Shown: positions 1-64,000 of the stretch, one piece after another
Numbering within the stretch: position 1 is the first letter of the stretch
Layout of the letters: every line of letters begins with the position of its first letter
Origin: a bacterium
GTDB taxonomy: Bacteria > Zixibacteria > MSB-5A5 > GN15 > FEB-12
DNA length: 64,000 nucleotides
Direction of reading: 5' to 3'
NCBI GenBank assembly: GCA_043811375.1
Contig: JBDRNJ010000068.1
Span: forward strand, 18,936 to 82,935
Notes under the pieces: model-generated
The model's input: only the letters and a program-made list of their open reading frames with translations
Databases searched by the model: none
What the model was told of the DNA's origin: nothing
Program-made: the position numbers and the translations under genes

Positions 1-2
1 TC

Positions 3-539
3 TCCGGCCGCAAAGCCGGGTACATAGACTACGGTCCCGGTCTGATCGGTAGCATGAATCTTCTTCCACAGCCGAACCGCCGGTCCGCTGTCACCGGTGA
101 CGGAGTCAACACAGACGGAATCAATAGCTGCCACTGCCGGAGTTGCCCCCCCATCCACCGACACAAACAGCGTGGCCAGCAATCCGTCAGTGGTCAATAC
201 GGGAACCGGGTTGATGTATTGGGACAGATACGTGATGGTGACTTCCTGCGAGCTGTTGTCTATGGCGGCCAGGCCGTCAAAATCCAGAGGCAGGATCGAA
301 CCTGCAAACGAAACCGAATCGACCGTTAAGTCCGCCCCGCGAATACGCAGCGGTACCTCCAGAGCTGAAATGGCTGCATCATTGCCGCTGAGCCGCACAC
401 CCACGGCAACCTGCTGACCCGCCTCGGCAGCAACCGAGTCAACTGTGATAACACCCGAGTATGTCTGCCCCCAGGCGCCGGATGCCGTCAAAACAACAAC
501 CAGCGTCAGGACGAAGACCAATCGTGAGCTATGTATCAT
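3..539 (-). CDS. Secreted cohesin-domain protein, 5' part only (runs off the window edge; not in the ORF track)
   Basis: Manual translation from ATG at 539 (SD AAGGAGG upstream): MIHSSRLVFVLTLVVVLTASGAWG|QTYSGVITVDSVAAEAGQQVAVGVRLSGNDAAISALEVPLRI...DSVSFAGSI...LLATLFVSV. This is a signal peptide followed by a cohesin-like beta-sandwich pattern, open to position 3. Confidence 0.75.
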   Translation of the reverse strand, partial: MIHSSRLVFVLTLVVVLTASGAWGQTYSGVITVDSVAAEAGQQVAVGVRLSGNDAAISALEVPLRIRGADLTVDSVSFAGSILPLDFDGLAAIDNSSQEVTITYLSQYINPVPVLTTDGLLATLFVSVDGGATPAVAAIDSVCVDSVTGDSGPAVRLWKKIHATDQTGTVVYVPGFAAG

Positions 540-623
540 AAAAACCCTCCTTATCATGGCCGACTGTCTGCTTCTGCCACTGGGGCAGGTACCGACAGCA
601 CAGCCCATTTCCGAAAACCTGTA

Positions 624-640
624 TTGCAACCGGTATGCCG
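624..640 (-). promoter_or_regulatory. Putative sigma54 (-24/-12) promoter of the cohesin gene
   Basis: Minus strand reads CGGCATACCGGTTGCAA, with exact GG-N10-GC spacing, about 85 bp upstream of the ATG at 539. An AT-rich tract lies further upstream (~690-720). Confidence 0.55.
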
Positions 641-987
641 CAGCTGAAAAAGCGGATTTACCTCACCTGCATTATTGCCGACTCCACGTTTTTGTTGTTA
701 ACATATATATTGATAAGCATTTACGAATACCGATCTCTGTCTACACCAGAATCTTCCGAAGCCCGGAGTTCGATCAGGCTGACGGTATGTGTGCAACCGG
801 TTGCCGATATCGGCAGTCACCTGCAGATTGACCTGTGGTGGTCGGCCAATGGGAGTTCCTGCAACGACACGATCGGCAGCCACAAGGGGTAATTGTTGTC
901 CCGGTGATCGCCGATAATTGAGATACGAATCAGTCGGCTCCAGGACACAACGTCCGGGGTCATGTCGAGTTTAGTAGGGAGTAAATT

Positions 988-1482
988 ATGACCAACGAAA
1001 TCAAGCGGAACAACTGGTCGCGATTTTGCAAGAAATTCAACGCCAGCAACCAGATGCGCCCGACGACCGTAAAGTTGCAGTCGGCGAATCAGGAAGAGAC
1101 TAATTCTTGTTCAACCGCACCTTTCATGGGCCTGGAGATTGTCAAGAAAGGACGGTTAATCGACGGAGTAAGTATGTTCGTCGGACAGGAAGATCCTGAG
1201 CAGTTTAACCGGCCCATCGCCGCGGTTAAGCGACCGGTCAGGATGATGCTTCAAAAGGACAGTCAGGGGATCGACACTCATCTCTCGGTCGAGGGCGAAG
1301 ACGGCACCGTAGTACGGGTGGAACTGTCCGGTGAAAAAGCTCCCGACCAGCCACAACAGATGATCGCGAAGCTCGCCTATGCTCTTTATGAACAACGCGA
1401 CTTTACGTCGGGCAACGATCTGGATGACTGGCTGAAGGCCGAGATGCAGATTAGACAGATCGAACAACAACTGACGCAGTAG
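988..1482 (+). CDS. DUF5335-like N-terminal domain fused to a DUF2934 C-terminal domain
   Basis: SD AGGGAG. N-terminus EIKRNNWSRFCKKFNASNQ resembles DUF5335. C-terminus IAKLAYALYEQR..GNDLDDWLKAE is the DUF2934 signature. Confidence 0.7.
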   Translation: MTNEIKRNNWSRFCKKFNASNQMRPTTVKLQSANQEETNSCSTAPFMGLEIVKKGRLIDGVSMFVGQEDPEQFNRPIAAVKRPVRMMLQKDSQGIDTHLSVEGEDGTVVRVELSGEKAPDQPQQMIAKLAYALYEQRDFTSGNDLDDWLKAEMQIRQIEQQLTQ

Positions 1483-1824
1483 ACCGACCTGCGGCAGTGC
1501 AACTGTTCGGTCACAACGCAGAGTTTGCGTTTCCCCGGCAACGGTAGTAAGGAACATAAAAGGGAGTCTCCGGCCATCCAGTGGCCGGAGACTGTGGGTG
1601 ATAGGTTGGGAACGTTAGTCTCTGCTGAGAAGCTGTTTATCAAACTCTCTATGTTTATTATACGCAGCAGCCGTATAAAGTTTCAGGAGCCCGGTTGTTT
1701 TCCCTTTGTTTTTTTGATATCGATCTCAATTGTTGCCAACAAAGCTCTTTCTCCCTATAAATAGACCCTGATATCTGTCCCGGCCGTTTGGCCTGACATA
1801 ATGACCTTGACTGGAGATATCCGG

Positions 1825-3222
1825 ATGGACTACAAAACCCGAACTAAGATCCGCTCGATTATTCTGGATGAAAAGATACCGGTCGATACACCCGTTACCG
1901 TGCTGGGACTGGTGCGCACGATCAGGATCGGTAAGGATGTGGCTTTTGTTGAGGTCAATGACGGTTCCTGCCTGGAAAACATCCAGGCAGTGATCGGGTC
2001 GCCGTCAGAGTTTCCGGTATTGCAGCAGATTCTAACCGGCGCCGCTGTGAGCATCCACGGCCGATTGATACTTTCGCAGGGAAAGGGTCAGAAGTATGAG
2101 GTCGCGGTCACATCCCTGGAACTGGCCGGGGTTGCCGACACCGACTACCCGCTGCAGAAAAAACGCCACAGTTTTGAATTTCTCCGAGAGATCGCCCACC
2201 TGCGTCCACGCACCAACACTTTCGGAGCCGTCGCTCGTATACGTTCCCGGATCGCCTATGCCATTCACCAGTACTTTCAGCAACGCGGCTTTTTCTATAT
2301 CCATTCACCGGTCATCTCGGCCTCCGATGCCGAAGGGGCCGGCGACCTGTTTCATGTCTCGACCCTGGATTTCAAGAACGTGCCTCTCAAGGATGGCGAG
2401 ATCGACTGGGACAGTGACTTCTTCGGAGCGGAAGCCTTCCTGGCCGTCTCGGGACAATTGGAAGCCGAACTGATGGCGGCGGCACTGGGCGATGTCTACA
2501 CGTTTGCACCGACCTTTCGGGCCGAAAACTCCAACACCAGTCGTCATGCTTCGGAGTTCTGGATGATCGAGCCGGAGATGGCCTGGGCCCAACAGGACGA
2601 CAACATGGACCTGGCCGAGGATTTCCTCAAGTCCCTCTTCCGCTGCGCGCTGGAAGAATGCAGCGAGGACATGGACTTCTTCGGCAAATGGATCGACAAA
2701 GAGGTCCGCCGGACCCTGGAGGGAGTTGTTGCGGCTCAGTTCGAACGAGTCAGTTATACCGAAGCCGTCAAGATTCTGCAGGCGACCAAACAGAAGTTCG
2801 AATACCCGGTTGAGTGGGGACTTGAACTTCAGACCGAACATGAGCGCTACCTGACGGAGAAAACTTTCAGCAAGCCGGTCATCGTCTATGACTACCCGGA
2901 ACAAATCAAGGCCTTCTACATGCGTCTCAACGACGACGGCAAAACCGTTCGGGCTATGGATGTGCTGGTGCCCCGGGTAGGGGAAATAATAGGTGGCAGC
3001 CAGCGTGAAGAACGGCACGATGTCCTTAAGCAGCGGATGAAGAGCAAGGGTTTTAACAATCTGGAAGTGTACGACTGGTACCTGGACATCCGCAAATGGG
3101 GCACCATGCCGCATTCGGGATTCGGGTTGGGGTTTGACCGGGTGCTTATGTACATCACCGGTATGACCAACATCCGTGACGTGCAAGCCTTCCCCCGGGT
3201 GCCGCGATGGGCGAAGTTCTGA
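1825..3222 (+). CDS. asnS: Asparagine--tRNA ligase
   Basis: OB-fold anticodon domain, [50 protein letters not shown]. Start chosen at ATG 1825 after GGAG. Confidence 0.97.
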
Positions 3223-3278
3223 CCGGCAGCGAGGTACGTAGTCTCTAAGATGAAACATCTTTCAGGAGGAAACGCAAC

Positions 3279-4202
3279 ATGCTGACCGGAATACACTTCC
3301 TGCTGACCTACGCCTGCACTTTTGAGTGCGACCACTGCTTTCTATACAGCAGCCCGCGGGCACAGGGGACTTTCACGCTGGATCAAATGCGGCGCACGTT
3401 CGATGAAATCGACCGTATCGGCACCATCAAGACGGTTTACTTCGAAGGTGGCGAACCGTTTCTATATTATCCCCTGATGGTCGAAGGTTTCAGAATCGCT
3501 CGTCAACGGGGCGTCAAGGCATCCGCCGTCAGCAACGCCTACTGGGCAACATCGGTCGAGGACGCCGGACTCTGGCTGAAACCGCTGTGCGAACAGGGTA
3601 TCGCCGGTATCAGCCTGAGCGATGACCTGTTCCACCATGATTCCGAAGAGGAAAGCCCCGCCAAAAAGGCGTACGTTGCCGCCACTGAACTGGGCATAGA
3701 CGCCGGTACCATCTGTATCGAGGAACCAAAGGTTGTGAAACCGGGCGAAGGGCAGGAGAAGGGTGCGCCGGTCATCGGCGGCGGCGCCATGTTCAAGGGG
3801 CGAGCGGTGGAAAAACTGATCACCGGATTGCCAGGGCGACCCTGGCAGGAATTAACCAGTTGCCCTCACGAAGAACTTCAGGATCCGGAACGAGTTCACC
3901 TTGACGCCTATGGCCACGTGCATATCTGCCAGGGAGTCAGCATGGGCAACATGTGGGAGACGCCGCTGTCGGAGTTGGTCAAACGATATGATGCTGACAA
4001 GCACCCCGTCTGCGGCCCCCTGATCAAAGGCGGACCGGCACAACTGGCCAAGGAGTACGATGTTGAACATGAGGACAAGTACGTGGACGAGTGCCACATG
4101 TGTTACCTGGTGCGCCGGGCGTTGATTGACAGGTTTCCGCAGTATCTGGCACCAAAACAAGTGTATGGACTGGAAGACAACGAATCTTCTGACGACAGTT
4201 AA
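3279..4202 (+). CDS. Radical SAM protein, function unknown
   Basis: CxxxCxxC motif (YACTFECDHC), FEGGEPFL, extra C-terminal Cys/His cluster (ECHMCY), SD AGGAGG. Confidence 0.88.
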   Translation: MLTGIHFLLTYACTFECDHCFLYSSPRAQGTFTLDQMRRTFDEIDRIGTIKTVYFEGGEPFLYYPLMVEGFRIARQRGVKASAVSNAYWATSVEDAGLWLKPLCEQGIAGISLSDDLFHHDSEEESPAKKAYVAATELGIDAGTICIEEPKVVKPGEGQEKGAPVIGGGAMFKGRAVEKLITGLPGRPWQELTSCPHEELQDPERVHLDAYGHVHICQGVSMGNMWETPLSELVKRYDADKHPVCGPLIKGGPAQLAKEYDVEHEDKYVDECHMCYLVRRALIDRFPQYLAPKQVYGLEDNESSDDS

Positions 4203-4345
4203 ACGTTAGTAAATCATCCCAGACGCAACTTGCACATCTACTGTGGAGTTTGGCAGGGCACAACCCGAAGTGGTTGTGCCGATCGTAACGTACGTACGGC
4301 AGAACAACTAAAAGGTACTGCCCTCGACCACATAAGATCGCGTAT

Positions 4346-5545
4346 ATGACCGGCTATACCAAATCACTCCTCGCACTGGTGGTATCCCTGATCGCACTGC
4401 AATCAGTCGTGATCGGTGTGGCCGGACTGGATCGGCCGTACTGGGGAGATGAGTCCCACTTTGTGCCGACGGTGCGGGAGTTTGGTGATGAGATCAGTCT
4501 TGACCGGTTGAAGCACTACAACGAAATGTCCGGTCCGCTGCCGTTTGTCGTATACGCCCTCTGGGGTCGAGCCTTCGGTTTTGAAATCCACGTCCTGCGT
4601 ATCCTTTCGGTCATCATAGCCCTGTTGACCGGCCTGGTCTTTCACCGCCTGCTGTACACCGTGACGGGAAAACCGATGGTTTCGGTTCTGGGGGCGGTGT
4701 TCCTGGCAGGGCATCCGTATATGGTCGGGTTCAGCATTTTTGTATTCACCGACATGCTGCCGATCCTGCTGCTGATACTGGCCTGCCTGGCGCTGGTGAA
4801 ACACAGTGCGGGTGCATTCGCTCTGGCGGCAGCCGGTGCGCTCCTGTGCCGTCAGTACTATATCTTTTTGCCGTTGGCGGCGGCGGCGTATGCATTGATG
4901 GGAGTCATACGCGGCCATGAAAGCACTGGCGGCCAATCAGCAGCACAATTCGCGAAGCGGCTGTTGGTCGCCGGTCTTTTTTCGGTGGTACCGCTGGGGT
5001 TGTTGTTTCTATTGTGGCAGGGAGTCAGTCCGGACAATGAACTGAGAGCGCACTATCTTGAGCAGGGGCTTACTTTCCACCTGAATTACCTGGTGATGTA
5101 TGTCTGCCTGCTGTCGATCTACCTGCTGCCGGTTGTGGTTGCCAGGTGGCGCTGGTTCTATCGTGATCGACGCACAAACGTGGCGGCCCTGATCGTCTCA
5201 TGGCTTTACTGGTTGTTTCCGGTGACGGCGTCACCGCACGCGCTGGCTATCGATGTTGACACGGTCGGTCTCTTCCACCGCTTTCTCCGCTGGATCGGAG
5301 GAAGCACCTTCGAGCAAATCGTTTTCTACTTTGGCTTCCTGCTGGGTTTGCCGATTTTGATCTGGCTCATCCGTGACTGCTTGACACGCATCAGGCGACG
5401 TCAGTATGATCTACCGTTATTTCTTGATCTGGCGGTGCCGGCTTTCCTGGTGATTATGCCGTTTTCGTATTTGTGCTGGGAGAAGTACTTCCTGCCGATG
5501 GTGCCGTTGTTGATCGTGCGACTGCTTCACCGCGAGGCGGCATAG
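4346..5545 (+). CDS. GT-C fold / ArnT-PMT-like polytopic membrane glycosyltransferase
   Basis: N-terminal TM helix followed by WGDE..F acidic motif, about 10 hydrophobic segments, C-terminal EKYFLP. Confidence 0.7.
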   Translation: MTGYTKSLLALVVSLIALQSVVIGVAGLDRPYWGDESHFVPTVREFGDEISLDRLKHYNEMSGPLPFVVYALWGRAFGFEIHVLRILSVIIALLTGLVFHRLLYTVTGKPMVSVLGAVFLAGHPYMVGFSIFVFTDMLPILLLILACLALVKHSAGAFALAAAGALLCRQYYIFLPLAAAAYALMGVIRGHESTGGQSAAQFAKRLLVAGLFSVVPLGLLFLLWQGVSPDNELRAHYLEQGLTFHLNYLVMYVCLLSIYLLPVVVARWRWFYRDRRTNVAALIVSWLYWLFPVTASPHALAIDVDTVGLFHRFLRWIGGSTFEQIVFYFGFLLGLPILIWLIRDCLTRIRRRQYDLPLFLDLAVPAFLVIMPFSYLCWEKYFLPMVPLLIVRLLHREAA

Positions 5546-5621
5546 AATCGGAAGTGTTTCCGGTATAAATTCTTTTCCGTCGCTGCACTACGATTACATT
5601 CATTAAATAAGAGTAACGTTG

Positions 5622-6719
5622 TTACCTTTTGGAGAAGCGGAGGGTGGCGAAAGTGAAAATGACAACGGCATAGACCGTCTGGGCGGCGATGTCGCGCCAG
5701 AGATCGGCAAAGCCTGAGCCTTTCATCATAATGCCGCGAGCAATGCTCAGGAAGAAGCGCATCGGGTTGATGCAGGTAATATACTGCAACCAGTCGGGCA
5801 TGTTGGCGATGGGAGTAAAAAAACCTGAGGTGAGCATGGCGAAGATCGAAAAGAACCAGGCAAAGAACATCGCCTGTTGCTGGGACGTGGTTACGGTGGA
5901 GATAAACAGACCCACCCCCAGAGCCGCCAGCAGGTAGACGGCGGCCAGACCGGTCAGCAAAAACGGTGAACCGACAAACGGCACCGAGAACCAGAGCACG
6001 CCGACCGTCAAAACGACCATCATCTCGAACAGACCGAGAACGGCAAAGGGGGCGATCTTACCCAGCAGCAACGTCAGTTTGGAGATCGGTGTCACCAGCA
6101 GTTGCTCCAGGGTGCCGGCTTCACGCTCGCGAATAAGGGCCATAGAGGTCAGCATCACCGAAAGCATCAGCAGCAGGCTGGCGACAATACCGGGCACCAT
6201 GAAGTACACCGACTCGGCTTCGGGATTGTACAGCACCTGGCGTCTGATATCAATCGGCGGTCGCAAGCCGGTTTTATCCTGCGAAAACTTGCGGGCCATT
6301 TGTGCTGCGTAACCCAGCCCGATCGTGGCGGAATTGGCATTGGAGCCGTCGGCTATTAAACCGACGGTGACTTGCTTTCGCTGCCGGATGCTTTCGGAGA
6401 AGTCCGGCGGGATAAGCAGAGCCATCTCGGCCCGGCCGGTAGTGAAACGACTGTCCAGGTCGTTCACGTCTGTTGCCGGCTCGTCAGCGATGAAGTAGTC
6501 ACCCGCCTGCATGGCGCCGACAAACTCGCGGGACATCCGACCGCGGTCAAAATCGTAGACGTCAAGAGCAATCTGCCGGACTTCGGTATTGGCCACGTAG
6601 CCGAAGATGATCAACTGCATCAGCGGCATGGCGAAGATGAGTTTCAGCATGTTGGCATCGCGAAAGACGTGCCGGAACTCTTTGACGACCAGACCGATAA
6701 AGGGACGCCACATAATCAT
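5622..6719 (-). CDS. ABC-2 type transporter permease (YbhR-like)
   Basis: KEFRHVFRD, YNPE, REREAGTLEQLLVTP, multiple TM helices. Confidence 0.92.
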   Translation of the reverse strand: MIMWRPFIGLVVKEFRHVFRDANMLKLIFAMPLMQLIIFGYVANTEVRQIALDVYDFDRGRMSREFVGAMQAGDYFIADEPATDVNDLDSRFTTGRAEMALLIPPDFSESIRQRKQVTVGLIADGSNANSATIGLGYAAQMARKFSQDKTGLRPPIDIRRQVLYNPEAESVYFMVPGIVASLLLMLSVMLTSMALIREREAGTLEQLLVTPISKLTLLLGKIAPFAVLGLFEMMVVLTVGVLWFSVPFVGSPFLLTGLAAVYLLAALGVGLFISTVTTSQQQAMFFAWFFSIFAMLTSGFFTPIANMPDWLQYITCINPMRFFLSIARGIMMKGSGFADLWRDIAAQTVYAVVIFTFATLRFSKR

Positions 6720-7822
6720 ACCGCCCCGGCTCGGAAACGTCGCGCGGCGACCGACACCATGAGAACCATCAACAGCAGCAGAAACATACCCTGCCCGGCC
6801 AGCACTTCCAGACCGGCTCCTTTGAGCATAATGCCGCGTATGATCGTGACAAAGTACCTGGCCGGCACGATGCTGCTGAGCAGTTGCAACGCCGTGGGCA
6901 TGTTCTTGATGGCGAAAATAAACCCGGACAGCATCACCGAGGGCAGCATGGTTGTCATAACGGCAAGCATGGCCGCTACCTGCTGGGTTTTGACCAGCGA
7001 TGATATCAGTATGCCGATGGAAAGTGAGGTGGCGATGTATATAAGGCCAAATCCCAGCAGCAGCAGATGTGAACCGACAAACGGCACGCCGAAAATGATC
7101 CTGGCAAACGTGAGGACCAGGATGCCGTCAGCCAGCGCCACCACCACATACGGGAGGATTTTGCCCAGCAGGACTTCAATCGGTTTCACCGGTGCCGTCA
7201 GCAACTGTTCCATGGTGCCGGTTTCTTTTTCGCGGGCCAGAGTGACGGAGGTAAGCAGCGCCGCGATCATCATCAGGATTATCGCCACCAGCGCCGGCAC
7301 GAAGAAATGAGAGGATTTCAAGTCGGGATTATATAAGACCTGGGGTGCAATTACCACACCCGGCAGGCGTACCCCGGGATCTAGACGGTCGGTTAGAAAA
7401 CGCTGCAACATTCGTTCGCAATAGCTCTGAACGGCGGCGCTCATGTTGTTGTCGGAACCATCGACAATCAGGCCCAGGGAGAACCGCTTACCCTGGGTGA
7501 GCGCCCGGTCAAAACCGGGTTTAATGACCAGCACGGCGTGAGCCTGCCCGGCGCGGAGAATTCGTTGTGGGTCACGAGGGTCGATCTCGGTTTCGGAAGG
7601 GACAAAGCTGGTTGAACTGTAGAAGCAGCGGATCAGATCAGCCGATGCTCCTGTCCGGTCATGGTCGACCACGGACAGGACGACCTCTTCTATATCCATG
7701 TTGACGGCATAACCATACAGGAAGGTCATCATCACCGGCATCAACAGCACAATGGTGAGCGAGCGAGGGTCACGCAGAATATGATAAAACTCCTTGCGGG
7801 CGATAAACCTAAGCCGGTGCAT
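6716..7822 (-). CDS. ABC-2 type transporter permease (YbhS-like)
   Basis: KEFYHILRD, YNPDLKS, REKETGTMEQLLTAP. Start set at MHRLRF (7822). Confidence 0.92.
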   Translation of the reverse strand: MHRLRFIARKEFYHILRDPRSLTIVLLMPVMMTFLYGYAVNMDIEEVVLSVVDHDRTGASADLIRCFYSSTSFVPSETEIDPRDPQRILRAGQAHAVLVIKPGFDRALTQGKRFSLGLIVDGSDNNMSAAVQSYCERMLQRFLTDRLDPGVRLPGVVIAPQVLYNPDLKSSHFFVPALVAIILMMIAALLTSVTLAREKETGTMEQLLTAPVKPIEVLLGKILPYVVVALADGILVLTFARIIFGVPFVGSHLLLLGFGLIYIATSLSIGILISSLVKTQQVAAMLAVMTTMLPSVMLSGFIFAIKNMPTALQLLSSIVPARYFVTIIRGIMLKGAGLEVLAGQGMFLLLLMVLMVSVAARRFRAGAV

Positions 7823-8558
7823 GGGCGTTCTCCTGCGAGCGTACCAGCGTGATAAAAGCCTCTTCGAGATTGGAGCAGTCCAGCCGGTGCACAATGTCGG
7901 ACGGTCGTCCCACTTCGATCAGGTGACCCTGGTGCATGATGGAGATACGGCCGCAGTACTGGGCCTCATCCATGTAGTGGGTGGTCACGAAGACAGTAAC
8001 GCCGTCCTCGGCCAGATCATACAGAATCTCCCAGAACCGACGACGGAACACCGGATCGACACCGGCGGTCGGTTCGTCCAGGAACAGAATCTCCGGTTCG
8101 TGCAGCAGGGCCACGCCCAGGGCCAGGCGCTGCCGCCAGCCAACCGGCAGGGAGCCGGTGCGACGATTGATAAAGTCATGCAGCGACAAGCGGTCGGAGA
8201 GGTCTGCCAGTCGCTGTCTAACTCGACTCCGAGACAGTCCGTAGGCTGCGCCGTAGAAGCGCAGATTCTCGTTCCCGGTAAGGTCCGAGTACAGGGAAAA
8301 TTTCTGTGACATGTAACCGATACGTCGCTTGATCGCTTCCGGCTGGGTGGTAATGTCCAGACCGGCCACCGTGCCGCCCCCGGAGGTGGGCATCAGCAGG
8401 CCGCAGAGCATGCGGATGGTGGTTGTTTTGCCGGCTCCGTTGGCGCCCAGGAAACCGAAGGTCTCGCCGCGGTCTACAGTGAGTGAAATGTCGTCCACCG
8501 CCTTGAAACGGCCAAAGTGTCGAGACAGCTTGTCAATCACGACCGCCGGGTGGCTCAT
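7809..8558 (-). CDS. ABC transporter ATP-binding protein
   Basis: Walker A GANGAGKTT, Walker B LFLDEPT, TTHYMDEA. Confidence 0.95.
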   Translation of the reverse strand: MSHPAVVIDKLSRHFGRFKAVDDISLTVDRGETFGFLGANGAGKTTTIRMLCGLLMPTSGGGTVAGLDITTQPEAIKRRIGYMSQKFSLYSDLTGNENLRFYGAAYGLSRSRVRQRLADLSDRLSLHDFINRRTGSLPVGWRQRLALGVALLHEPEILFLDEPTAGVDPVFRRRFWEILYDLAEDGVTVFVTTHYMDEAQYCGRISIMHQGHLIEVGRPSDIVHRLDCSNLEEAFITLVRSQENAHAPA

Positions 8559-9463
8559 GATCCGGCTCCCATCAACTGGATGAACGTATCCTCCAGATCG
8601 GCGACCACCGGGGTCAGATGGTCGGGATCGATATCAAGCTGCTTCAGTTTCTTTTGCAGGTCGAAAGTTGTTGTCCGGCTATCGGCGTAGATGTGCAGTC
8701 CGGCGCCAAAGCGCTCGGCGTGTAGTTCTCCCACACTATTGATGTGATCAACCAGACGCCGGTCGGGGGCGACATCGAGAAAATATACCCGGCCATCGAA
8801 CATAGCCGTCAGTTCGGCGGGTGTGCCTTCAGCCAGCTTGCGACCGTTGAACACAAAGCAGGCTCGATCAGCACGGGCCACCTCGTCCATGTACGGGGTC
8901 GAGACCATGATGGTTACTCCCTCTCGGCGCAGATTGTCCAGGATTTCCCAGAACTGTCGTCGTGAAAGCGGATCCACACCGGCGGTCGGTTCGTCCAACA
9001 GCAGCAGTTGCGGGTCATGCATCAGGGCACACGAGAGAGCCAGTTTCTGTTTCATGCCGCCGGATAATGCTCCCGCCCGTCGCCGGGCAAACGGCTCCAG
9101 GTTTGAAAACCGGTAGAGGTAATCGCGTTTGTGGCGGTATTCCCGGCCGGTAACGCCATAGATGCCGGCAAAGAAAACCAGGTTCTCCTCGACGCTGAGA
9201 TCCGGATACAGAGAGAACACCTGCGGCATATAGCCCAACAGAGGTTTGATCCGATCAAAGTCGCGGTCGACATCGTGGCCGTCTATCAGAACTCTTCCGG
9301 CATCGAACCCCAGCAGATGACACAAGGAGCGGATAATGGTCGTCTTGCCGGCGCCGTCCGGTCCCACCAGGGCGTAGACCTCGCCCCGCCGGACCTCACA
9401 TGAGAAACTATCGACGGCAGTGACCTTACCATACTTTTTGGAAAGTTCGGATATGACTACCAA
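8555..9463 (-). CDS. ABC transporter ATP-binding protein
   Basis: GPDGAGKTT, LSGGMKQKL, LLLDEPT. Confidence 0.95.
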   Translation of the reverse strand: MVVISELSKKYGKVTAVDSFSCEVRRGEVYALVGPDGAGKTTIIRSLCHLLGFDAGRVLIDGHDVDRDFDRIKPLLGYMPQVFSLYPDLSVEENLVFFAGIYGVTGREYRHKRDYLYRFSNLEPFARRRAGALSGGMKQKLALSCALMHDPQLLLLDEPTAGVDPLSRRQFWEILDNLRREGVTIMVSTPYMDEVARADRACFVFNGRKLAEGTPAELTAMFDGRVYFLDVAPDRRLVDHINSVGELHAERFGAGLHIYADSRTTTFDLQKKLKQLDIDPDHLTPVVADLEDTFIQLMGAGS

Positions 9464-9468
9464 GACTA

Positions 9469-10380
9469 CTATTCCTCAAAAGTGACAAAGACCGGCATAC
9501 CGATTTTGAGACGTCCGTCGGTATTGGCCACCCGAACTTTGACGGCGTAGACGAGGTTAGTCCGTGACTTTTTCGTCTGGACGTTCTTGGGTGTGAACTC
9601 CGCCTCTGCCGATGTCCAGACCACTTCGCCCGGGTAGCGGCGGTCGCCGGATTCGATGTCTATCACGGCTTGATCGCCTATGGCGATATCGGCAAAGTCG
9701 CCTGCCGGCAGGTAGGCTTTCACCCACAGTGTGTCCAGGCGGGATATTTTTACGATGGGGCTGCCGGCGGCCAGCAGTTCCCCGGCCTCGATATACTTTT
9801 CGGTTACGATACCGTCGGCAGGAGAAACCGGATAGCAATCCTGTCGTTGCCTGAAGAGATTCTTGATGTCGGCATCGATACGGGCCAGTTCGGCCTCAAC
9901 GGCGGCGATGTTGGACGCCGCTGTCTGCCGTTGGAGTGTGGCTGCCGTCAGGGTGTGTTCGATCTGGTCGAGTTGTCTTTGCGTGGCGGTGCCGGAGTTG
10001 ACCAGGGTGGCAATGCGATCCCGTTCGGTTCCGGCATAGCGTTCCGATTCCTCGGCCTGATCAAGTTGCAGTCGCGCTGTGTGCAGCCCGGCCTCGGTTG
10101 CCTGTCGTCCGGCCTGTGCGGATTCCAGTTTCAGTTCCAGGCGGCTGGGATCGATAATCAACAGCGTGTCACCAGCCCGGACGGCGTCACCTTCGGCGTA
10201 GTGAAGCAACTGCACGCGTCCGGTTACCTCGGCCGACATGATAACTTCATCGGCTTCCAGCATCCCGGAACTGCCGCTCATATTGTTGCTGTCATCACAG
10301 CCGACCGAAACTGTCAACACTGCGGCGGCCAGACCGATTAGAAAAGGGATCCGTATACATCCGGCATTGTCTGAAATCAT
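9469..10380 (-). CDS. HlyD-family periplasmic adaptor (YbhG-like), probable lipoprotein
   Basis: Lipobox-like SVGC, lipoyl halves, coiled coil, AEFTPKNVQT motif. Confidence 0.92.
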   Translation of the reverse strand: MISDNAGCIRIPFLIGLAAAVLTVSVGCDDSNNMSGSSGMLEADEVIMSAEVTGRVQLLHYAEGDAVRAGDTLLIIDPSRLELKLESAQAGRQATEAGLHTARLQLDQAEESERYAGTERDRIATLVNSGTATQRQLDQIEHTLTAATLQRQTAASNIAAVEAELARIDADIKNLFRQRQDCYPVSPADGIVTEKYIEAGELLAAGSPIVKISRLDTLWVKAYLPAGDFADIAIGDQAVIDIESGDRRYPGEVVWTSAEAEFTPKNVQTKKSRTNLVYAVKVRVANTDGRLKIGMPVFVTFEE

Positions 10381-10383
10381 GTC

Positions 10384-11715
10384 TTACAAACCTTCCTTCA
10401 GTTTTGGTGAACCCGCAGCCAGGTAGAAGCCGCTCCGGGCAACATAGTAATCAACCAGTGCTGTCGCCAGAAAGGCTTCCGCTTCGCTCAGAGAAGCCTC
10501 TGACTGCAACAGGCGATTGGCCGATAATACTCCCTGCCGATGTTTGAAAGCCGCCAGACGGTAATTGTCCCGGGCTACCTGATGTGAATACCGGGCCGTC
10601 TGATAAGTGTGGTAGGCCAGTTTCAGGTTTTCCGAAGCGAGGCGAATCTGACGGTCGATGCTGCGTGCGACGTCATGCCGCTGTTGCTGCGCCGCCGTGT
10701 GTTGTTGCCTGGCGCTCAGCATGTTGTGGTGTTGCTGCCGACCAAGATTAAACGACCAGTCAATACGAGCACCTACTGTAAAGTAGTCGTTAAAGTCATT
10801 GTGGAACCGATCCAGGTTTGGCTTGCCGTTGGAGTAGCCGCCGAATGCCGTTAAAGTGGGCATATAGGCGCTGTGGGTCAGACGTACCCGGGCGCGGTTG
10901 ATACCCAGCGCTGCTTCCGCTGCCTGCAGTCGGGGATTTGTAGCCGGTATCTCGTGCAGAGCTTGCTGCAGCCGGATGCTGTCCGGTGGCGGCAATGTCA
11001 GTGTTACCTGTAAACTATCGGTTATAGGCAGATCAAGCAGGAGGCATAGCCTGATTTCCGCTGAACGCCGGAGTGTAACGGTTTCCCTGATACGGAGATT
11101 AGCGCCGGCCAGGGCCAGGTCGGCCTCCAGTAGATCGACCGAATCGGCGGTACCGGCCGCGAAAGCGGACGCGACATCTTCACTGGTGACTGTGGCTCGC
11201 CGGAGAGCGGCGTCCGCAGCTTCCCGCAGTCGCTCGGCGCGGCAAAGTGAAAAGTATTCCAACCGCGTCTGGTACAACAGTTGATTGAGATAGTCCTGCT
11301 CGAGAGCATCCTTCATGGTTGCCGTAGAAGTGGCGGCATCGATATTGCCGCGAATCCGTCCGCCGGTGTACAATGGCATCATCAACCGCCAATCCATCTG
11401 GTAATTCTCATGAACGCCAACCGGACGCGAAAAAGTCTGGCCGGTCGGCAAACTGATGTCCAGTGTGGGAACGTTGTCAATGTAGAACGAAGCTACCTCC
11501 GCCGACAACGTGGGCAGGCGGGCGGCTCTGGCGGCACGCAGGGAACTCAGGGATGCTTCTCGCTCAGCTTGAGCACGTCGTAATTGGTGTGAGTTTTCAA
11601 CTGCCGATTCAAGTGCCTGCTGCAGTGACAGCTCTCCGGTTTGAGCGGACGGTGGTGTAACTAACATCACCAACAACAGTATCAACAGACCGGAAGGTAT
11701 TGGGGAGTGCTTCAT
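10384..11715 (-). CDS. TolC-family outer membrane efflux protein
   Basis: Signal peptide, ARAARLPTLS, PLYTGG, repeated OEP halves. Confidence 0.9.
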   Translation of the reverse strand: MKHSPIPSGLLILLLVMLVTPPSAQTGELSLQQALESAVENSHQLRRAQAEREASLSSLRAARAARLPTLSAEVASFYIDNVPTLDISLPTGQTFSRPVGVHENYQMDWRLMMPLYTGGRIRGNIDAATSTATMKDALEQDYLNQLLYQTRLEYFSLCRAERLREAADAALRRATVTSEDVASAFAAGTADSVDLLEADLALAGANLRIRETVTLRRSAEIRLCLLLDLPITDSLQVTLTLPPPDSIRLQQALHEIPATNPRLQAAEAALGINRARVRLTHSAYMPTLTAFGGYSNGKPNLDRFHNDFNDYFTVGARIDWSFNLGRQQHHNMLSARQQHTAAQQQRHDVARSIDRQIRLASENLKLAYHTYQTARYSHQVARDNYRLAAFKHRQGVLSANRLLQSEASLSEAEAFLATALVDYYVARSGFYLAAGSPKLKEGL

Positions 11716-12359
11716 CTCTTCTTAACTCCGTTCATAAACAGATCGATTACCGCTTTCTTGCGTTCATTGGCAAACTCCCGGTGGTCCTCAACCGCCCAGA
11801 CCTGATCGATCAGCGGCGCCAGAACAAAGTACCCGACATTCATCAGCACAAACGAGACAAAAGTCTGGCGAATATCGACCGGTCGGTACTCGCCACGCTC
11901 GATTCCGGCCTTGTATGATTTCACCATTTGTTCCGGCAGACCGGAAGCAATAATTGTCTGAGCGATCCGGGGCACCACATCGCTCCGAGCGTCGGCCAGT
12001 TCACGCAAAAGAATCGTCCGCAACAGGGGCTGGCTCGAAAACGCCTGATGATACACCTCAGCGAAGGCCGATAGTATCTCCTCCAGCCGCTCACTTTCAG
12101 TGATGGTCTGCCTAATAGTGCCAAGAATAGCTGTTAGATGTTCCTTTATTACTGATTGGTAGAGGGCTTCTTTGGATGAGAAGTAATAGTAGATCATCGC
12201 CTTATTGACCCCCGCTGCTCGTGCTATGCGATCAACTCGTGCTCCGGCCATACCCAGCCGCGCGAACTCATCCAGCGCTGCAGTGAGGATATTTTCTCTC
12301 GTGCCGGGTCCTTTGTCTGCCTTGGCAGTTTTTTCAGGACGTGCTATTCGATCACTCAT
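11712..12359 (-). CDS. TetR/AcrR-family transcriptional regulator
   Basis: ILTAALDEFARLGMAGARVDRIARAAGVNKAMIYYYFSSKEALY helix-turn-helix. Confidence 0.95.
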   Translation of the reverse strand: MSDRIARPEKTAKADKGPGTRENILTAALDEFARLGMAGARVDRIARAAGVNKAMIYYYFSSKEALYQSVIKEHLTAILGTIRQTITESERLEEILSAFAEVYHQAFSSQPLLRTILLRELADARSDVVPRIAQTIIASGLPEQMVKSYKAGIERGEYRPVDIRQTFVSFVLMNVGYFVLAPLIDQVWAVEDHREFANERKKAVIDLFMNGVKKR

Positions 12360-12363
12360 GCTG

Positions 12364-12396
12364 ACTAACCATTTAGTTTAACTAACTACATAGTTA
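12364..12396. promoter_or_regulatory. Tandem palindromic operators, probably TetR autoregulation of the efflux operon
   Basis: ACTAACCATTTAGT (12364-12377) and ACTAACTACATAGT (12381-12394) both fit ACTA-N6-TAGT, immediately upstream of the tetR start. Confidence 0.55.
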
Positions 12397-12529
12397 ATAT
12401 ATGGATTTCATACCAGAGTGCAAGAGCTATTTATAAGAAATTACAAATAGAGGCAAGTTATTGTAACATTATTAGTTAAGAGCAGTAAACGGTTTTCTGG
12501 TCAGGTTTGATCTAGTAATGATGTTGGCA

Positions 12530-12630
12530 GGTTCGTGGACGGACCCGCCCTACAGCAGATGTTACGTGGCAGGCGTACGTCCTCGTGCGCCCGCACTCCC
12601 AGCAAACGGGAACGTACGCCGTGCACAAAC
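12530..12630. repeat. REP-like palindromes
   Basis: GGCAGGTTC-GTGGAC-GGACCCGCC followed by CTAC; GGCGTACGT...ACGTACGCC. Confidence 0.5.
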
Positions 12631-12685
12631 CAATGAGGTGCGCCACTCAGCCATCCAGATGTCGGCTAAGCGACTCTGATTATTC

Positions 12686-13504
12686 TTACCGGCCCCTGAT
12701 GCTGCCCGATCCGGACACATGTTTACTGATGTGCTTGGGATCGCCGTAGAAGATAATATCCCCGCTTCCATATACCGCTCCGTCGAAACTGTCCTCGCAA
12801 TGGACTCGGACATCGCCCGAACCCTGGACGGTAACATCGGCCGTTTGTGCCCGGAGGTCGCGGGTGTCAACGTCGCCGGAGCCGTGGATACTGATTTCGA
12901 TCTCGTCCACTTTGCCCTCGGCGCTGAAGTCTCCCGAGCCGTGGATCAGGCATTCGACAAACTCGCCATCAAGTCGTTGCAGGACAATGTCACCGGAACC
13001 GTGAATGGAGCATTCGACACGATCGCAGGCCATTTCACCGACCATGATGTCGCCCGAGCCATTGACGCGGCAGTCGAAGCGTTTGCCGCTGACAGACTCG
13101 ACCGTGATGTCGCCCGAGCCGCGCGTGACCACCCGTTCCAATTTGGGGATCGTCACTTCCACCCGGCAACTATGCTCCGAGTCAAAGTTCTCATCGGAGT
13201 AAATCTGGAGCGTCTTTCTTCTGACGTTGGTTTCGACCAGATCGATCAGGTTGTCATCGAAAGTGATACTGACACTCTGCTTGTCCCCGAAAGTGACGAC
13301 GACATCAAAGGGGCCGGAGCTTTCGATGCGGGTGAATTCATCGACATCGCGGTCCTCGGACACCAGGTCGCCGGAGCCCTCGATACCATTGGTAGTTCTG
13401 ATTCCGAAGACTTTGTCGAACCAGTCCCCGGCGTTGGCGGATGCAGCCGCCATCAGGATTGCCGCCGTCAGTACTATTACGAACGCAAGTTTGTTCCTCG
13501 GCAT
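12686..13504 (-). CDS. Head GIN domain (DUF2807) secreted protein
   Basis: Signal peptide, IEGSGDLVSEDRDV, repeated GSGDI beta-helix units. Confidence 0.9.
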   Translation of the reverse strand: MPRNKLAFVIVLTAAILMAAASANAGDWFDKVFGIRTTNGIEGSGDLVSEDRDVDEFTRIESSGPFDVVVTFGDKQSVSITFDDNLIDLVETNVRRKTLQIYSDENFDSEHSCRVEVTIPKLERVVTRGSGDITVESVSGKRFDCRVNGSGDIMVGEMACDRVECSIHGSGDIVLQRLDGEFVECLIHGSGDFSAEGKVDEIEISIHGSGDVDTRDLRAQTADVTVQGSGDVRVHCEDSFDGAVYGSGDIIFYGDPKHISKHVSGSGSIRGR

Positions 13505-13659
13505 ACTTCCTCCTGCCTAATGTTAATTCACAGATATTTAGGAATACGCCTGCTGTCAAGCAAAGTTGCAGCCACAAGTGGGCCGCTTGCCGCATTTATT
13601 TTATCCGTCATCGCGAGACGGCAAGCCGTATTAATGCGTGGCGATCTCAATTTAACCGT

Positions 13660-13826
13660 TGGGGTCGGGTGACCCCTTCAGATTTGTTTGGGGGTGGATT
13701 CCTGTGGGCGGCAGATGTCCACATCTGCCCCAACTTCGTGCCGTCAGGTGACCCTGCCTGACGGCGGAAGTCAAGCGGGGCGATCTGAAGATCACCCCGC
13801 CAAATAACAATGTAGGTAGATGTCTA
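13660..13826. repeat. Cluster of REP-like palindromes
   Basis: GGGGTC-GGGT-GACCCC; GGCAGATGTCCACATCTGCC; GCCGTCAGG-TGACCCTG-CCTGACGGC; GCGGGGCGATC-TGAA-GATCACCCCGC. Confidence 0.6.
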
Positions 13827-16800
13827 CTTCAGCAGAATCATCTTCCTTGATTCAACGTAATCACCCGCCTCCAGGCGATACAGATACACACCGCTGGCAA
13901 CATCGCTGCCATCCCAAGTCACGGTGTGAATCCCAGCCTCGTAGTGACGATCAGCTAATGTCGCCACCACCTGTCCCATGACATTGAAGACCTGTAGCTT
14001 CACTTCGGAAGCAATCGGCAGAGCAAAGCTGATCTCGGTGATTGGATTAAACGGGTTAGGGTAGTTCTGTGTCAACCCGTACGTAACCGGTATCTCTGCC
14101 TGTTTATAAGCGATATTGGCAATTGACAGAGGAATCACCCCGGCTGCTACCTGACGGTTGTTGTTAATCTCATCGCAAATTGTTTTTGCCGTTTCATGGT
14201 CACCCACGGGGTCATCGATCAGGTTGTCACAATAAGTGATTGCCTGCGTCACGGTGGCACCATCCACACTGATGATTTCCGTCTGGCTGAGCTTTCCACT
14301 GGCCACGTTTAGAAGCAATGCCATTAACTGCTGTTTTGCCCGAGCTGTCATGCCAACATTGCCCTTGAGGTTCAGCAGCTCTTTTGCTGCCTGGAGCTTG
14401 TCGTCACATGAGCCCGAAATCGGCGGTTGATAAATGATAACCTGATTGATGGCATTGCCGTTGAAATGCGCCTCGATCAGATCCAGGTAGCTGCAGAGAG
14501 TCGCCGCGTCGATTTGGGCACTACCCTTACCCCCTGTTGCTACACCAACCTGGTGTTTCCAGAAGCCGATGGTCCTCGGAGAGGCGGTGATTTCCACACA
14601 GGTGAGCGCAAAATCGACATTCACTGTATCACCACCGACTATCGTAGTAGCAATTACCTCCGGAGAAACGTAGTAACCCAAAGGCGTTACTATCGTGAAG
14701 GTGTAGTCCCCAGCAAGTATTTCACACATTTCGTAATAACCATTAGCATCGGTTACGGCGATGTCAATTAAGGTTCCGACGCCGTCAAATATGTCAATGC
14801 CTACACCCAATAGTCCAGTACCAGGGGCAGGGCAGTTGGCCGTCACATAACCCGCAACGCATCCAAAAGGTAGAGGAATGATCGAAACTATGGCATTTGT
14901 CCTCGTGATTTCTGGTACACTGGGGAAATAGACGGTGGCGAAGTTTATAATGTCAGTTCCTACCGGCGCGTCACCTCTGACATTGACACTAAAGTAGAAG
15001 CTGCCTCCCTCTTCGGGGCCAACCTCACCGACAAACCAGGTAATCGTTCGAGTCGAAGGGTTATAGGTACCTTCACCGCCCAGGGACAACGTCAGATCGT
15101 CCACGTCTTCATCCAACACGTCCGTAATATAGACACCAAAAGCAATTCCTTCGCCTTCGTTCTCGAATTCAACCTCATAGTTTAATGTTTGCCCCGGCTG
15201 CACATTGCCTTCAGGACCGTATTTGATGTTGGGGTCATGGGCAACGGTCATTTCTACTGTTGAAGTTTGCTCAGGAATGCTTGTAGGTGTGTAATTATAA
15301 TGCTCCCGCAACCCTCTGATTATCTCGTTTATTGACATGTCTGGTGAAAATGTTAGCTCTCCATCGGAGGTTGTCCAACCATTCTTAAGACCTTCAGGAG
15401 AATATTTGATTTTATATAACAATTTGTACATCTCTCTCCAATACTGCACATTCCCGTAAATCGGTGAAACTTGATATTCAATTCTGGCTCGCCCAAGGGC
15501 AGCTATTAATATACCTTCAGATAATACATCTGCTACCATTGCAAGAGATATAGCTTCCCCCCAAGGACTTGGAATTGCATACGTAATCAACCCCCATAAA
15601 GGATCTAGCGTTTCTTTATCTTCGTGGGTTAGACCTGGTGTAGAATGTTGGAAAACCGAGTCTGCTTCTTTTTTTGAGAAAAGCCATATTTGGCTGGCTA
15701 ATTGAGTGCCCATTGGTAAACCCCAAAATAGTTCTGTTTGAAAACTTAAATATTCTATTGATTTTGGGGGAATATTATTGAAATCCCATCGGATCATGTG
15801 CATAACATCATCATACATACCTGGGGAGGTAAGCTGCACAATGTCAGCTAAAGTAGGGGGTATACCGATTAAAGTAGTATTTTCTGCTGTCTTTATTCCA
15901 TCATTCCTCAATTCGATAACATAAGTTATTGTCTGTCCAGGGCTTGCTCTTCCAGGTCCCCAGATTGTAACTTTCAAATCAGCCATTGGGGGAAGACCAA
16001 GATCAACTCTTTCTATGTCTAAGAATAGGATTCTTGGGAGGCTACTTTCATCTAAGGTGGCGGTTAGAATACCAAAGAGGGGATTGTCAAAAAGCCCTTT
16101 CAATTCTACTCTTCCCGGAGAGACAAGGTTATCGTATGTCCAGCCTTCTCCGGCCCCAGATTCTGAGACATAAGAAATTATTGAAAAGCCTTCTCCAGAA
16201 TATGGGTTGGTTTCCTCAACCACTCTAAGATGAGTCAAAACAGTGCTCAAGGACCCAATGTAATCGCCATAGACATTTCCTTCGAGGTTGGTTTGCAGGA
16301 TATAAAGTTCTGTAGCGGGGAATTCAGAACTGCTGTGGTAAGACACAGTCCCATTTAAGTTGATAGTCGCCGAGGTAATTGTACCTCCAAGCCGACCTAT
16401 TTTCCAGGTAGCTTGATATTGGTCATAAGTGTCACTTCCTGGCATAGTTTCGGTTAGATATCCCTCAACAGTGGCTGAGATTTCTCCTGATGTTGCACCT
16501 TTTAGATAAATCTTTCCCTCTTGAGGCTTGAGGAATAGGGCTCCCTTCCAATCACCTGTATAGGAAATCCCTCCCAGCGTAGCTTCCCACTCACCTTTAG
16601 AAAATCCCTTACCGGCAAAGGATCCGGTTGTGATACTAACGATTTCAAAGTTGGTGAAATTGAGGGTGCTGTTGAAATCACCGCTCACTACAACATTGTC
16701 AAGGACGGCATTCTGACCAAGGAGAGTTTCAAACAAAGTGGATTCTGTAAAAGATTTTTCAATGGCATAGGAACCAATAACATTCATAAGGACGGAAACG

Positions 16801-17588
16801 TTGTCAGATCCCGAATTCGCCACCGCCAGGTCAAAATCGCCGTCGCTGTCAAGGTCGGACGAGAAAACTGAACGGGGATAATCCCCGACCCCATAATTGA
16901 CCGCCGGGGCAAATGTCCCGTTGCCGTTGTTCACCAGGATGGAGACGTTGTCAGAATTATCGAAGTTCGCCACCGCCAGGTCATTGACCTTATCCCCGTT
17001 AAGGTCGGCTGAGAAAACTGAAGTGGGAAAATACCCGGCCCCATAATTGACCGCCGAGGCAAATGTCCCGTCGCCGTTATTCAGCAGGATCGAGACGTTG
17101 TTAGAATGGGCATTCGCCACTGCCAGGTCGCGGTCGCTATCCCCGTCAAGGTCAGCTGAGAAAACTGAAAAGGGATTATCCCCGGCTCCATAATTGACCG
17201 CCGCGGCAAATGTCCCGTCGCCGTTGTTCAGCAGGATGGAGACGTTGTTAGACCAGGCATTCGCCACTGCCAGGTCGTTGTCGTTATCCCCGTCAAGGTC
17301 GGCTGAGAAAACCGAACCGGGATGATCCCCGGGCCCATAATTGACCGCCGGAGCAAATGTCCCGTCGCCGTTGTTCAGCAGGATCGAGACGTTGTTAGAA
17401 TGGGAATTCGCCACTGCCAGGTCATTGTCGTTATCCCCGTCAAGATCGGCTGAGAAAACTGAATGGGGCCCATCCCCGACCCCATAATTGACTGCGGTGT
17501 CGAACTGGGGCTCAACGGCAAGACTGATGCCGGCTAGAGCCAGCACCGTGATTGATAGAATCAATGTAAAAGACATTGCGTCTTTCAT
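13824..17588 (-). CDS. Large secreted protein: five FG-GAP repeats, unknown domain, DUF11-like, variable core, DPN-type domain, carboxypeptidase-regulatory-like domain, T9SS type A C-terminal sorting domain
   Basis: Signal peptide; SADLDGDNDNDLAVAN repeats; PGQTITYVIELRNDG; AHDPNIKYGP...EFENEG; C-terminus LTQNYPNPFNP...GVYLYRLEAGDYVESRKMILLK. Confidence 0.88.
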   Translation of the reverse strand: MKDAMSFTLILSITVLALAGISLAVEPQFDTAVNYGVGDGPHSVFSADLDGDNDNDLAVANSHSNNVSILLNNGDGTFAPAVNYGPGDHPGSVFSADLDGDNDNDLAVANAWSNNVSILLNNGDGTFAAAVNYGAGDNPFSVFSADLDGDSDRDLAVANAHSNNVSILLNNGDGTFASAVNYGAGYFPTSVFSADLNGDKVNDLAVANFDNSDNVSILVNNGNGTFAPAVNYGVGDYPRSVFSSDLDSDGDFDLAVANSGSDNVSVLMNVIGSYAIEKSFTESTLFETLLGQNAVLDNVVVSGDFNSTLNFTNFEIVSITTGSFAGKGFSKGEWEATLGGISYTGDWKGALFLKPQEGKIYLKGATSGEISATVEGYLTETMPGSDTYDQYQATWKIGRLGGTITSATINLNGTVSYHSSSEFPATELYILQTNLEGNVYGDYIGSLSTVLTHLRVVEETNPYSGEGFSIISYVSESGAGEGWTYDNLVSPGRVELKGLFDNPLFGILTATLDESSLPRILFLDIERVDLGLPPMADLKVTIWGPGRASPGQTITYVIELRNDGIKTAENTTLIGIPPTLADIVQLTSPGMYDDVMHMIRWDFNNIPPKSIEYLSFQTELFWGLPMGTQLASQIWLFSKKEADSVFQHSTPGLTHEDKETLDPLWGLITYAIPSPWGEAISLAMVADVLSEGILIAALGRARIEYQVSPIYGNVQYWREMYKLLYKIKYSPEGLKNGWTTSDGELTFSPDMSINEIIRGLREHYNYTPTSIPEQTSTVEMTVAHDPNIKYGPEGNVQPGQTLNYEVEFENEGEGIAFGVYITDVLDEDVDDLTLSLGGEGTYNPSTRTITWFVGEVGPEEGGSFYFSVNVRGDAPVGTDIINFATVYFPSVPEITRTNAIVSIIPLPFGCVAGYVTANCPAPGTGLLGVGIDIFDGVGTLIDIAVTDANGYYEMCEILAGDYTFTIVTPLGYYVSPEVIATTIVGGDTVNVDFALTCVEITASPRTIGFWKHQVGVATGGKGSAQIDAATLCSYLDLIEAHFNGNAINQVIIYQPPISGSCDDKLQAAKELLNLKGNVGMTARAKQQLMALLLNVASGKLSQTEIISVDGATVTQAITYCDNLIDDPVGDHETAKTICDEINNNRQVAAGVIPLSIANIAYKQAEIPVTYGLTQNYPNPFNPITEISFALPIASEVKLQVFNVMGQVVATLADRHYEAGIHTVTWDGSDVASGVYLYRLEAGDYVESRKMILLK
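16780..17500 (-). repeat. Five intragenic tandem repeats of 147-150 nt encoding FG-GAP blades
   Basis: Anchor (g/a)acgttgt recurs at 17388, 17241, 17094, 16944 and 16797 (spacings 147, 147, 150, 147). Confidence 0.9.
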
Positions 17589-17637
17589 TGTTGTTTTCCT
17601 CCCAAGTTACTGCTAAGGTGTGTTACATGTTGGGCAT

Positions 17638-17760
17638 GTTGAAAAATATAACAAACGTCATAGCGAGGAGCGAAGCGACGTGGCTATCTCGTTGGTATTC
17701 AATATGCGAGATTGCCACGCTGTCGCTCGCAATGACGAGAATAGGACTTTTTCAACAGGC
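17638..17760 (+). mobile_element. MITE-like palindromic element, copy A
   Basis: Bounded by GTTGAAAAA...TTTTTCAAC inverted ends, with an internal long palindrome (CGTCATAGCGAG...CTCGCAATGACG). An inverted near-identical copy lies at ~52086-52197. Confidence 0.7.
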
Positions 17761-18204
17761 CCATGTTTACATTACCGAGACAATTCTTGCCATACATGTC
17801 CCCCTGTTTTGTTCCGGTTGCGGGAAACTACCTCCGCCGTGCCGTGGTTTGAAATTGAGCTATTTGCATATCAGATTCGTGTATTTCCTTGCTCTACTTT
17901 GTTGCGTCAGGTCACACCCGCCTGGGCGGGCAACATCTGACAGAACGTCATGCACTAAACACAGGCCCGTCATTGCGAATCCGCCACAAGCAGTGTGGCA
18001 ATCGTGAGTAACTTCAAGAACTTCACATTACTTCCTGCGTATCAACACTGCTGCCTTGTGACTGCCCTGTATTCTCAAATAAGTACACAGCCAGTATAGC
18101 CCCTGCTGTCCACGATGTCAAGCGAAAAATCTTGATTTTAGTGCGTTTTCCCGCCCCCCACTCCCCTCTTGACAACTACGCACGCATGCTGCATCTTACC
18201 GTCA

Positions 18205-18370
18205 CAACATTGCGGTGCCGTCCGTGTGGACGGGTAATAGGGAAGACGGTGCGAATCCGTCGCAGCCCCGCTACTGTGAAGGCTACTCCACGGGCCTGAT
18301 GCCACCTGTCATCGACGGGGAAGGCGCTCGCCGGAGGTGTGATGCCTCAGCCAGGAAACCTGCCGCGATC
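18205..18370 (+). ncRNA. Cobalamin (B12) riboswitch
   Basis: GGTG...TAATAGGGAAGACGGTGCGAATCCGTCGCAGCCCCGCTACTGTGA...GCCAC...GGGAAGGC...AGCCAGGAAACCTGCC (B12 box), upstream of a TonB-dependent receptor. Confidence 0.93.
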
Positions 18371-18448
18371 CAATCTCACCACGTTGCTGTCAGCGCGGGC
18401 TGACTGACGGCGGTTGTTCCGCGCCGACGGCGACCAATGGAGGCCGCT

Positions 18449-20908
18449 ATGAGGCGAGTTTTTTTGCGCTTCTTATTGCGGTCTGTCTCCGGCGCGATGG
18501 GAGTTCGGGACAGATGGCACGCGGTGTTTACCTTTCACGCAGGACACAGAGATTGTCACCCTGAGCGGAGTCGGAGGGAGAGCCCGGCAGACCGGGGATA
18601 CCAGATTGCCGATCTGGGAAGTCTTATCAGAATCTCCGGGCTTTTGACCTGCATTCTTTTTATTCTTGCCGTACAGGTGATGGCTCAATCGATCACAAGA
18701 TTAAGAGGGTACGTGTACGATGCCGACGATGGAATCCCCGTTGTTCGGGCGAAAGTCGAACTGCAAGCGACAGATTACCGGGTTTCCACCGATGATTTCG
18801 GTCGGTTCAGTTTTGACAACGTCCCCCCTGCCGGTTACAGTCTGAAGATCACCGCCGCCGGTTACGAGGATTACGTTGTCGAACAGGTTCATCTTACCGG
18901 GGACATAACCCGCCAGGTGGCGGCACCGCTTGCAAAGAAGGAGTACTATCTTGAGGGGGTCACGGTCACCGGCAGGTATCAACCTCTCTCCAGCGACAAG
19001 GTGACCGTAATCGAGCGCCGGCAAATAGCAGAGCTCCATCCCGGCAGTGTCTCGGACCTCCTCGAATCAGTGCCGGGTGTTTTCGTTCAGCGATCGGGGG
19101 GAGCGACGGGGCAGGCACAGGTGCGTATCAGGGGGAGTGATCCGAAACATGTGCTGGTTCTGGTCGATGGTCAGAAGATCAACCCTTCGGGCAGCGGCGT
19201 GGCCGACCTGAATACCATCCCGGTCGAGACGGTCGAACGGATCGAGATTCACAAAGGGGGCGCCTCAGCCGAGTTTGGCCCCGACGCCCTCGGCGGAGTG
19301 ATAAACATCACCACCCACCAGCAGGTTATCACGCACAAGCCATCGGCTGAGTGGTGCGTGAGAAGGGGGGATTGGGGGTCTGAGTCCAACACGCTGTCAG
19401 CATCGAACCTGGTTAGTTTCGATGGTCTGTCAACCAGGTTTGCCTTCAACTCACGGAAATCGGACGGCGATTTCGATTTCAACTATACAGTTGAGCCACG
19501 AAACAAGGTCTATGAAGGGACCCGTATCAACAACTTCACGGACTCATACAGCTACTTCGGTTCCGGCATTTACCAGTTGGCTGCTCAATCCAAACTGAAG
19601 GTTTCAGGCCAGGTGTACAAAGCGAAAAGAGGTCTTCCGGATCGGGCCTCAAAACAGAATGCGTATGCATTTGCGGAAGACAGGCGAAAACTAATTTCAG
19701 TCCGGTACGAAATCGGACAGGCACAGAAGGTTCGTGGGGAAGCGCAGATAGGTTTTTCCCAGTTCGAGCAGTATTTCTGGGATTTGGCCAGTGCGTCGCC
19801 GGTAAGTCGTTTTGAAAGTAGACACACTAACGACATATTTACTCTTCAGGTTGTCGGCGTTGCCCACCCCTGGATCAGCAGCGAGACGCACCTCGGAGTG
19901 CAGGTCTCACGAGACATCCTTTACCACACAGACTACCTGCGACCGCAGTTGAGCATGGGTAAAGCTGTCCGCGACGGCTATGCCGCTTTTGTCACCGGCA
20001 AGCAGCGTATCGGATTGCCCGCTTATGTTTTCTTCGACGACGTCTCGATGGATTTTGCCCTGCGTTATGACGAGGCAACAACCGGCAAGGACTCAACTTC
20101 GTGGCAGGACCCGGGTAAATCGCATTCAGTGGATCAATGGTCGCCCAAGATCGGCGCCGCGCTGTCAAAAGGTGAAAAGGTTTCGTTGCTGGTGCGCGCC
20201 AGCTATGGTAAATCATTTCGTTTACCTTCGGTTAACTCCCTGTTCTGGAGGGGCGATATTCGTTCGCGCGGCAATCCCAACCTGAGGCCGGAAAGAACCG
20301 AGCACTCGGAGGGCGGGATGGAACTTACCGGTTCCGTCGCATCGTTGAGCTTCAGCGCGGGTATGACCTGTTTCCACTCCCGGGTTAGTGATCTGGTAGT
20401 GTGGCAGGCGGGTTACGGTGGTGTGTGGACTCCGGTTAATCTCGAATCAGCTCTTATCACAGGGCATGAAGAGTACATCACGATTGGCTTCATGGATAAG
20501 ACACTGGAGATACAATATCAAAACACGATTACCACCGCTCAGAATAAAGTTCCCGGACATAACTCGTACGACAAGAGACTCACCTTTACACCCCGTTACG
20601 TTACCGGCGTAACGGCGCGGCTGAGGCAACGCTGGAGACAGACCATCGTTTATGCGTCTTATGCCGTCCGGTTGGTGGACATACGGTATGCCCTGTCGAG
20701 CAACACCAGGTGGTATGATGCCTACCGCATCGATGACCTTGGTTTTGGTCTCAAGGTCGGTTTCTACGAGCATTGGCGTTTGGCCTTTGATGTCAAGGTC
20801 TATAACTTAAACGATGAAAGTTACGTACTCATGACGCACTGCCCGATGCCCGACAGCGAATGGGACATAGGTCTTAAACTGTCGTACGGGGTGCAGCAAG
20901 AGTGGTAG
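18449..20908 (+). CDS. btuB: TonB-dependent receptor, probable cobalamin transporter BtuB
   Basis: Carboxypeptidase-regulatory-like N-domain, plug (VRIRGSDPKHVLVLVDGQKIN, ERIEIHKGGASAEFGPDALGGVINI), barrel with NPNLRPE; riboswitch context. The start at 18449 (SD GGAGG) is uncertain. Confidence 0.85.
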   Translation: MRRVFLRFLLRSVSGAMGVRDRWHAVFTFHAGHRDCHPERSRRESPADRGYQIADLGSLIRISGLLTCILFILAVQVMAQSITRLRGYVYDADDGIPVVRAKVELQATDYRVSTDDFGRFSFDNVPPAGYSLKITAAGYEDYVVEQVHLTGDITRQVAAPLAKKEYYLEGVTVTGRYQPLSSDKVTVIERRQIAELHPGSVSDLLESVPGVFVQRSGGATGQAQVRIRGSDPKHVLVLVDGQKINPSGSGVADLNTIPVETVERIEIHKGGASAEFGPDALGGVINITTHQQVITHKPSAEWCVRRGDWGSESNTLSASNLVSFDGLSTRFAFNSRKSDGDFDFNYTVEPRNKVYEGTRINNFTDSYSYFGSGIYQLAAQSKLKVSGQVYKAKRGLPDRASKQNAYAFAEDRRKLISVRYEIGQAQKVRGEAQIGFSQFEQYFWDLASASPVSRFESRHTNDIFTLQVVGVAHPWISSETHLGVQVSRDILYHTDYLRPQLSMGKAVRDGYAAFVTGKQRIGLPAYVFFDDVSMDFALRYDEATTGKDSTSWQDPGKSHSVDQWSPKIGAALSKGEKVSLLVRASYGKSFRLPSVNSLFWRGDIRSRGNPNLRPERTEHSEGGMELTGSVASLSFSAGMTCFHSRVSDLVVWQAGYGGVWTPVNLESALITGHEEYITIGFMDKTLEIQYQNTITTAQNKVPGHNSYDKRLTFTPRYVTGVTARLRQRWRQTIVYASYAVRLVDIRYALSSNTRWYDAYRIDDLGFGLKVGFYEHWRLAFDVKVYNLNDESYVLMTHCPMPDSEWDIGLKLSYGVQQEW

Positions 20909-20933
20909 GGAGAGTAGATCGTCAATAATTTCC

Positions 20934-22172
20934 ATGAGAAAGAACTTAACCATGTTTCGTGTTATAAATAGAGCTCTGGTATTGGTGCTGCTGAATGCAG
21001 CGCTGGTTTCGGCAGTCGATGAGATTGCGTATGTGATCAACACTTCCGGGGAATCCCTGTCTAAAATAAACCTGACCAGCGGCGTTGTTGCCAACGACAT
21101 ACTTCCGCTGGGATCAGACATCCTGAGCTACCCCAATCAGATTGTTGTGAGGGATACGCTGGCATACGTTATTGCCTCCGGCACCGACGAGATGCAGATC
21201 ATCAATCTAAAGACGGAATCGACCGTCGGTTTTATCAACACCGGCGCCGGCTCCAATCCTTTCTGGGTGGCCTTCCTGGACGACAGGTACTGTTACGTCA
21301 CTCAAATGATGTACAACAGCCTGGCCAAAGTGGATGTTGTCAGCGGGACAGTCGTTCGCGAGGATTCAGTCGGCCTCAGCCCGGAGGGGATCATTATTAC
21401 CGATTTCAAGGCCTACATCGCCATAACGGCCTTTGATTACAACACGTTTACATTTGGACAGGGGAAGGTGGTTGTATATGATATCCAGGGCGATACCCTC
21501 CTGAACGAGATGAACGTTGGGAAGAACCCGCAGTACCTGGCTCGGGATATGTCGGGACGAATACATGTCATCTGCACCGGCGATTACTCGTCCTCGTTTG
21601 GTATGATATATGTCATCGATCCCGGTGCCGATACGGTTGTCGACAGCTTCTCGGTTGGCGGCTCACCCGGTCAATTAACGATAGGTCCGGACGATGTCGC
21701 TTACCTGGCTGCGGGTGGCTGGGTCACTCACGGCTACGTCTACACATATAATGCCGCTACCGGACAGGTGTATCACGGCGTCGGCAATCCCATCGTCGTT
21801 GATTCGGGTTGCGCCATGGTTGTGGCCTACCAGGACTCGACCGTTTACGAGGGCAATTTCAAGGATTTCGTAGCCCGGATTGACTCGTCGGGGACACAAC
21901 TGGCAAACTACGCCCTCGGCGACGGGCCGGTTCACCTCGATTTCAATTACCTGCCGGGGGATTTCAATGGCGACTTCGCCACCGACGTTGGCGACCTCAC
22001 CGCCCTGGTGGCCTGGTTGTTCCAGGGTGGCGTGCCGCCTCATTACCCGTTTTGGCGGGCCAATATGGACGGCAGCTATGGGTGCGATGTCGGTGACCTT
22101 ACCTATCTGGTAGCGTACCTGTTTCAGGGTGGCTCCCCTCCGAAGGTGGGTCCTGCCTGGGTCCGTCCGTAG
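20934..22172 (+). CDS. YncE/BtuG-like beta-propeller with C-terminal type I dockerin
   Basis: Signal peptide; YVTN-like blades (VGLSPEGI, VGKNPQYL, VGGSPGQL, LGDGPVHL); C-terminal duplicated Ca-binding segments GDFNGDFATDVGDLTALVAWLF / ANMDGSYGCDVGDLTYLVAYLF. Confidence 0.85.
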   Translation: MRKNLTMFRVINRALVLVLLNAALVSAVDEIAYVINTSGESLSKINLTSGVVANDILPLGSDILSYPNQIVVRDTLAYVIASGTDEMQIINLKTESTVGFINTGAGSNPFWVAFLDDRYCYVTQMMYNSLAKVDVVSGTVVREDSVGLSPEGIIITDFKAYIAITAFDYNTFTFGQGKVVVYDIQGDTLLNEMNVGKNPQYLARDMSGRIHVICTGDYSSSFGMIYVIDPGADTVVDSFSVGGSPGQLTIGPDDVAYLAAGGWVTHGYVYTYNAATGQVYHGVGNPIVVDSGCAMVVAYQDSTVYEGNFKDFVARIDSSGTQLANYALGDGPVHLDFNYLPGDFNGDFATDVGDLTALVAWLFQGGVPPHYPFWRANMDGSYGCDVGDLTYLVAYLFQGGSPPKVGPAWVRP

Positions 22173-22179
22173 TTGTAGT

Positions 22180-22420
22180 GTTGAAAAAGTCGTTGAGAGA
22201 AGCGGAGGCCTTCGAGCCGAAGCGACGTGGCAGCCATCGGCTGATTTATGGGTTCCACGGTTCACCTCAGTCTCACATTTATTTGTTCCTTTGGGAACAC
22301 TTGGACTTGTGGAATAGTCGTCAGGTCACACCCCCGACTTCGTTGCTTGGCCCGACTTCGTCGGTGTCAAGACCTGACCGAAACTTAATTATGACACAGC
22401 TTGTCCGCTCAGGGTGACGA
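22180..22420. repeat. Degenerate MITE/REP remnants
   Basis: TGTTGAAAAA...GAAGCGACGTGGC (like copy A); TCAGGTC...GACCTGA; TCCGCTCAGGGTGAC at 22404-22418. Confidence 0.5.
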
Positions 22421-22663
22421 CATTCGTTGCCTTGTGAAACATACTTATGGGACAGCCCCTGGACATGCGCCGGCCAAAGGGGAATCGGTCCTCGACAATC
22501 CACCTTGATTGAAGGACCACTGTCATTTCTTTGAGTTTCTACGGGATACTACGGGCACGGTTTGTCTTGTATCAGGGCTGGTCGGGAAAGAGGCCGGGTA
22601 CTGGTCGGCATCAAAAACTGGTCCCGGACGAGAACAATTGACCATAAAAAGAAGGGTTTTCTA

Positions 22664-22691
22664 TTGACAACAACGGGTTTGAGTGTATATT
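22664..22691 (+). promoter_or_regulatory. Putative sigma70 promoter
   Basis: TTGACA-N16-TATATT upstream of the ORF at 22757. Confidence 0.45.
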
Positions 22692-22756
22692 TACTTATTC
22701 TCGCTGCACGTGGCAGTAGTAATTCGCAACATTTGTAGGATTTCTGAAAGCAACTT

Positions 22757-23179
22757 ATGAGTGGATGGCACCTGGAATACTCGATTGACGTTGATCCCAA
22801 GATCCGGACTGTTTACGAAAAGATTTTCGGTGTATGGAGGATCAGCACGGCGGAGAGTTTCGTCCGGGACTACGAGGTTGAGGTAGCGCCCCTGATCAAG
22901 AAACCCTGGGCGCGGTTGTGTGATTTGACCAACTGGAAAACAGCCTATCCGGAAGTAATTGATATCATCGGTGATCATCTGGTGTGGTGTCGCGAGCACA
23001 ACCTGGCCTGGTCCACGAACATCATTAATAACCCGGTGACTTTCAACCAGCTAAGAAGAATGTTTGACAAGGGGGGCACCAAGGAGATCTCACGGACATT
23101 TCGTACTCGAATTGAGGCCGAGCAGTTTCTGCGTGAGAAAGGATTTGGTATCGAAGCTTCCCCCACTCCCTGGAAATAA
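22757..23179 (+). CDS. Hypothetical protein, possibly STAS/SEC14 (SpoIIAA-like) fold
   Basis: 140 aa with pattern ARLCDLTNWK...SRTFRTRIEAEQFL, typical of SpoIIAA-like domains; family assignment tentative. Confidence 0.55.
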   Translation: MSGWHLEYSIDVDPKIRTVYEKIFGVWRISTAESFVRDYEVEVAPLIKKPWARLCDLTNWKTAYPEVIDIIGDHLVWCREHNLAWSTNIINNPVTFNQLRRMFDKGGTKEISRTFRTRIEAEQFLREKGFGIEASPTPWK

Positions 23180-23359
23180 GTCGGTTCCCTTAGACTAAGC
23201 TCCCCGGAGTCAGCTCCGGTGGTGATCCGTCAGCGCCGCCCAAACAGCAGTTATGGACCTTAGCCGACAGCCTTGTGACATTTATGGGGGGGGTTGCTTT
23301 TCCGGCGATATCGGCATAGATTACAGGCTCCTGAACATGACAAGACTGAGGTACAACAT

Positions 23360-25102
23360 ATGAAGTGCTCTAAACTGACGGCAGTTTGTCTGGCAACCCT
23401 GTTGATCGGGTGTGGCCCGGAATTCTTATCGCAACGGAATATCGATCAGCACGATTATATCGTAGCGCAGGCGGACACATTGTACTCGATAACTATACCG
23501 CAGCTTTACCGGGTGCTGGAACAAACGGAGCGGGCTCGTTACGGGGGCATGATTACGGCTGAAGAGGTGGCGGACGTTCTGGACAGTATCTTGTGTGACA
23601 CACTGGCCGGATTTCGAGCCGACGATCTCAATCTGGGTGATTACTACAACTATTATAACACCTACGAGAAGCGTTATTTCCGGTACCTGATCACCAGGTA
23701 CTTTGAAGAGGAAGTATACAAGAAAGTCAGTGTCGACTCACAGGAAGTAGTCGATTTTCGTGCCGGCCGTCCGGATTTGTTTGCACTTGACGAACAGGTT
23801 CTGGTACGCCAGATATTAATATCGCCGGTTGGCCTGAAAAACGGTCCCGATTCAGTTAATTTCCGAACTCTGACTGAGGAACGGTTGAATCAGGAGATGG
23901 TCAAATATGTCTACCAGATACGCCGTATGCTCGATTTTGGGGTGGCGTTTGAGGAAGTAGCCGGCAAGTACTCTCACGACGAGATGTCGGCCCGGCAAGG
24001 CGGGTTAGTGGGTTGGACGAAACGGAGAAAATACGAGGACCCGTTCGATTCGATTGCTTTTTCGATACAGCCCGGGGAAATCTCTGAGCCGTACCAGGAT
24101 AATTCCGGCTGGCATATTCTATATATCGAGGAACGTATCGACGAGGGACTGGCCAACCTCGACAAAGAACAATACGAAATTGCCGAAGCGTCGCTTTCGA
24201 TGAGCAAGGGCAGTCGGAGAATGAATCCGTTGCGGGATTCCCTGTTTGATCAAGTGGAATTGGCCTACAACGAAGCTGTTTTGGACAGCAACATTGATTT
24301 TATGGAGATCACTACCTGGGCCGCGATCGTCAACGGACAGGACACAATCAACGTGGACGAAATGGGGCGGTTGGAGCGGTCGTATCGTGGGTATCGCAAT
24401 GTCAAGAATACGACGCCGGAAATGAAAAAAGAGATAATTCTAACCCTGGCGGAGCGTTATTCCTATGTACAGGGTGCTCGGGCGGCAGGGATTGATACTA
24501 TACCGGACGTGGTGGCCGAAGAAAAAGCTCTGCGGCATAAGTACTCCAAGGAAATTATTGCCAAGCAGGGTCGGTCGTTGGGGTGGATACCCCCGAAAGA
24601 CCTGGTTCAGAAGTACTTCGATGAACACATCGAGGAATTTACGGTCGAGGCCGGTGTCCACGTGCAGCACATTATCGTCGACGATTCGGTGTTCGGGGAA
24701 TTCGTGAGAGATCAGGCTATGGCCGGGGTCGATTTCCTTGAGTTGGCTAAGGAGTATTATCCGGGCGAACCCGGTGTCAGGGCCGACCTTGCCGATCTTG
24801 GTATGATCGGTCCCGAGGACGTGCCGCCGGAGCTCTACACCGCGGCATCGGTAACCCCGGTCGGTGTCGTGACACATCCGGTCAAGACTCAATACGGATA
24901 CCATATCATCAAGGTAGTTAGTCGCACTGAACCGACTCGTTTGCATCATGTCAGCAGTAAGATAAATGAAATACTGAGAAAGCAGCAGGCGCGGGAAATC
25001 TTCAACCGATACCGGGATGATCTGTATACCCGGTATAATGTGCGTTTCAAGGGGAAACTCTACCCTGTTCATCTCAGGCCGATGACCAGCCGCAACGAGT
25101 AG
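23360..25102 (+). CDS. Lipoprotein peptidyl-prolyl isomerase with two parvulin (PpiC) domains, SurA/PrsA-like
   Basis: Lipobox LLIGC; FEEVAGKYSHD..SARQGGLVGW; GWHILYIEE; VHVQHIIV; TQYGYHIIKV. Confidence 0.88.
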   Translation: MKCSKLTAVCLATLLIGCGPEFLSQRNIDQHDYIVAQADTLYSITIPQLYRVLEQTERARYGGMITAEEVADVLDSILCDTLAGFRADDLNLGDYYNYYNTYEKRYFRYLITRYFEEEVYKKVSVDSQEVVDFRAGRPDLFALDEQVLVRQILISPVGLKNGPDSVNFRTLTEERLNQEMVKYVYQIRRMLDFGVAFEEVAGKYSHDEMSARQGGLVGWTKRRKYEDPFDSIAFSIQPGEISEPYQDNSGWHILYIEERIDEGLANLDKEQYEIAEASLSMSKGSRRMNPLRDSLFDQVELAYNEAVLDSNIDFMEITTWAAIVNGQDTINVDEMGRLERSYRGYRNVKNTTPEMKKEIILTLAERYSYVQGARAAGIDTIPDVVAEEKALRHKYSKEIIAKQGRSLGWIPPKDLVQKYFDEHIEEFTVEAGVHVQHIIVDDSVFGEFVRDQAMAGVDFLELAKEYYPGEPGVRADLADLGMIGPEDVPPELYTAASVTPVGVVTHPVKTQYGYHIIKVVSRTEPTRLHHVSSKINEILRKQQAREIFNRYRDDLYTRYNVRFKGKLYPVHLRPMTSRNE

Positions 25103-25737
25103 TGATGGCTGACCGCAAAACTGCTGCTGATTCACATCAGATCTCATTCAGCCGGGAACTGATACGCAAGGGCACTCACATGGGTGCTCTGGTAATCCCC
25201 GGTGGCTATTACCTGCTGCGATTGGATAAACTTGAGATGCTGGCGGTGATGTTGCCGATCGCCGTGGCGATGGTCCTTATAGATGTAGCTCGGCTGCGGG
25301 GGTGGTGGCTATGGCGATCCGTGGCGCGGCCGGTTATTGGCCCTCTGATCAGACATCACGAAAGCGCCGGTGATTTCATCGGAGCCACTCATATACTTTT
25401 GTCTGTCTGTTTTACGATTGCTCTGTACGACAAACCGATAGCCATTGCGGCGCTGGTGTTTATCATGGTCGGGGACACTTTCGCGGCGCTGGTGGGGCGC
25501 AAGTTCGGACGTCACCGCTGGGGTCGGAAATCACTGGAGGGCTCTCTGGCCTGTCTGGTCAGCACAGTGGCGGTAGCGCTGTTATTGCCCGGGTTGGTTC
25601 TTGAAGTAGCTCTGGCTGGAGCTGTGGTGGCGACAGTCGTCGAAGGACTCCCCCTGAAGATTGACGATAACACATCGGTACCGATTCTATCCGGCCTGTT
25701 CATGACGCTTCTGAGCCGCCTGCCGGTAATCGGCTGA
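25102..25737 (+). CDS. SEC59/DGK1/VTE5-family polyprenol/diacylglycerol kinase
   Basis: RELIRKGTHM, GDTFAALVGRKFG, KSLEGSLA, DDNTSVP. Confidence 0.88.
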   Translation: MMADRKTAADSHQISFSRELIRKGTHMGALVIPGGYYLLRLDKLEMLAVMLPIAVAMVLIDVARLRGWWLWRSVARPVIGPLIRHHESAGDFIGATHILLSVCFTIALYDKPIAIAALVFIMVGDTFAALVGRKFGRHRWGRKSLEGSLACLVSTVAVALLLPGLVLEVALAGAVVATVVEGLPLKIDDNTSVPILSGLFMTLLSRLPVIG

Positions 25738-25824
25738 TTACTTCAGATTTTTTGTTGTTTTTTGGCTCAAACGTCGTATAATCAATAAAGAGACACGTTC
25801 ACTGTTACACCGGGAGCAGACTGA

Positions 25825-26031
25825 ATGTCAAAAGGCAAGGTTAAGTATTTCAACGACTTAACAGGCTGGGGTATCATTTCAGGACAACAACTGAGGCAGG
25901 ACATTTACGTTCACTACACTGATATCAAAATGAATGGGTTCAAGACCCTGCGCGTCGGTCAGGACGTCCTGTATGAGCTGGCACGGACAGAGCGCGGGCA
26001 TCAAGCCCGCAATGTGACGCCGGTAGCTTAA
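25825..26031 (+). CDS. Cold shock domain protein
   Basis: GKVKYFND..GWGII..DIYVHYTDI..GFKTL..G; SD GGGAG. Confidence 0.9.
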   Translation: MSKGKVKYFNDLTGWGIISGQQLRQDIYVHYTDIKMNGFKTLRVGQDVLYELARTERGHQARNVTPVA

Positions 26032-26161
26032 AACCTGAGCGGCTATTGATACCAATGCCGGGATAAACTGGTAAGTCAGTGCGGCGGGTAGGTAATCCTG
26101 CTGCCTGAGTTTTGCCCGGTTTGTCATTGACAGTCAATCACAAAAGGGTCACACTCTGGTT

Positions 26162-28252
26162 GTGGCTGAGATGACGCTAACTTCTCCTTTGCAGTATCTC
26201 AAAGGGGTCGGTCCGCACCGCGCCAAGGTTCTGGCGCGGCACCACCTGGTTCAGGTGTGCGATCTGCTGTTTTATTTTCCCAGAGCATACCTTGATCGCA
26301 CTCGGATTGTCCGTATCAGTTCGATCAAACCCGACCAGTCAGTAACTATTGTGGGCCGGGTGAAAGCCCACGGCAAGCTGTACGGCAGGAAAAGGTCCAT
26401 GTATGAAGTCATCCTGGAGGATGACAGCGGGGCGATAACGCTCACCTGGTTTCGTGGTGTCAAATACTTTGAGCGAATGTTTCAAAAAGGACAGAAGTAT
26501 GCCGCCACCGGAATCGTCAGCTACTTCAACGGGTATCAGATACTACATCCGGAGTTGGAGCGGCTGGAGGAAGACAGCGATGAAATGATTCATGCCGGTC
26601 GCATCGTACCGGTCTACCCCCAGACGGCTGAGTTAAACCGGGTGGGGCTGAACAGCCGTGGTATTCGGAAACTGACGACCCTGGTACTTGATAATCTGAG
26701 CGAAACCATTACCGACCCGGTTCCGGCAACCGAAAAGACGAAACTGGGACTGCCGTCGCTTCACGAGGCCGTGGTTCAGATGCACTACCCCTCCAGTCAG
26801 AGCAATATAGAATCCAGCCGCCGCCGACTGGCTTTTGATGAGTTGCTGAAGTTCCAGTTTTTGGTTTTTAGCCGCCGGGGTCTCAAAGAGACAGTGGTCA
26901 AGAAACATCATTACCGTTTGCCCGGCGAGAAAATGACGGCGTTCGAAAACCGGTTACCCTTTTCGTTAACAGCCGCCCAGCAGAAAGTTACCGGTGAAAT
27001 CATCTCGGATATGCAGTTGCCGCCTCCGATGGCCCGGCTGTTGCAGGGGGATGTCGGCTGCGGCAAGACGGTGGTCGCTATTCTGTCCGCCCTCTATGTG
27101 GCTGAAAACAACCTGCAGACGGCCTTTATGGCGCCTACCGAAATACTGGCCGAGCAGCACTACCGGACCTGGGGAGAAGCGCTGTCACGGCTGGGAGTAA
27201 CCAGTGCCCTGTTGACATCCAGCCTCCGGGGATCTCAGAAGAAGAAGGTAGCCCGGCAATGTACTGAGGGGGAAGTGCAGGTTCTTTTCGGTACCCACGC
27301 ACTGATATACGATTACGTCTCTTTCAGCGATCTGGGGCTGGTGATAATTGATGAACAGCATCGTTTTGGCGTGGAACAGCGGAGTCGGCTCTGCGCCAAA
27401 GGAGACAGTCCGGATTTGCTGGTCCTGACCGCTACGCCGATACCACGGACACTGGCGCTGACGTTCTATGGCGACCTGGACATCTCGACTATCGACAGCT
27501 TGCCTCCCGGACGCAAGAAAACACGCACGGTGTGGCGGATGCAGGACACTCGTGACAAAGTCTATCAGTACGTCAGGGAAGAGGCAGGCCGGGGAGGACA
27601 GGTTTATATCATATATCCGGTGATTGAGAAATCCGAGCAGTTGCCGCTGGAGAGTGTCGAAGAAGCTTACCGGAAGCTTTCCAAAGACGTCTTCTCCGGT
27701 TTGCACGTCGGTATGGTACACGGGCGCTTGAAAGCGGCTGAGAGGGATGACGTACTGGCGCGGTTTCGGGATCGGGAACTGGATATTCTGCTGTCAACGA
27801 CGGTAATCGAGGTCGGTATCGACAATCCCGGAGCCACCCTTATGGTCATTGAACATGCCGAACGGTTTGGTCTGGCCCAGTTGCACCAGTTGCGCGGTCG
27901 CATCGGCCGTGGTTCCCGGGAAGCTACGCTGGTGGCACTGGCTCACCCGCCACTTTCGGATATTGCCCGCCGCCGGCTGACTATGTTTGTCTCTACCTCT
28001 GACGGTTTTGAGATAGCCGAGGCGGATATGCAACTGCGCGGTCCGGGGGAGATGTTCGGCGTTCGCCAGTCGGGTCTGCCGGAATTCAGAACAGCCAGGC
28101 TGGCGGTTGACCGAGATTTAATCGAGGCCGGGCAACGTCTGCTTCAGACTATGTCGGCCGGCCCGGACCGCCTTGACAACGAGCAAAGCAAGCTGTATTC
28201 CTATCTTCAGGAAAGCGCCACCCACCGGAAAACACTTCTCGGCGGGGGATGA
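26162..28252 (+). CDS. recG: ATP-dependent DNA helicase RecG
   Basis: LLQGDVGCGKT, DEQHRFG, TATPIPR, AERFGLAQLHQLRGRIGR, DMQLRGPGE. Confidence 0.97.
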   Translation: MAEMTLTSPLQYLKGVGPHRAKVLARHHLVQVCDLLFYFPRAYLDRTRIVRISSIKPDQSVTIVGRVKAHGKLYGRKRSMYEVILEDDSGAITLTWFRGVKYFERMFQKGQKYAATGIVSYFNGYQILHPELERLEEDSDEMIHAGRIVPVYPQTAELNRVGLNSRGIRKLTTLVLDNLSETITDPVPATEKTKLGLPSLHEAVVQMHYPSSQSNIESSRRRLAFDELLKFQFLVFSRRGLKETVVKKHHYRLPGEKMTAFENRLPFSLTAAQQKVTGEIISDMQLPPPMARLLQGDVGCGKTVVAILSALYVAENNLQTAFMAPTEILAEQHYRTWGEALSRLGVTSALLTSSLRGSQKKKVARQCTEGEVQVLFGTHALIYDYVSFSDLGLVIIDEQHRFGVEQRSRLCAKGDSPDLLVLTATPIPRTLALTFYGDLDISTIDSLPPGRKKTRTVWRMQDTRDKVYQYVREEAGRGGQVYIIYPVIEKSEQLPLESVEEAYRKLSKDVFSGLHVGMVHGRLKAAERDDVLARFRDRELDILLSTTVIEVGIDNPGATLMVIEHAERFGLAQLHQLRGRIGRGSREATLVALAHPPLSDIARRRLTMFVSTSDGFEIAEADMQLRGPGEMFGVRQSGLPEFRTARLAVDRDLIEAGQRLLQTMSAGPDRLDNEQSKLYSYLQESATHRKTLLGGG

Positions 28253-28304
28253 TAACAGTCATAGCTGCCGACCTTAATTCACGGCAGCATCAGGAGCATT
28301 TGGT

Positions 28305-28697
28305 ATGAATCAATCGCAGGAAAAACTTGACCCGCATCTGTTGCAATTGGTGTTGTCGCTGCAGGCCGGCGCCATGCAGCAGTTGGGAAAAATCGCTTCG
28401 CCGATCTCAGGCAAGATCGAGCGCAACCTGGAAATGGCTCGGCATACAATCGACATGCTTGATATGCTGAACGGTAAAATGGACGGCAATCTGACCGAGC
28501 AGGAACAACAGTTAATTCAGCACGCTCTTTACGAACTCCGCATGAACTTCGTCGAAGAGTCCGGGAAAGACACAGATGGCGAGCAATCCAAAGACAGCGA
28601 CGATGAGCAACCGCAGCCGTCTGATAATCAATCGGAACCGGTTACAGAGCAAGAAGAACCCGGCGAATCTGAATTAGACCGGCCCGGACAGGAGTAG
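28305..28697 (+). CDS. DUF1844 domain protein
   Basis: QLGKIASPISG..NLEMARHTIDMLDML..K..GNL..E..L...LYELRMNFV, with an acidic tail. Confidence 0.85.
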   Translation: MNQSQEKLDPHLLQLVLSLQAGAMQQLGKIASPISGKIERNLEMARHTIDMLDMLNGKMDGNLTEQEQQLIQHALYELRMNFVEESGKDTDGEQSKDSDDEQPQPSDNQSEPVTEQEEPGESELDRPGQE

Positions 28698-28824
28698 TGG
28701 CCCGGCGGTTGGCCTTTTTGTCGGTGAACGATGTATAAGAAAGTGGGCAGGTTTGCCCCGGCTGCAGATCAGATATCGCCGTATATCCTTGATTGTGGCG
28801 GCGTTTCGACCTATATTATAGCGA

Positions 28825-29778
28825 ATGAAGGTGACTGAGAGGCACGCTGTCAACCAGGAGAAGATAAAACAGGTACTTTCCGCTCGATTGGGACCGGCTG
28901 TCGAGTTTGATCGCGAGTTGGCCGAATTCACCAGTTTCCGGACCGGCGGTCCGGCCGGCTATTTCTATACCGCGGCCGGTGTCGATGATGTAATACGGGC
29001 GGTTCGGGTGGCGTCAGAGTTGAATCTGCCCCGGTTCATTTTGGGCGGCGGTACCAACCTGCTGGTGTCGGACAAGGGGTACGGCGGTTTGGTTATCAGG
29101 GTCGATATCCGCGGCCTTGATCTGGTCGATGACCTTCAGATTGACTGCGGCGCCGGTGAACCGCTATCGGCGCTGGTAGAATATGTCGCAGCAAAGTCGT
29201 TGAGCGGCCTGGAATTCGCGGCCGGTATCTGGGGTACTGCAGGTGGCGCCGTGTGCGGCAACGCCGGGGCTTATGGCGGCGATATCGGTTCGACAATTGT
29301 CAGGGTGACCCTGATCGACCCGCAAGGTGAACTAAAAGAAGTGACGGCAGATTACTGCCGGTTCGACTATCGAGATTCCCGCCTGAAAAGTAGTGGCGAC
29401 GTGATAATCGAGGCACGCCTGAAACTTAAAAAAGGAGATCCGGTAAAGATACGCAGTCGGATGGAGGAGATTATGACCCAGCGGCGGAACAGGCACCCGG
29501 TAGAGGGCCGTTCGGCCGGCTGTTTTTTTAAGAACATAATCGATCCCGACAATCCGGATGAAAAGATTCCGGCCGGCCGGTTGCTGGATGAGACCGGCGC
29601 CAAGGAAATATCGGTCGGTGATGCCAGAGTGTTTGCCGAACATGCCAATATCATAGTCAATGCCGGCGCCGCCACATCCGGGGATATCCGGGCTTTGGCC
29701 GATCTGCTGGCCGAGAAAGTCTACCGAAAATTCGGCGTCAGACTGCAACCGGAAGTAGTACATCTGGGTGAGTTTTGA
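28825..29778 (+). CDS. murB: UDP-N-acetylenolpyruvoylglucosamine reductase
   Basis: TSFRTGGPA, LGGGTNLLV, GNAGAYG, SAGCFFKN, HANIIVN, LQPEV. Confidence 0.96.
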   Translation: MKVTERHAVNQEKIKQVLSARLGPAVEFDRELAEFTSFRTGGPAGYFYTAAGVDDVIRAVRVASELNLPRFILGGGTNLLVSDKGYGGLVIRVDIRGLDLVDDLQIDCGAGEPLSALVEYVAAKSLSGLEFAAGIWGTAGGAVCGNAGAYGGDIGSTIVRVTLIDPQGELKEVTADYCRFDYRDSRLKSSGDVIIEARLKLKKGDPVKIRSRMEEIMTQRRNRHPVEGRSAGCFFKNIIDPDNPDEKIPAGRLLDETGAKEISVGDARVFAEHANIIVNAGAATSGDIRALADLLAEKVYRKFGVRLQPEVVHLGEF

Positions 29779-29812
29779 GCGAAGGGAGGATGCTTATTGA
29801 AACGTTTCTAAT

Positions 29813-32800
29813 GTGCTAAAAAAACCGATACTAACTAATACTGTGAGTGCCTCACTGCGACAACTCGTATGGGTTGCTGTCGTCGGCTTGTTGATAGCCC
29901 GAGTTATGGTGTGCCCGACATCAGCGGCAACCCGTTATACCGGCTACCTGCAGTCACCGCCGTCACCCGTTGCCGCGTACGATATCTCTCCGTACCGGCC
30001 CAATGTGTCTCTGTCACTGCGGGCTCCTCAGTTGTACGGCTACAGCCTGCAAAGCAAGTTGGATTTTGTCAGATCCAACCATATCACCACAGCCCTGACC
30101 TTTAATTCGTTTTACTATCGCCACGGACAACTGAAAAAGTGGCTTATTCCGGTAACTGTGAACGCCCCGCAGTATCTGGCTTTCCGCAAGTCAAAGCGAG
30201 TCGATGAGAAATTCTCGCAATCATTGACCGGCGCCATCGCCAATCCGGGACAGGCCGCCGGACGTGCCGGTCTGGGTCTTTCGGTCGGTCTGCCCAAGCG
30301 GCTAAACCGGATTTTTGGCGAAGGCGGCGCCGGGTTGCGGGTATCAGGGTATCGCCGCATTATGTTTTCCGGTCGTTCCCAGTGGAGCGATGCCGCCCAA
30401 TCGGATACTTACCAGCAAAGTAAGTTTCCCTCACTGAACATGGACCAGTCCTACCGGTTTGATATCAATGGTACTATCGGCACCAAGATTTCAGTGAAAG
30501 TGTCCGAGGATTCCAAGCAGGATATTCCCCTGGCCAACCGCTTGATAATCCGCTACAAGGGTGACGAGGATGACGTGCTCAAGTCAATTGAGGCCGGCAA
30601 CACCAACCTGTCCTTACCGCGAACCAAATTCGTCGGCTACTCGTCCAACATCCGTGGTCTCTTCGGGCTCAAGACGGAAGCCCAGGTCGGTAAACTGAGA
30701 CTGATCGCTATCGCCTCGCAGGAGCAGGGATCGTCGGAGCAGGTGTCGATTACTCCCACCGGGGAAGAAAGTGCTGAGCGCTTCCGTGACTACAACTACG
30801 TTAAGGCTCGCATCTTTGACCTCGGAGACTCGGCGGCTTTCAGTGAAGGCGACTCGGTAATCAGCTTGTTTGCTTACGAGGTGGTGAGCACGCTCAATTC
30901 GGACGACGTCTTGCTTCCGGCCTGGCTGGTGGTTGATCCTGGTGACACCACGAAGTACCTTGACGAAGATGTGGATTACAGGTCCAGCACGGAGTCCGGT
31001 GCCAAATTGATCGACCAGGCCACCTATACTTTCTACAGCTTCCCTGATCGCAACCAGCACTATGTCGTCTTCAGCGGATCTCGTATCAAATCGGTTGGGG
31101 TTTACATGAGGGTATTGCATTCAGACGGTTCAGAAAGTACCGTGGGCGACATCTCCGGCGAATCACTATTGCTGAAGCTGTTGTACCACCAGGACCCCAG
31201 TCCGCAGTATCATACCTGGGGTTTGATGTGGCGTAACTGCTACCCGATTCCGCGTGGTGTAACGGCTGACGATATTGAGATCAGAGTGTTTAAGGGTTCC
31301 TCCGGGAATGAGGGGACGTCATCCAGTTTTGACTACCAGGAGCTGGAGGGTCGCACACAAAAATACCTTGAGATTCTGGGATTGGATCAGTACAACGAGC
31401 GCGATGACAAATTGGCCGACGGCAAGTTTGATGAACGCCTGGAAGTCTTTCGACCGGAGTGGGGGCTGATAATATTCCCGCACCGCAGACCGTTCGCAGC
31501 CGATACGTTCTATGTCGACGCCAACGGTAAAACCACTGACACTCTGGCAGAAAAGACACCCGATATCTACGACTACACTTCAGGTACTGACCAGGGTCAG
31601 GCCACCATGTATTATGTCCAACTGGTTACGCGGGCACGCAGTTCGACTATCCGGCTGGGGCACGCCAATATCATTGAAGGATCGGAACGGGTTACGGTCA
31701 ACGGCCGAGTAATGCAGCGCGGCAAAGACTACAACATCAAGTACGACTTCGGCCAGTTGACACTGACGTCGGACGAAGCTATGGATCCCAACGCCGATAT
31801 CAACGTTCAGTTTGAATATGCCCCTTTCCTGGCGCTACAGAAAAAGACGCTGCTGGGCATGCGAGCGGAATATATCTACAACAAGGATCTGGATTTCGGC
31901 GCCACCATGCTTTACAAGTCAGATAAGGCCCAGGAGCGAAAACCACGGGTGGGACAGGAAACCTCGCGGGCAGTCATCTATGACCTTGACGGTTCCTGGC
32001 GAACGCAGACCAATTTCCTGACATCGCTGGCCGACGCTTTGCCGCTGGTGGAAACCGAGACGCCCTCCAGCTTCCGCATAGAGGGTGAAATAGCGCAGTC
32101 ACATCCTAACCCCAACGTCGAAGGCAAGGCTTATGTGGATGATTTCGAAGCCGCCCAGGAACAGCTCTCGCTGGGGACCCAGCGAACGACCTGGAAGCAC
32201 GCCTCCAAACCGTTTGATATGCAGGCTGGCTTCAACAAGGGCAAGCTTCTCTGGCACGCCCCTCGCGACCGCCGCAACGTGACCGAGGTATGGGACGTTG
32301 ATCCCAAGCAGGGCGAAGGCAGTATCTTTACTATGCGCATGATATTCCGTCCCCAACCCGACAGTGCCGGCGACCCGAGCTGGGCCGGAGTCATGCGCGG
32401 CTTTGCCGGCCGAATTGACGCCGAACGAGTGCAGCACCTGGAAATCCGCGCCCGCGTCAGTGAAAGCGCTCGAGGTAAATTACACATCGATGTCGGCAGC
32501 ATCAGTGAGGATGTCGATAACGACGGCAACGCCGATACGGAGGATAACATCTTCCGCAACGGGACGCTGGACGTGGAAGAGGATGTCGGCCTGGACGGTC
32601 TGGCTGACGTGTTCGAAGACGGGTATGACACGGACACGCTGCCCGATCCCAACGACGACAACTGGTTTTTCCTGGGTGACGGCACGTGCCCGTTACCGGA
32701 CAACCAATGTAACAACGTCAACTGGGACGATGAGTCGGTCCGTTACGAATGGCTCAACGGCACCGAGGGTAATCGCGACGATCCCGGTTGGATCGGTATC

Positions 32801-35800
32801 CCCGACGAAGAAACACTAAACAGGATGCGCGGTTTCAATAACATCAACTCATATTTCTCCTACGTCATCGACTTCGATGACATCGAACAGTTTCGGGTCG
32901 AGGGCTCGAATAAATACGATTGGTGGACCTATCGCATCCCCATCAAGGATCCGCTGGTGACTGATACGGCCCGGGAGGGCGACATAGAGCCGATGTGGAA
33001 CGAAGTCAGCCACGTGCGGGTCTGGTTTGAGTCGGAACCGTTCCAGGAGGTCCACGATACGTTAGAGATAGCAGCCTGGTATTTCGTGCAGTCGAACTGG
33101 CGGGATACCATCACCTGCAACGGGGAACCGGACTGTGGCACCAACTTCGAGGTGGCTTCGATAAGTGAGCAGGACCGCACTTTCTCACCGCCGCCGGGTG
33201 TGGAGCCGTTTAAGGATCCCAATTACAACGTGGTGGAAGCACAGCGCGGGCTGCTGTTGAAGTTCGAGGGTTTTACCCCCGAAGACACCTGCCTGGCCGT
33301 CAAGAAGCTCATTACCGTCGACAAGTACTCCGGTTACCGCCGTCTGGAGATGTATGTGTACGGTGAGGACGTTGCAGCGATCCAAAATGAACAGGTGATG
33401 TTTGTTTTGCGTGTCGGCAGCAACGCCGACAACTTCTACGAGCAACGGCGGATCATTAAGCCGGGCTGGCACGAAGGAAACCATATCAATTTCGACTTCA
33501 ACGATGTGACGGGACTGAAAGACGCCGCCCTGCGCGATCGATCGCGACAGGAGTATTCTTCTATCGACACCACCAGCGCCGATGGAGTTTATCGTGTTCG
33601 GGGCAACCCCAATATCAACGACGTGAAGTACTTCGCGGCCGGTGTGATCAACCGGTCGGAGGCGGCCGGTATCACCGATCCGTCTCAACAGGTGATAGAT
33701 GGAGAAATCTGGCTGGACGAGCTGCGCGTTACCGAGGTTCGCCGCGATGTCGGCACGGCGGCGCGCGTATCGTGCGGCGGCACGGTGGCCGATCTGATGA
33801 GTTACAGTTTCTCTTATGATTACAAAGACGCCTATTTTCGCGGTCTCTCTTCGGCAACGCGTGGCGGCTCCAACAATAACCTGGGCAGTGGCAGCAACTC
33901 CACTAACATAGGCTACAACGGCCGGCTGAGTCTGCACCTGTTTCTGCCGAAATCATGGGGAGCCAACATCCCGTTGAGTTATTCTCACTCCAAGTCGGTG
34001 ACGACGCCTTTGTTGCGCACGAGTTCCGACATCGTGCTGCCGGAGGAAATTCGCAAGGAAGAGCAATCCATCTCCGAGTCAAACAGCATCAGAATTTCGG
34101 AATCGTTCAACCGGCAGGGCAAAAATCCGCTGTTTAACCTGCTGCTGAATCGGTTGAAGACAGATTTGAATTACAGCCGGGGAACACAGAAATCAGTGAA
34201 CCGGCCGTACGGTTTATCCGAAAGTTACCAAGTCGGCTCCAGTTTCAACCTGGGTGTTAAAAAGCCGCCAACACTGCCTCTGTTTTTCTGGACCAAACCG
34301 TTGCCGATCCTGAAGCGGGTATCGGGCTCGCGGCTGGGGCTGTACCCCAGCAATTGGACCGTCAACGGCACCTACAACCGGCAACTGTCGATTAGCGACG
34401 ATATCAACTACAATCGTCTCTCCACACTCAAGCGGGACTTCTCCGGACGGATGAACATAAGCTACAATATTTTCGACAACATGGATGCCAGCCTCGATCT
34501 CAGGACCACTCGGGACTTGAGTAATCCCGATGAGGTAAACGTCTCTCTCAACAACTTCCGGCTGGGTATCGAGACACAGTTCAATCAGTCTTTCAGTATG
34601 GGGTACAGTCCGAACCTGGTGAGTTTCTTCGGTACCGCCTTTTCCTACGGTGCCAACTACTCCGACAACTATTCCCGTTCGTCCAAATCGCGGCAGTCGC
34701 GCATGACTCGCAAGTGGAGCGTCAGCGGCAAGTTTGAGCACCTTAAGTTCCTGAAACCGGAAAGCTGGATTAGTTCGGGTGCCGGTGACAGCAAAGGTAG
34801 CGACCGGCGACGAAAGGGAACTGAGGACGCAGGCGACAAACCGGGCCGACCGTTTTACGACCCGCCATTGGCGGTGTTGCGCTTCCTTACCGGCTGGATA
34901 AATCCGATCGCGTACAATTTCTCGGAAGGCTACAATGCTTCGTTACCCGGTATGCTCCAGCGGCCGGAATGGAAATACCGTTTTGGCGTTGAGCGCGAAA
35001 CGACCGTGCCGACTGTTTCAGAGGGACGCGCCATCAGTTCCGGCGAGGATCAAGCGTACGGTCTTTCCTCAGGTTTCCGTGTCCTGGGAGGGATTGGCAC
35101 CACCGTGAAGTTCAGCCGATCCATCAGTCGGGATATCGTCAAACAGGGCTCACGCTATGAACACGTGTCCACTTCCTGGCCGGATCTCCAGATTCGCATC
35201 AGTAAGTTCGAGAAACTGCCCCTTATCAAACCGGTCGTGAACAAGTTCATTGATGTTTTCTCGCCCCGGACCGGCTATGGCCGTCAGACCAAGGAAGAGT
35301 ATGATATCGATGGCGGTTTTCTCAGGAGCCGGTCCGTCAGCATCAATCACAGTCCGCTGTTGGCGCTGAACTTCAATCTGGTGCGATCATTGTCGTTGTC
35401 CGGAACCTACACGCTGTCCAGGGACAACGCTGAGAAATACAGTCCGGCCACCGGCGCTTTCCAGTCGGAAACGCGTGGTGAGCGGCGGGCTATCAGTTTG
35501 TCGACCAAATACTCTTTCTCGGCGCCGAGCGGTTTCTCGGTGCCGATACTGGGTAAGATTCGTTTTCGCTCCACCATGAGCATCACCGTTGACGTTAAGA
35601 AATCCAAAAGTCTCAATGAAACCAAAAGGGCCGGTGAAGGCTGGGTGATATCGACCGACAAGTCTGATTTCTCGGTCAATACCAATATAGCCTACACTTT
35701 CAGTCAACAGATCAAGGGTGGCCTCAGAGGCGGATGGCAGGATTCGGCTGATAACTTCAGAAACCGAAACAATCATGTCCGACAGCTTGAAATCTGGGCT

Positions 35801-35815
35801 GAGATTCGCTTCTAA
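29813..35815 (+). CDS. sprA: T9SS outer-membrane translocon SprA/Sov
   Basis: 2000 aa; FGEGG, IRYKGDEDDVLKSIEAGNTNL, LFGLKTEAQVG, GSERVTVNGR...GKDYNIKYDFGQL, YVDDFE, EIWLDELR, terminal EIRF. Confidence 0.92.
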   Translation: MLKKPILTNTVSASLRQLVWVAVVGLLIARVMVCPTSAATRYTGYLQSPPSPVAAYDISPYRPNVSLSLRAPQLYGYSLQSKLDFVRSNHITTALTFNSFYYRHGQLKKWLIPVTVNAPQYLAFRKSKRVDEKFSQSLTGAIANPGQAAGRAGLGLSVGLPKRLNRIFGEGGAGLRVSGYRRIMFSGRSQWSDAAQSDTYQQSKFPSLNMDQSYRFDINGTIGTKISVKVSEDSKQDIPLANRLIIRYKGDEDDVLKSIEAGNTNLSLPRTKFVGYSSNIRGLFGLKTEAQVGKLRLIAIASQEQGSSEQVSITPTGEESAERFRDYNYVKARIFDLGDSAAFSEGDSVISLFAYEVVSTLNSDDVLLPAWLVVDPGDTTKYLDEDVDYRSSTESGAKLIDQATYTFYSFPDRNQHYVVFSGSRIKSVGVYMRVLHSDGSESTVGDISGESLLLKLLYHQDPSPQYHTWGLMWRNCYPIPRGVTADDIEIRVFKGSSGNEGTSSSFDYQELEGRTQKYLEILGLDQYNERDDKLADGKFDERLEVFRPEWGLIIFPHRRPFAADTFYVDANGKTTDTLAEKTPDIYDYTSGTDQGQATMYYVQLVTRARSSTIRLGHANIIEGSERVTVNGRVMQRGKDYNIKYDFGQLTLTSDEAMDPNADINVQFEYAPFLALQKKTLLGMRAEYIYNKDLDFGATMLYKSDKAQERKPRVGQETSRAVIYDLDGSWRTQTNFLTSLADALPLVETETPSSFRIEGEIAQSHPNPNVEGKAYVDDFEAAQEQLSLGTQRTTWKHASKPFDMQAGFNKGKLLWHAPRDRRNVTEVWDVDPKQGEGSIFTMRMIFRPQPDSAGDPSWAGVMRGFAGRIDAERVQHLEIRARVSESARGKLHIDVGSISEDVDNDGNADTEDNIFRNGTLDVEEDVGLDGLADVFEDGYDTDTLPDPNDDNWFFLGDGTCPLPDNQCNNVNWDDESVRYEWLNGTEGNRDDPGWIGIPDEETLNRMRGFNNINSYFSYVIDFDDIEQFRVEGSNKYDWWTYRIPIKDPLVTDTAREGDIEPMWNEVSHVRVWFESEPFQEVHDTLEIAAWYFVQSNWRDTITCNGEPDCGTNFEVASISEQDRTFSPPPGVEPFKDPNYNVVEAQRGLLLKFEGFTPEDTCLAVKKLITVDKYSGYRRLEMYVYGEDVAAIQNEQVMFVLRVGSNADNFYEQRRIIKPGWHEGNHINFDFNDVTGLKDAALRDRSRQEYSSIDTTSADGVYRVRGNPNINDVKYFAAGVINRSEAAGITDPSQQVIDGEIWLDELRVTEVRRDVGTAARVSCGGTVADLMSYSFSYDYKDAYFRGLSSATRGGSNNNLGSGSNSTNIGYNGRLSLHLFLPKSWGANIPLSYSHSKSVTTPLLRTSSDIVLPEEIRKEEQSISESNSIRISESFNRQGKNPLFNLLLNRLKTDLNYSRGTQKSVNRPYGLSESYQVGSSFNLGVKKPPTLPLFFWTKPLPILKRVSGSRLGLYPSNWTVNGTYNRQLSISDDINYNRLSTLKRDFSGRMNISYNIFDNMDASLDLRTTRDLSNPDEVNVSLNNFRLGIETQFNQSFSMGYSPNLVSFFGTAFSYGANYSDNYSRSSKSRQSRMTRKWSVSGKFEHLKFLKPESWISSGAGDSKGSDRRRKGTEDAGDKPGRPFYDPPLAVLRFLTGWINPIAYNFSEGYNASLPGMLQRPEWKYRFGVERETTVPTVSEGRAISSGEDQAYGLSSGFRVLGGIGTTVKFSRSISRDIVKQGSRYEHVSTSWPDLQIRISKFEKLPLIKPVVNKFIDVFSPRTGYGRQTKEEYDIDGGFLRSRSVSINHSPLLALNFNLVRSLSLSGTYTLSRDNAEKYSPATGAFQSETRGERRAISLSTKYSFSAPSGFSVPILGKIRFRSTMSITVDVKKSKSLNETKRAGEGWVISTDKSDFSVNTNIAYTFSQQIKGGLRGGWQDSADNFRNRNNHVRQLEIWAEIRF

Positions 35816-35861
35816 GTGTTTTTCCATTGACAGTCAACGAACGTCCACAGTAATTAACGGT

Positions 35862-36788
35862 ATGATCTGTCGTGGTATAGTGCCGGCATTGATACTGACG
35901 CTGCTGGTTTGTTGTGGGAGTTCCCAGGAACCGCCACCGGCATTTAATGGCGAGAGATCTTTTGATTACCTGGTCCAACAGGTTGCCCTGGGACCACGGG
36001 TGCCGGGGACAAGGGCTTCGGTTGAATGCCGGGACTTGTTTGTACGCCACTTTGGGAATCTGGGGGCCGAGGTCGACTCACAGGTATTTTCCTTTTTTGA
36101 TCCCTATTCTCAAACCACCATTCCGCTGGTTAATGTAATAGCTAAATTCAGCGGATCCGATCGAAAGGCTGATCGCATTATTCTGGTGGCTCACTACGAC
36201 AGCCGCCCACGAACTGATTACGCCCATGACCCGGCGCTGAGAGAGGAGCCGATAGACGGCGCCAACGATGGCGCCTCGGGAACGGCGATTCTGATGGAAT
36301 TGGGTAATCTCTTTGCCCGGCGGGCACCGCCGATAAATGTCGATCTGGTGATGGTAGACGGTGAGGACTGGGGTCGGGAGGGCGACCACGAATACTACCT
36401 GCTGGGGTCGCGCGAACTGGCCCGCCGCGGCGTGCGGGGCAGGTACCTCTTCGGTATTGTTATCGACATGGTGGGTGACTCATCGCAACAGATTTTTCGG
36501 GAGGGTTATTCGGAGAGATTCTGCTATTCTCTTAATGATGCTGTCTGGAGCGCCGCGGCTCGTTTGAACATTACTACTTTCCATGACTCAGTCGTTTATA
36601 CGGTATTGGACGATCACCTGCCCCTGATAGCTGCCGGCGTGCCGACTATCGACATTATTGATTTCGACTATCCCTATTGGCACACCGAATTTGATACGCC
36701 TGACAAGTGTTCACCGACGGCACTATCCAATGTCGGACTAGTGCTGGTGGAACTGATCTATGATCCGACGCTATGGCCCGAAACGTGA
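35862..36788 (+). CDS. M28-family lipoprotein, glutaminyl cyclase-like
   Basis: Lipobox LVCC/CG; AHYDSRP, GANDGASG, DGEDWG, DMVGD, DDHLPL, DFDYPYWHT. Confidence 0.85.
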   Translation: MICRGIVPALILTLLVCCGSSQEPPPAFNGERSFDYLVQQVALGPRVPGTRASVECRDLFVRHFGNLGAEVDSQVFSFFDPYSQTTIPLVNVIAKFSGSDRKADRIILVAHYDSRPRTDYAHDPALREEPIDGANDGASGTAILMELGNLFARRAPPINVDLVMVDGEDWGREGDHEYYLLGSRELARRGVRGRYLFGIVIDMVGDSSQQIFREGYSERFCYSLNDAVWSAAARLNITTFHDSVVYTVLDDHLPLIAAGVPTIDIIDFDYPYWHTEFDTPDKCSPTALSNVGLVLVELIYDPTLWPET

Positions 36789-38161
36789 TAAAAAAGCTGC
36801 GAGAGTTCCCGGCTGTCGAGGAGTTGCTGCAACACCGACAACTGCGCTCCGGCGTGGAGGCGATTCCGCGACCGCTGGCGGTACAAATCGTCAGAGAGGT
36901 AGTCGCCCGCCACAAAGAAATGTTGCGCCGCAAGTCGGAGACGGTGTCTCTAAGCCGAATGCGTCAGGAAATCATGACGGCGCTCACAACCGCCCGGCGG
37001 GTGGGAACCTGCCGGGTAATCAATGCCACCGGCATCATTGTGCACACCAACCTGGGTCGGGCGCCCCTGTCGGAGGCGTTTTTCGAGTCTGTCCGGGAAG
37101 TCCTGAGTGGTTACGGCAACATTGAGTTTGATCTGAACCGTGGAACCCGGGGTGGACGGGGCGCTGCCTGTGAACGGTATCTGTCGCTCCTGGCCGGCAC
37201 CGAAAGCGCCGCCATCGTCAACAACTGTGCCGCCGCCCTGCTGCTGATTCTCAACAGCCTGGCCAATCGTAAACAGGTGATTGTCTCGCGGGGTGAATTG
37301 GTGCAAATCGGCGGTGGCTTTCGTATCCCGGATATCCTCAGGAAGTCCGGCGCCAGGTTACACGAAGTAGGCACCACCAATATAACTACCATCGCCGATT
37401 ATGAGGATGTTGTCGATGAGAAGACCGGACTTATTCTGAAAGTACACCAGAGCAATTTTGTGCAGGCCGGTTTCACCGGCAAAGTATCGGTGAAGGAACT
37501 GGTGAAGCTCGGCGCCGGGTACGACTTGACGGTTGTCAACGATCTCGGCAGCGGCGTCTTTGTCAACACCGGAAAGATCATAGGCTACTCGGAGCCGACC
37601 GTGCAGCAGTCGGTGCGAGACGGCGCCGACCTGACCTGCTTCTCCGGCGACAAGATGCTCGGCGGCGTTCAGGCCGGGTTGATTGTGGGACGGGCGTCAC
37701 TTATCAAAAAAATAAAGCGCAACCCCCTCTTTCGCACGGTGCGTGTCGACAAGGTGGTGTTGGCGCTGATGGAAAAGTTACTGACCAGTTACTTAAACGG
37801 TACCTGGCAGACGGAGATCAAACTCTGGGCACTGTTGTCCCTGCCGGAGTCGGAGTTGTACCGCCGGGGTCGACGGCTGTTGAAGCAATTAGGCCATCCG
37901 GCGGGACTATCCGTAGAAGCCACCCGGGGCTTTGTCGGCGGCGGTGCCCTGCCGGAGTCCGGAATCGCGTCGGTAGGTCTCGTATTTGGCCCGCCGCATC
38001 GAGCCACTTCTTTAATGCGTCGTTTCCGGATGATGAATCCGCCTGTCATCGGCCGCATCGATGATGATTGTTTTATCCTCGATCTGAGAGCAGTGGCGGA
38101 AGACCAACTTCTACTGCTCAAAGACAGTGTGGCTGAAGCGATCGGACCGCAGAAAAAATGA
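36773..38161 (+). CDS. selA: L-seryl-tRNA(Sec) selenium transferase
   Basis: VINATGIIVHTNLGRAPL, SRGELVQIGGGFRIPD, EVGTTN, FSGDKMLGG. Confidence 0.97.
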   Translation: MARNVIKKLREFPAVEELLQHRQLRSGVEAIPRPLAVQIVREVVARHKEMLRRKSETVSLSRMRQEIMTALTTARRVGTCRVINATGIIVHTNLGRAPLSEAFFESVREVLSGYGNIEFDLNRGTRGGRGAACERYLSLLAGTESAAIVNNCAAALLLILNSLANRKQVIVSRGELVQIGGGFRIPDILRKSGARLHEVGTTNITTIADYEDVVDEKTGLILKVHQSNFVQAGFTGKVSVKELVKLGAGYDLTVVNDLGSGVFVNTGKIIGYSEPTVQQSVRDGADLTCFSGDKMLGGVQAGLIVGRASLIKKIKRNPLFRTVRVDKVVLALMEKLLTSYLNGTWQTEIKLWALLSLPESELYRRGRRLLKQLGHPAGLSVEATRGFVGGGALPESGIASVGLVFGPPHRATSLMRRFRMMNPPVIGRIDDDCFILDLRAVAEDQLLLLKDSVAEAIGPQKK

Positions 38162-40062
38162 TAGTCATCGGTACGGCGGGGCACATTGATCACGGCAAAT
38201 CGGCCATTGTCAAACGGCTGACCGGAACCGATCCGGATCGTCTCCCGGAAGAAAAAAAACGCGGCATGACGATTGATCTCGGTTTCGCATTCTATCGCAC
38301 GCCGTCGGGAGACGACATTGCTTTCGTCGATGTTCCCGGGCACGAGCGGTTTGTCAAGAACATGATCGCCGGTGCCGGCGGTATTGATGTAGCCATGCTG
38401 GTAGTGGCCGCTGACGACGGCTGGATGCCGCAGAGCCAGGAACACTTTCAGGTTATCCGGCTGCTGGGGATCAAGTCCGGTTTCATTGTTATCAACAAGA
38501 CCGATCTGGCCGACAGTGACTGGCTTCAACTGCTCAAGCAGGACATCAGAGATAAAGTGCGCGGTTCGTTTCTGGCCGAAGCGCCGGTTCTGTCGGTGTC
38601 GGCCGAAACCGGTGACGGCTTTGATGCCCTGCGCCGGCACCTTGACCGACTGGCCGAACAGACCGCAACCGCCGGGGATATCGACCGAGCCCGTCTGTAT
38701 ATCGACCGATCGTTTGTGAGTCAGGGAGTCGGCGGCGTTGTAACCGGCACCCTGCGGGGCGGCAGGCTCTCGGTGGGGCAAACGGTGGCAGTGTGGCCGG
38801 CCATAACTGCCGGCAAGATTCGCTCTTTGCAGACCAATAACCGGGAAGTGTCCGTAGCACTGCCGGGACAACGAACGGCTGTGTCCTTTACCGGCGTTAA
38901 CCGGGAGGTACTGATTCGCGGGGGTGTTGTCTCCGACAGGCTGGACCTGTCCTTTTTCAGGGAACATCCGGTGCTGGCTCTTTCGGTGGAGGTCGTCTCC
39001 GAAGCGCCGGTGGCACTGGTTGATCGTCGTCGGCTGCTGGTTATTGCCGGCACCTCCGAGATGGAAGGGGAAATCCGACTGTTCGACCGTAAAAAGATCA
39101 GGCCGGGCGAAAAAGGTATCATGTTCTTCAAGCCTGACATCCCGCCGTATTGCCTCGTTGGGGACCACTACATTGCCCGGCTGCCGACACCGATGGTAAC
39201 ACTGGGCGGCGGTCGGGTACTGGATCACCTCACGCATTTCCCGCGACGGAAACAGTTGGATGACTATCGCTACCTGCTGTTCCGGCTGGACGGTGACATT
39301 CGCAGCCTGGTCGTCAGTGAACTGCAAAAGCGGGTAGTGGCTACTACCGATGACTTGCTGCGGGAAGCTGATTGCTCTGAGTCCGATGTTGGTGCGGTCG
39401 TGTCATCTCTGGTTGAGGAGAAGGTGTTCGGTATGTCCGGCCGGTACGTTTACCACGCCGATACAATTGAAACCGTCGGACACCGGCTCACTCAGGGAGT
39501 AAAGGAGCTTCTCGAAGCTAAGTCACACCTGGTCGGTCTTTCCTTCGAAGAGTTGACCAGGGTATCCGTGTTGGATGAGGTAACGCTGCGGGTGTTGCTG
39601 GACTACCTGGTGGCGGCCGGGCGGATGACGTTTGTTGCCGACAGGTACAATCTGGCCGGACGGAGCAGGGAGCTGAAAGGCGCCGTCAGGGAGGCTTATC
39701 GGTCTATTATGAGCAGTCTGCATGAGCAGCCCTATGCCCCGCCGTCATTGAGCACGCTGGCGTCCGGCAGCAAGAACCATAAGGAAGCCATCAAATACAT
39801 TATCGAGACGGGTGAGAGCTACAAGTGCGGGTCGGCCTTTCTGTTTCCGGCGGAGACGTGGCGCGAAATAGTAACTTTCATCAAAGAGAGCCTGAATAAG
39901 TCCGGGAAGCTGGCTGTGGCCGATCTCAGGGACCGGTTTGGCTTCACGCGCAAGTATGCCATTCCGATTCTGGAGGAAACCGACCGCATCAAACTGACCC
40001 GTCGCGAGGGCGATATTCGTGTCAAAGGAGATAAGTTTGCCGAACGGAACGCTGATTCATAA
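38158..40062 (+). CDS. selB: Selenocysteine-specific elongation factor
   Basis: [30 protein letters not shown]-terminal winged helix [19 protein letters not shown]. Confidence 0.97.
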
Positions 40063-41623
40063 CGCCCGCATTTACACGCTTTCGGAAGACGTGGTTGTTG
40101 ATTCACTGGCCATGCGACATGGCTGCGTGCAGGCTATCGGCCACAACCTGCAACATGCCGGTGAGTTCCGAAGCTACCGGCGCTGGAACCTTGATGGCCG
40201 GACAGTAGTGCCGGGGTTCGTCGACGCCCACACGCATTTTCTTTTTTTCGCGATGTCATTGGGGCATGTTCGACTTTATGGCCTTAGTTCGCCGGAGGCC
40301 TGTCTGAAAGAGATCGAGAAGTTTTCTCGTCGTCAGGGACGAAACGAATGGATTGTCGGCGAAGGCTACGAACCGCACCGGTTCCGTCGACGGGTTGAGC
40401 CGGAGCGGTTTATGCTGGACCGGGTGACCGGCGGCCGACCGGCTTTTATTTTCTCAAAAGATGGTCACTCCGCCTGGGTCAACAGCCGCGCCCTTCAGAT
40501 AGCCGGGATTTCCCGGAAGACCCGCGATCCGTCCGGTGGTGAGATTATCCGTGATGAAAACGGCACCCCCACCGGTATTCTGTGCGAATATGCCGCCTAC
40601 GGACAGATTTACAACCTTATTCCGCTACCTCCCCGCCGGAAGATTGACCGCTGCTACCGCCAGGCACTTAACCTGGCATATCGCAAAGGTGTTACCGGCG
40701 TTCATTCGTTTGACGGCCCGAACGGGTTTGCCTATTTCAGTGAACTGGCTGAAAAGAATCGGGTGGGTCTGCGGATCAACTACTATGCGCCTGCCAGACT
40801 GCTGCCGCAGTTGCGTCGCACCGACACCCGCTACGGCACCGGCACCGACTACTTTCGGATTGCCGGCATCAAGGTATTTGCCGATGGTTCCCTGGGCAGC
40901 CGGACGGCGCTCTGTTTTCGGCGCTACCTCGGTAGCCGCAACCGGTGTGGGATTGAGGTAACTTCCACTGACGGGATTCGACGGCTGTCACGCTCGGCGG
41001 CCCGGTTGGGCCTTCCCTGCGCTGTTCATGCTATCGGTGACCGGGCAGTGGCCAACGTGATTGACGCTCTCGAAGACTGCCCCCCATTGCCGCCCGGTGC
41101 CCGTCACCGGATTGAACACCTGCAACTGGTGCGCCGTAAAGACCTTCCCCGCCTCAAACGGTTGAATATCATAGCCTCGATGCAGCCCTCGCACTGTCCG
41201 ACCGACATCGCCCTGGTGCGTCGTTACTGGGGAGTTCGCGGCGCCAATGCCTTTATCTTCCGTACCTTGCTGGACAAGGGTATAGACCTGGCATTTGGTT
41301 CCGACGTGCCCATCGAGCCGCTCGATCCCATTGGCGGCATCGCTGCCGCAGTGCGGCGCGCACGGCCGGGCAGCCGAGATGTTTTCTACCCTGAACAGAA
41401 GATCAGTGCCCGGGAAGCGCTGTACAATTTCACCGTCGGGCCGGCTATTGCCGCCGGCGAAAGAAATCGTCGCGGCTGTCTGCAACCGGGATATCCGGCC
41501 GATTTAGTGGTCCTGTCGGACGATATTACCAGGGTACCGCCCAGGCGAATCTATGACGTGCAGGTACTGGCGACAGTCCTGAACGGCCGTGTGAAATACG
41601 CCGATAGTTCTCTTCGGCTGTGA
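40037..41623 (+). CDS. Amidohydrolase 3 family (YtcJ-like)
   Basis: PGFVDAHTH, GHSAWVNS, KVFADGSLGSRTA, HAIGDRA, RIEHLQ, FGSDVP. TTG start at 40037 after AAAGGAG. Confidence 0.92.
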   Translation: MPNGTLIHNARIYTLSEDVVVDSLAMRHGCVQAIGHNLQHAGEFRSYRRWNLDGRTVVPGFVDAHTHFLFFAMSLGHVRLYGLSSPEACLKEIEKFSRRQGRNEWIVGEGYEPHRFRRRVEPERFMLDRVTGGRPAFIFSKDGHSAWVNSRALQIAGISRKTRDPSGGEIIRDENGTPTGILCEYAAYGQIYNLIPLPPRRKIDRCYRQALNLAYRKGVTGVHSFDGPNGFAYFSELAEKNRVGLRINYYAPARLLPQLRRTDTRYGTGTDYFRIAGIKVFADGSLGSRTALCFRRYLGSRNRCGIEVTSTDGIRRLSRSAARLGLPCAVHAIGDRAVANVIDALEDCPPLPPGARHRIEHLQLVRRKDLPRLKRLNIIASMQPSHCPTDIALVRRYWGVRGANAFIFRTLLDKGIDLAFGSDVPIEPLDPIGGIAAAVRRARPGSRDVFYPEQKISAREALYNFTVGPAIAAGERNRRGCLQPGYPADLVVLSDDITRVPPRRIYDVQVLATVLNGRVKYADSSLRL

Positions 41624-41692
41624 AACCGGCCCTGGTCAGGATGCCCGAAAAGGTTTGACACCGATTTCAAATAAGGGCATATTATACCTGCC

Positions 41693-43072
41693 ATGAGCAC
41701 TCCGTGCCTTATATTGAATCGATCGGCCATTCTCGCTTTGTTCCTGCTCCTTTGTTATTCTCTTGTGGTAACCGCGCAGGAACCGTCGTCCGAGACGAAC
41801 GACTCGGCGGTTGTTACCCAGTCCACTGAGGTAGCCGACTCCCTGGAAGCAGAAGAACCGATATCGCCGACACTGGTCTATACGATGATTATCGATGGTG
41901 CCATCGGCACCGTCACCGATGACCGCATTGCCGAGGCTATCGAAACTGCCGAAGACGATGGCGCCGGGCTGCTGGTTATCTTCCTGGATACTCCCGGCGG
42001 TTTTACCAAACCAACCTGGTCGATCTGCAAGAACATCCTCAATTCGCACGTACCGGTCTGCATCTATATCGCTCCCTCCGGAGCACGGGCCGGTTCGGCC
42101 GGTGTGTACATGACCTACGCCGCTCACTTTGCCGCGATGGCGCCATCTACCAATATCGGTGCGGCGCATCCTGTTTCCGGCGCCGGGGAGGAAATCGACT
42201 CGGTTATGAACGAGAAGATTACCAACGACGCCGTGGCGCAAATCAAAGCCGCCGCCGAGAAACGGGGCCGCAATGCCGAATGGGCCGAGAGGGCGGTGCG
42301 CGAGTCGGTCTCGATTACCGACAACGAAGCGCTCGAATTGAAAGTCATCGACCTGCGGGCTAAAAACCTTTCGGAACTCCTTGAGAAACTGGACGGTCGC
42401 GAAGTTGATCTGCCTTACGGCAAGACGAAGATGCTCCTCAAGCACAACCGGACCAAAGAGATCAAGATCACTTTCATTCAACGGGTGCTGCAGATTATTA
42501 CGCAGCCGGATATCGCGCTGATTCTTTTTTCCATCGGCGGGCTGGGTATCGTGCTGGAACTGTACAACCCCGGCTCTATCTTCCCCGGTGTGGTGGGAGC
42601 TATTTCGCTGATACTCGCTTTCTACTCGTTTCAGACGTTGCCGATCAACTATGCCGGGCTGGCTTTGATAGTCCTGGCTATCATACTGTTTATTGCCGAG
42701 ATAAAAATCGTCAGTCACGGGATGCTTACTGTCGGGGGTGTGATCTCATTTTTCCTGGGAGGTATGATGCTTGTTGATACTGCCGATCCCGCCCTGGGTA
42801 TTTCCATATCGCTGCTGATCACGATGACCGTTGTTTTCAGTCTGGTTTTACTGCTGGTCATATGGCTGGTGGCCAAGGCGGCGCGCAATCGGCCGGCTAT
42901 CGGTCAGGAGGGAATGATCGGCAAGATGGCCGAGGTGCGTCCCAATGGATTTGTATATGTTGATGGCGCTTTGTGGAAAGCCGTGTCGGGAGAGGAGCTT
43001 GAGGTAGGCTCGACGGTTGAAATCGTAAGTGTCGATAGTTTGCTGTTGAAAGTGCGGAAGCGCGACTCCTGA
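41693..43072 (+). CDS. nfeD: Long NfeD (ClpP-class serine protease, TM domain, OB-fold)
   Basis: LDTPGG, RAGSAG, NIGAAHP, LELYNPG, GALWKA OB domain. Confidence 0.92.
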   Translation: MSTPCLILNRSAILALFLLLCYSLVVTAQEPSSETNDSAVVTQSTEVADSLEAEEPISPTLVYTMIIDGAIGTVTDDRIAEAIETAEDDGAGLLVIFLDTPGGFTKPTWSICKNILNSHVPVCIYIAPSGARAGSAGVYMTYAAHFAAMAPSTNIGAAHPVSGAGEEIDSVMNEKITNDAVAQIKAAAEKRGRNAEWAERAVRESVSITDNEALELKVIDLRAKNLSELLEKLDGREVDLPYGKTKMLLKHNRTKEIKITFIQRVLQIITQPDIALILFSIGGLGIVLELYNPGSIFPGVVGAISLILAFYSFQTLPINYAGLALIVLAIILFIAEIKIVSHGMLTVGGVISFFLGGMMLVDTADPALGISISLLITMTVVFSLVLLLVIWLVAKAARNRPAIGQEGMIGKMAEVRPNGFVYVDGALWKAVSGEELEVGSTVEIVSVDSLLLKVRKRDS

Positions 43073-43087
43073 CTTGTCGGTGCAACT

Positions 43088-43366
43088 ATGTCTGTGGTTC
43101 TGAGCCTGTTGCTTGGTGCTGCCCTGGGTTACCTGGCCTTCGAGGTAGTAGTGACCTTCTTAACAGTCAGGGCGTTGTTTATGGAGCCGATCAGCAGCCA
43201 GCAGGGGTTGATCGGCAGGACCGCTCAAATGCGCACCGATAAGTTCGTTTTTGTGGACGGCGCGCTGTGGAAAGCAATTTCCGATGAACACCTTCGGGTC
43301 GGCGACTCGGTTGAGATTATAGATAGGGACAAACTTACGCTGAAAGTAAAGCGATTGAATTCATAG
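43088..43366 (+). CDS. Short NfeD-like protein (one TM helix plus OB-fold)
   Basis: LIGRTAQMRTDKFVFVDGALWKAISDEHLRVGDSVEII closely parallels the C-terminus of the preceding NfeD. Confidence 0.8.
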   Translation: MSVVLSLLLGAALGYLAFEVVVTFLTVRALFMEPISSQQGLIGRTAQMRTDKFVFVDGALWKAISDEHLRVGDSVEIIDRDKLTLKVKRLNS

Positions 43367-43381
43367 AAACGGAGGGATGTC

Positions 43382-44161
43382 ATGAATCTGGCGACAATTG
43401 CAGTCCTGGTGTTCTTGTTCTTGATCCTCATGTTCAACATGATCAAGGTTCTCCGCGAGTACGAGCGGGGAGTGATTTTCCGACTGGGCCGCCTGATCGG
43501 CGCCAAGGGACCGGGGCTGATAATCCTGATCCCGGTCATCGATAAAATTGTGCGCGTCGATCTGCGCGTGATTACGTACGATGTACCGTCCCAGGATGTC
43601 ATCACCAAGGACAACGTCTCGATCAAGGTCAACGCCGTTTTGTATTTCCAGGTTGTTGACGCCAACAAGGCCATCGTCAGCGTGGCCAACTTCTTTGAGG
43701 CGACGTCGCAGATCGCCCAGACGACGTTGCGTTCGGTGCTGGGACAAGTCGAGCTTGATGACCTGCTGGCCAACCGGGAGAAGATCAACGCTCAACTGCA
43801 GCAGATCATCGACGACCAGACCGAACCGTGGGGGATCAAGGTCAGTGTGGTCGAGGTTAAGAACGTCGATCTGCCGCCGGAGATGCAGCGCGCCATCGCC
43901 AAGCAGGCCGAGGCCGAACGTGAGCGGCGAGCCAAGGTTATTCACGCCGAAGGTGAGTTCCAGGCATCGCAAAAGCTTGCCGACGCGGCCAAGGTTATCG
44001 CCAGTGCGCCCAACGCCATGCAGCTTCGTTTTCTGCAAACGCTGACCGAGGTGGCCACCGAACGCAACTCCACGCTGATCTTCCCGGTGCCGATCGACCT
44101 GCTCGATTCTCTTAAGGGTTTCCTCGACCGAGGGAGCGGAGCTAAAGATGCCGGGGCGTAG
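43382..44161 (+). CDS. SPFH/stomatin-like (slipin) protein
   Basis: [57 protein letters not shown]. Confidence 0.95.
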
Positions 44162-44169
44162 GGTTACAA

Positions 44170-44530
44170 ACTGACGAACCGGTAGATGTGGACATCTGCC
44201 GGTCACGTAATACGACCGAAGTGTAGAAACTATTTCGTCGTGCTGTCGGGTGACTCGAGGTTGTCCCACAAGGTGATTATTCTAACGCGCGTAGGGTGGG
44301 GGCTTGTCTCCCACCAACAAACGGCGGACATAAAGCCCGCCGCTACGCGGGTTTACCAAATGACGATTTATTCGATGCAATGTTAAATGTACTCAAAGCT
44401 TACTTGTAGGACAACCTCACTCTGCCCGCAAGCATGTAGTTCATGCAGGGTGAAACGACTGCGGAAGCATGACAATCACCGCGTAGGGGGGTGGCCTTGT
44501 GTCACTCCGATCAATGTGACGCCGCGTGGC
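44170..44530. repeat. Cluster of GTAG-type REP-like palindromes
   Basis: GTAGATGTGGACATCTGCC; CGTAGGGTGGGGGC-TTGT-CTCCCACC; CGTAGGGGGGTGGCC-TTGT-GTCACTCC. Confidence 0.55.
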
Positions 44531-44571
44531 AACCCCAAACTTGTTCGGGATTGAAACTGCAAACGATGCGC

Positions 44572-45417
44572 TCACTCATCGGCGGCGACCATCAGGTCAG
44601 CGCCCATTTCGAGATGGTCGTATTGACTCTCGCGTGATTTGTAGAGAACCAGAAGTGTCACGCGGCGGTTTCTTTCATCGGCGGGATCATCGGGGAACAT
44701 CAGCAGCTGGTCGGCAAAGCCGCGGACGGCGGCAGTCTGTCCTTCATACAGGCCGGAGACTTCCAGCAATCGGCGGGCGGCATTGGCGCGATCTGCAGAC
44801 AACTCCCAGTTGCTGTAGCCCCGGTCACCTCCAAAAGAGACATCAGTGTGACCTTCAATAACGATACGATTATCGAGTTTGCCCAATTCTTTGGCAATTG
44901 TCATCAGGATGATGGCGCTCTTCTGCAACAGCTTGGCCGAGCCCGGTTCAAAAAAAGCGGCTGACTTCTCCGACTCATTCAGGGTGATCCGCAGCCCTTC
45001 TGAAGTCATCTGCAGCTTGATGTTCTTGCGGAGTTTCTCAAACTCCTTCTGCTTTTTCAGCTCCTCGAAGATTCGTTTAGCGGTCAGGGTCAACTCTTGT
45101 TTCTCTTCCTGTGACGTCGATTTTTTCTTGTCGGCCGGACTTAGGCTGATATCCGGATTTTCCTTGGGGAGTAGGCCCTGCGATCCTTTGAGAAGCCCGG
45201 ACTGCCCCTGACTCTTAAACTTGCCCGGATCACGAAAAAAACCGGCCACTGCTTCGCGCACTTCCGGTTTCTGACCGACCAGCCACATCACAAGGAAAAA
45301 GGCCATCATGGCCGTCATGAAGTCGGCAAAGGCCACCTTCCAGGCGCCGCCGTGGTGCCCGCCATGCCCGCCCTTTTTCCTTTTGATTATTATTGGTTGT
45401 ACTTCGTTGTTCGGCAC
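44572..45417 (-). CDS. motB: Flagellar-type stator protein MotB
   Basis: HGGAWKVAFADFMTAMMAFFLVMWL; OmpA-like domain IEGHTD, NWELSADRANAARR, NRRVTL. Confidence 0.93.
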   Translation of the reverse strand: MPNNEVQPIIIKRKKGGHGGHHGGAWKVAFADFMTAMMAFFLVMWLVGQKPEVREAVAGFFRDPGKFKSQGQSGLLKGSQGLLPKENPDISLSPADKKKSTSQEEKQELTLTAKRIFEELKKQKEFEKLRKNIKLQMTSEGLRITLNESEKSAAFFEPGSAKLLQKSAIILMTIAKELGKLDNRIVIEGHTDVSFGGDRGYSNWELSADRANAARRLLEVSGLYEGQTAAVRGFADQLLMFPDDPADERNRRVTLLVLYKSRESQYDHLEMGADLMVAADE

Positions 45418-45423
45418 CGGCAG

Positions 45424-46281
45424 CTACCTTTTCTTGGTCTCGTTACAGGCATCCTCAAGCTCCGTGAAACCGGGGCGCACTTCGGCGTAGAGAGATCGAC
45501 GCGCGAACTCGACGGCGATGACCCCGGCTACACCTTTGTGAAAAGCCAGCAGCGCGTGTTTCATACACATGAGATACTGCTTGCCGTCATTGAGGCGGTG
45601 CTTCATGCTGCCTGCCAGTGGGCCGACAAAACCATAGCAGCCCAGGATGCCCAGGAAAGTTCCCACCAGCGCCGCCGCCACTTTGTGACCGATAACTTCC
45701 GGGGGGCCGTCAATAGCGGCCATAGTAATCACGATACCCAGTACCGCCGCTACGATACCCAATCCGGGCAATGAATCTGCCATGGTATTCAGCGCGGTGG
45801 ATGGCCGCTCTTCCTCCTCGTGCAGAACCTCGATATCGTTTTCCATCAGGTCATCCAGATCGTGTGGCTGGACGGACCCGGAAATGATAACGCGCATGGT
45901 ATCGGCAAAGAAGGCCACGGCGTGATGGTTTTTCAAAAATTTCGGATACTTGGTCAGAATGTCACTTTCTTCAGGATGCTCGACATGGTTTTCCAGTCCG
46001 ATCAGTCCGTCTTTACGAGCGACGTTAAAGATCTCAAACATCATCACCAGCAGGTTCAGGTAATCCTGTTTCTTGAGACCCCCGCCGAGCACGCCGGTAA
46101 TTTGTTTGATGATGCCTTTGATAACCGGCAACGGGGTTGATATCAGCATCGCCCCCAGAGCTGCGCCGCCGATGATGAGAACTTCGAGAGGCTGATTCAG
46201 TGCCATGATATGGCCACCTTCCAGTATATAGCCGGTAAGAACCCCACCAAGGACAACAATGGCTCCGATAAAAATGAACAT
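45424..46281 (-). CDS. motA: Flagellar-type stator protein MotA
   Basis: EGGHI.AL.QP.E.LIIGGAA, ARKDGLIGLE, PGLGIVAAVLG, ALVGTFLG, EFARR. Confidence 0.93.
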   Translation of the reverse strand: MFIFIGAIVVLGGVLTGYILEGGHIMALNQPLEVLIIGGAALGAMLISTPLPVIKGIIKQITGVLGGGLKKQDYLNLLVMMFEIFNVARKDGLIGLENHVEHPEESDILTKYPKFLKNHHAVAFFADTMRVIISGSVQPHDLDDLMENDIEVLHEEEERPSTALNTMADSLPGLGIVAAVLGIVITMAAIDGPPEVIGHKVAAALVGTFLGILGCYGFVGPLAGSMKHRLNDGKQYLMCMKHALLAFHKGVAGVIAVEFARRSLYAEVRPGFTELEDACNETKKR

Positions 46282-46470
46282 ACTCTATTCCAGCAATCCC
46301 GTATTTTCGTTACCGTTAAGGCATGAAAACGCCTCCTGTCTTATATGTTTTCGTCATTTCCGGGCAAATCTGAATATCCCGGGGACGCGAGGGTCTTTTC
46401 CCGCGAAAATAAAGGAAAAATGGGGAATCGTAGCGAGCGGCAGAGACCGGACCTCCACCGTATTGATTAT

Positions 46471-46695
46471 CTAAAGATTCGATTCGTCAAGCGACGGATC
46501 CCCGGCTTTGATTCTCTCAATGATATCAGCGAACTTCTCATCGATATGCGCCAGGAACCACTCATCGATTAGTGATTTTCTAAACCGCCACTCCTTGCCC
46601 AGCTTGGCGGCGGGCATCTTTTTCTCCTGCGCCCAGGTGTAGATCGTCTGCGGTTTCACTTTCAGGTAGGCGGCTACCTCTTCCAGTGTCATCAT
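46471..46695 (-). CDS. Excisionase-like (HTH_17) DNA-binding protein
   Basis: MMTLEEVAAYLKVKPQTIYTWAQEKKMPAAKLGKEWRFRKSLIDEW. ATG lies 1 nt after the upstream stop codon. Confidence 0.88.
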   Translation of the reverse strand: MMTLEEVAAYLKVKPQTIYTWAQEKKMPAAKLGKEWRFRKSLIDEWFLAHIDEKFADIIERIKAGDPSLDESNL

Positions 46696-46696
46696 A

Positions 46697-47521
46697 TCAG
46701 TTTTCACCGGCGTCACCTTTGCTGCTGTCGGCGATCAGGCATTTCGGCAGGGAATCCAGATCAACCCTGTCATCGATGCGATACTCATAGGTCTTGGAAT
46801 GGTTATTATTGCTGTCTTCTGGTCTCAGACCCGGATCAACGCGCTGGACCAGTTGCCTGACCGAGTAGACCAGGGCGGTGTAGAAATTACCTTCATAATC
46901 TCTAAACACCTCAAACGGCTGGCCCCGGTCGCCTAAAAACGGCCGCAGGTTCCAGGCCAACTGGATACCGACAAACGCTAAAATCACCACCCAGAAACGG
47001 AAAACCACCACCCCGATCTGCGGGTAAACACCCTTGGTCTCGCAGGAATATTTAAGGGCGTCGACAATCACCTTCATCCCGAATATGCCTGACAGAATGA
47101 AGATCAGGATATGCAGCAGTTGCAGGAAATAGTAGTTGCTGCCGGTCAGCAGGAAAATGACCACAATCGGGGCGAAAGAGACCATGATGGCGGCGGTCAG
47201 GACAAATCCGGACAGGACGATTGAGATCATCTGCTTCAGTTTCAACCGTGAGCCGAGAATGTACTGGATTATGAAGAAAGCCGGGAAGCAGATCAAAAGC
47301 GCCAGCGAAAACAACACCGCCACTTTACCGCCCGACACAACCGCTTGTGTCACACTGTGATAACTGCCCATAATGACGCCGTAGAGAAACGAAAAAAAGC
47401 ACAGGTGCAGCAATTGGCCGCCTATTCGCGCCCCGGCGCCGGAATCGGCGGTAATCCGCTGAAAAAACTCCTCACTGTTGGACAGCGACGGAAAATACTC
47501 AAACGACAACAACTTAGCCAT
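46697..47521 (-). CDS. Conserved multi-TM membrane protein of unknown function (WxLRPF...EGNFY motif, Yip1-like)
   Basis: About 5 hydrophobic segments; QLAWNLRPFLG..EGNFY; SD GGGAGG before ATG 47521. Confidence 0.7.
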   Translation of the reverse strand: MAKLLSFEYFPSLSNSEEFFQRITADSGAGARIGGQLLHLCFFSFLYGVIMGSYHSVTQAVVSGGKVAVLFSLALLICFPAFFIIQYILGSRLKLKQMISIVLSGFVLTAAIMVSFAPIVVIFLLTGSNYYFLQLLHILIFILSGIFGMKVIVDALKYSCETKGVYPQIGVVVFRFWVVILAFVGIQLAWNLRPFLGDRGQPFEVFRDYEGNFYTALVYSVRQLVQRVDPGLRPEDSNNNHSKTYEYRIDDRVDLDSLPKCLIADSSKGDAGEN

Positions 47522-47722
47522 ACCAAACCTCCCGCAATGGTTCTGTTTAGCTAAGTATAACTGTTTATTATTGTTTGTCAAGTGATATTAGTGGTTGTTA
47601 GTAATTATTTGTGTTTGAGGGTGGCGTTTGAGCATATGGATGGGGCTTGACTTTTGGGTAGTGGGTCATTATGAGCTAACGCACTGAATTAGTGCACAAT
47701 TTGAATCTAACAGGAGATTATC

Positions 47723-47917
47723 ATGTCAGACAAGTATTACACAATAGAGCAGCTACAGAGACTGCTACAATCTCCCGAAATTACCGAGAGGTTTCGCAAG
47801 CAGATTGAGGCTGTGCTTAAAGACGGCTCACGGGCTGCGATAGAGTCACTGGGCACCACATGCGCGGCGGCGTCTACTTCAGGGGCCGACCAAGAGCGGC
47901 AGCAAGCTCCCGAATAA
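47723..47917 (+). CDS. Small hypothetical protein (IS cargo)
   Basis: 64 aa, SD CAGGAG 7 nt upstream; no recognised family. Confidence 0.45.
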   Translation: MSDKYYTIEQLQRLLQSPEITERFRKQIEAVLKDGSRAAIESLGTTCAAASTSGADQERQQAPE

Positions 47918-48068
47918 GGGTGTTAGTGTGCTCAAACGGTAAGACAGCTACAATACAGCCACACGAGGAGCATACTATTGCTTGATAACGGTGATTTGAG
48001 TTTGTCGGTTCAAATTCGCTCATGCTGAAAAGCCTGCTGTCACACTTCGGGCAAGCTGGAAGCGCCAT
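47874..48068 (-). CDS. Small zinc-ribbon-like protein (IS cargo)
   Basis: CPKC...CSSC, strong SD AAGGAGG. Confidence 0.65.
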   Translation of the reverse strand: MALPACPKCDSRLFSMSEFEPTNSNHRYQAIVCSSCGCIVAVLPFEHTNTLIRELAAALGRPLK

Positions 48069-48158
48069 ACGTTTTCCCTCCTTGATTTGATTGATTTGTG
48101 CCGCTGAACATAATAGCCCCTGATCTGTTCTTTGACAACTTAATCAGTTGGTAGTGTC

Positions 48159-48992
48159 CTAATTTGAATCTTCAGCAGGTAGCTCACTCTTTTCTGTTAT
48201 TTCTTTCTTCTGCTTCGCCTCTAACTTCTTTATAGAAGGTTCAGGCGGCAAATCCTCTGGCATAGTCCCGCCGAGTTTGGAAATTGTCTCTCTAACAGTC
48301 CGACCTACTTTTTTGTGAGTCTCACGTGCCCCAATGTCGCCAGCGACATTTTCGTGCCTCAAGGCTTGTTCGGTTTGAGTGATTCTAAACTCATTAGCCG
48401 CAAGCTCTGCGCGGCCAGACCGATCCAGTAAGTTATCAGCCTTTGATAACCCCTTGTAGCCCTTGACCTCTTTCAGACTCATACCGTAAAGCCCACGATA
48501 CCCAGCGTCCTGGAACAACCCCCAGCGGAGCACGCCGGAGTCCTTGGCGGCATCGCCTAAGTGCTTATTGGCATCCTTGACACGCTCTCTCAATTCGATA
48601 CGTTTTACCGCTTCAACTTGGCTTTCCAAAATCTCTTGCTTACGCGTTTGGATAGCGAAATAGCTCTGTGCGGCAGCTACTTGCGGTAGCTTAGGGCTTC
48701 CGTTCATTGCTATCAAATAGGCGCCATAGCGTGACACAACATAGTCTCGGCGTGACCTCTCTGCGCCACTTCCAATGCTGACCTTTTTCCCGACATCAAG
48801 AAATTGGTTACTCGGGTCACTACCCAAGGACTCGCAGGCCATCTTTGCTCTTTCAATCACACGCTCAAAGTTGTCCCACTTCGTATAGCCAAGTGGGGCC
48901 ATTAGGTCCCGCGCCATCCAATACTCTATCCCCTTGGAGGTCAGCCGCTTAATCTGGTCCAAGGAGGTCTGAACTTGACTTACAATATCCAT
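48159..48992 (-). CDS. dinD: DNA damage-inducible protein D family (BRO-N-like N-terminus), IS cargo
   Basis: EYWMARDLMAPLGYTKWDNF, SRYGAYLIAMNG.P, AQSYFAIQTRKQE, FQDAGYRGLYG, ELAANEFRITQT, GGTMPEDLP. Confidence 0.9.
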   Translation of the reverse strand: MDIVSQVQTSLDQIKRLTSKGIEYWMARDLMAPLGYTKWDNFERVIERAKMACESLGSDPSNQFLDVGKKVSIGSGAERSRRDYVVSRYGAYLIAMNGSPKLPQVAAAQSYFAIQTRKQEILESQVEAVKRIELRERVKDANKHLGDAAKDSGVLRWGLFQDAGYRGLYGMSLKEVKGYKGLSKADNLLDRSGRAELAANEFRITQTEQALRHENVAGDIGARETHKKVGRTVRETISKLGGTMPEDLPPEPSIKKLEAKQKKEITEKSELPAEDSN

Positions 48993-49154
48993 GTCTACCT
49001 CGCCTTAGTATGAGGAAATATAAACTCTTAGGGGCAATATCGCAAAACGGGAAAACAATGTCAAGACAATTTCTCCACATATTTCCACATATTACCAACT
49101 TTCCACTTGCGCCCATGTTTGTAATGTAGTATATTCGTTTCGGAGGTAACAAAT

Positions 49155-49565
49155 ATGAACGTCGAAAAAGATATTGAGCGCAAGATCAAGCAGAAAGAAG
49201 AAGCGGTTCAAGGACTTAGGGATCAATTGCTTAGAGCGGAGTCATACTTGGAGGCATTAAAGGACTCGCTGCACATGGTACAGAAAAAGTCAAGTGTTGC
49301 GAATGGTGATACAATTAGGCCGGGTAGCATGGTTCATAAGGCTCTAACCGCTCTTCGCAATGCCAAGAAGCCCATGCACGTCAACGAGCTATTGCAACAT
49401 ATGGGAAAGGAGCCAACGAAAAAGAACAGAACTTCGCTTAGTGGTTCACTTGGATTCTACGTACGACAGGAAATGGTCTTTACGAGACCTGCCCCAAATA
49501 CCTTTGGTCTCGTAGAGTTTGAGGCTCCGACAGAAGAAGAACTACCCGACTCCTTCGGGACTTAA
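49155..49565 (+). CDS. Coiled-coil plus winged-helix (HARE-HTH-like) protein, IS cargo
   Basis: N-terminal heptads; KPMHVNELL...SLSGSL..YVR...FTRPAPNTFGL; SD GGAGG. Confidence 0.75.
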   Translation: MNVEKDIERKIKQKEEAVQGLRDQLLRAESYLEALKDSLHMVQKKSSVANGDTIRPGSMVHKALTALRNAKKPMHVNELLQHMGKEPTKKNRTSLSGSLGFYVRQEMVFTRPAPNTFGLVEFEAPTEEELPDSFGT

Positions 49566-49571
49566 CAACAA

Positions 49572-49598
49572 AAGGCCGGTAGCAGCAACTACCGGCCA
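49572..49598. terminator. Hairpin, probable terminator, after the HTH cargo gene
   Basis: GGCCGGTAG-CAGCAA-CTACCGGCC perfect 9-bp stem with an A-run on the 5' side. Confidence 0.5.
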
Positions 49599-49869
49599 AA
49601 TCGAGAATATGACCTACTGGCTTCATAGGAACATTCTCATATGAGAATCTACGACATAAATCCCCGTTTGTCAATTGCTAATACGCGGGCACGCTCGCCA
49701 CCAAGCTCGAAAGAAAGGGAATCGGGAGGGGTCTAAAAGCCCCTCCCCCATAAACGCCCGCCCGGTGCGCGAACACCGGGACGGGGCAACTTAAACCATG
49801 CGGGGTGAGCCGCATAGCCAAGCCTAATAGTAATATCGGCTCTCTCGCAGAATATGTCAAGAGAGAACC

Positions 49870-50689
49870 GATGAACAGACTCAAACCTGAAAGGCAGAGC
49901 TTAGTGCTTGACCTACTCGCAGAAGGTAATTCAATCCGTAGCATAGTCCGAATCACCGGAGTCTGTAAGAATACCATAGTCAGACTTATGCGTGAAACTG
50001 CTCAGAATTGCGGAGAGGTGTTGAATGCCGAAATGAGAAATCTGCACCTTGAGTCAATCGAATGTGACGAGATTTGGACTTATGTAGGCAAGAAACAAAA
50101 GAAGCTCAAAGAAGGGGACAAGGAAAAGGGGTTCGGCGATCAGTACGTCTTTGTAGCTTTGGACAGGAAAACCAAACTGGTGCCTCAATATCTGGTAGGC
50201 AAGCGCAATGGCTTCAATGCGTGGGTGTTTATGCAGAACCTAAGACGGCGGGTGTCAAACACGCCTCAGATTACAACCGATCAGTTTGCGGCATATCAGG
50301 AAGCTGTGCTCTCCGCTTTCGGAGTGGGTGTACACTATGCTATGCTCCGCAAGGTCTATCATGGTGACGGCTCCGGGCGCGAAGGGTATAGCCCAGCGGC
50401 CCTCAAAGGGGTACGCATAAAAATTAGAATAGGACGACCAAGCAGAGATAAAATAAGCACGTCATTCGTGGAAAGGCAAAACCTGACCATGAGGATGCAG
50501 ATGAGACGATTTGCCAGGCTGACTAATGCCTTCTCAAAGACACTTGAGAATCTTGAGGCGGCCTTAGCCTTGCATTTTTACCATTATAACTTTATCAGAG
50601 TCCATCGGTCACTCGGAATGACACCCGCAATGGCCGCTAAGATAACCGATACAAAATGGAGTTGGAAGGATGTATTACCGTCAAAATGA
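49870..50689 (+). CDS. IS1-family DDE transposase (single ORF)
   Basis: HTH (EGNSIRSIVRITGVCKNTI), IECDEIWTYVGKK, ITTDQFAAY, STSFVERQNLTMR..MRRF.RLTNAFSK, HYNF.R.H..L..TPA. The stop codon lies inside the right TIR. Start at MNRLKP is approximate. Confidence 0.9.
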
Positions 50690-50763
50690 CCCACTACCGA
50701 CTTTTAGGCAAAGTCATTGAACATTACAGTATTGTAGGTCGGAACCCTTTAGCGGTTCCGCCG

Positions 50764-51397
50764 ATGCTGATCTAATGGCAGGACCGCGTATGGTGTAAAG
50801 GTTCACTATGTATTCTAAGCGTATCACACTCAATATATTGACAATGTTGGTATTTATGCTGCTCATCGGTTGTATCATTGGTTCGACATATTACAAGAGT
50901 TTTCTCATTCGTGGCAGCCCTTTCTATCCAGACCCTGATGTTGACTTCGACTCGTTCTCTGCTAGTATTATTATAGTAGCCGGGATTTCACGCAAGCCGG
51001 TTACCGACAGTTCTTATTACATGCATTTTAGAGTTACACCGGCTGAAGTGACTGAAGAAGAGAACCTCCGCTTTCTGGAGAACCTTTCTTTGCTTGGCTT
51101 CTCGGTTGAGTTTGTGGGGAGTGATCAGGTGTTACCTGAGCTGCCTGTATTGGAAGACACAATCAGCACCTGTGGTTCTCTGACAAGTAACCATTGCCGG
51201 TACTTCAGATTCGGACGACATGTTATCCCAACAGCGGTGGACACGATAAGTGTGTACTTGTCGGTGCAATACACGGACAGCATTGGAGATGTGCAAGTGG
51301 CGGATACAGTTGTGAACATGTGGAGGTCGGATGCTAAACATACGGGCGTAATTGACCATTAGGTCAGGATAGTCAATGTTGATCTAATGGCAGAACC
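50764..51397 (+). repeat. 22-bp direct repeats flanking an orphan gene
   Basis: ATGCTGATCTAATGGCAGGACC (50764-50785) and ATGTTGATCTAATGGCAGAACC (51376-51397), 20/22 identical. Confidence 0.7.
50808..51362 (+). CDS. Hypothetical exported or membrane-anchored protein
   Basis: 184 aa with an N-terminal hydrophobic segment (possible lipobox LLIGC); AT-richer than the flanks. Confidence 0.65.
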   Translation: MYSKRITLNILTMLVFMLLIGCIIGSTYYKSFLIRGSPFYPDPDVDFDSFSASIIIVAGISRKPVTDSSYYMHFRVTPAEVTEEENLRFLENLSLLGFSVEFVGSDQVLPELPVLEDTISTCGSLTSNHCRYFRFGRHVIPTAVDTISVYLSVQYTDSIGDVQVADTVVNMWRSDAKHTGVIDH

Positions 51398-51429
51398 ACC
51401 AAGGGATTCTGCCCTGCAGGTGCTTACCC

Positions 51430-52044
51430 ATGCCCACAAAAAGACAACTGCCGGCTGAGTTTATAAGGCGGCTGAACGAACTGGAAGAGTCGTATCTGGC
51501 AACGGATGACCCGATTCGGCAGTCAGGATTCGGCGGTGGACCCAAACGCTGGCGGGCGGAACGGGAGCCGATTCTCGATGCCGTCACCACCGATGGCGAC
51601 CTGCTCGATATCGGTTGCGCCAACGGCTACCTGCTTCAGTGCCTGACAGCGTGGGGTCGGGAACGGGGGGTGACCCTGACACCGTACGGGCTGGATTTCA
51701 GCAGCAAGCTGATCGAACTGGCTCGGCGACGGCTCAGCGAATACGCCGCCAACTTCTACGTCGGTAACGCCTGGGACTGGCAGCCGCCGCGACGGTTCAA
51801 GTATGTGTACACCGTTTATGATTGTGTACTGGAGGAATACCTCGAAGAATACGTTCACCGTTTACTGACCCGGGTGGTCGACAAAGACGGGCGGTTGATA
51901 ATCGGCGCTTACGGCAGCCGTTCTCAGAAGCAGGCTCCTTTTGACATAGCCGGTTTTCTCAAATCGTACGATTTCATCGTAGCTGGAACAGCACAGGATG
52001 CCATCCCGCCGACGTCAGTTTTTACCTGGGTGGACAATCGTTGA
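51430..52044 (+). CDS. Class I SAM-dependent methyltransferase
   Basis: LLDIGCANG motif I, YGLDFS. Confidence 0.85.
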   Translation: MPTKRQLPAEFIRRLNELEESYLATDDPIRQSGFGGGPKRWRAEREPILDAVTTDGDLLDIGCANGYLLQCLTAWGRERGVTLTPYGLDFSSKLIELARRRLSEYAANFYVGNAWDWQPPRRFKYVYTVYDCVLEEYLEEYVHRLLTRVVDKDGRLIIGAYGSRSQKQAPFDIAGFLKSYDFIVAGTAQDAIPPTSVFTWVDNR

Positions 52045-52085
52045 AGCCCCCTCCAAACAAGTTTGGTGGGGCCACCCTCCGTAAG

Positions 52086-52197
52086 GCTTGTTGAAAAAGC
52101 CCTGTTCTCGTCATTGCGAGCGACAGCGTGGCAATCTCGGATATTGAATGTCAACGAGATAGCCACGTCGCTTTGCTCCTCGCTATGACGTTTGTTA
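52086..52197 (-). mobile_element. MITE-like palindromic element, copy B
   Basis: Its reverse complement aligns to 17650-17760 with 7 mismatches over about 111 nt by manual alignment. Confidence 0.75.
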
Positions 52198-52247
52198 AGT
52201 TTATAAACACTCCCCATAGGGCAGGGCTGGAAAACCGGAGCACTTAT

Positions 52248-53057
52248 CTACGGTGCCCGGTAGTACTGCATCGCTTCCGGCAGGAGTTGCCGGATATCGG
52301 CAATGCGCTTTTCGTCGGAAGGGTGGGTGCTTAGAAACTCCGGTGGCGCACCTCCCTGTTTTAGATTCGCCATGCGCTGCCAGAAACCGACCGCCTCTCG
52401 CGGATCATAACCGGCCATAGCCATAAAGATCAATCCCAATCGGTCAGCCTCTGATTCATGCAGGCGGCTGAACGGCAGCATCACACCGATCTGCGCTCCC
52501 ACTCCGTAGGCAGTCAAAAACAGGTTGCGCGTTTCCTCCGGTTTCTCCTCCAGAGCCACCGACAGCGCCACACCGCCCATCTGGGCCAGCAGCCCCTGGC
52601 TCATCCGTTCGTTGCCGTGGTTGGCGACGGCATGAGCGATTTCATGCCCCATCACTACCGCCAGGCCGGTTTCGTCTTTCGTCACCGAAAGTATACCGGT
52701 GTACACCACCACCTTGCCACCGGGCATACACCAGGCATTGATCGCCGAATCCTCCACCAGGTTGAAATCCCAGGCATACCCGCTCAGCGCGTCGGATCTG
52801 CCCTGATCGGCGAAATAGCGCTGGACGGCCTCTTTTATCCGGTTGCCGGCCCGTTTGACCATCTGCACCTGTTGGGTGTTGTCACTGAGTTTGTGTTCGG
52901 AGATGAATTGCGAGTATTGCTGAAAGCTCATCGAGTTGAGGTTCGATTGGGGAACAAGTATCAGTTGTCTCCGGCCGGTTATGGGTACTGTGGCGCAGGC
53001 CAGCAGCAGAGCCAGGGTAAGCAGGCATGATATCTGAGCAACGCGGGTGATTTTCAT
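52248..53057 (-). CDS. M48 family metallopeptidase lipoprotein (LoiP/YfgC-like)
   Basis: Lipobox LLLAC; NAWCMPGGK; HEIAH; ESEAD; EFLSTHPS. Confidence 0.93.
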   Translation of the reverse strand: MKITRVAQISCLLTLALLLACATVPITGRRQLILVPQSNLNSMSFQQYSQFISEHKLSDNTQQVQMVKRAGNRIKEAVQRYFADQGRSDALSGYAWDFNLVEDSAINAWCMPGGKVVVYTGILSVTKDETGLAVVMGHEIAHAVANHGNERMSQGLLAQMGGVALSVALEEKPEETRNLFLTAYGVGAQIGVMLPFSRLHESEADRLGLIFMAMAGYDPREAVGFWQRMANLKQGGAPPEFLSTHPSDEKRIADIRQLLPEAMQYYRAP

Positions 53058-53339
53058 GGTCGGACTCCCTTGTCTATCTGTTAGAGAGTGATCTTGAACG
53101 ACAGTCTCAGGTATTAGTATGCCCGGCAGAGGGGTCATTCCAAGAAAAAAAAGATGTCTCAATCCAGATCAACCAGGCTCTAACTGCAGGATGGAGCGAG
53201 TCCGGCGCCCGGTTGCGCAACCGGTGTCGGTTTTTTTCCCAAAATCCAGAAAATTGGCCTGTGCAAATGTTAAACAACGACTGTATTCCGGATTCGGGTG
53301 TATCTGCTAACGTTCTTTGAGACAATCACATAGAACATA

Positions 53340-53487
53340 GTGTCCGGCACCGGTGATCCCGGCCGATGGGGGCACGGGCTTTGCTTGTGAAGCGGAGGAC
53401 ACAGACCCGGGCGATCCGGGTCCGGTGCCTCTACCACACCAGTGGTGTTAGACCAGACCCCTGACTGACCATCAGGGGTTTTTTTTG
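53340..53487 (+). ncRNA. Unassigned structured ncRNA candidate with a possible pseudoknot
   Basis: GTGTCC (53340-45) pairs with GGACAC (53397-402), and GGCACCGG (53346-53) pairs with CCGGTGCC (53422-29), in crossing order. Internal hairpins are present, followed by an intrinsic terminator. Confidence 0.55.
53456..53487 (+). terminator. Rho-independent terminator
   Basis: ACCCCTGA-CTGACCA-TCAGGGGT followed by a T-run. Confidence 0.8.
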
Positions 53488-53580
53488 ATCGATTGCTGCT
53501 GATGACCGGTCAGGTCGGTAATTATCTCAGTACCATAAAAGTTGACGGCCGAGAGCTTCTGACGTAGATTCTTCCTCGGC

Positions 53581-55572
53581 ATGAAAAAGAAACTGAGAAT
53601 TATTGCCGCGCTGCTGCTGGTGGCGCTGGCGGCCACCGCCGCCTACTATCTGTACCGTGCCTTCAAGCCACGAAACCAGACTGAGAAACTGGCCGGGATA
53701 ATCCACCTTGAAGACCGGCGGCTGATTTCCAATCAACTCAAGCAGTATCTGCAGGATGGCGATCCTGAAATCCGCGCCCGGGCGGCGCTGGCGGTCGGGC
53801 GTATCGGAGGGCGGGGCAGCGGGGAATTACTGTGGGGACTGATTGCCGACAGCTCCATCGATTTGGGCGTTACGGCCGCTTTTGCTGTCGGTCTTACCGG
53901 CGAGAAAGAATTGGCCGGGAGGTTACTGGATGTCGCTTTTGATCTGCCGGCCGCCGTTGGCGCCGAGGCGGTGGAAGCAGCCGGGCGACTGGCCGACAGT
54001 AGCATGACCGAGGTTGCCGAAGACCTGCTCAGGTATCTCACTCACCCGTCACCGGATGTCCGGGAGGCTGCCTGCCTGGCACTTTTTCGGGCCGGGGCAC
54101 GTTCCAGGGTGCAAGATATTATCGATTTTGTCAATAGTGAGCCGGACCAACTGGTGCGCCATGCCGCCCTGTATGCTCTGGCCAGACTGGGAGCAAACGA
54201 GGCCGAACCGGTCTTTGTCGTGTTCCTGGCCGACCCGGATCCGTTTATACGATCGCTGGCTGTTCGCGGTCTGGGACGAATCGAGACAGCCCAGGCCGGG
54301 CACTATTTGGCGATTGCCCTGAATGACGCCGATGCCGGTGTTGTCGCTCAGGCTATCGGCGAACTGACCGGAAGACAGGACCGGGAAGCACGGGCACAGT
54401 TGGTGGCGAGGCTCTCCAGGGAATCAGATGAGAAACTGGTGATTGCCTTGCTTGATGGCCTGCGTCGACAGAAAAACGACCAGGGTGTCGAGACGGCCCG
54501 GACGATCCTGTCGACCGAACCGCCGCTCAATATCGTTGCAGCCGGCATCAAGTATCTGGCTGCAATCCAGGGAGACCGGTCGGTCAAGCTGATCGATTCG
54601 CTGGTGGCCGACGGTGAGTCTGTGGTGATAGCTGCCTGCGCCGATGCCTTTGGAACTATCGGTGGCAAAAACGTGGTGCCACGTCTGGCGGTGCTGTTCA
54701 ACGATGAAGATCCGGTAGTCCGCCGGCACGCTCTGGAAGCATTACTGCTGGTCGATTCCGCCAATACCGACTTTTATTTACGTAAGGCGCTGGCCGATCC
54801 CGATTTCACTCTGGTGGTTGCCGCTCTGGATCGAATTGCGGAGATGAAGCTCGACAGCTATCTGCCGGTTATGAGCACCCTGATGAGTCGCGGGGGGGAT
54901 GTCGATGTCGATATTCGCCGGACTCTGCTTCAGACGTCCCGATCGTTTGCCGATACCGACGAACCGGACACGACCGCGCTGGGGATATTGTATGCGGGAT
55001 TGCTCGATCCGGAATATGTTGTCCGTCGGGAAGCGTCCGCTATCCTGCGCGAGCAACTGGGGCAGAATCGGTTTGCCTCTGTGGCTCCGCCCGACACCAG
55101 GATCAGTGAAGCCAGGATTGCGGCTGCTCTGGAAGGCTATCGGATCAATCCGGCGGCCACGATCGTCACCAGCCGGGGAGAAATCGAGGTGGAACTGTTT
55201 TTCGATACAGCGCCACTGACGGTGCTGAATTTTATCGATTTGACAACAGAGGGTTTCTACAACGGTTTGTCATTCCATCGAGTGATTCCGAATTTCGTAG
55301 TGCAGGGTGGCGATCCCCGCGGTGATGGCTGGGGCGGGTCGCCATACTACATCAGATGCGAGTACTCCGACGAACCGTTTCGGCGTGGCACTGTCGGGAT
55401 GGCCACCTCCGGCAAAGATACGGGCGGCTCCCAGTTTTTTATAACTCTGTCGCCGCAGCCACATCTGGAAGGCCGTTACACGGTTTTCGGGCAGGTTCTG
55501 TCCGGGATGGATGTAGTCGACCGGATTGTGGTGGGTGATCTCATCGAAGCTATACTGATACACGAGAAATGA
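53581..55572 (+). CDS. HEAT-repeat protein with C-terminal cyclophilin PPIase
   Basis: N-terminal TM/signal; repeated DPxVRxxAAxAL units; FHRVIPNFVVQGGDP, GMATSGKDTGGSQFFI, RYTVFG. Confidence 0.92.
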   Translation: MKKKLRIIAALLLVALAATAAYYLYRAFKPRNQTEKLAGIIHLEDRRLISNQLKQYLQDGDPEIRARAALAVGRIGGRGSGELLWGLIADSSIDLGVTAAFAVGLTGEKELAGRLLDVAFDLPAAVGAEAVEAAGRLADSSMTEVAEDLLRYLTHPSPDVREAACLALFRAGARSRVQDIIDFVNSEPDQLVRHAALYALARLGANEAEPVFVVFLADPDPFIRSLAVRGLGRIETAQAGHYLAIALNDADAGVVAQAIGELTGRQDREARAQLVARLSRESDEKLVIALLDGLRRQKNDQGVETARTILSTEPPLNIVAAGIKYLAAIQGDRSVKLIDSLVADGESVVIAACADAFGTIGGKNVVPRLAVLFNDEDPVVRRHALEALLLVDSANTDFYLRKALADPDFTLVVAALDRIAEMKLDSYLPVMSTLMSRGGDVDVDIRRTLLQTSRSFADTDEPDTTALGILYAGLLDPEYVVRREASAILREQLGQNRFASVAPPDTRISEARIAAALEGYRINPAATIVTSRGEIEVELFFDTAPLTVLNFIDLTTEGFYNGLSFHRVIPNFVVQGGDPRGDGWGGSPYYIRCEYSDEPFRRGTVGMATSGKDTGGSQFFITLSPQPHLEGRYTVFGQVLSGMDVVDRIVVGDLIEAILIHEK

Positions 55573-56384
55573 TAATGAAAGCTGCCGGGTTGCTTGTTGT
55601 CGTGGTTGCTGTCTTTATAGGGTCTCTGGCAGGGCAGGACCTGCCGGTGTCAGGGATTGATCCGGAGGCATTGATCGACCAGATACGAACCGTTGATACC
55701 AGGCAGCGAGCGGAGATCAGCGACCTCACCCTTCGGGCCGAGTACATCGGCGGTCAACCGCAAAAGGACGGCAGCGTTAAGGAAGAGAATCGCTTTCTCA
55801 AGAATATCTATATCAAGTTCCTGCCGGATACGACCTGGTATCAGGAAGAGTACCTGGAGTGCTATCGGGATAGTCAACTGCTGAACCCGGAAGAATGCCG
55901 GAAGGCCGGAAAAGAGCAGATCGAGAATAATCGAAAACGTCACGTCTGCGACATATCATACAATGTTCTGCATCCGTTTTATCCGAAATCTCGCGACGAC
56001 CATGATATCCTCTACCGGGGAGTTGCCTCAGATCGGGTTGACGGCTACGTATGTCACCACTTTCGAGTCGAATGCCGGGGAGAACCTCCCGACGGCCTCA
56101 ACGGGGACTATTACTTCGAGGCCGAGTCGTTCCACCTGGTGCGGGTGGATTTCACTCCCGTTAAGCTGGTGCGCCGGATGATGTTTAAGTTGAGCCGTCT
56201 GGATATGTCGATCCGGTATGGTCCGAACCCCGATGGCTGGTGGTTGCCGCGTCAACTGGATGTCGAAGGCCGGGGCAAGTCGACCTTTATAATTGGCGTT
56301 AAGTTTGCCGCTACCGAATACTTCCGCCACCCGGAAGTCAACAGCGGCTTATCAGATGAAATATTCGAGGTTAACCATGACTGA
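55569..56384 (+). CDS. Hypothetical secreted beta-rich protein (possibly LolA/MucB-like fold)
   Basis: Signal peptide; GDYYFEAESFHLVRVDF and WWLPRQL patterns; translationally coupled to both neighbours. Confidence 0.65.
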   Translation: MIMKAAGLLVVVVAVFIGSLAGQDLPVSGIDPEALIDQIRTVDTRQRAEISDLTLRAEYIGGQPQKDGSVKEENRFLKNIYIKFLPDTTWYQEEYLECYRDSQLLNPEECRKAGKEQIENNRKRHVCDISYNVLHPFYPKSRDDHDILYRGVASDRVDGYVCHHFRVECRGEPPDGLNGDYYFEAESFHLVRVDFTPVKLVRRMMFKLSRLDMSIRYGPNPDGWWLPRQLDVEGRGKSTFIIGVKFAATEYFRHPEVNSGLSDEIFEVNHD

Positions 56385-56874
56385 CGGTACTTTCAAAACA
56401 GCAGTCGTCAAAGTTGAGATTCCTGCCGACTGCAATCTGATCTTCGGCCAGTCGCACTTTATCAAGACGGTCGAAGATCTCTATGAAGCGCTGATCGAGG
56501 CTTCACCCGCGCTGAAATTCGGTATCGCTTTCTGCGAGGCCTCGCAGCAGCGACTGATTCGCACCGACGGCAATGATGACGATCTCATCCTGCTGGCAAC
56601 CGAAGCAGCTTCCTCGGCAGGCTGCGGACATACTTTTTTCATATACCTCAGGGACGGTTTTCCGGTCAATGTACTGAACCGGATTAAAAACATCAGTGAA
56701 GTCTGCCGCATCTTCTGCGCAACGGCTAACCCGCTGGAGGTTATTGTTGCTGAGACCGACCTGGGTCGGGGTGTTATGGGAGTAATTGACGGACAGACGC
56801 CGCTGGGTGTGGAGGGAGACGACGACAAGGCGGAACGCAATAAGTTTCTGCGGACTATCGGATACAAAAGATAA
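56377..56874 (+). CDS. Adenosine-specific kinase family (DUF355)
   Basis: NLIFGQSHFIKTVEDL, FGIAFCEAS..RLIR..GND, CRIFCATANP, GRGVMGVIDG. Confidence 0.92.
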   Translation: MTDGTFKTAVVKVEIPADCNLIFGQSHFIKTVEDLYEALIEASPALKFGIAFCEASQQRLIRTDGNDDDLILLATEAASSAGCGHTFFIYLRDGFPVNVLNRIKNISEVCRIFCATANPLEVIVAETDLGRGVMGVIDGQTPLGVEGDDDKAERNKFLRTIGYKR

Positions 56875-56885
56875 CAGAACGTTAA

Positions 56886-57101
56886 ATGACGGGAATGATT
56901 ATGCGGGTGGAACTGGAAAGATCGCCGACAGAGAAGCTGATAATTGAAAGCAGCGAATACAAGGGACACGACCTGGTGTCTCTGCGAATATACTTCCTCT
57001 CCAAGGAAGAAGAGTGGCTGCCGACCAAGAAGGGCGTCACCTTCAAACGCGATCAGCTTGACGAAGTGATGGCGGCCCTGAATCAGATCAAGACGGGGTA
57101 G
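56886..57101 (+). CDS. PC4/YdbC-family ssDNA-binding protein
   Basis: EYKGHDLVSLRIYF...EWLPTKKGVTF. Confidence 0.85.
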   Translation: MTGMIMRVELERSPTEKLIIESSEYKGHDLVSLRIYFLSKEEEWLPTKKGVTFKRDQLDEVMAALNQIKTG

Positions 57102-57302
57102 CCTGTCGACACGCCCGAAAGTTGGGCTTTGTATTACACCTGGCCCCGGCCGGTGGCATCGCCGCTCTTATTTGGCATCGCTACATTTTACGCGCGGTCA
57201 GGAATCCTTTCCTGACCGAACGATTGACTTTTGTTACAGCCTCCTTGACTTACCTGACGCTATCGTTATATTAACTGCGTACTCAACATCTGAGATTTCA
57301 AT

Positions 57303-60300
57303 ATGGTCAGAAAGTATATCCTCCTGGTTGGTATGACGCTGGCACTCCTCAGTTCGGGGGGAGTCGCCGATATCGATCGCGGTGAACCTGTTCGTCTGGA
57401 GCCGGTTGATGACCCGTTGATGTTGCCGTATCGGTTCACGATCAATCTCAAGAAAATCGGTCTGGGGGAGGACAAACAATCGATTCTGGAACAATTCGTA
57501 CCGGCCGATATATTCGGACACGGCACTACCGGTCTCTACGGCATCGGCCATAACTGGCGTCCGGCGGACAGTCTGACCGGAATCATCTTCTATGCCGATA
57601 TCGAGCAGAAAAAGACCATCTCTCACGTCAATGTCAAAACGAATCGGATCACGTCTCATCGACACGGTGATTATGATGGTGACGGCGTCATCGAAGTGGC
57701 CGTCACCTATACGCGGCAGGACACTCTCTGGCTGGAACTGATCGATCCCGTGCAGAAGAGTCTGTGCCGAATGGTTCTTATCGTCGGCCGTGACCTTGAC
57801 GGCAATGGTTTCTGGGATGGCGCCGGTGTTATTGCTACCGCTTATGACTTCAACGGTGACGGTTACCCGGAGTTTCTTATTAACTGTGACACGGGCTACG
57901 ATCTCTATCCTCGAAAACTGATCTGCGTTGACTGGTTTAACGACGAGATTCGGTGGGAATTCGATGTCGCCGGTATCGTCAATTCGGGATTTGTCTTCGT
58001 GCAGGGACTGGTAGACGGAGAAAAGCCGTCCATCGTTTTTGCCACCGGTTCCAAAGGCAATGCGGCAGTAACGGCGGACATGGATGACCGCCATGCCTAC
58101 CTGATTGTCCTTGATGACGAGGGTCGCCTGCGGTGGAAGAAAGAGATGGGTGGTGTTTTCAGCAGTTGCTGCCCGGTGATGATTGACCGCAACGGCGACG
58201 GCATCAGCGAAATCCTGGCTACCTGTCGCTACGAAACTCCCGGTGCCAAGGCCGGCGACGAGACGAAATATGGCGGCATGTTACAGGTGATTGACCGGCA
58301 CGGCGCACTGGTTGACTCAGTCGTGTTTGGAGCCGACCGGGTAGTCAGTTGGCTGCAGCAGTTTGATTGGGATACCGACGGTGAAATGGAACTGTTCATT
58401 TCACTCACTGATGCCAGTCTGCTGGTCTACGATAAGATGTTGCGGCTGGTCCGGCAGGTAGAGCTGTACTCGGTGGGTGTAGTCTGGGACTGTCGGGATT
58501 TCCTCGGCCAGGGCCGCAAACAGCTTCTGATGGTGACCCGCGACAATAAGCTCTGGCTGCTGGACACCGAGTTTGAGCCACTGGCTCAATTTTCATCGGG
58601 GGAAGTCTTTGATCGCGGCAAGTCGGCTGTTTTTTCGCATGGCGACACCCGTGCCGGTTACGGGATTGTCCTGGCCGGTGATGGAGGACACGTCAATTAT
58701 TTTCTTGCCCTGGTGGACAGTCCCTGGAGCACGGTGTTTTTCCGACACCCGGGGCTGGCGTTCCTGGCGGCGCTGGTACCGATGGGTCTGGTGGTGATAC
58801 TGGTCTGCATTAGCTGGTACCGGACACGAGCGAAAAACCGGGTCATTTCCGAGCAGCGTGACCGGTTGGATAGCGCTCTGGAGAGACTCCGGGCCGCCCA
58901 GGAGCAATTGGTGGCGGTTGAGCAGTACCGCCGTACCGAACAACAACTTCGCGCCAGTCAGCAGCGGTACAGCGAACTGGTGAACTTGCTGCCGCAGGGC
59001 GTCTATGAGGTAGATCTGGACGGTAAATTAACTTTTGCCAACCGGCAGGCATTCGCAGTTACCGGCTACACCCAGGATGACGTCGATCAGGGCTTGAATA
59101 CCGAAATTATGTTCCCGGTACATGAGCAGGATCGTGCCAGGCAGAATATGGCCAAAGTCCTGCGTGGGGAGCAATTTGATGATCACGAATACACCTTCCG
59201 GCGCAAGGATGGCAGCACTTTCCCGGTCCTGATTTTTTCCAGCCCCATCATGCGGGGCGACCAACCGGTTGGGTTACGTGGTATCCTCCTGGATATCACT
59301 GAGCGCAAACGTGCGATGGAAGCGCTGAAGGAGTCGGAGACGCGCTACCACGAGCTATTCGAGTCCATTATTGAGGGGATAGGTGTAGTCGACGAAAACG
59401 AAATCATCCAATTCTGTAATCCCGCCTATGCACACATCCTGGGGGTAGAGTCGGCAGAGCACTTGATCGGTAAGAACATATTGGACTTTGTGCCCGAGGA
59501 TCAGAAAAGCATCATCCTTGCCCAGACTGAAAAGCGAAAGAAGAACCAGGCTTCACAGTACGAGCTGGATATCATAACGGCCCAACAGGAGCGTAAGACT
59601 ATTCTTGTGTCGGCCTCCCCGCGATTCAACGACAGCAAACAATACATCGGTGCTTTCGGAGCCGTCATTGACATCACTGAGCGCCAGAGAGTTGCTGATC
59701 GTGAGAAAGCCCGGCTTCAGCTTTTCAATGACCTGCGTTCAGCCTTGAGTGTAGATGCCTGCCTGGAGTGTGGGTGTCGGGCCATCTATGAGGCCGGTCT
59801 GTTCAAACGGGCAGTGATCACATTGCACAATGAACATCGCCAGATTGTCAATCTGGGGCAGGTAGGTCTGGATCCGGAGGTGATAACGGCCGCCCGCCAG
59901 GCGCCCGCTCCCGACGATGAACTTACCCGCAATATGACTCAGGACAAGTTTCGCATCGGTCATGCCTATTTTGTTCCCGAGGAAGCAGCCCTGTCATTGG
60001 AAGACACTCCCCGCTACGTGGCGCAGGAAGCCGCCGCCGCCGAGGGCGACACAGCCTGGAAAACCGGCGATGAACTGTTTGTACCTCTTCGCGGTGAAGA
60101 TGATCGGTACGAGGGCTGGCTGTCGGTGGACACACCGTTTTACGGCCGGCGACCAACATCGGAAGTGGTACGTTTTCTGGAACAGGTAGTTGACATCGTG
60201 CGCCAGAAAGTGCGCGAAATCGTCAGCATGGAACAATTACGACAGAGTCTGGCCGCCCTGCGTAAGAGCGAGGAGCGCGCACGAACGCTTCTGGACGGCA

Positions 60301-62081
60301 TTACCGAGACAATGATCCTAATAGACAACGATGGCACAATCCTCACGATGAATCAGTCAGCCGCCAATAGATTCGGCAGGAACATCGATCAGATGGTCGG
60401 CTTGAGGGTGCAGGATTTAGCTTCCCAATTGGTATCGCCGGAAGTGGCTAAAGACAGACTGTCACGAATTGATGAAGCCATTGGTCAGAATAAACCCGTG
60501 CGATTCGAAGACGAACGTGATGGTCGCCTCTATGACACCAACTACTGTCCTGCTGTTGATGCGGATGGCGAGGTTGTCCAGCTTGCTATTTTTGCCGTGG
60601 ATGTCACTGAGCGCAAGCGAGCGGAGGAAGCCCTGCGTGAAAGCGAACGCATCTTGCTTGAGGCTCAGCGAATTGCCTCGACCGGAAGCTGGCAGGTGGA
60701 TGTCCGACAAGGTGTAGAAATTCTGTCGCCGACTATGACGGAGATATACGGTATTAATAAGAGCACAATCAGCCTCGAAGAAGGTATGCAGCTCGTTCAC
60801 CCTGATGATAGACCGGGGGCAAGAGAGGCGTATCGGCAGGTAGCAGCCGGGAAACCGGTGCCACTGGAATATCGCATTGTCAAACCGGATGGTGAGGTAC
60901 GAACCGTTTTCACACCCGGTGCGCATCTGGTTCGAGATGACAAGGGTGAGGTGGTGAAAGTTGTCGGAGTGACCCTGGATATCACCGAGCGCAAACAAGC
61001 AGAAGAAGCCCTCAAGAACGAACGGGATTTCGTACACTCGCTGATGGACACCGCCAACAGCCTGATCGTCTGTCTGGATGGCCAGGCCCGAATCACGGTG
61101 TTTAATCGGGAATGCGAAAAAGTTACCGGATACGAGCGAGAAGAGGTCTTAGGCAAAAGCTGGCCCGGTATTTTCCTTCCCAGGGACCACCATCACCACA
61201 GTATAGAGGATTTCGCTGCCTGGGTCAGACAGCACCCGGAGGATATGTATGAAGGTCCCCTGATAACCAAATCCGGTCAGGTTCGAACTATTTTATGGTC
61301 CAACTCGGCTCTGTTTTCCGATGACTCCGATGAGGTGACGGCGCTTGCCGTCGGTCAGGACATTACCGACCGCAAGGAAGCCGAGAGGCAACTCGAGTTG
61401 GCCAACCGGGAACGCTATAACCAGGTCCGACAGATAGCCGGAGGTGTCGCCCATGAAATACATAATGCCCTCTACCCGGCCACCAGCTCGGTAGCTAAAC
61501 TCAAGGAGAGGCTGACCCTGGTCGGCAGCGACGACCTTACCCGCCACCAGGCACTGATTACGCTGATTGAGAAATCTGTCACCCGCGCTCTCAGCATGAC
61601 GGAACTGGTTACCCGCTACTCGCGGCTGGAATCTGAAAAGAGGCAGGAGTCGGTTGATCTGACACAGTTACTACAAACGGTTGTCAGTGATAACCGCTCT
61701 CGAATCGAGCAACTCGGCGTTACTGTCAACCTTAACCTCCAATCGGATATTACCTGCCGTGGCTGGCATATACATATCTACAGCTTGTTTAACAACATAA
61801 TGGTCAATGCCTTGGATGCTCTGGAGGAAGTGTCCCGCAGGGAGGTTTCCGTCATGGCTGCCCGTGAAGGCGAGAAAATCAGGGTTGAATTTACAGATTC
61901 GGGACCGGGTATCCCTCCGGAAAACAAAGGCAGAATATTCAGCGCTTTTTTCAGTACCCGACCCAAGGACGGCACCGGACTGGGGCTGGCGATGGCAAAA
62001 AAGATTGCTGAATTGTACAATGGCAGCATTGAAGTCGAATCGGAACTGGACAAAGGCACGAAATTCGTTATATTGCTATAG
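57303..62081 (+). CDS. Sensor histidine kinase: extracytoplasmic FG-GAP-like propeller, TM, multiple PAS, GAF, HisKA, HATPase
   Basis: Signal peptide; DxDGDG motifs; TM LAFLAALVPMGLVVILVCISW; repeated DITERK PAS ends; AHEIHNAL, NIMVNALDA, DSGPGI, GTGLGL. Confidence 0.93.
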   Translation: MVRKYILLVGMTLALLSSGGVADIDRGEPVRLEPVDDPLMLPYRFTINLKKIGLGEDKQSILEQFVPADIFGHGTTGLYGIGHNWRPADSLTGIIFYADIEQKKTISHVNVKTNRITSHRHGDYDGDGVIEVAVTYTRQDTLWLELIDPVQKSLCRMVLIVGRDLDGNGFWDGAGVIATAYDFNGDGYPEFLINCDTGYDLYPRKLICVDWFNDEIRWEFDVAGIVNSGFVFVQGLVDGEKPSIVFATGSKGNAAVTADMDDRHAYLIVLDDEGRLRWKKEMGGVFSSCCPVMIDRNGDGISEILATCRYETPGAKAGDETKYGGMLQVIDRHGALVDSVVFGADRVVSWLQQFDWDTDGEMELFISLTDASLLVYDKMLRLVRQVELYSVGVVWDCRDFLGQGRKQLLMVTRDNKLWLLDTEFEPLAQFSSGEVFDRGKSAVFSHGDTRAGYGIVLAGDGGHVNYFLALVDSPWSTVFFRHPGLAFLAALVPMGLVVILVCISWYRTRAKNRVISEQRDRLDSALERLRAAQEQLVAVEQYRRTEQQLRASQQRYSELVNLLPQGVYEVDLDGKLTFANRQAFAVTGYTQDDVDQGLNTEIMFPVHEQDRARQNMAKVLRGEQFDDHEYTFRRKDGSTFPVLIFSSPIMRGDQPVGLRGILLDITERKRAMEALKESETRYHELFESIIEGIGVVDENEIIQFCNPAYAHILGVESAEHLIGKNILDFVPEDQKSIILAQTEKRKKNQASQYELDIITAQQERKTILVSASPRFNDSKQYIGAFGAVIDITERQRVADREKARLQLFNDLRSALSVDACLECGCRAIYEAGLFKRAVITLHNEHRQIVNLGQVGLDPEVITAARQAPAPDDELTRNMTQDKFRIGHAYFVPEEAALSLEDTPRYVAQEAAAAEGDTAWKTGDELFVPLRGEDDRYEGWLSVDTPFYGRRPTSEVVRFLEQVVDIVRQKVREIVSMEQLRQSLAALRKSEERARTLLDGITETMILIDNDGTILTMNQSAANRFGRNIDQMVGLRVQDLASQLVSPEVAKDRLSRIDEAIGQNKPVRFEDERDGRLYDTNYCPAVDADGEVVQLAIFAVDVTERKRAEEALRESERILLEAQRIASTGSWQVDVRQGVEILSPTMTEIYGINKSTISLEEGMQLVHPDDRPGAREAYRQVAAGKPVPLEYRIVKPDGEVRTVFTPGAHLVRDDKGEVVKVVGVTLDITERKQAEEALKNERDFVHSLMDTANSLIVCLDGQARITVFNRECEKVTGYEREEVLGKSWPGIFLPRDHHHHSIEDFAAWVRQHPEDMYEGPLITKSGQVRTILWSNSALFSDDSDEVTALAVGQDITDRKEAERQLELANRERYNQVRQIAGGVAHEIHNALYPATSSVAKLKERLTLVGSDDLTRHQALITLIEKSVTRALSMTELVTRYSRLESEKRQESVDLTQLLQTVVSDNRSRIEQLGVTVNLNLQSDITCRGWHIHIYSLFNNIMVNALDALEEVSRREVSVMAAREGEKIRVEFTDSGPGIPPENKGRIFSAFFSTRPKDGTGLGLAMAKKIAELYNGSIEVESELDKGTKFVILL

Positions 62082-62259
62082 CCCCAAAGAACAGGCTGTG
62101 CCAAGATTCGCCTTTCGTCACGAGCGAGGGCGAAGCAACTTCACTCCTGTCTGAATCATCAACTTTGGATACGGCAGCCACGGTGGTAGCACGTCCCGGG
62201 GTAGTGACGAGCTGACTTTGACGGCCGGTGCGGTGTGCCGAATCGTAACGCGACTGTGT

Positions 62260-63615
<1,356 letters not shown>

Positions 63616-63742
63616 TTTTACCCTCTCGTAGAGTAGGGTATCTGGGTCTTTTTTACCTGCCACTTCCTTAGGCAATATCGCAACAATGCTCTAACACGTT
63701 GTGGTATATGTCCTTATCTAATCATGGCGGCCGCATTCCGGA

Positions 63743-63757
63743 TGGCACCCTTTTTGT
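63743..63757 (+). promoter_or_regulatory. Possible sigma54 promoter (imperfect -12)
   Basis: TGGCAC-N5-TTGT downstream of the bEBP gene; -12 is GT instead of GC. Confidence 0.3.
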
Positions 63758-64000
63758 TTATATATATAGTCGGACTGCTGAGTATCTGGTCGGTCTGACT
63801 ACTCAGACAGGATGCTTGGAAACCGGACTTGTCGACGGAAAGACGAGTCTACGGCTTCTGAGTTCCTTTTATTACGGTACCGAGAGTCCTTGGCGTTTGA
63901 AGGAATGCCTTAGTTATTGATAATTATTCTTCGGGGGAAGACTTTTGGGGGGAGCAGGACTCGATTGTGCCGATGAGCATGATCGAGGTGAGAGGGGTTG

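Follow-up and report, generated by a model that had tools for sequence, protein, structure and literature searches.

We propose that sprA, the gene of the type IX secretion (T9SS) outer-membrane translocon, and the glutaminyl cyclase (QC) gene behind it form an inherited unit in this Zixibacteria genome, and that this unit probably encodes a general but dispensable pyroglutamate-forming enzyme. A Q-rule, the dominance of Gln at position +1 of exported proteins known from Bacteroidetes, does not exist in this genome. The gene pair lies in a window of 64 kb; the features of the locus are listed in Table 1.

Table 1 Features of the sprA-QC locus, with positions in the window and residues of QC
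Feature	Position	Strand	Remarks
sprA/sov, type IX secretion outer-membrane translocon	29813..35815	+	2000 aa; TIGR04189 571.9 bits (cut-off 200); PF14349 74.5 bits
Spacer sprA/QC, 46 nt	35816..35861	+	Gene start 47 bases past sprA stop
Predicted type II (M28, bacteroidal-type) glutaminyl cyclase (QC), 308 aa, probably lipoprotein	35862..36788	+	PF04389 104.6 bits, residues 91-298
Signal peptide with Cys17/Cys18, MICRGIVPALILTLLVCCG	35862..35918	+	Lipobox-like, non-canonical
HYDSRP motif			Residues 111-116 of QC
ANDGASG motif	36261..36281	+	Residues 134-140; Asp136 aligns with zinc ligand PgAsp149 (6qql alignment)
DGEDWG	36357..36374	+	DGED, residues 166-169; Glu168 aligns with catalytic PgGlu182 (HsGlu201)
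IDMVG	36462..36476	+	Asp202, counterpart of catalytic HsAsp248
LDDH motif	36606..36617	+	DDH, residues 250-252; conserved in all aligned QCs
YWHT	36675..36686	+	Residues 272-275; Trp273-His274 aligns with PgTrp298-PgHis299 (zinc ligand)
selA	36773..38161	+	PF03841 409.9 bits; start overlaps QC stop by 16 nt

The SprA/Sov family TIGR04189 was matched over the full length of the sprA product and well above the cut-off. Due to the 38 matches of the C-terminal domain Por_Secre_tail (TIGR04183) in the genome, 35 of them above the cut-off, a functional T9SS is likely in this organism. The distance of 47 bp between sprA and the M28 gene, as given in an earlier note on this DNA, was borne out: sprA stops with TAA at 35813-35815 and the QC gene starts with ATG at 35862. 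The long open reading frame of the M28 protein opens at GTG 35718; we consider ATG 35862 as the true start because the signal peptide begins there and because orthologues align from residue 1-14. In the 46-nt spacer no terminator-like hairpin was found, and co-transcription of sprA and QC is plausible from the layout of the locus. The M28 protein had also been described as a lipoprotein. Cys17 and Cys18 are placed after the hydrophobic core, the lipobox Cys is conserved among QC orthologues and most of them show a canonical [GAS]-C there, whereas the protein's own lipobox LLVCCG (LLVC/LVCC) is non-canonical. By synteny, the position of selA downstream of QC is confined to this order of Zixibacteria; relatives lacking QC have selA directly behind sprA.

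The genetic linkage of QC to sprA, which had been claimed from this locus, is conserved well beyond this genome. The pair is kept in most Zixibacteria. Of the 32 relatives that bear QC, 28 have sprA immediately in front of it, as do 46 of 72 named loci, and the adjacent loci carry the phylum labels Zixibacteria, KSB1, Calditrichota, Eisenbacteria, Krumholzibacteriota and Gemmatimonadota. Across these loci the spacers between both genes are short, or the genes overlap, and the outer flanking genes vary between phyla while the pair itself stays. The pairing is not due to chance. Among 38 sampled Bacteroidota, adjacency of sprA and QC was sought and found in none (0/38), and a search of the literature for a published description of the sprA-QC gene pair found none. 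Until now the Q-rule and T9SS have been connected only through their joint occurrence in Bacteroidetes, and experimental results from P. gingivalis spoke against a direct connection; with the gene pair conserved in several further phyla, there is physical evidence for such a link at the genome level.

QC is absent from 8 of 41 relatives (G011, G012, G016, G017, G021, G029, G032 and G040), all of which have sprA. At the two of these loci that were examined the cyclase gene is cleanly excised: G012 and G040 retain the order recG-DUF1844-murB-sprA-selA-selB with 83 and 54 nt, respectively, at the place of QC. Replacement by the plant-type (type I) enzyme PF05096 was tested: this family was found only in G001, G007 and G011. 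Of the relatives that lack the type II enzyme only G011 thus has a substitute, and in the remaining seven no QC is known, be it type I or type II. The Zixibacteria genome studied here encodes one type II QC, and a search for type I QC in it found none. On this comparative evidence QC is dispensable in this lineage and can be lost without touching sprA. The QC-bearing and QC-less Zixibacteria sisters represent a natural experiment on the purpose of the cyclase and could show whether +1 Gln drives the retention of QC or the reverse.

That the pair is so well conserved among phyla speaks against a general enzyme and suggests a tighter functional tie to T9SS. QC might act specifically on SprA, on other parts of the T9SS or on cargo in transit, and the pair might be kept for that purpose. 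The persistence of the pair in several phyla amid changing outer neighbours and the short spacers or overlaps fit this explanation, as does the phylogenetic co-occurrence of Q-values and T9SS (PMC5837995). However, the likely signal peptidase site of SprA, read from its N-terminus as CPTSA↓ATRY, gives a mature end that is not Gln, and +1 Gln is hardly more frequent in T9SS cargo than in the remaining exported proteins. Seven relatives retain sprA without a known QC, with the two loci read being otherwise intact, and in the sampled Bacteroidota sprA and QC are unlinked. Furthermore, experimental work on P. gingivalis spoke against pyroglutamate being involved in T9SS targeting (PMC5837995). We therefore regard a T9SS-specific cyclase as improbable and favour the general enzyme.

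Sequence comparison and phylogeny support a placement of the M28 protein in the clade of the glutaminyl cyclases rather than among the aminopeptidases. Its best solved relatives are cyclases (E 1e-43 to 1e-39), namely BtQC 4fuu (E 9.9e-44), TfQC 6qro, PdQC 3tc8 and PgQC 6qql (E 2.2e-39), as against only E 4e-6 for aminopeptidase matches. In the tree, the protein falls inside the QC clade, split from the M28 paralogues of the same genome with 98/97 support. All five QC-like motifs noticed earlier are present in the protein. Residue roles in PgQC and its relatives were taken from PMC7948796. According to the alignment, the predicted ligand set of a single zinc, Asp136/Asp169/His274, corresponds to PgAsp149/PgAsp183/PgHis299, and the predicted catalytic residues Glu168 and Asp202 match HsGlu201 and HsAsp248. 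PgAsp183, the counterpart of Asp169, is a zinc ligand peculiar to bacteroidal QCs and stands in place of HsGlu202. The residue after Asp136 is Gly137, in agreement with PgQC, whereas aminopeptidases have Asn or Asp there. Where QC has ANDGASG, the M28 paralogues of the genome have DDNGSG, and all three of them carry EE at the position of Glu168-Asp169; the paralogues on C6 and C19 show the aminopeptidase pattern, instead of which QC has Glu-Asp and Asp-Gly. The protein does not show the pattern of a two-zinc M28 aminopeptidase, as it has neither the Glu-Glu pair nor, behind the bridging Asp, an Asp-Asn or Asp-Asp.

It is very unlikely that the protein is not a cyclase here but an aminopeptidase or other peptidase that resembles QCs. 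Such a function would agree with Pfam and NCBIfam, which give only M28 or aminopeptidase, with the deposition of several of the closest PDB entries as 'leucine aminopeptidase' and with the dispensability of the gene in relatives. In addition, the 7-residue loop bearing the active-site PgPhe294 is missing from the Zixibacteria QC in the 6qql alignment; Tyr270 or Phe268 may take the place of PgPhe294. On the other hand, the deposited 'aminopeptidases' 4fuu and 3tc8 have been re-annotated as single-zinc QCs (PMC7948796), and Glu-Asp, Asp-Gly and the Trp before the His ligand are hallmarks of QCs that the true M28 paralogues do not have.

The distribution of Gln at +1 was evaluated in the window and genome-wide. 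In the window, five of ten exported proteins expose Gln, and this count stands locally, since all five sites are plausible on inspection: cohesin (AWG↓Q), the TonB-dependent receptor BtuB at 18437-20908 (VMA↓Q, probably translated from TTG at codon 70), TolC (PSA↓Q), NfeD (VTA↓Q) and ORF 55569 (LAG↓Q). In the other five proteins the exposed residues are N, V, D, V and A, and not G, V, V, A and D as stated in the earlier note. With p = 0.15-0.20, at least five Gln in ten would be seen with a probability of 0.01-0.03, so that the genome with its ~44 sets of ten candidates should contain about 0.4-1.4 runs of this kind; the choice of sites by eye in the window also favoured Gln. The window is a local high and is not representative of the genome, in which +1 Gln amounts to ~12-20%. 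Needless to say, ten proteins in one window are no basis for a proteome-wide rule.

For the genome-wide counts, a home-made hexamer-based gene caller was combined with a home-made signal-peptide heuristic. A first version of the heuristic marked 42% of the genes as signal-peptide-like and was exchanged for a stricter one, and an EM weight matrix for positions -6 to -1 was dropped after it had shifted to where the hydrophobic region ends. The blind +1 Gln value of this genome was 36/291 = 12% (9-17), compared with 57% in the Bacteroidota control G122 (Fisher p = 1e-7) and 38% in the KSB1 genome G046, which bears the same gene pair. With a looser measure that accepts any small-x-small site followed by Gln, 17% of the candidates qualified here, 43% in G122 and 16% in E. 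coli, a negative control that is weak due to its small size (350 kb, 31 candidates) and was complemented by published values. The false positives of the pipeline include a Rossmann-fold protein and a MotB-like protein. Two of the five Gln sites of the window escaped it, owing to an incorrect start and to a Pro at -3, and the true Q-value could thus be somewhat higher, up to ~25%. In the literature, the Q-rule is described with more than 48% +1 Gln in 332 of 334 Bacteroidetes (mean 71%) and with typically less than 20% in other phyla (PMC5837995). Ignavibacterium album with 77% and Chloroherpeton with 55% (PMC5837995) show that the description of the Q-rule as largely Bacteroidetes-specific was too strong.

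Relative to composition, no residue was more enriched behind small-x-small sites than Gln, which reached 5.1 times the background. A special richness in +1 Gln was tested in T9SS cargo and in TonB-dependent receptors and was not clearly found: 5-6 of ~29 readable cargo N-termini (~19%) and two of six receptors begin with Gln. Among orthologues the +1 Gln is often not kept. The blind values of the QC-less relatives G012 and G040, 19% and 31%, are no lower than the value found here.

A full Q-rule pathway coupled to the T9SS translocon, in which most signal peptidase I substrates expose Gln, had been proposed for this lineage and is highly improbable: the five of ten proteins in the window, the Gln enrichment, the presence of a QC linked to sprA and the strong signal of 38-45% in the KSB1 genome with the same pair would agree with it, but the blind value and the looser one of at most 17%, which is E. 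coli-like, are well below the Bacteroidota control in the same pipeline, T9SS cargo is far from the 86% reported for P. gingivalis (PMC10653852), relatives without QC have equal or higher values and orthologues often lack the Gln. The sprA-QC pair can persist where the use of Gln is no higher than in E. coli.

In the general and dispensable cyclase that we favour, sprA and the gene of the probable lipoprotein type II QC would be a two-gene unit handed down from an ancestor early in the history of the FCB-group phyla. Both genes would be transcribed together, and a membrane anchor would hold QC on the periplasmic side. At this site, the enzyme would form pyroglutamate from the N-terminal Gln of those Sec/signal peptidase I substrates that expose it, a minority of presumably ~12-20% of the exported set or ~50-80 proteins, including a few T9SS cargo proteins and outer-membrane proteins. 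The pyroglutamate could shield these proteins from aminopeptidases, as shown for PgQC.

More tentatively, and with considerable doubt, we speculate that the pair is ancestral to the FCB-group phyla, that the capping of proteins with pyroglutamate emerged alongside type IX secretion and that the lineages diverged thereafter. If so, KSB1 would have kept both the pair and a strong preference for Gln, and Bacteroidota would have kept the Q-rule with the genes scattered. In Zixibacteria the Q-rule would have relaxed, leaving the cyclase as a mere passenger of the sprA transcript that is repeatedly being lost.

Compared with the Bacteroidetes Q-rule (Bochtler et al. 2018, PMC5837995; mBio 2023, PMC10653852), the Zixibacteria genome is similar in that a periplasmic lipoprotein QC, predicted here, occurs together with T9SS and in that Gln is the most over-represented +1 residue relative to composition. 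It differs in the Q-value (~12-20% in contrast to >48%, mean 71%) and in the +1 Gln of T9SS cargo (~19% in contrast to 86% in P. gingivalis). Relatives without QC show no fall in +1 Gln, and QC, which is indispensable under the Q-rule, is missing from 8 of the 41 relatives.

The predicted cyclase itself shares ~40% identity over the whole catalytic domain with PgQC (PG2157; 6qql, 7cje), TfQC (6qro), BtQC (4fuu, 7d1d) and PdQC (3tc8). In common with these bacteroidal type II QCs it has the M28 fold family, the Asp/Asp/His zinc ligands including the bacteroidal-specific Asp, the catalytic Glu and Asp, the Asp-Gly and Trp-His pairs and an N-terminal signal peptide with a Cys that may serve for lipid anchoring. 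Unlike them, it lacks the 7-residue PgPhe294 loop and comes from an organism without a Q-rule, and while PgQC is reported to be essential, the Zixibacteria QC appears dispensable in its lineage. The Zixibacteria SprA matches TIGR04189 as do the translocons SprA of F. johnsoniae and Sov of P. gingivalis, with a length of ~2000 aa in comparison to ~2400 aa in sampled Bacteroidota. In contrast to the genes of these translocons, Zixibacteria sprA is paired with a QC gene that directly follows it, whereas the two genes are unlinked in the sampled Bacteroidota.

The window (C68:18936-82935) lies in genome G000 (3.56 Mb, 92 contigs); the close relatives of G000 that bear a name are Candidatus Zixiibacteriota MAGs. 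An M28-family gene directly follows sprA, in the order recG, DUF1844, murB, sprA, M28, selA, selB, amidohydrolase, NfeD. The M28 gene has an alternative longer frame with a GTG at 35718; we prefer the ATG because the signal peptide begins there and orthologues align from residues 1–14. The spacer between sprA and the M28 gene is 46 nt long, and no terminator-like hairpin was found within it. SprA is ~2000 aa long in Zixibacteria, KSB1 and the pair-bearing MAGs labelled Cytophagia, and ~2400–2750 aa in the sampled Bacteroidota. A SurA-like protein is encoded 4.7 kb upstream of sprA; the SprA complex of F. johnsoniae includes a prolyl isomerase.

Features of the window considered here; a slash marks the signal peptide cleavage site.
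Feature	Position	Strand	Remarks
Cohesin-like protein at window edge	1-629	-	C-terminal Por_Secre_tail domain, hence T9SS cargo
1254-aa protein	13824-17588	-	C-terminal Por_Secre_tail domain, hence T9SS cargo
TonB-dependent receptor	18437-20908	+	The 69-aa leader of the long ORF is implausible; a start at the TTG of codon 70 suits the signal peptide (…TCILFILAVQVMA/QSITR)
SurA-like protein	23294-25102	+	Three PPIC-type isomerase domains; lipobox (…LLIGC/G)
sprA (T9SS translocon Sov/SprA)	29813-35815	+	2000 aa; TIGR04189 571.9 bits (cut-off 200), PF14349 74.5 bits
M28 gene	35862-36788	+	ATG start, 308 aa; Pfam Peptidase_M28
selA and selB (selenocysteine incorporation)	36773-40062		selA start overlaps M28 stop by 16 nt

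The M28 protein had been described in an earlier note as similar to glutaminyl cyclase (QC), which is borne out by sequence matches to PDB chains, active-site residues and phylogeny. A search of all PDB chains ranks the bacteroidal type II enzymes highest, namely BtQC (4fuu/7d1d, E 9.9e-44), TfQC (6qro), PdQC (3tc8) and PgQC (6qql/7cje, E ~2e-39); animal QCs reach 1e-7 to 1e-10 and true aminopeptidases no better than ~4e-6. In an alignment to PgQC, the protein carries every feature named as setting bacteroidal QCs apart from two-zinc aminopeptidases (PMC7948796). The zinc ligands are Asp136, Asp169 and His274, equivalent to PgAsp149, PgAsp183 and PgHis299, of which the Asp at the PgAsp183 position is specific to bacteroidal QCs (PMC7948796). 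Glu168 is the catalytic Glu, Asp202 is the counterpart of HsAsp248 (human QC numbering), Gly137 follows the first zinc ligand, at a position taken by Asn or Asp in aminopeptidases, and Trp273, a QC feature, precedes the His ligand. The sole difference from PgQC in these features is the absence of the 7-residue loop bearing PgPhe294. The three other M28 proteins of the genome show the aminopeptidase pattern (EE, DDN). Maximum-likelihood phylogeny sets them apart, by a long branch (98/97 support), from a 33-member clade that contains the M28 protein, its homologues in many phyla and the three solved QCs used in the tree. In most orthologues a Cys directly after the hydrophobic core forms a canonical lipobox; the context here, LLVCCG, is less usual. 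Based on these sequence features, we take the M28 protein to be a QC, probably a lipoprotein, and infer cyclase activity.

The linkage of this gene to sprA extends well beyond G000. The 41 relatives examined, drawn from the same family and order, include 32 that encode a full-length orthologue of the M28 QC. Immediately upstream of this orthologue, 28 have sprA in the same orientation; the genes are apart in two (G007, G010) and split over contigs in two. The QC of G010 remains next to selA with sprA elsewhere, and in G007 selA adjoins the QC gene, with sprA ~7 kb off on the opposite strand. Of 72 named loci taken from a species-representative collection, each preceded by 1 kb of sequence or more, 46 have the SprA C-terminus upstream of QC, including, by taxon labels that are unreliable for some MAGs, Zixibacteria (13/13), Ignavibacteria (6/7), Cytophagia (4/4), KSB1 (2/3), Calditrichota (2/2), Eisenbacteria (2/2), Krumholzibacteriota (1/1), Gemmatimonadota (1/1) and Zhuqueibacter (1/1). 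Among the same 72 loci, the pairing was not found in Poribacteria, Planctomycetota, Armatimonadota, Kryptonia or Cloacimonadota. A downstream selA is common to members of the order only; thus, the conserved unit is the sprA-QC pair and not a longer block. In the phylum holding a Bacteroidetes-labelled MAG, all 38 genomes sampled encode full-length SprA and a QC 37–56% identical to BtQC, and the two genes are adjacent in none of the 38. In the literature we found no description of the sprA-QC pairing, and none joining Zixibacteria with type IX secretion.

The earlier note further inferred the Q-rule, under which most signal peptidase I substrates expose a +1 Gln that QC caps as pyroglutamate, in part from five of ten exported window proteins with Gln at +1. 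That count is real but locally high (chance 0.01–0.03 at a frequency of 0.15–0.20), and genome-wide the Q-rule was not borne out. From 2849 genes called with a hexamer model (88% coding), candidates were kept if they had a positively charged start and a 7–18-residue hydrophobic core with no membrane segment further on; lipobox-like cases were removed. The choice of cleavage site used only residues -3 and -1 and was blind to +1, and identical code was applied to all controls. With these home-made heuristics, which include some false positives, and small control samples, blind +1 Gln (and any small-x-small/Gln site) amounted to 36/291 = 12% [9–17] (17%) in G000, 17/30 = 57% (43%) in the Bacteroidota control G122 (p = 1e-7 against G000), 9/24 = 38% (45%) and 2/22 = 9% (12%) in the pair-bearing genomes G046 (KSB1) and G045, and 1/15 = 7% (16%) in E. 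coli K-12. Proteins certain to be exported, read by eye, gave similar values: 5–6 of ~29 readable N-termini among the 38 Por_Secre_tail matches of the genome (T9SS cargo) and 2/6 TonB-dependent receptors start with Gln. The pipeline under-reads, as it yields 57% for the Bacteroidota control, where the published mean for the phylum is 71%, and missed two of the five window sites; therefore, we put the true value at ~12–20%, at most ~25%. Although ~12–20% is 4–6 times the compositional background of 3.4%, it falls inside the ordinary bacterial range: published fractions exceed 48% in 332/334 Bacteroidetes and reach 86% for T9SS proteins of P. gingivalis, and are typically <20% in Chlamydiae and Spirochaetes and <9% in most Chlorobi (PMC5837995, PMC10653852).

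The M28 QC is absent from eight of the 41 relatives (G011, G012, G016, G017, G021, G029, G032, G040), all of which keep sprA. Among the relatives, only G001, G007 and G011 have a plant-type QC (PF05096), which leaves seven genomes without a known QC. G001 and G007 carry both types; G011 replaced the M28 QC and has two tandem plant-type genes (G011:C16:16384-17867). In the complete, single-contig genomes G012 (G012:C1:2920001-2960000, L143-L144) and G040 (G040:C1:1620001-1680000, L153-L155) the locus reads recG-DUF1844-murB-sprA-selA-selB-amidohydrolase, with 83 and 54 nt, respectively, in place of the QC gene. QC is cleanly lost in two different families. In G012, SprA itself would have an N-terminal Gln (…VPAYA/QSSG). 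Blind +1 Gln is 19% (14/73) in G012 and 31% (11/36) in G040, compared with 12% and 14% in the QC-bearing G000 and G027. We do not read the pooled difference (23% vs 12.5%, p = 0.013), whose direction is opposite to QC dependence, as meaningful; it simply gives no support for such dependence. Orthologues of Gln-starting G000 proteins retain the Gln in about half of the cases, with and without QC alike.

Very probably, the M28 enzyme is a functional QC that is co-produced with SprA. It probably acts on a minority of exported proteins in the Zixibacteria lineage, where it is dispensable. The strong conservation of the sprA-QC pair across phyla still needs an explanation, and inheritance of an old sprA-QC unit would be the most economical account. 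Several non-lipoprotein QC orthologues (L063, L073, L085, L057) have Gln at the likely +1 position, and the QC of the KSB1 genome G046, which has no lipobox Cys, would itself start with Gln (…GTLRS/QTVPQFD). We hypothesize that the Q-rule accompanies the sprA-QC pair in some phyla and has relaxed in Zixibacteria. The pair-bearing G046 (loci L200-L214, QC locus L046) fits this picture: across 24–31 proteins, its blind +1 Gln of 38%, the small-x-small/Gln sites in 45% of its candidates and its excess of 0.58 Gln per candidate make up a signal of the strength seen in Bacteroidetes.

Follow-up and report, generated by a model that had tools for sequence, protein, structure and literature searches.

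In the window (the whole stretch of 64,000 nucleotides that was analysed), positions 47657–50698 very probably represent a transporter-type IS1-family insertion sequence (IS) of the single-ORF type that was inserted as one unit. The 3,042-bp span lies between 18-bp inverted repeats (IRL at the left, IRR at the right) and an 8-bp duplication (Table 1). About 2.1 kb of non-transposase DNA (47675–49743), containing four ORFs, separates IRL from the leader of the transposase gene.

Table 1. Features of the 3,042-bp element and its immediate flanks (window positions).
Feature	Position	Strand	Sequence or basis
Target-site duplication, left copy	47649–47656	.	GACTTTTG; 7/8 vs 50699–50706
Outer left inverted repeat (IRL)	47657–47674	+	GGTAGTGGGTCATTATGA; 17/18 vs IRR
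Passenger ORF (ORF64), 64 aa, first gene of cassette 1	47723–47917	+	
Zinc-ribbon protein (CxxC...CxxC), 64 aa, second gene of cassette 1	47874–48068	-	Weak Zn-ribbon matches (Pfam, NCBIfam)
Inner left-end sequence	48150–48167	+	GGTAGTGTCCTAATTTGA; 17/17 identical to family consensus terminal repeat
dinD-like passenger gene, 277 aa, Bro-N domain, first gene of cassette 2	48159–48992	-	NCBIfam, Pfam, PADLOC
Coiled-coil and HARE-HTH protein, 136 aa, divergent partner of dinD	49155–49565	+	Pfam HARE-HTH
Terminator-like GC-rich hairpin followed by T run	49574–49597	-	
Second terminator-like hairpin	49724–49747	-	
Conserved regulatory module before the transposase	49744–49876	+	Covariance models R1, R2
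Hairpin 1	49757–49786		Part of leader module
Helix GAGCCG / CGGCTC	49807–49812 / 49837–49842		Leader module
Predicted outward promoter, -35 TTGACA and -10 GATATT	49860–49855 and 49837–49832	-	Leader module
Predicted SD-sequestering hairpin	49837–49846 / 49861–49870		CGGCTCTCTC / GAGAGAACCG; leader module
IS1-family DDE transposase, single ORF, 272 aa	49871–50689	+	Pfam DDE_Tnp_IS1
Right inverted repeat (IRR)	50681–50698	-	TCAAAATGACCCACTACC; includes transposase stop codon
Target-site duplication, right copy	50699–50706	.	GACTTTTA

Ends, relatives and insertion site

IRL and IRR form the longest inverted repeat in the region. The reverse complement of IRR, GGTAGTGGGTCATTTTGA, matches IRL at 17 of 18 positions, and the degenerate 18-mer occurs at only these two sites in the 64 kb (chance expectation 0.06). 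Both ends read GGTAGTG..., which fits the GGnnnTG start in the ISfinder definition of IS1-family terminal repeats, and the 8-bp duplication (7/8) agrees with the 8–9 bp expected of the family. The GC content is 48.1% inside the element vs about 55% in the flanks, indicating a foreign composition, and this 7-point drop coincides exactly with the element span. The initial annotation had proposed the 18-bp repeats, the duplicated flank, a transposase stop codon within the right repeat (TGA 50687–50689) and passenger genes between the left repeat and the transposase; all of these were confirmed, with the passenger segment enlarged from its earlier figure of about 1.9 kb. The element had also been called intact, which holds for the transposase, as all its family-invariant residues are kept, but not for the borders, in which one position of the terminal repeats and one of the duplication have diverged. 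These two mismatches suggest some age.

The same GGTAGTG... ends and an 8-bp duplication, perfect in 59 cases, were found at 64 of the 80 related loci, which come from many phyla; a relative was counted as delimited when its ends matched at ≥14 of 20 positions and its duplication at ≥7 of 8. The 17/18 identity of the ends is inside the range of the relatives with perfect duplications. The delimited elements are 1,772–5,597 bp long (median 3.2 kb); lengths of 1.8–5.6 kb imply that every sampled element carries cargo, and this cargo is diverse, 329 ORFs falling into 240 clusters. The pattern is also present in plasmids of cultured strains, and relatives in complete plasmids of Mesorhizobium loti and Acidiphilium multivorum are labelled 'IS1 family transposase'. 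The proposal of a mobile IS1-family unit that shuttles genes thus gains support from the Pfam DDE_Tnp_IS1 match of the transposase, for which IS1 is also the best NCBIfam family, from the GGTAGTG ends and from the relatives delimited alike with varied cargo. Within the cargo-carrying IS, a group both very widespread and poorly catalogued, the element is an ordinary member. It provides a well-delimited example of a transposon class missed by public annotation, which in complete plasmids gives only the CDS with the IS1 label.

The inverted repeat and flanking 8-mer might instead be coincidental, the genes between them being an ordinary cluster that includes a transposase gene, as the imperfect duplication (7/8) and the unrecovered empty site could be taken to indicate. 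This reading is effectively refuted by the expectation of 0.06 such 18-mer pairs in the window and by the 64 similarly delimited relatives, in which repeats starting GGTAGTG are placed in the same way, IRR covers the stop codon of the transposase and 8 bp are duplicated; the fall in GC exactly within the span also argues against it.

The insertion lies in intergenic DNA upstream of a membrane-protein/HTH/motAB operon, and the initial annotation had suspected that it altered the promoter of these genes. The data do not support this. The predicted operon promoter, at 47581–47554 on the minus strand, has the best sigma-70-like match in the region (TTGACA-16-TATACT, 11/12). It lies intact between the element and the gene's ATG (47521), at a distance of 67 bp from the duplication. 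DNA similarity to this operon as found in related genera does not reach the insertion, stopping at about 47598. By its sequence, the promoter of the neighbouring operon does not appear to have been damaged.

The expected empty site is GGGGCTT-GACTTTT(G/A)-GGCAAAGTC, and the joined flanks read ...ATGGATGGGGCTT GACTTTT(G/A) GGCAAAGTCATTGAAC.... This site was not found among nine same-family genomes with the membrane-protein gene, all of different genera; synteny with these genomes is lost exactly at the insertion point and DNA similarity does not extend across it either, so that the comparison is uninformative.

Members of the family insert 7 bp upstream of -35 boxes. The 3,042-bp copy does not, as no TTG[AC]NN was found at 5–9 nt from the duplication on either side. 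A canonical promoter-proximal target was rejected for this copy, and the inner end does not fit one either (offset 3).

The transposase and its leader

The transposase is encoded by one 272-aa ORF, in agreement with the initial annotation. Its true start is ATG 49871 and not GTG 49805 of the mechanical ORF, because 49805–49870 is conserved non-coding leader and the database protein likewise contains 272 aa. The protein matches Pfam PF03400 (DDE_Tnp_IS1) with 29.8 bits against a gathering cut-off of 24.1. Its best NCBIfam family is transpos_IS1 (E 3e-19); the score of 69.7 bits, covering only residues 17–168, does not pass the cut-off of 100 of the curated IS1 model NF033558. The element is a distant branch of IS1 and not a classical IS1. 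D66, D137, E201 and every other family-invariant residue are present, and the motifs CDEIW..., TTDQF... and VERQNL...FSK resemble those of IS1 InsB. The N-terminal 60 residues are devoid of Cys pairs and give only weak HTH matches in Pfam.

With the IS1 family, including E. coli IS1, the element shares the IS1-type DDE core, the GGnnnTG ends, the 8-bp target duplication and, with the weak matches mentioned, an N-terminal HTH. Classical IS1 has two ORFs, insA and insB', joined by a -1 frameshift, and a zinc finger in InsA, whereas the present element has one ORF and no N-terminal zinc finger. Its four passenger genes make it three times as large as IS1, and it differs further in its structured leader with an outward promoter and in its NCBIfam IS1 score below the cut-off. 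The ISfinder IS1 family includes single-ORF and ISMhu11 subgroups; a search on ISMhu11, IS1 passenger genes and PDC-S13 returned nothing relevant in the papers covered. Transporter IS (tIS, ISfinder/TnCentral) similarly have one transposase, short inverted repeats, direct target repeats and unrelated passengers. The present element is of the IS1 type, and so are the relatives that could be delimited, more than 60 in number.

In 53 related loci, the covariance models R1 and R2 locate a conserved regulatory module immediately before the transposase gene. The module is paired in 89.5% of cells vs 28–40% in slid controls, with compensatory changes in all 22 base pairs, counts taken from alignments that were fitted to the model and are biased towards the structure. 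The module of the 3,042-bp element, itself one of the sequences used to build R1 and R2, scores 112.9 and 128.9 bits and is among the best matches. No Rfam family matched the leader at E≤1. In 44 of 51 sequences the outward -35 and -10 boxes are 16–18 nt apart. Hairpin 1 contains 42 A-C vs 11 G-U cells and hence pairs better on the minus strand, where it is followed by a conserved U tract, a terminator signature. The GAGCCG/CGGCTC helix, with 13 G-U vs 3 A-C, pairs on the plus strand.

Expression of the transposase is probably held down by this module. The leader hairpin would sequester the transposase ribosome-binding site, and an upstream strand could pair with the 5' arm of the SD hairpin instead, thereby opening it. 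The outward promoter would yield a short antisense RNA, predicted to run on the minus strand from near 49825 to near 49752 and to end at hairpin 1, which would tie up the anti-sequestering strand. Both this RNA and the switch have been predicted solely from the conservation of the sequence. IS10/Tn10 controls its transposase by the antisense RNA-OUT, and the likeness to it would be one of working principle: an outward promoter near the transposase 5' end, a predicted short structured antisense RNA limiting translation and a hairpin occluding the ribosome-binding site. The two differ in that the predicted antisense RNA here covers the upstream anti-sequestering strand and not the start codon, and their transposase families are unrelated.

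We infer activity of the element. The DDE transposase would bind both GGTAGTG... ends and move everything between them, and staggered target cuts 8 bp apart would yield the 8-bp duplication. Homologues of the transposase number more than 7,900, many of which carry the name 'IS1 family transposase' at NCBI and JGI; among 5.8 billion proteins the closest is 64% identical and none is near-identical. No second copy was found in the source genome, in which the element is single-copy, so the other copies with different cargo that had been anticipated there are lacking; varied cargo is found in relatives elsewhere, at no more than 64% transposase identity. With no second or near-identical copy, recent activity is unproven. 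The genome also contains, at another site, a truncated family relative with abutting degenerate ends (G000:C60).

An unlikely alternative, though one deserving some weight, is that the element is an immobile fossil, fixed and decaying, whose cargo is kept by the host for its function. Its single copy, the lack of a near-identical protein and the mismatches in the ends and the duplication are consistent with such a fate, and the truncated relative means that family members do decay in this genome; however, the transposase frame is complete with every family-invariant residue kept, the regulatory module scores among the best (though itself in the model-building set), and ends identical at 17/18 fall inside the range of relatives with perfect duplications.

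Two cargo cassettes

The cargo is made up of two self-contained two-gene cassettes. In cassette 1, ORF64 and the Zn-ribbon gene are convergent with a 44-bp overlap, and a promoter-like site for the latter is present at 48138–48110 on the minus strand. ORF64 gave no match in Pfam, NCBIfam, PADLOC or PHROG. Homologues of both genes occur in a related element (L117), that of ORF64 (65% identity) in the same position beside IRL and that of the Zn-ribbon gene (76% identity) with the same convergent overlap; the L117 transposase is 47% identical and a Fic gene takes the place of dinD. Small Zn-ribbon genes were considered as a feature of the family and rejected, being present in only 6 of 65 elements.

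The first protein of cassette 2 matches the DinD equivalog NF008573 of NCBIfam over its full length (304.6 bits, cut-off 242), Pfam Bro-N, and the PADLOC PDC-S13 model PDLC04919 (327.5 bits, residues 5–268). Its gene is preceded by a promoter-like TTGACA-17-GATATT at 49064–49036 on the minus strand. TTCCACATATT repeats are located at 49073–49095. The partner protein matches Pfam HARE-HTH with 27.9 bits vs a cut-off of 25.9. E. coli DinD is an inhibitor of RecA filaments. The gene described here differs from E. coli DinD and PDC-S13 in being paired with a divergent HARE-HTH gene and carried on a transposon.

Divergent dinD/HARE-HTH pairs were also found in five loci (L119–L123) in at least three distinct gene neighbourhoods, with identities of 56–60% for the HARE-HTH and 64–66% for the dinD homologues, and with no family ends and no transposase nearby. 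The pair is a candidate anti-phage defence module (PADLOC PDC-S13) and probably consists of an effector and its own regulator. A role of the HARE-HTH gene as a transposition accessory in this element was rejected, as the gene clearly belongs with dinD, to which it is also paired at IS-free sites. Same-strand coiled-coil/wHTH ORFs recur just upstream of family transposases, 5 of 21 with Pfam HARE-HTH; profile iteration gave no link among them.

The presence of dinD/HARE-HTH at IS-free sites, and of ORF64/Zn-ribbon with a much diverged transposase in L117, indicates that the passengers are not needed for transposition. Together with the IS-like ends and the transposase, this places the element among the transporter IS. 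It illustrates how small defence-type and regulatory cassettes, dinD/HARE-HTH among them, are acquired and carried from one bacterium to a distant one.

The inner left end and a probable mosaic origin

A third family-type end, missed by the initial annotation, is present inside the element, and positions 10–12 of this inner repeat form the dinD stop codon. A minus-strand ORF likewise stops at element position 10 in three relatives (L049, L067 and L071). The inner end matches IRR at 13 of 18 positions only, and its flank is not duplicated (AATCAGTT vs GACTTTTA, 2/8). The GGGTCA type of the outer IRL is also found in the Mesorhizobium loti plasmid element (L115) and in L117, in both of which the leader model is absent. 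Among the nearest relatives of the element's leader, TGTCCTAAT-type ends predominate.

The inner consensus left end suggests that cargo accretes by nesting or recombination, and the 3,042-bp element is probably a mosaic. The outer ends and cassette 1 would belong to the 'GGGTCA' end type; cassette 2 would be preceded by a fossil consensus-type left end and accompanied by a leader of the kind found with consensus-type ends. One family member may have nested into or recombined with another, the redundant right part then being lost, an order of events that we infer. A hybrid transposase was looked for as proof of the mosaic, which the protein itself does not confirm: identity by thirds is non-discriminating, the C-terminal third failing to separate the end types.

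The same inner end could also mean that the inner 2,549 bp (48150–50698), with the consensus left end, dinD, HARE-HTH and the transposase, form the functional or ancestral unit. The outer 493 bp with IRL would then be a remnant of another element that lies upstream by chance, and the 3,042 bp would not make up a single transposition unit. We consider this highly improbable. The perfect 17/17 match to the family consensus, the abutment of dinD on the inner end as cargo ORFs abut left ends elsewhere, the usual association of the leader type with consensus-type ends and the side-by-side landing of family elements (in 4 of 67 cases, L028, L057, L079 and L093, the right flank starts with another element's left end) would all agree with it. 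On the other hand, IRR pairs with the outer IRL at 17 of 18 positions and with the inner end at only 13, the outer pair is flanked by a 7/8 duplication as opposed to 2/8 for the inner pair, and cassette 1 beside a GGGTCA-type IRL in L117 is the normal left part of a complete element.

At the level of the family, interest lies in three features: a constant spacing of 7 bp from -35 boxes, the conservation of the antisense/leader switch predicted above, and cargo in all sampled members. We tentatively propose, with rather less than even confidence, that the element belongs to an essentially undescribed and very large IS1 branch that carries cargo in every sampled member, homes to sites exactly 7 bp in front of sigma-70 -35 hexamers, gates its transposase by an antisense-RNA/RBS-sequestering switch and builds its cargo by nesting and recombination of members. 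If this were true, the inner end would be a fossil of accretion caught in the act, and possibly a usable alternative end.

The element, its transposase and its relatives

The element is a transposon of a known kind, an insertion sequence of the IS1 family with passenger genes. Its outer left (IRL) and right (IRR) inverted repeats agree at 17 of 18 positions and form the top inverted repeat of the region; with a degenerate 18-mer allowing up to three mismatches they were the sole sites, against 0.06 expected by chance in the 64-kb window. Eight-base-pair flanks, GACTTTTG and GACTTTTA, adjoin them, and the transposase stop codon (50687-50689) falls within IRR. The window sequence thus bears out the description of these features in the initial annotation, a model's reading of the sequence made without database searches. 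The G+C content is 48.1% across the element versus about 55% in both flanks. About 30 bp to its right, a hairpin starting with GTAG (GGAACC...GGTTCC) occupies 50736-50775.

Coordinates of the element and its features (window positions unless a locus is named)
Feature	Position	Strand	Detail
Element	47657-50698		3,042 bp
IRL	47657-47674		GGTAGTGGGTCATTATGA
64-aa ORF	47723-47917	+	cassette 1
CxxC...CxxC zinc-ribbon gene	47874-48068	-	cassette 1; 64 aa; convergent with and overlapping the 64-aa ORF
Inner end	48150-48167		same orientation as IRL; GGTAGTGTCCTAATTTGA; 17/17 to commonest family end
dinD	48159-48992	-	cassette 2; Bro-N domain
Coiled-coil/HARE-HTH gene	49155-49565	+	cassette 2; 136 aa; divergent from dinD
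Hairpin 1	49757-49786	-	42 A-C vs 11 G-U
Helix GAGCCG / CGGCTC	49807-49812 / 49837-49842	+	13 G-U vs 3 A-C
Outward sigma-70 promoter (predicted)	-35 49860-49855; -10 49837-49832	-	TTGACA-17-GATATT
IRR	50681-50698		reverse complement GGTAGTGGGTCATTTTGA
Homologous dinD/HARE-HTH loci	L119 4416-5840; L120 2354-3778; L121; L122 4389-5828; L123 1591-2997		

The transposase gene starts at ATG 49871 and encodes 272 residues, identical to database protein P0001. The GTG start of the mechanical ORF was rejected; it is located upstream, in the conserved non-coding leader. The protein matches Pfam DDE_Tnp_IS1 above the gathering score, and its best NCBIfam family is IS1, at 69.7 bits against a curated cut-off of 100 bits. 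All residues conserved in at least 93% of 61 relatives are kept, including D66, D137 and E201. Since the transposase is a single ORF with neither a frameshift nor an N-terminal zinc finger, it is not a classical IS1 enzyme. At E<1e-30 the homologues in public data number over 7,900; many are named 'IS1 family transposase', and the nearest is 64% identical. Homologues on complete plasmids of Mesorhizobium loti and Acidiphilium multivorum, both cultured, also bear the annotation 'IS1 family transposase', with no mobile-element feature.

Eighty loci with transposase relatives of 47-61% identity were fetched (Ignavibacteriota, Bacteroidota, Acidobacteriota, Desulfobacterota, Zixibacteria, Alphaproteobacteria and others), and each was searched for GG[TC][AG]NTG-type ends bracketing the transposase. 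Non-recurrence of the ends in other copies, a refuting condition set by the initial annotation, did not hold: ends agreeing at 14 or more of 20 positions, together with 8-bp flanks matching at 7 or more, were present at 64 of the 80 loci, and the flank match was perfect in 59 of these. The M. loti plasmid element has ends of 20/20 (GGTAGTGGGTCAGTTTGAAA) and the duplication CGCTGGTG; that of A. multivorum has ends of 19/20 and a duplication of 8/8. The element is therefore typical of a clade of cargo-carrying IS1 elements, and the proposal of an IS1-family cargo transposon is upheld by the Pfam match, the ends, and the relatives with the same ends and cargo. Delimited family elements range from 1,772 to 5,597 bp (median 3.2 kb), and none is a bare IS. 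Clustering by similarity sorts their 329 non-transposase ORFs into 240 groups, mostly lacking a Pfam match. Many short elements (L056-L093 from Acidobacteriota; L018, L020, L024 and L088) carry, on the transposase strand between left end and leader, an ORF of 130-220 residues with a coiled coil and a winged helix. Of 21 such ORFs, 5 have a recognisable Pfam HARE-HTH domain; the ORF may be an accessory gene of the family or a recurrent kind of cargo. Transporter IS (tIS) are confined to IS1595 and IS66 in the TnCentral preprint, and the features of the wider lineage appear undescribed in the searchable literature.

The source genome contains a single copy of the element. No empty site was recovered from related genomes, and the sequence analyses found no evidence of current activity. 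A shortened transposase relative lies on another contig (G000:C60:14438-14680; L003 909-972, 1528-1743); it covers the N-terminal 72-81 residues at 42-44% identity, and near it a pair of degenerate family ends abut, at a spacing of 30 bp.

Target choice was assessed by tabulating -35-like hexamers in 67 rebuilt empty sites (L018-L097, L115, L116). In 36 of them the first base of TTG[AC]NN is exactly 7 nt away from the duplication (on the right side in 13, mirrored on the left side in 23), and no other offset exceeds four sites, which indicates that family members insert just ahead of promoters, at a fixed position. The copy in the window does not obey this rule. Its nearest good promoter, the TTGACA-16-TATACT of the neighbouring membrane-protein operon (47581-47554, minus strand), lies untouched 67 bp from the duplication, and similarity to that operon in relatives ends at about 47598; the earlier suggestion that the insertion altered this predicted promoter is therefore unsupported.

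A conserved leader before the transposase gene

The 130 nt preceding the transposase ATG (49744-49876) are conserved. A first covariance model, derived from six sequences, gave 12 further matches, of which 11 immediately precede a transposase gene; a second model gave 53 matches in this position. The leader has no Rfam match. In the 53-match alignment 89.5% of cells pair and double changes occur in all 22 pairs, figures somewhat inflated by the fitting of the alignment to the model, versus 28-40% pairing in a control with partners slid by 1-3 columns.

The non-Watson-Crick cells are strand-asymmetric. Hairpin 1, with its excess of A-C over G-U cells, pairs better on the minus strand, where a conserved U tract follows it (plus-strand AAA, 49752-49754), making it terminator-like. 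The GAGCCG/CGGCTC helix has the opposite bias and so belongs to the plus strand. The outward promoter is formed by the most conserved letters of the module (TCAA; AT.T.G), and 44 of 51 sequences have 16-18 nt between its hexamers. The segment running from CGGC to the ATG forms, in the seven closest relatives, an 8-10-bp hairpin covering the purine-rich ribosome-binding site (49837-49870 in the window), with compensatory changes between the seven sequences. The hairpin's 5' arm shares nucleotides with the 3' strand of the plus-strand helix, so that the two structures compete.

These features suggest control of the transposase by an antisense RNA. The upstream strand of the helix would hold the ribosome-binding site open; an RNA of about 70 nt, transcribed from the outward promoter as far as hairpin 1, would occupy that strand, so that the ribosome-binding-site hairpin would form and shut off transposase synthesis. 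This resembles the logic of IS10 RNA-OUT, but the target predicted here from sequence is the anti-sequestering strand rather than the start codon.

Two cargo cassettes and an inner end

For the zinc-ribbon protein of cassette 1, only two homologues were found in a large protein collection. The closer, 76% identical, is encoded on metagenome contig L117, where its gene again converges on and overlaps a homologue of the 64-aa ORF (65% identity); the pair directly adjoins the inner side of the left end in another element of the family (L117 2680-5601). This element has a GGGTCAG-type end, GGTAGTGGGTCAGTTTG, and a transposase only 47% identical to that of the window, and carries a Fic gene and a gene for a 92-aa basic protein in place of dinD/HARE-HTH. 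It is the kind of copy with different cargo that the initial annotation had proposed to look for.

In cassette 2, dinD scores 304.6 bits against the DinD equivalog model and 327.5 bits against PDC-S13, a PADLOC candidate defence system. The closest retrievable homologues, at five loci, are 64-66% identical, and each of the five has in the same divergent position a gene for a 137-150-aa protein that shares 56-60% identity with the HARE-HTH protein. At least three distinct neighbourhoods are represented: after dprA-ptsH (and before ptsI where the contig extends), between rpmA and clpC, and beside a hydrolase gene. The conserved pair can thus form an island among housekeeping genes, as between ptsH and ptsI. 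No family ends were found near any of them, which argues that the pair is an autonomous two-gene module acquired by the transposon. Between the two genes, the divergent promoter region of 162 bp holds direct TTCCACATATT repeats as well as promoter-like sites, as would fit a regulator-effector pair, and a role in defence may be proposed. Operator-like repeats span 49006-49095, with the direct repeats at 49073-49095 and a 16-nt inverted repeat at 49006-49021 / 49079-49094.

The two cassettes are separated by the inner end, an exact copy of the commonest family end. A dozen related elements have this sequence exactly (17/17) at their two termini, and many more have it at one; beyond the outer pair, the inner end is the one sequence of this kind in the source genome. 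Positions 10-12 of the inner end are the dinD stop codon, and in L049, L067 and L071 a minus-strand ORF likewise stops at element position 10. As the inner end matches IRR at only 13 of 18 positions and has no duplication in its flank, the last transposition used the outer pair. The transposase leader groups with those of elements having mostly TGTCCTAAT-type ends, and the leader model is absent from the GGGTCA-type elements L115 (M. loti plasmid) and L117. The best reading of these sequences is a mosaic origin: a consensus-type element with dinD/HARE-HTH would have nested into, or recombined with, a GGGTCA-type element with cassette 1, and the redundant right part would then have been deleted, in that presumed order. 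Comparing transposase identity third by third does not decide for or against a hybrid gene. At 4 of 67 sites (L028, L057, L079 and L093) the duplication on the right is followed at once by the left end of a second family element, a head-to-tail tandem insertion that is a plausible route to composite or mosaic elements.

Follow-up and report, generated by a model that had tools for sequence, protein, structure and literature searches.

Proteobacteria offer well-known examples of sigma-54-dependent small RNAs (sRNAs) that have dedicated activators. The Qrr1-5 RNAs of Vibrio, each about 100 nt long, have their own sigma-54 promoter, an upstream activator palindrome, and a Rho-independent terminator. 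Their conserved single-stranded seed lies beside variable 5' hairpins, and their activator, LuxO, has very few other targets. The gene glmY adjoins glrK-glrR, and its RNA works by protein (RapZ) mimicry together with a partner RNA homologous to it. The NrsZ RNA has multiple repeats, undergoes processing, and is encoded beside ntrC, with a tie to nitrogen limitation. CrcZ, which is about 400 nt long, binds Hfq/Crc through A-rich CA motifs, of which it has five or six. CsrB and RsmZ titrate CsrA and RsmA.

Four of these systems have been tabulated together as dependent on sigma-54 and an enhancer-binding protein (EBP), with GlmY assigned to GlrR, Qrr to LuxO, CrcZ to CbrB, and NrsZ to NtrC (PMC7602753). 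GlmY of Enterobacteriaceae is sigma-54 dependent, and its promoter is the main or only target of the GlrK-GlrR (QseE-QseF) two-component activator (PMC7602753). In Pseudomonas, CrcZ (CbrA/CbrB, RpoN) sequesters an RNA-binding protein through a short motif repeated in unpaired regions, and in Pseudomonas aeruginosa, a sigma-54 promoter and an NtrC-type upstream site drive the noncoding RNA NrsZ (NtrB/NtrC, RpoN) (PMC7602753). Here, we analyze a comparable locus in a 64,000-nt stretch of DNA from a member of the Zixibacteria (the window). To our knowledge, this phylum has no cultured representative, and we know of almost nothing on post-transcriptional regulation in Zixibacteria or other Hfq-less lineages. 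A literature search on small RNAs or sigma-54 in Zixibacteria found nothing specific. We consider it likely that the locus is a stand-alone sRNA gene, activated through sigma-54 and an NtrC-type protein, and that its RNA acts in trans, independently of Hfq and most probably through pairing with mRNAs.

The locus lies between an M48-peptidase gene, the divergent upstream neighbor (minus strand, start at 53057), and a gene encoding HEAT repeats and a cyclophilin (PPIase) domain (plus strand, 53581-55572; Pfam HEAT_2 and Pro_isomerase), the usual downstream neighbor. The gap from the M48-peptidase gene to the HEAT-cyclophilin ATG at 53581 measures 523 bp, close to the ~520 bp reported by the first-pass annotation, which placed in it a pseudoknotted noncoding RNA at 53335-53487. 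All the helix and hairpin sequences named there, as well as the terminator, are found in the window. Namely, the two crossing helices are GTGTCC (53340) with GGACAC (53397) and GGCACCGG (53346) with CCGGTGCC (53422); two further hairpins pair CCCGGCC (53358) with GGGCACGGG (53370) and GCTT (53383) with GAAGC (53389); and the terminator, described as lying about 95 bp before the next gene, is 94 nt from the ATG at 53581. The first-pass annotation could not match the element to tRNA, SRP, 6S, tmRNA, RNase P, or the common riboswitch motifs, and our searches matched it to no Rfam family. Searching the window with Rfam 15 at gathering thresholds yielded a cobalamin riboswitch at 18196-18381 as the sole match and none at the sRNA locus. 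Relaxing the search to E values of up to 10 added nothing but matches that were driven by the terminator and fell short of the threshold, such as RF02278, which scored 25.5 bits where 50 are required, and the locus scores below the gathering thresholds of the Qrr, GlmY_tke1, GlmZ_SraJ, CrcZ, and NrsZ families. ARAGORN detected no tRNA or tmRNA in the stretch. An origin of the region as a repeat or mobile element was rejected, given that matches elsewhere in the genome are at most 30 nt long.

Homologs of the element are widespread in one family. A BLAST comparison of 53300-53490 against 60 relatives placed the conservation in the 3' third of the query only (approximately 53424-53490), with 79 to 93% identity in many genera of the same family. 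We then searched 285 genomes of the phylum with a covariance model built from 14 sequences. It matched 57 genomes from 27 genera, all belonging to the family of the window and with exactly one match per genome, counts in which related sequences are not independent samples. One additional weak match, in another family, lacks the promoter described below; the E values of home-made covariance models such as this one are rough.

The established sigma-54 consensus is TGGCAC-N5-TTGCW. Comparison of the homologous loci revealed a conserved motif of this type, GGCA[CT]-N5-T[TC]GC, 5' of the RNA at 56 of 57 loci, the 57th having a GGCAG variant. In the window, the motif reads GGCACgggctTTGC (GGCAC-N5-TTGC; plus strand, 53371-53384), with the GG of the putative -24 element at 53371-53372 and the GC of the -12 element at 53383-53384. 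Across the window's genome, the promoter motif is enriched between genes, since 18 of its 38 matches fall within the 11% of the sequence that is intergenic. This genome also carries rpoN on contig C72 (RpoN box ARRTVTKYR; PF04552, 201.9 bits) and about 22 activator paralogs of the PF00158 type. The -24/-12 spacing is that of a sigma-54 promoter and predicts a transcription start near 53396, 12 nt past the -12 C; expression is likewise predicted. In this regard, 20 of the 57 RNAs have GAC[AC] at +3 relative to the predicted start, and in most of the RNAs the 5' hairpin begins at +2 or +3; both positions support the predicted start. The distance from the -12 C to the downstream motif TTAGACC is 42 to 49 nt in all relatives but one (52 nt) and 64 nt in the window.

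A promoter at this position bears directly on the pseudoknot. According to the first-pass annotation, 53335-53487 would be a stand-alone RNA of about 150 nt with a pseudoknotted fold, possibly a ribozyme or a ligand binder. Both of its crossing helices can be drawn, the 153-nt stretch has a better minimum free energy (MFE) than its dinucleotide shuffles (z = -2.9 on the plus strand and -3.7 on the minus strand), and a weak TTGAGA-N15-TAGTGT can be read by eye 5' of 53335. However, the promoter scan found no sigma-70-like site 5' of 53335, and 7.4% of dinucleotide shuffles of the stretch contain a perfect 8-bp helix with a 6-bp helix crossing it, so that the pseudoknot is at chance level. Helices that join the -56/-50 region to the RNA are present in the window only (0 of 56 homologs). 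Moreover, the 5' arms of both crossing helices (53340-53353) lie 5' of the predicted start, flanking or preceding a promoter that is conserved at 57 of 57 loci. The CCCGGCC/GGGCACGGG and GCTT/GAAGC hairpins and the crossing 5' arms overlap or precede the promoter at 53371-53384 and are therefore most likely untranscribed. Judging from these positions, the first half of the proposed pseudoknot is the putative sigma-54 promoter of the sRNA gene; the locus thus has a familiar design and is not a new kind of RNA. We regard the pseudoknotted RNA as highly improbable and move the 5' boundary from 53335 to the predicted start near 53396.

The sRNA predicted in this way spans 91 nt (plus strand, 53396-53486), from the position 12 nt past the -12 C to the end of the terminator U-tract. 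Its predicted homologs are 68 to 78 nt long, with a median of 72 nt. The RNA of the window is at least 13 nt longer because it alone has an extra hairpin, GACCCGG-GCGAT-CCGGGTC (plus strand, 53404-53422, with its arms starting at 53404 and 53416). This was the third hairpin of the first-pass annotation, and it is missing from 56 of 56 homologs. What the family shares is a 5' hairpin, a single-stranded segment, and a terminator. In the window, the 5' hairpin folds as UACCAC-ACCA-GUGGUG (plus strand, 53432-53447), and an alternative register, GGUG-N9-CACC (53424-53440), agrees with the closest relatives. A 5' hairpin is present in 56 of 57 homologs, the exception being a scripting artifact, with a sequence and register that vary between clades. 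The 5' part is more stable than expected (mean MFE z of -2.6, with 46 of 56 sequences below -1.5), compared with a mean of -0.14 for control segments of equal length. A model with a single fixed register pairs 48% of the cells; formal covariation is therefore not established for this hairpin, and its support comes from stability sequence by sequence. Inspecting close relatives by eye, we observed compensatory changes between AGCUG/CAGCU and UGCUG/CAGCA and between GGCAUUAA/UUAGUGCC and GGCAUUU/AAAUGCC. Together with the per-sequence stability, these changes suggest that the 5' hairpin is kept as a structure and not as a sequence.

Between the 5' hairpin and the terminator lies the near-invariant segment UGUUAGACCAG (plus strand, 53446-53456), which, on the basis of its conservation and the folds, is a candidate seed or protein-binding site. 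Among 48 distinct sequences, its GACC never varies and its UGUUA is conserved to at least 90%; in nearly all MFE folds, the segment is unpaired or partly paired. The sequence CCAG occurs exactly 11 nt before AGACC in 25 of 57 RNAs. The intrinsic terminator, identified by a terminator scan (plus strand, 53455-53486), consists of a stem at 53455-53481 with the loop CUGACCA and eight T residues at 53479-53486. Its 10-bp, GC-rich stem covaries: 93 to 94.5% of the cells pair across homologs, compensatory changes replace UA with CG at 27:24 and AU with GC at 37:9, and the terminator model scores far above slid and shuffled controls. Of the structures in the original proposal, then, the terminator is backed by covariation, while the pseudoknot helices are not conserved. 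The loop of the terminator contains ACCA in 49 of 57 RNAs. A small peptide was rejected as the product, as the RNAs have no conserved start codon or open reading frame when read from their sequences.

These features also speak to the view that there is no functional RNA here and that the locus is a sigma-54 promoter remnant beside a terminator serving the neighboring genes. At some loci, the hairpin could indeed be a bidirectional terminator for a convergent gene. Yet the segment UGUUAGACC, located between the promoter and the terminator, is invariant or nearly so, the spacing from the promoter to this motif stays within 42 to 49 nt in nearly all homologs, and the 5' hairpin structure and the sequence of the terminator loop are conserved. 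A terminator alone is insufficient to explain all of this, and we find this possibility hardly credible.

A different question is whether the RNA belongs to the gene that follows it. The first-pass annotation had left room for a riboswitch-like attenuator of a HEAT-cyclophilin operon; in its sigma-54 version, the promoter and the terminated RNA would form the 5' leader of this gene, controlled by regulated read-through of the terminator. The arrangement of the genes offers some basis for this, since at 43 of 57 loci the RNA is followed, on the same strand, by the HEAT-cyclophilin gene, mostly about 95 to 230 bp past the terminator. However, the gene has a promoter of its own outside the RNA, found in the window by a promoter scan as TTGACG-N17-TAGATT (plus strand, 53542-53570). 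The corresponding TTGAC[GC]-N17-TAGATT sits between the terminator and the gene at 38 of 58 loci, with the ATG 11 to 14 nt after the -10 element in the loci that we read. Some genera do not keep the linkage: at five loci (L054, L063, L072, L078, and L085), a convergent gene comes next, and unrelated genes follow at others. The upstream genes are not conserved either, and include ilvC, a lipoprotein gene, and kinase genes, the M48 peptidase being found in the window only. Conversely, the HEAT gene of other Zixibacteria occurs in ilvC-HEAT or RRM-HEAT arrangements that lack the RNA.

The RNA itself does not look like an attenuator. It lacks a conserved aptamer, since the sequence of its 5' part is variable; no conserved competitor for the 5' arm of the terminator was found; and the terminator is strong, with a 10-bp GC-rich stem and eight U residues. 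Taken together, four observations (the HEAT gene's own promoter, the convergent or unrelated next genes, the varied upstream genes, and the HEAT genes without the RNA) show, at the level of gene arrangement, INDEPENDENCE from the neighbor, with the HEAT-cyclophilin gene lying outside the predicted transcription unit of the RNA. The locus thus stands alone as a gene, and we consider it very unlikely to be a leader or attenuator. The other part of the original proposal, a predicted independent small RNA with its own terminator, is borne out by its single copy in 57 genomes, its own promoter, the covarying terminator, and the convergent next genes.

Most of the loci also share a palindrome further upstream. 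As first read upstream of the BLAST matches, it was CTGTTCA-N5-TGAACAG in the relatives; across the family, TGT[TG]CA-N5-TGAACA, usually followed by N3-4-TTGCA, occurs at 42 of 57 loci at -103 to -124 from the GG of the -24 element, and degenerate versions occur at several further loci. The window has a degenerate palindrome, TGTGCAAATGTTAAACA (53260-53276), that matches 13 of 17 consensus positions and lies 111 bp 5' of the -24 GG; by comparison with the homologs, it is a candidate upstream activator site (UAS). In both size and position, the palindrome fits the site of an NtrC-family activator. To see how specific it is, we searched all 108 genomes of the family, 57 of which carry the RNA, with a strict UAS pattern of 17 specified bases. 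It matched 26 times, in 25 cases at the sRNA locus. The remaining match, in genome G002, is followed by a gene for a secreted protein, and the -24 element there is defective. The strict pattern has no match in the window's own genome. By this search, the palindrome would serve essentially one promoter in the family. As the full site is found almost only at the sRNA gene, its activator appears to be dedicated to this gene, in the manner of LuxO with qrr and GlrR with glmY.

Which protein binds the site is less clear from the gene neighborhoods. A REC-AAA+ regulator (62218-63615) and its 1,592-aa PAS kinase are encoded 8.7 kb 3' of the RNA. On present evidence, we rejected this regulator as the cognate activator: outside the window, it is syntenic with the RNA in the closest genus but not beyond, and a close ortholog is missing from several of the genomes that bear the sRNA. 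At the other 56 loci, no activator is encoded within 1.5 kb of the RNA, and among 20 other genomes, a single one has an activator within 10 kb. In one genus (g35), the palindrome is replaced by a different motif, and the RNA directly follows a cluster encoding an ABC-type binding protein, a HAMP kinase, a REC protein, and a REC-GAF-kinase. This cluster fits two-component control without singling out the activator. Overall, the input side of the system, sigma-54 plus a dedicated NtrC-type activator, is well supported, while the identity of the activator, like the trans-acting mechanism and its targets, is something that we infer.

Comparative sequence analysis shows the promoter with its upstream site, the architecture of the RNA, covariation of the terminator, family-wide conservation in single copy, and independence from the downstream gene. 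On this basis, we propose the following model for the stand-alone sRNA gene. The sRNA (53396-53486) would be transcribed from the promoter at 53371-53384 by sigma-54 holoenzyme with a dedicated activator bound about 130 bp 5' of the start. An NtrC-type EBP would be required and would most likely bind the palindrome about 110 bp upstream, for which the consensus is TGTTCA-N5-TGAACA-N3-4-TTGCA. The RNA would comprise a short 5' GACA, the 5' hairpin, the single-stranded UGUUAGACCAG, and the Rho-independent terminator with its ACCA loop. Of these parts, UGUUAGACCAG and the ACCA loops may form the functional surface. We found no Hfq in the window's genome, so action in trans would be Hfq independent. 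Base-pairing with mRNAs would be the most likely mode, and capture of an RNA-binding protein a less likely one. We rank base-pairing first because it is the commonest mode for RNAs of such design, and a protein decoy second.

A crude search for mRNA targets did not point to base-pairing partners. It covered the window's genome only, taking positions -60 to +30 of 2,787 crude ORF-based gene calls and using k-mer complements and RNAduplex. In this one genome, complements of UGUUAGACCAG are not enriched at translation starts, and the duplex energies are no better than those of a reversed control. This outcome would suit a sigma-54-dependent sRNA that titrates an RNA-binding protein through two to four GACC/ACCA motifs, although failure of so crude a search is weak evidence for it. 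A decoy would also fit the display of a repeated motif in the 5' hairpin loop, the linker, and the terminator loop. Two or more copies of GACC are found in 54 of 57 RNAs and three or more of ACCA in 29 of 57; the terminator loop has ACCA in 49 of 57, and the variable part contains more ACCAG than expected by chance (16 observed versus 1.8 expected). A further point in its favor comes from the three closest genera, where a sibling RNA-like locus has two tandem ACCAG-N-UGUUAGACCA modules. Against it, we have no candidate binding protein, and two to four sites are few for a sponge. The genome does encode a CsrA homolog, but the repeated motif differs from the GGA recognized by CsrA, and 40 of 57 RNAs have no GGA at all (mean of 0.33 per RNA). 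On these grounds, we rejected a CsrA sponge of the CsrB/RsmZ type: GGA motifs are lacking, and the motif that is repeated is GACC/ACCA. We consider the decoy in its general form possible but rather unlikely, and mRNA base-pairing by the sRNA remains our preferred reading.

The sibling locus is found on contig C92 of genome G000 and also in G008 and G010. It contains a conserved ACCUCCUU and has no sigma-54 promoter.

A bolder version joins the two sides of the system. Since the upstream site occurs once per genome, the RNA would be the sole output of a dedicated two-component/sigma-54 pathway and would work as an Hfq-free ACCAG/GACCA decoy, with the two-module sibling RNA acting alongside. This combination is more speculative still than the decoy taken by itself. 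If true, an uncultured phylum would have a titration system like Csr or Crc whose recognition motif is new.

No general concept is altered by this sRNA. Its value lies elsewhere: the locus is a cleanly delimited, family-wide candidate sRNA with an explicit input, namely, sigma-54 and an activator with a near-unique full site. This input and the candidate functional surface, UGUUAGACCAG and the ACCA loops, therefore make it a testable entry point.

Compared with the described systems, the locus departs from each in particular respects. Unlike GlmY and GlmZ, it has no adjacent activator gene and no Rfam match, and its sibling locus has no sigma-54 promoter. Unlike NrsZ, it shows no adjacency to ntrC, and no link to nitrogen limitation is visible at the Zixibacteria locus. 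CrcZ is the model for the decoy; the Zixibacteria RNA, by contrast, measures about 72 nt, carries between two and four GACC/ACCA motifs, and comes from a genome that lacks Hfq. With respect to Qrr, there is no similarity in sequence or in Rfam, a single copy per genome replaces four or five, the activator is not encoded next to the RNA, and the Zixibacteria genome has no Hfq, whereas Qrr RNAs are Hfq dependent. At the same time, the predicted RNA shares with the Qrr-LuxO system a sigma-54 promoter, an upstream palindrome, a single-stranded element, a variable 5' hairpin, and a terminator. As far as sequence comparison can tell, the locus is a real sRNA gene of one uncultured Zixibacteria family, encoding a putative new RNA family built on the familiar design of Qrr, GlmY, NrsZ, and CrcZ.

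The histidine kinase and REC-AAA+ sigma-54 activator genes occupy window positions 57303-63615, in the same stretch as the predicted sigma-54-driven small RNA (sRNA). The kinase, encoded first, has 1,592 amino acids, an FG-GAP-like N-terminus, and multiple PAS domains. Orthologs of the activator are linked to the sRNA in the closest genus only. The sigma-54 system of the window's own genome is large, with about 22 enhancer-binding-protein paralogs genome-wide, and a whole-genome count of GGCA[CT]-N5-TTGC[TA] gave 38 sites, 18 of them intergenic. One of these sites, at about 10897 on the minus strand of contig C62, has a TGTGCA-N5-TGAACA palindrome directly in front of it.

Beyond the sRNA loci, a pattern search of 108 genomes of the family returned a single perfect match to the candidate activator site, the palindrome usually found upstream of the sRNA promoter. 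This extra copy lies on the minus strand of a related genome (G002 contig C35; locus L131, about 1500-1650) and is followed, roughly 105 bp further on, by a sigma-54-like element and a secreted-protein gene. The −24 portion of that element is defective (ACCAC-N5-TTGC).

Within the same family, genus g35 has a different arrangement. The sRNA there is located directly 3' of a signalling gene cluster (L104 3162-8864; G034 contig C29), which includes an ABC-type substrate-binding protein, a HAMP histidine kinase, a single REC protein, and a REC-GAF-histidine kinase hybrid. Repeated (A/T)TGCAGC motifs take the place of the usual activator-site palindrome. The gene downstream of the sRNA is not HEAT, and in three loci the next gene after the sRNA is convergent.

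A sibling RNA-like locus of two modules is present outside the window in the window's own genome (L031 1400-1575, contig C92 about 5948-6123, minus strand); elsewhere it occurs only in the two closest genera, G008 and G010. It carries the ACCAG-N-UGUUAGACCA module twice in tandem, with a conserved anti-Shine-Dalgarno-like ACCUCCUU on the 5' side and a terminator-like hairpin on the 3' side. No sigma-54 promoter is found at this locus.

A second terminator-like hairpin, CCGGTTGCGCAACCGG followed by a T-run, is positioned 5' of the activator site (window 53209-53240, plus strand). No plus-strand gene ends there; the hairpin might terminate another short transcript starting near 53100-53160. Downstream of the sRNA, the HEAT-cyclophilin gene has a conserved promoter, TTGAC[GC]-N17-TAGATT (promoter and start, window 53542-53583 and homologous loci). 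Because only 11-14 nucleotides separate the −10 element from the ATG, the arrangement implies a predicted mRNA that is leaderless or nearly so, without a Shine-Dalgarno sequence. In another Zixibacteria family, a gene recognized by eye from its translation as encoding an RRM-type RNA-binding protein (L040, about 2080-2360) lies directly 5' of the HEAT-cyclophilin gene, the place held by the sRNA in the window's family.
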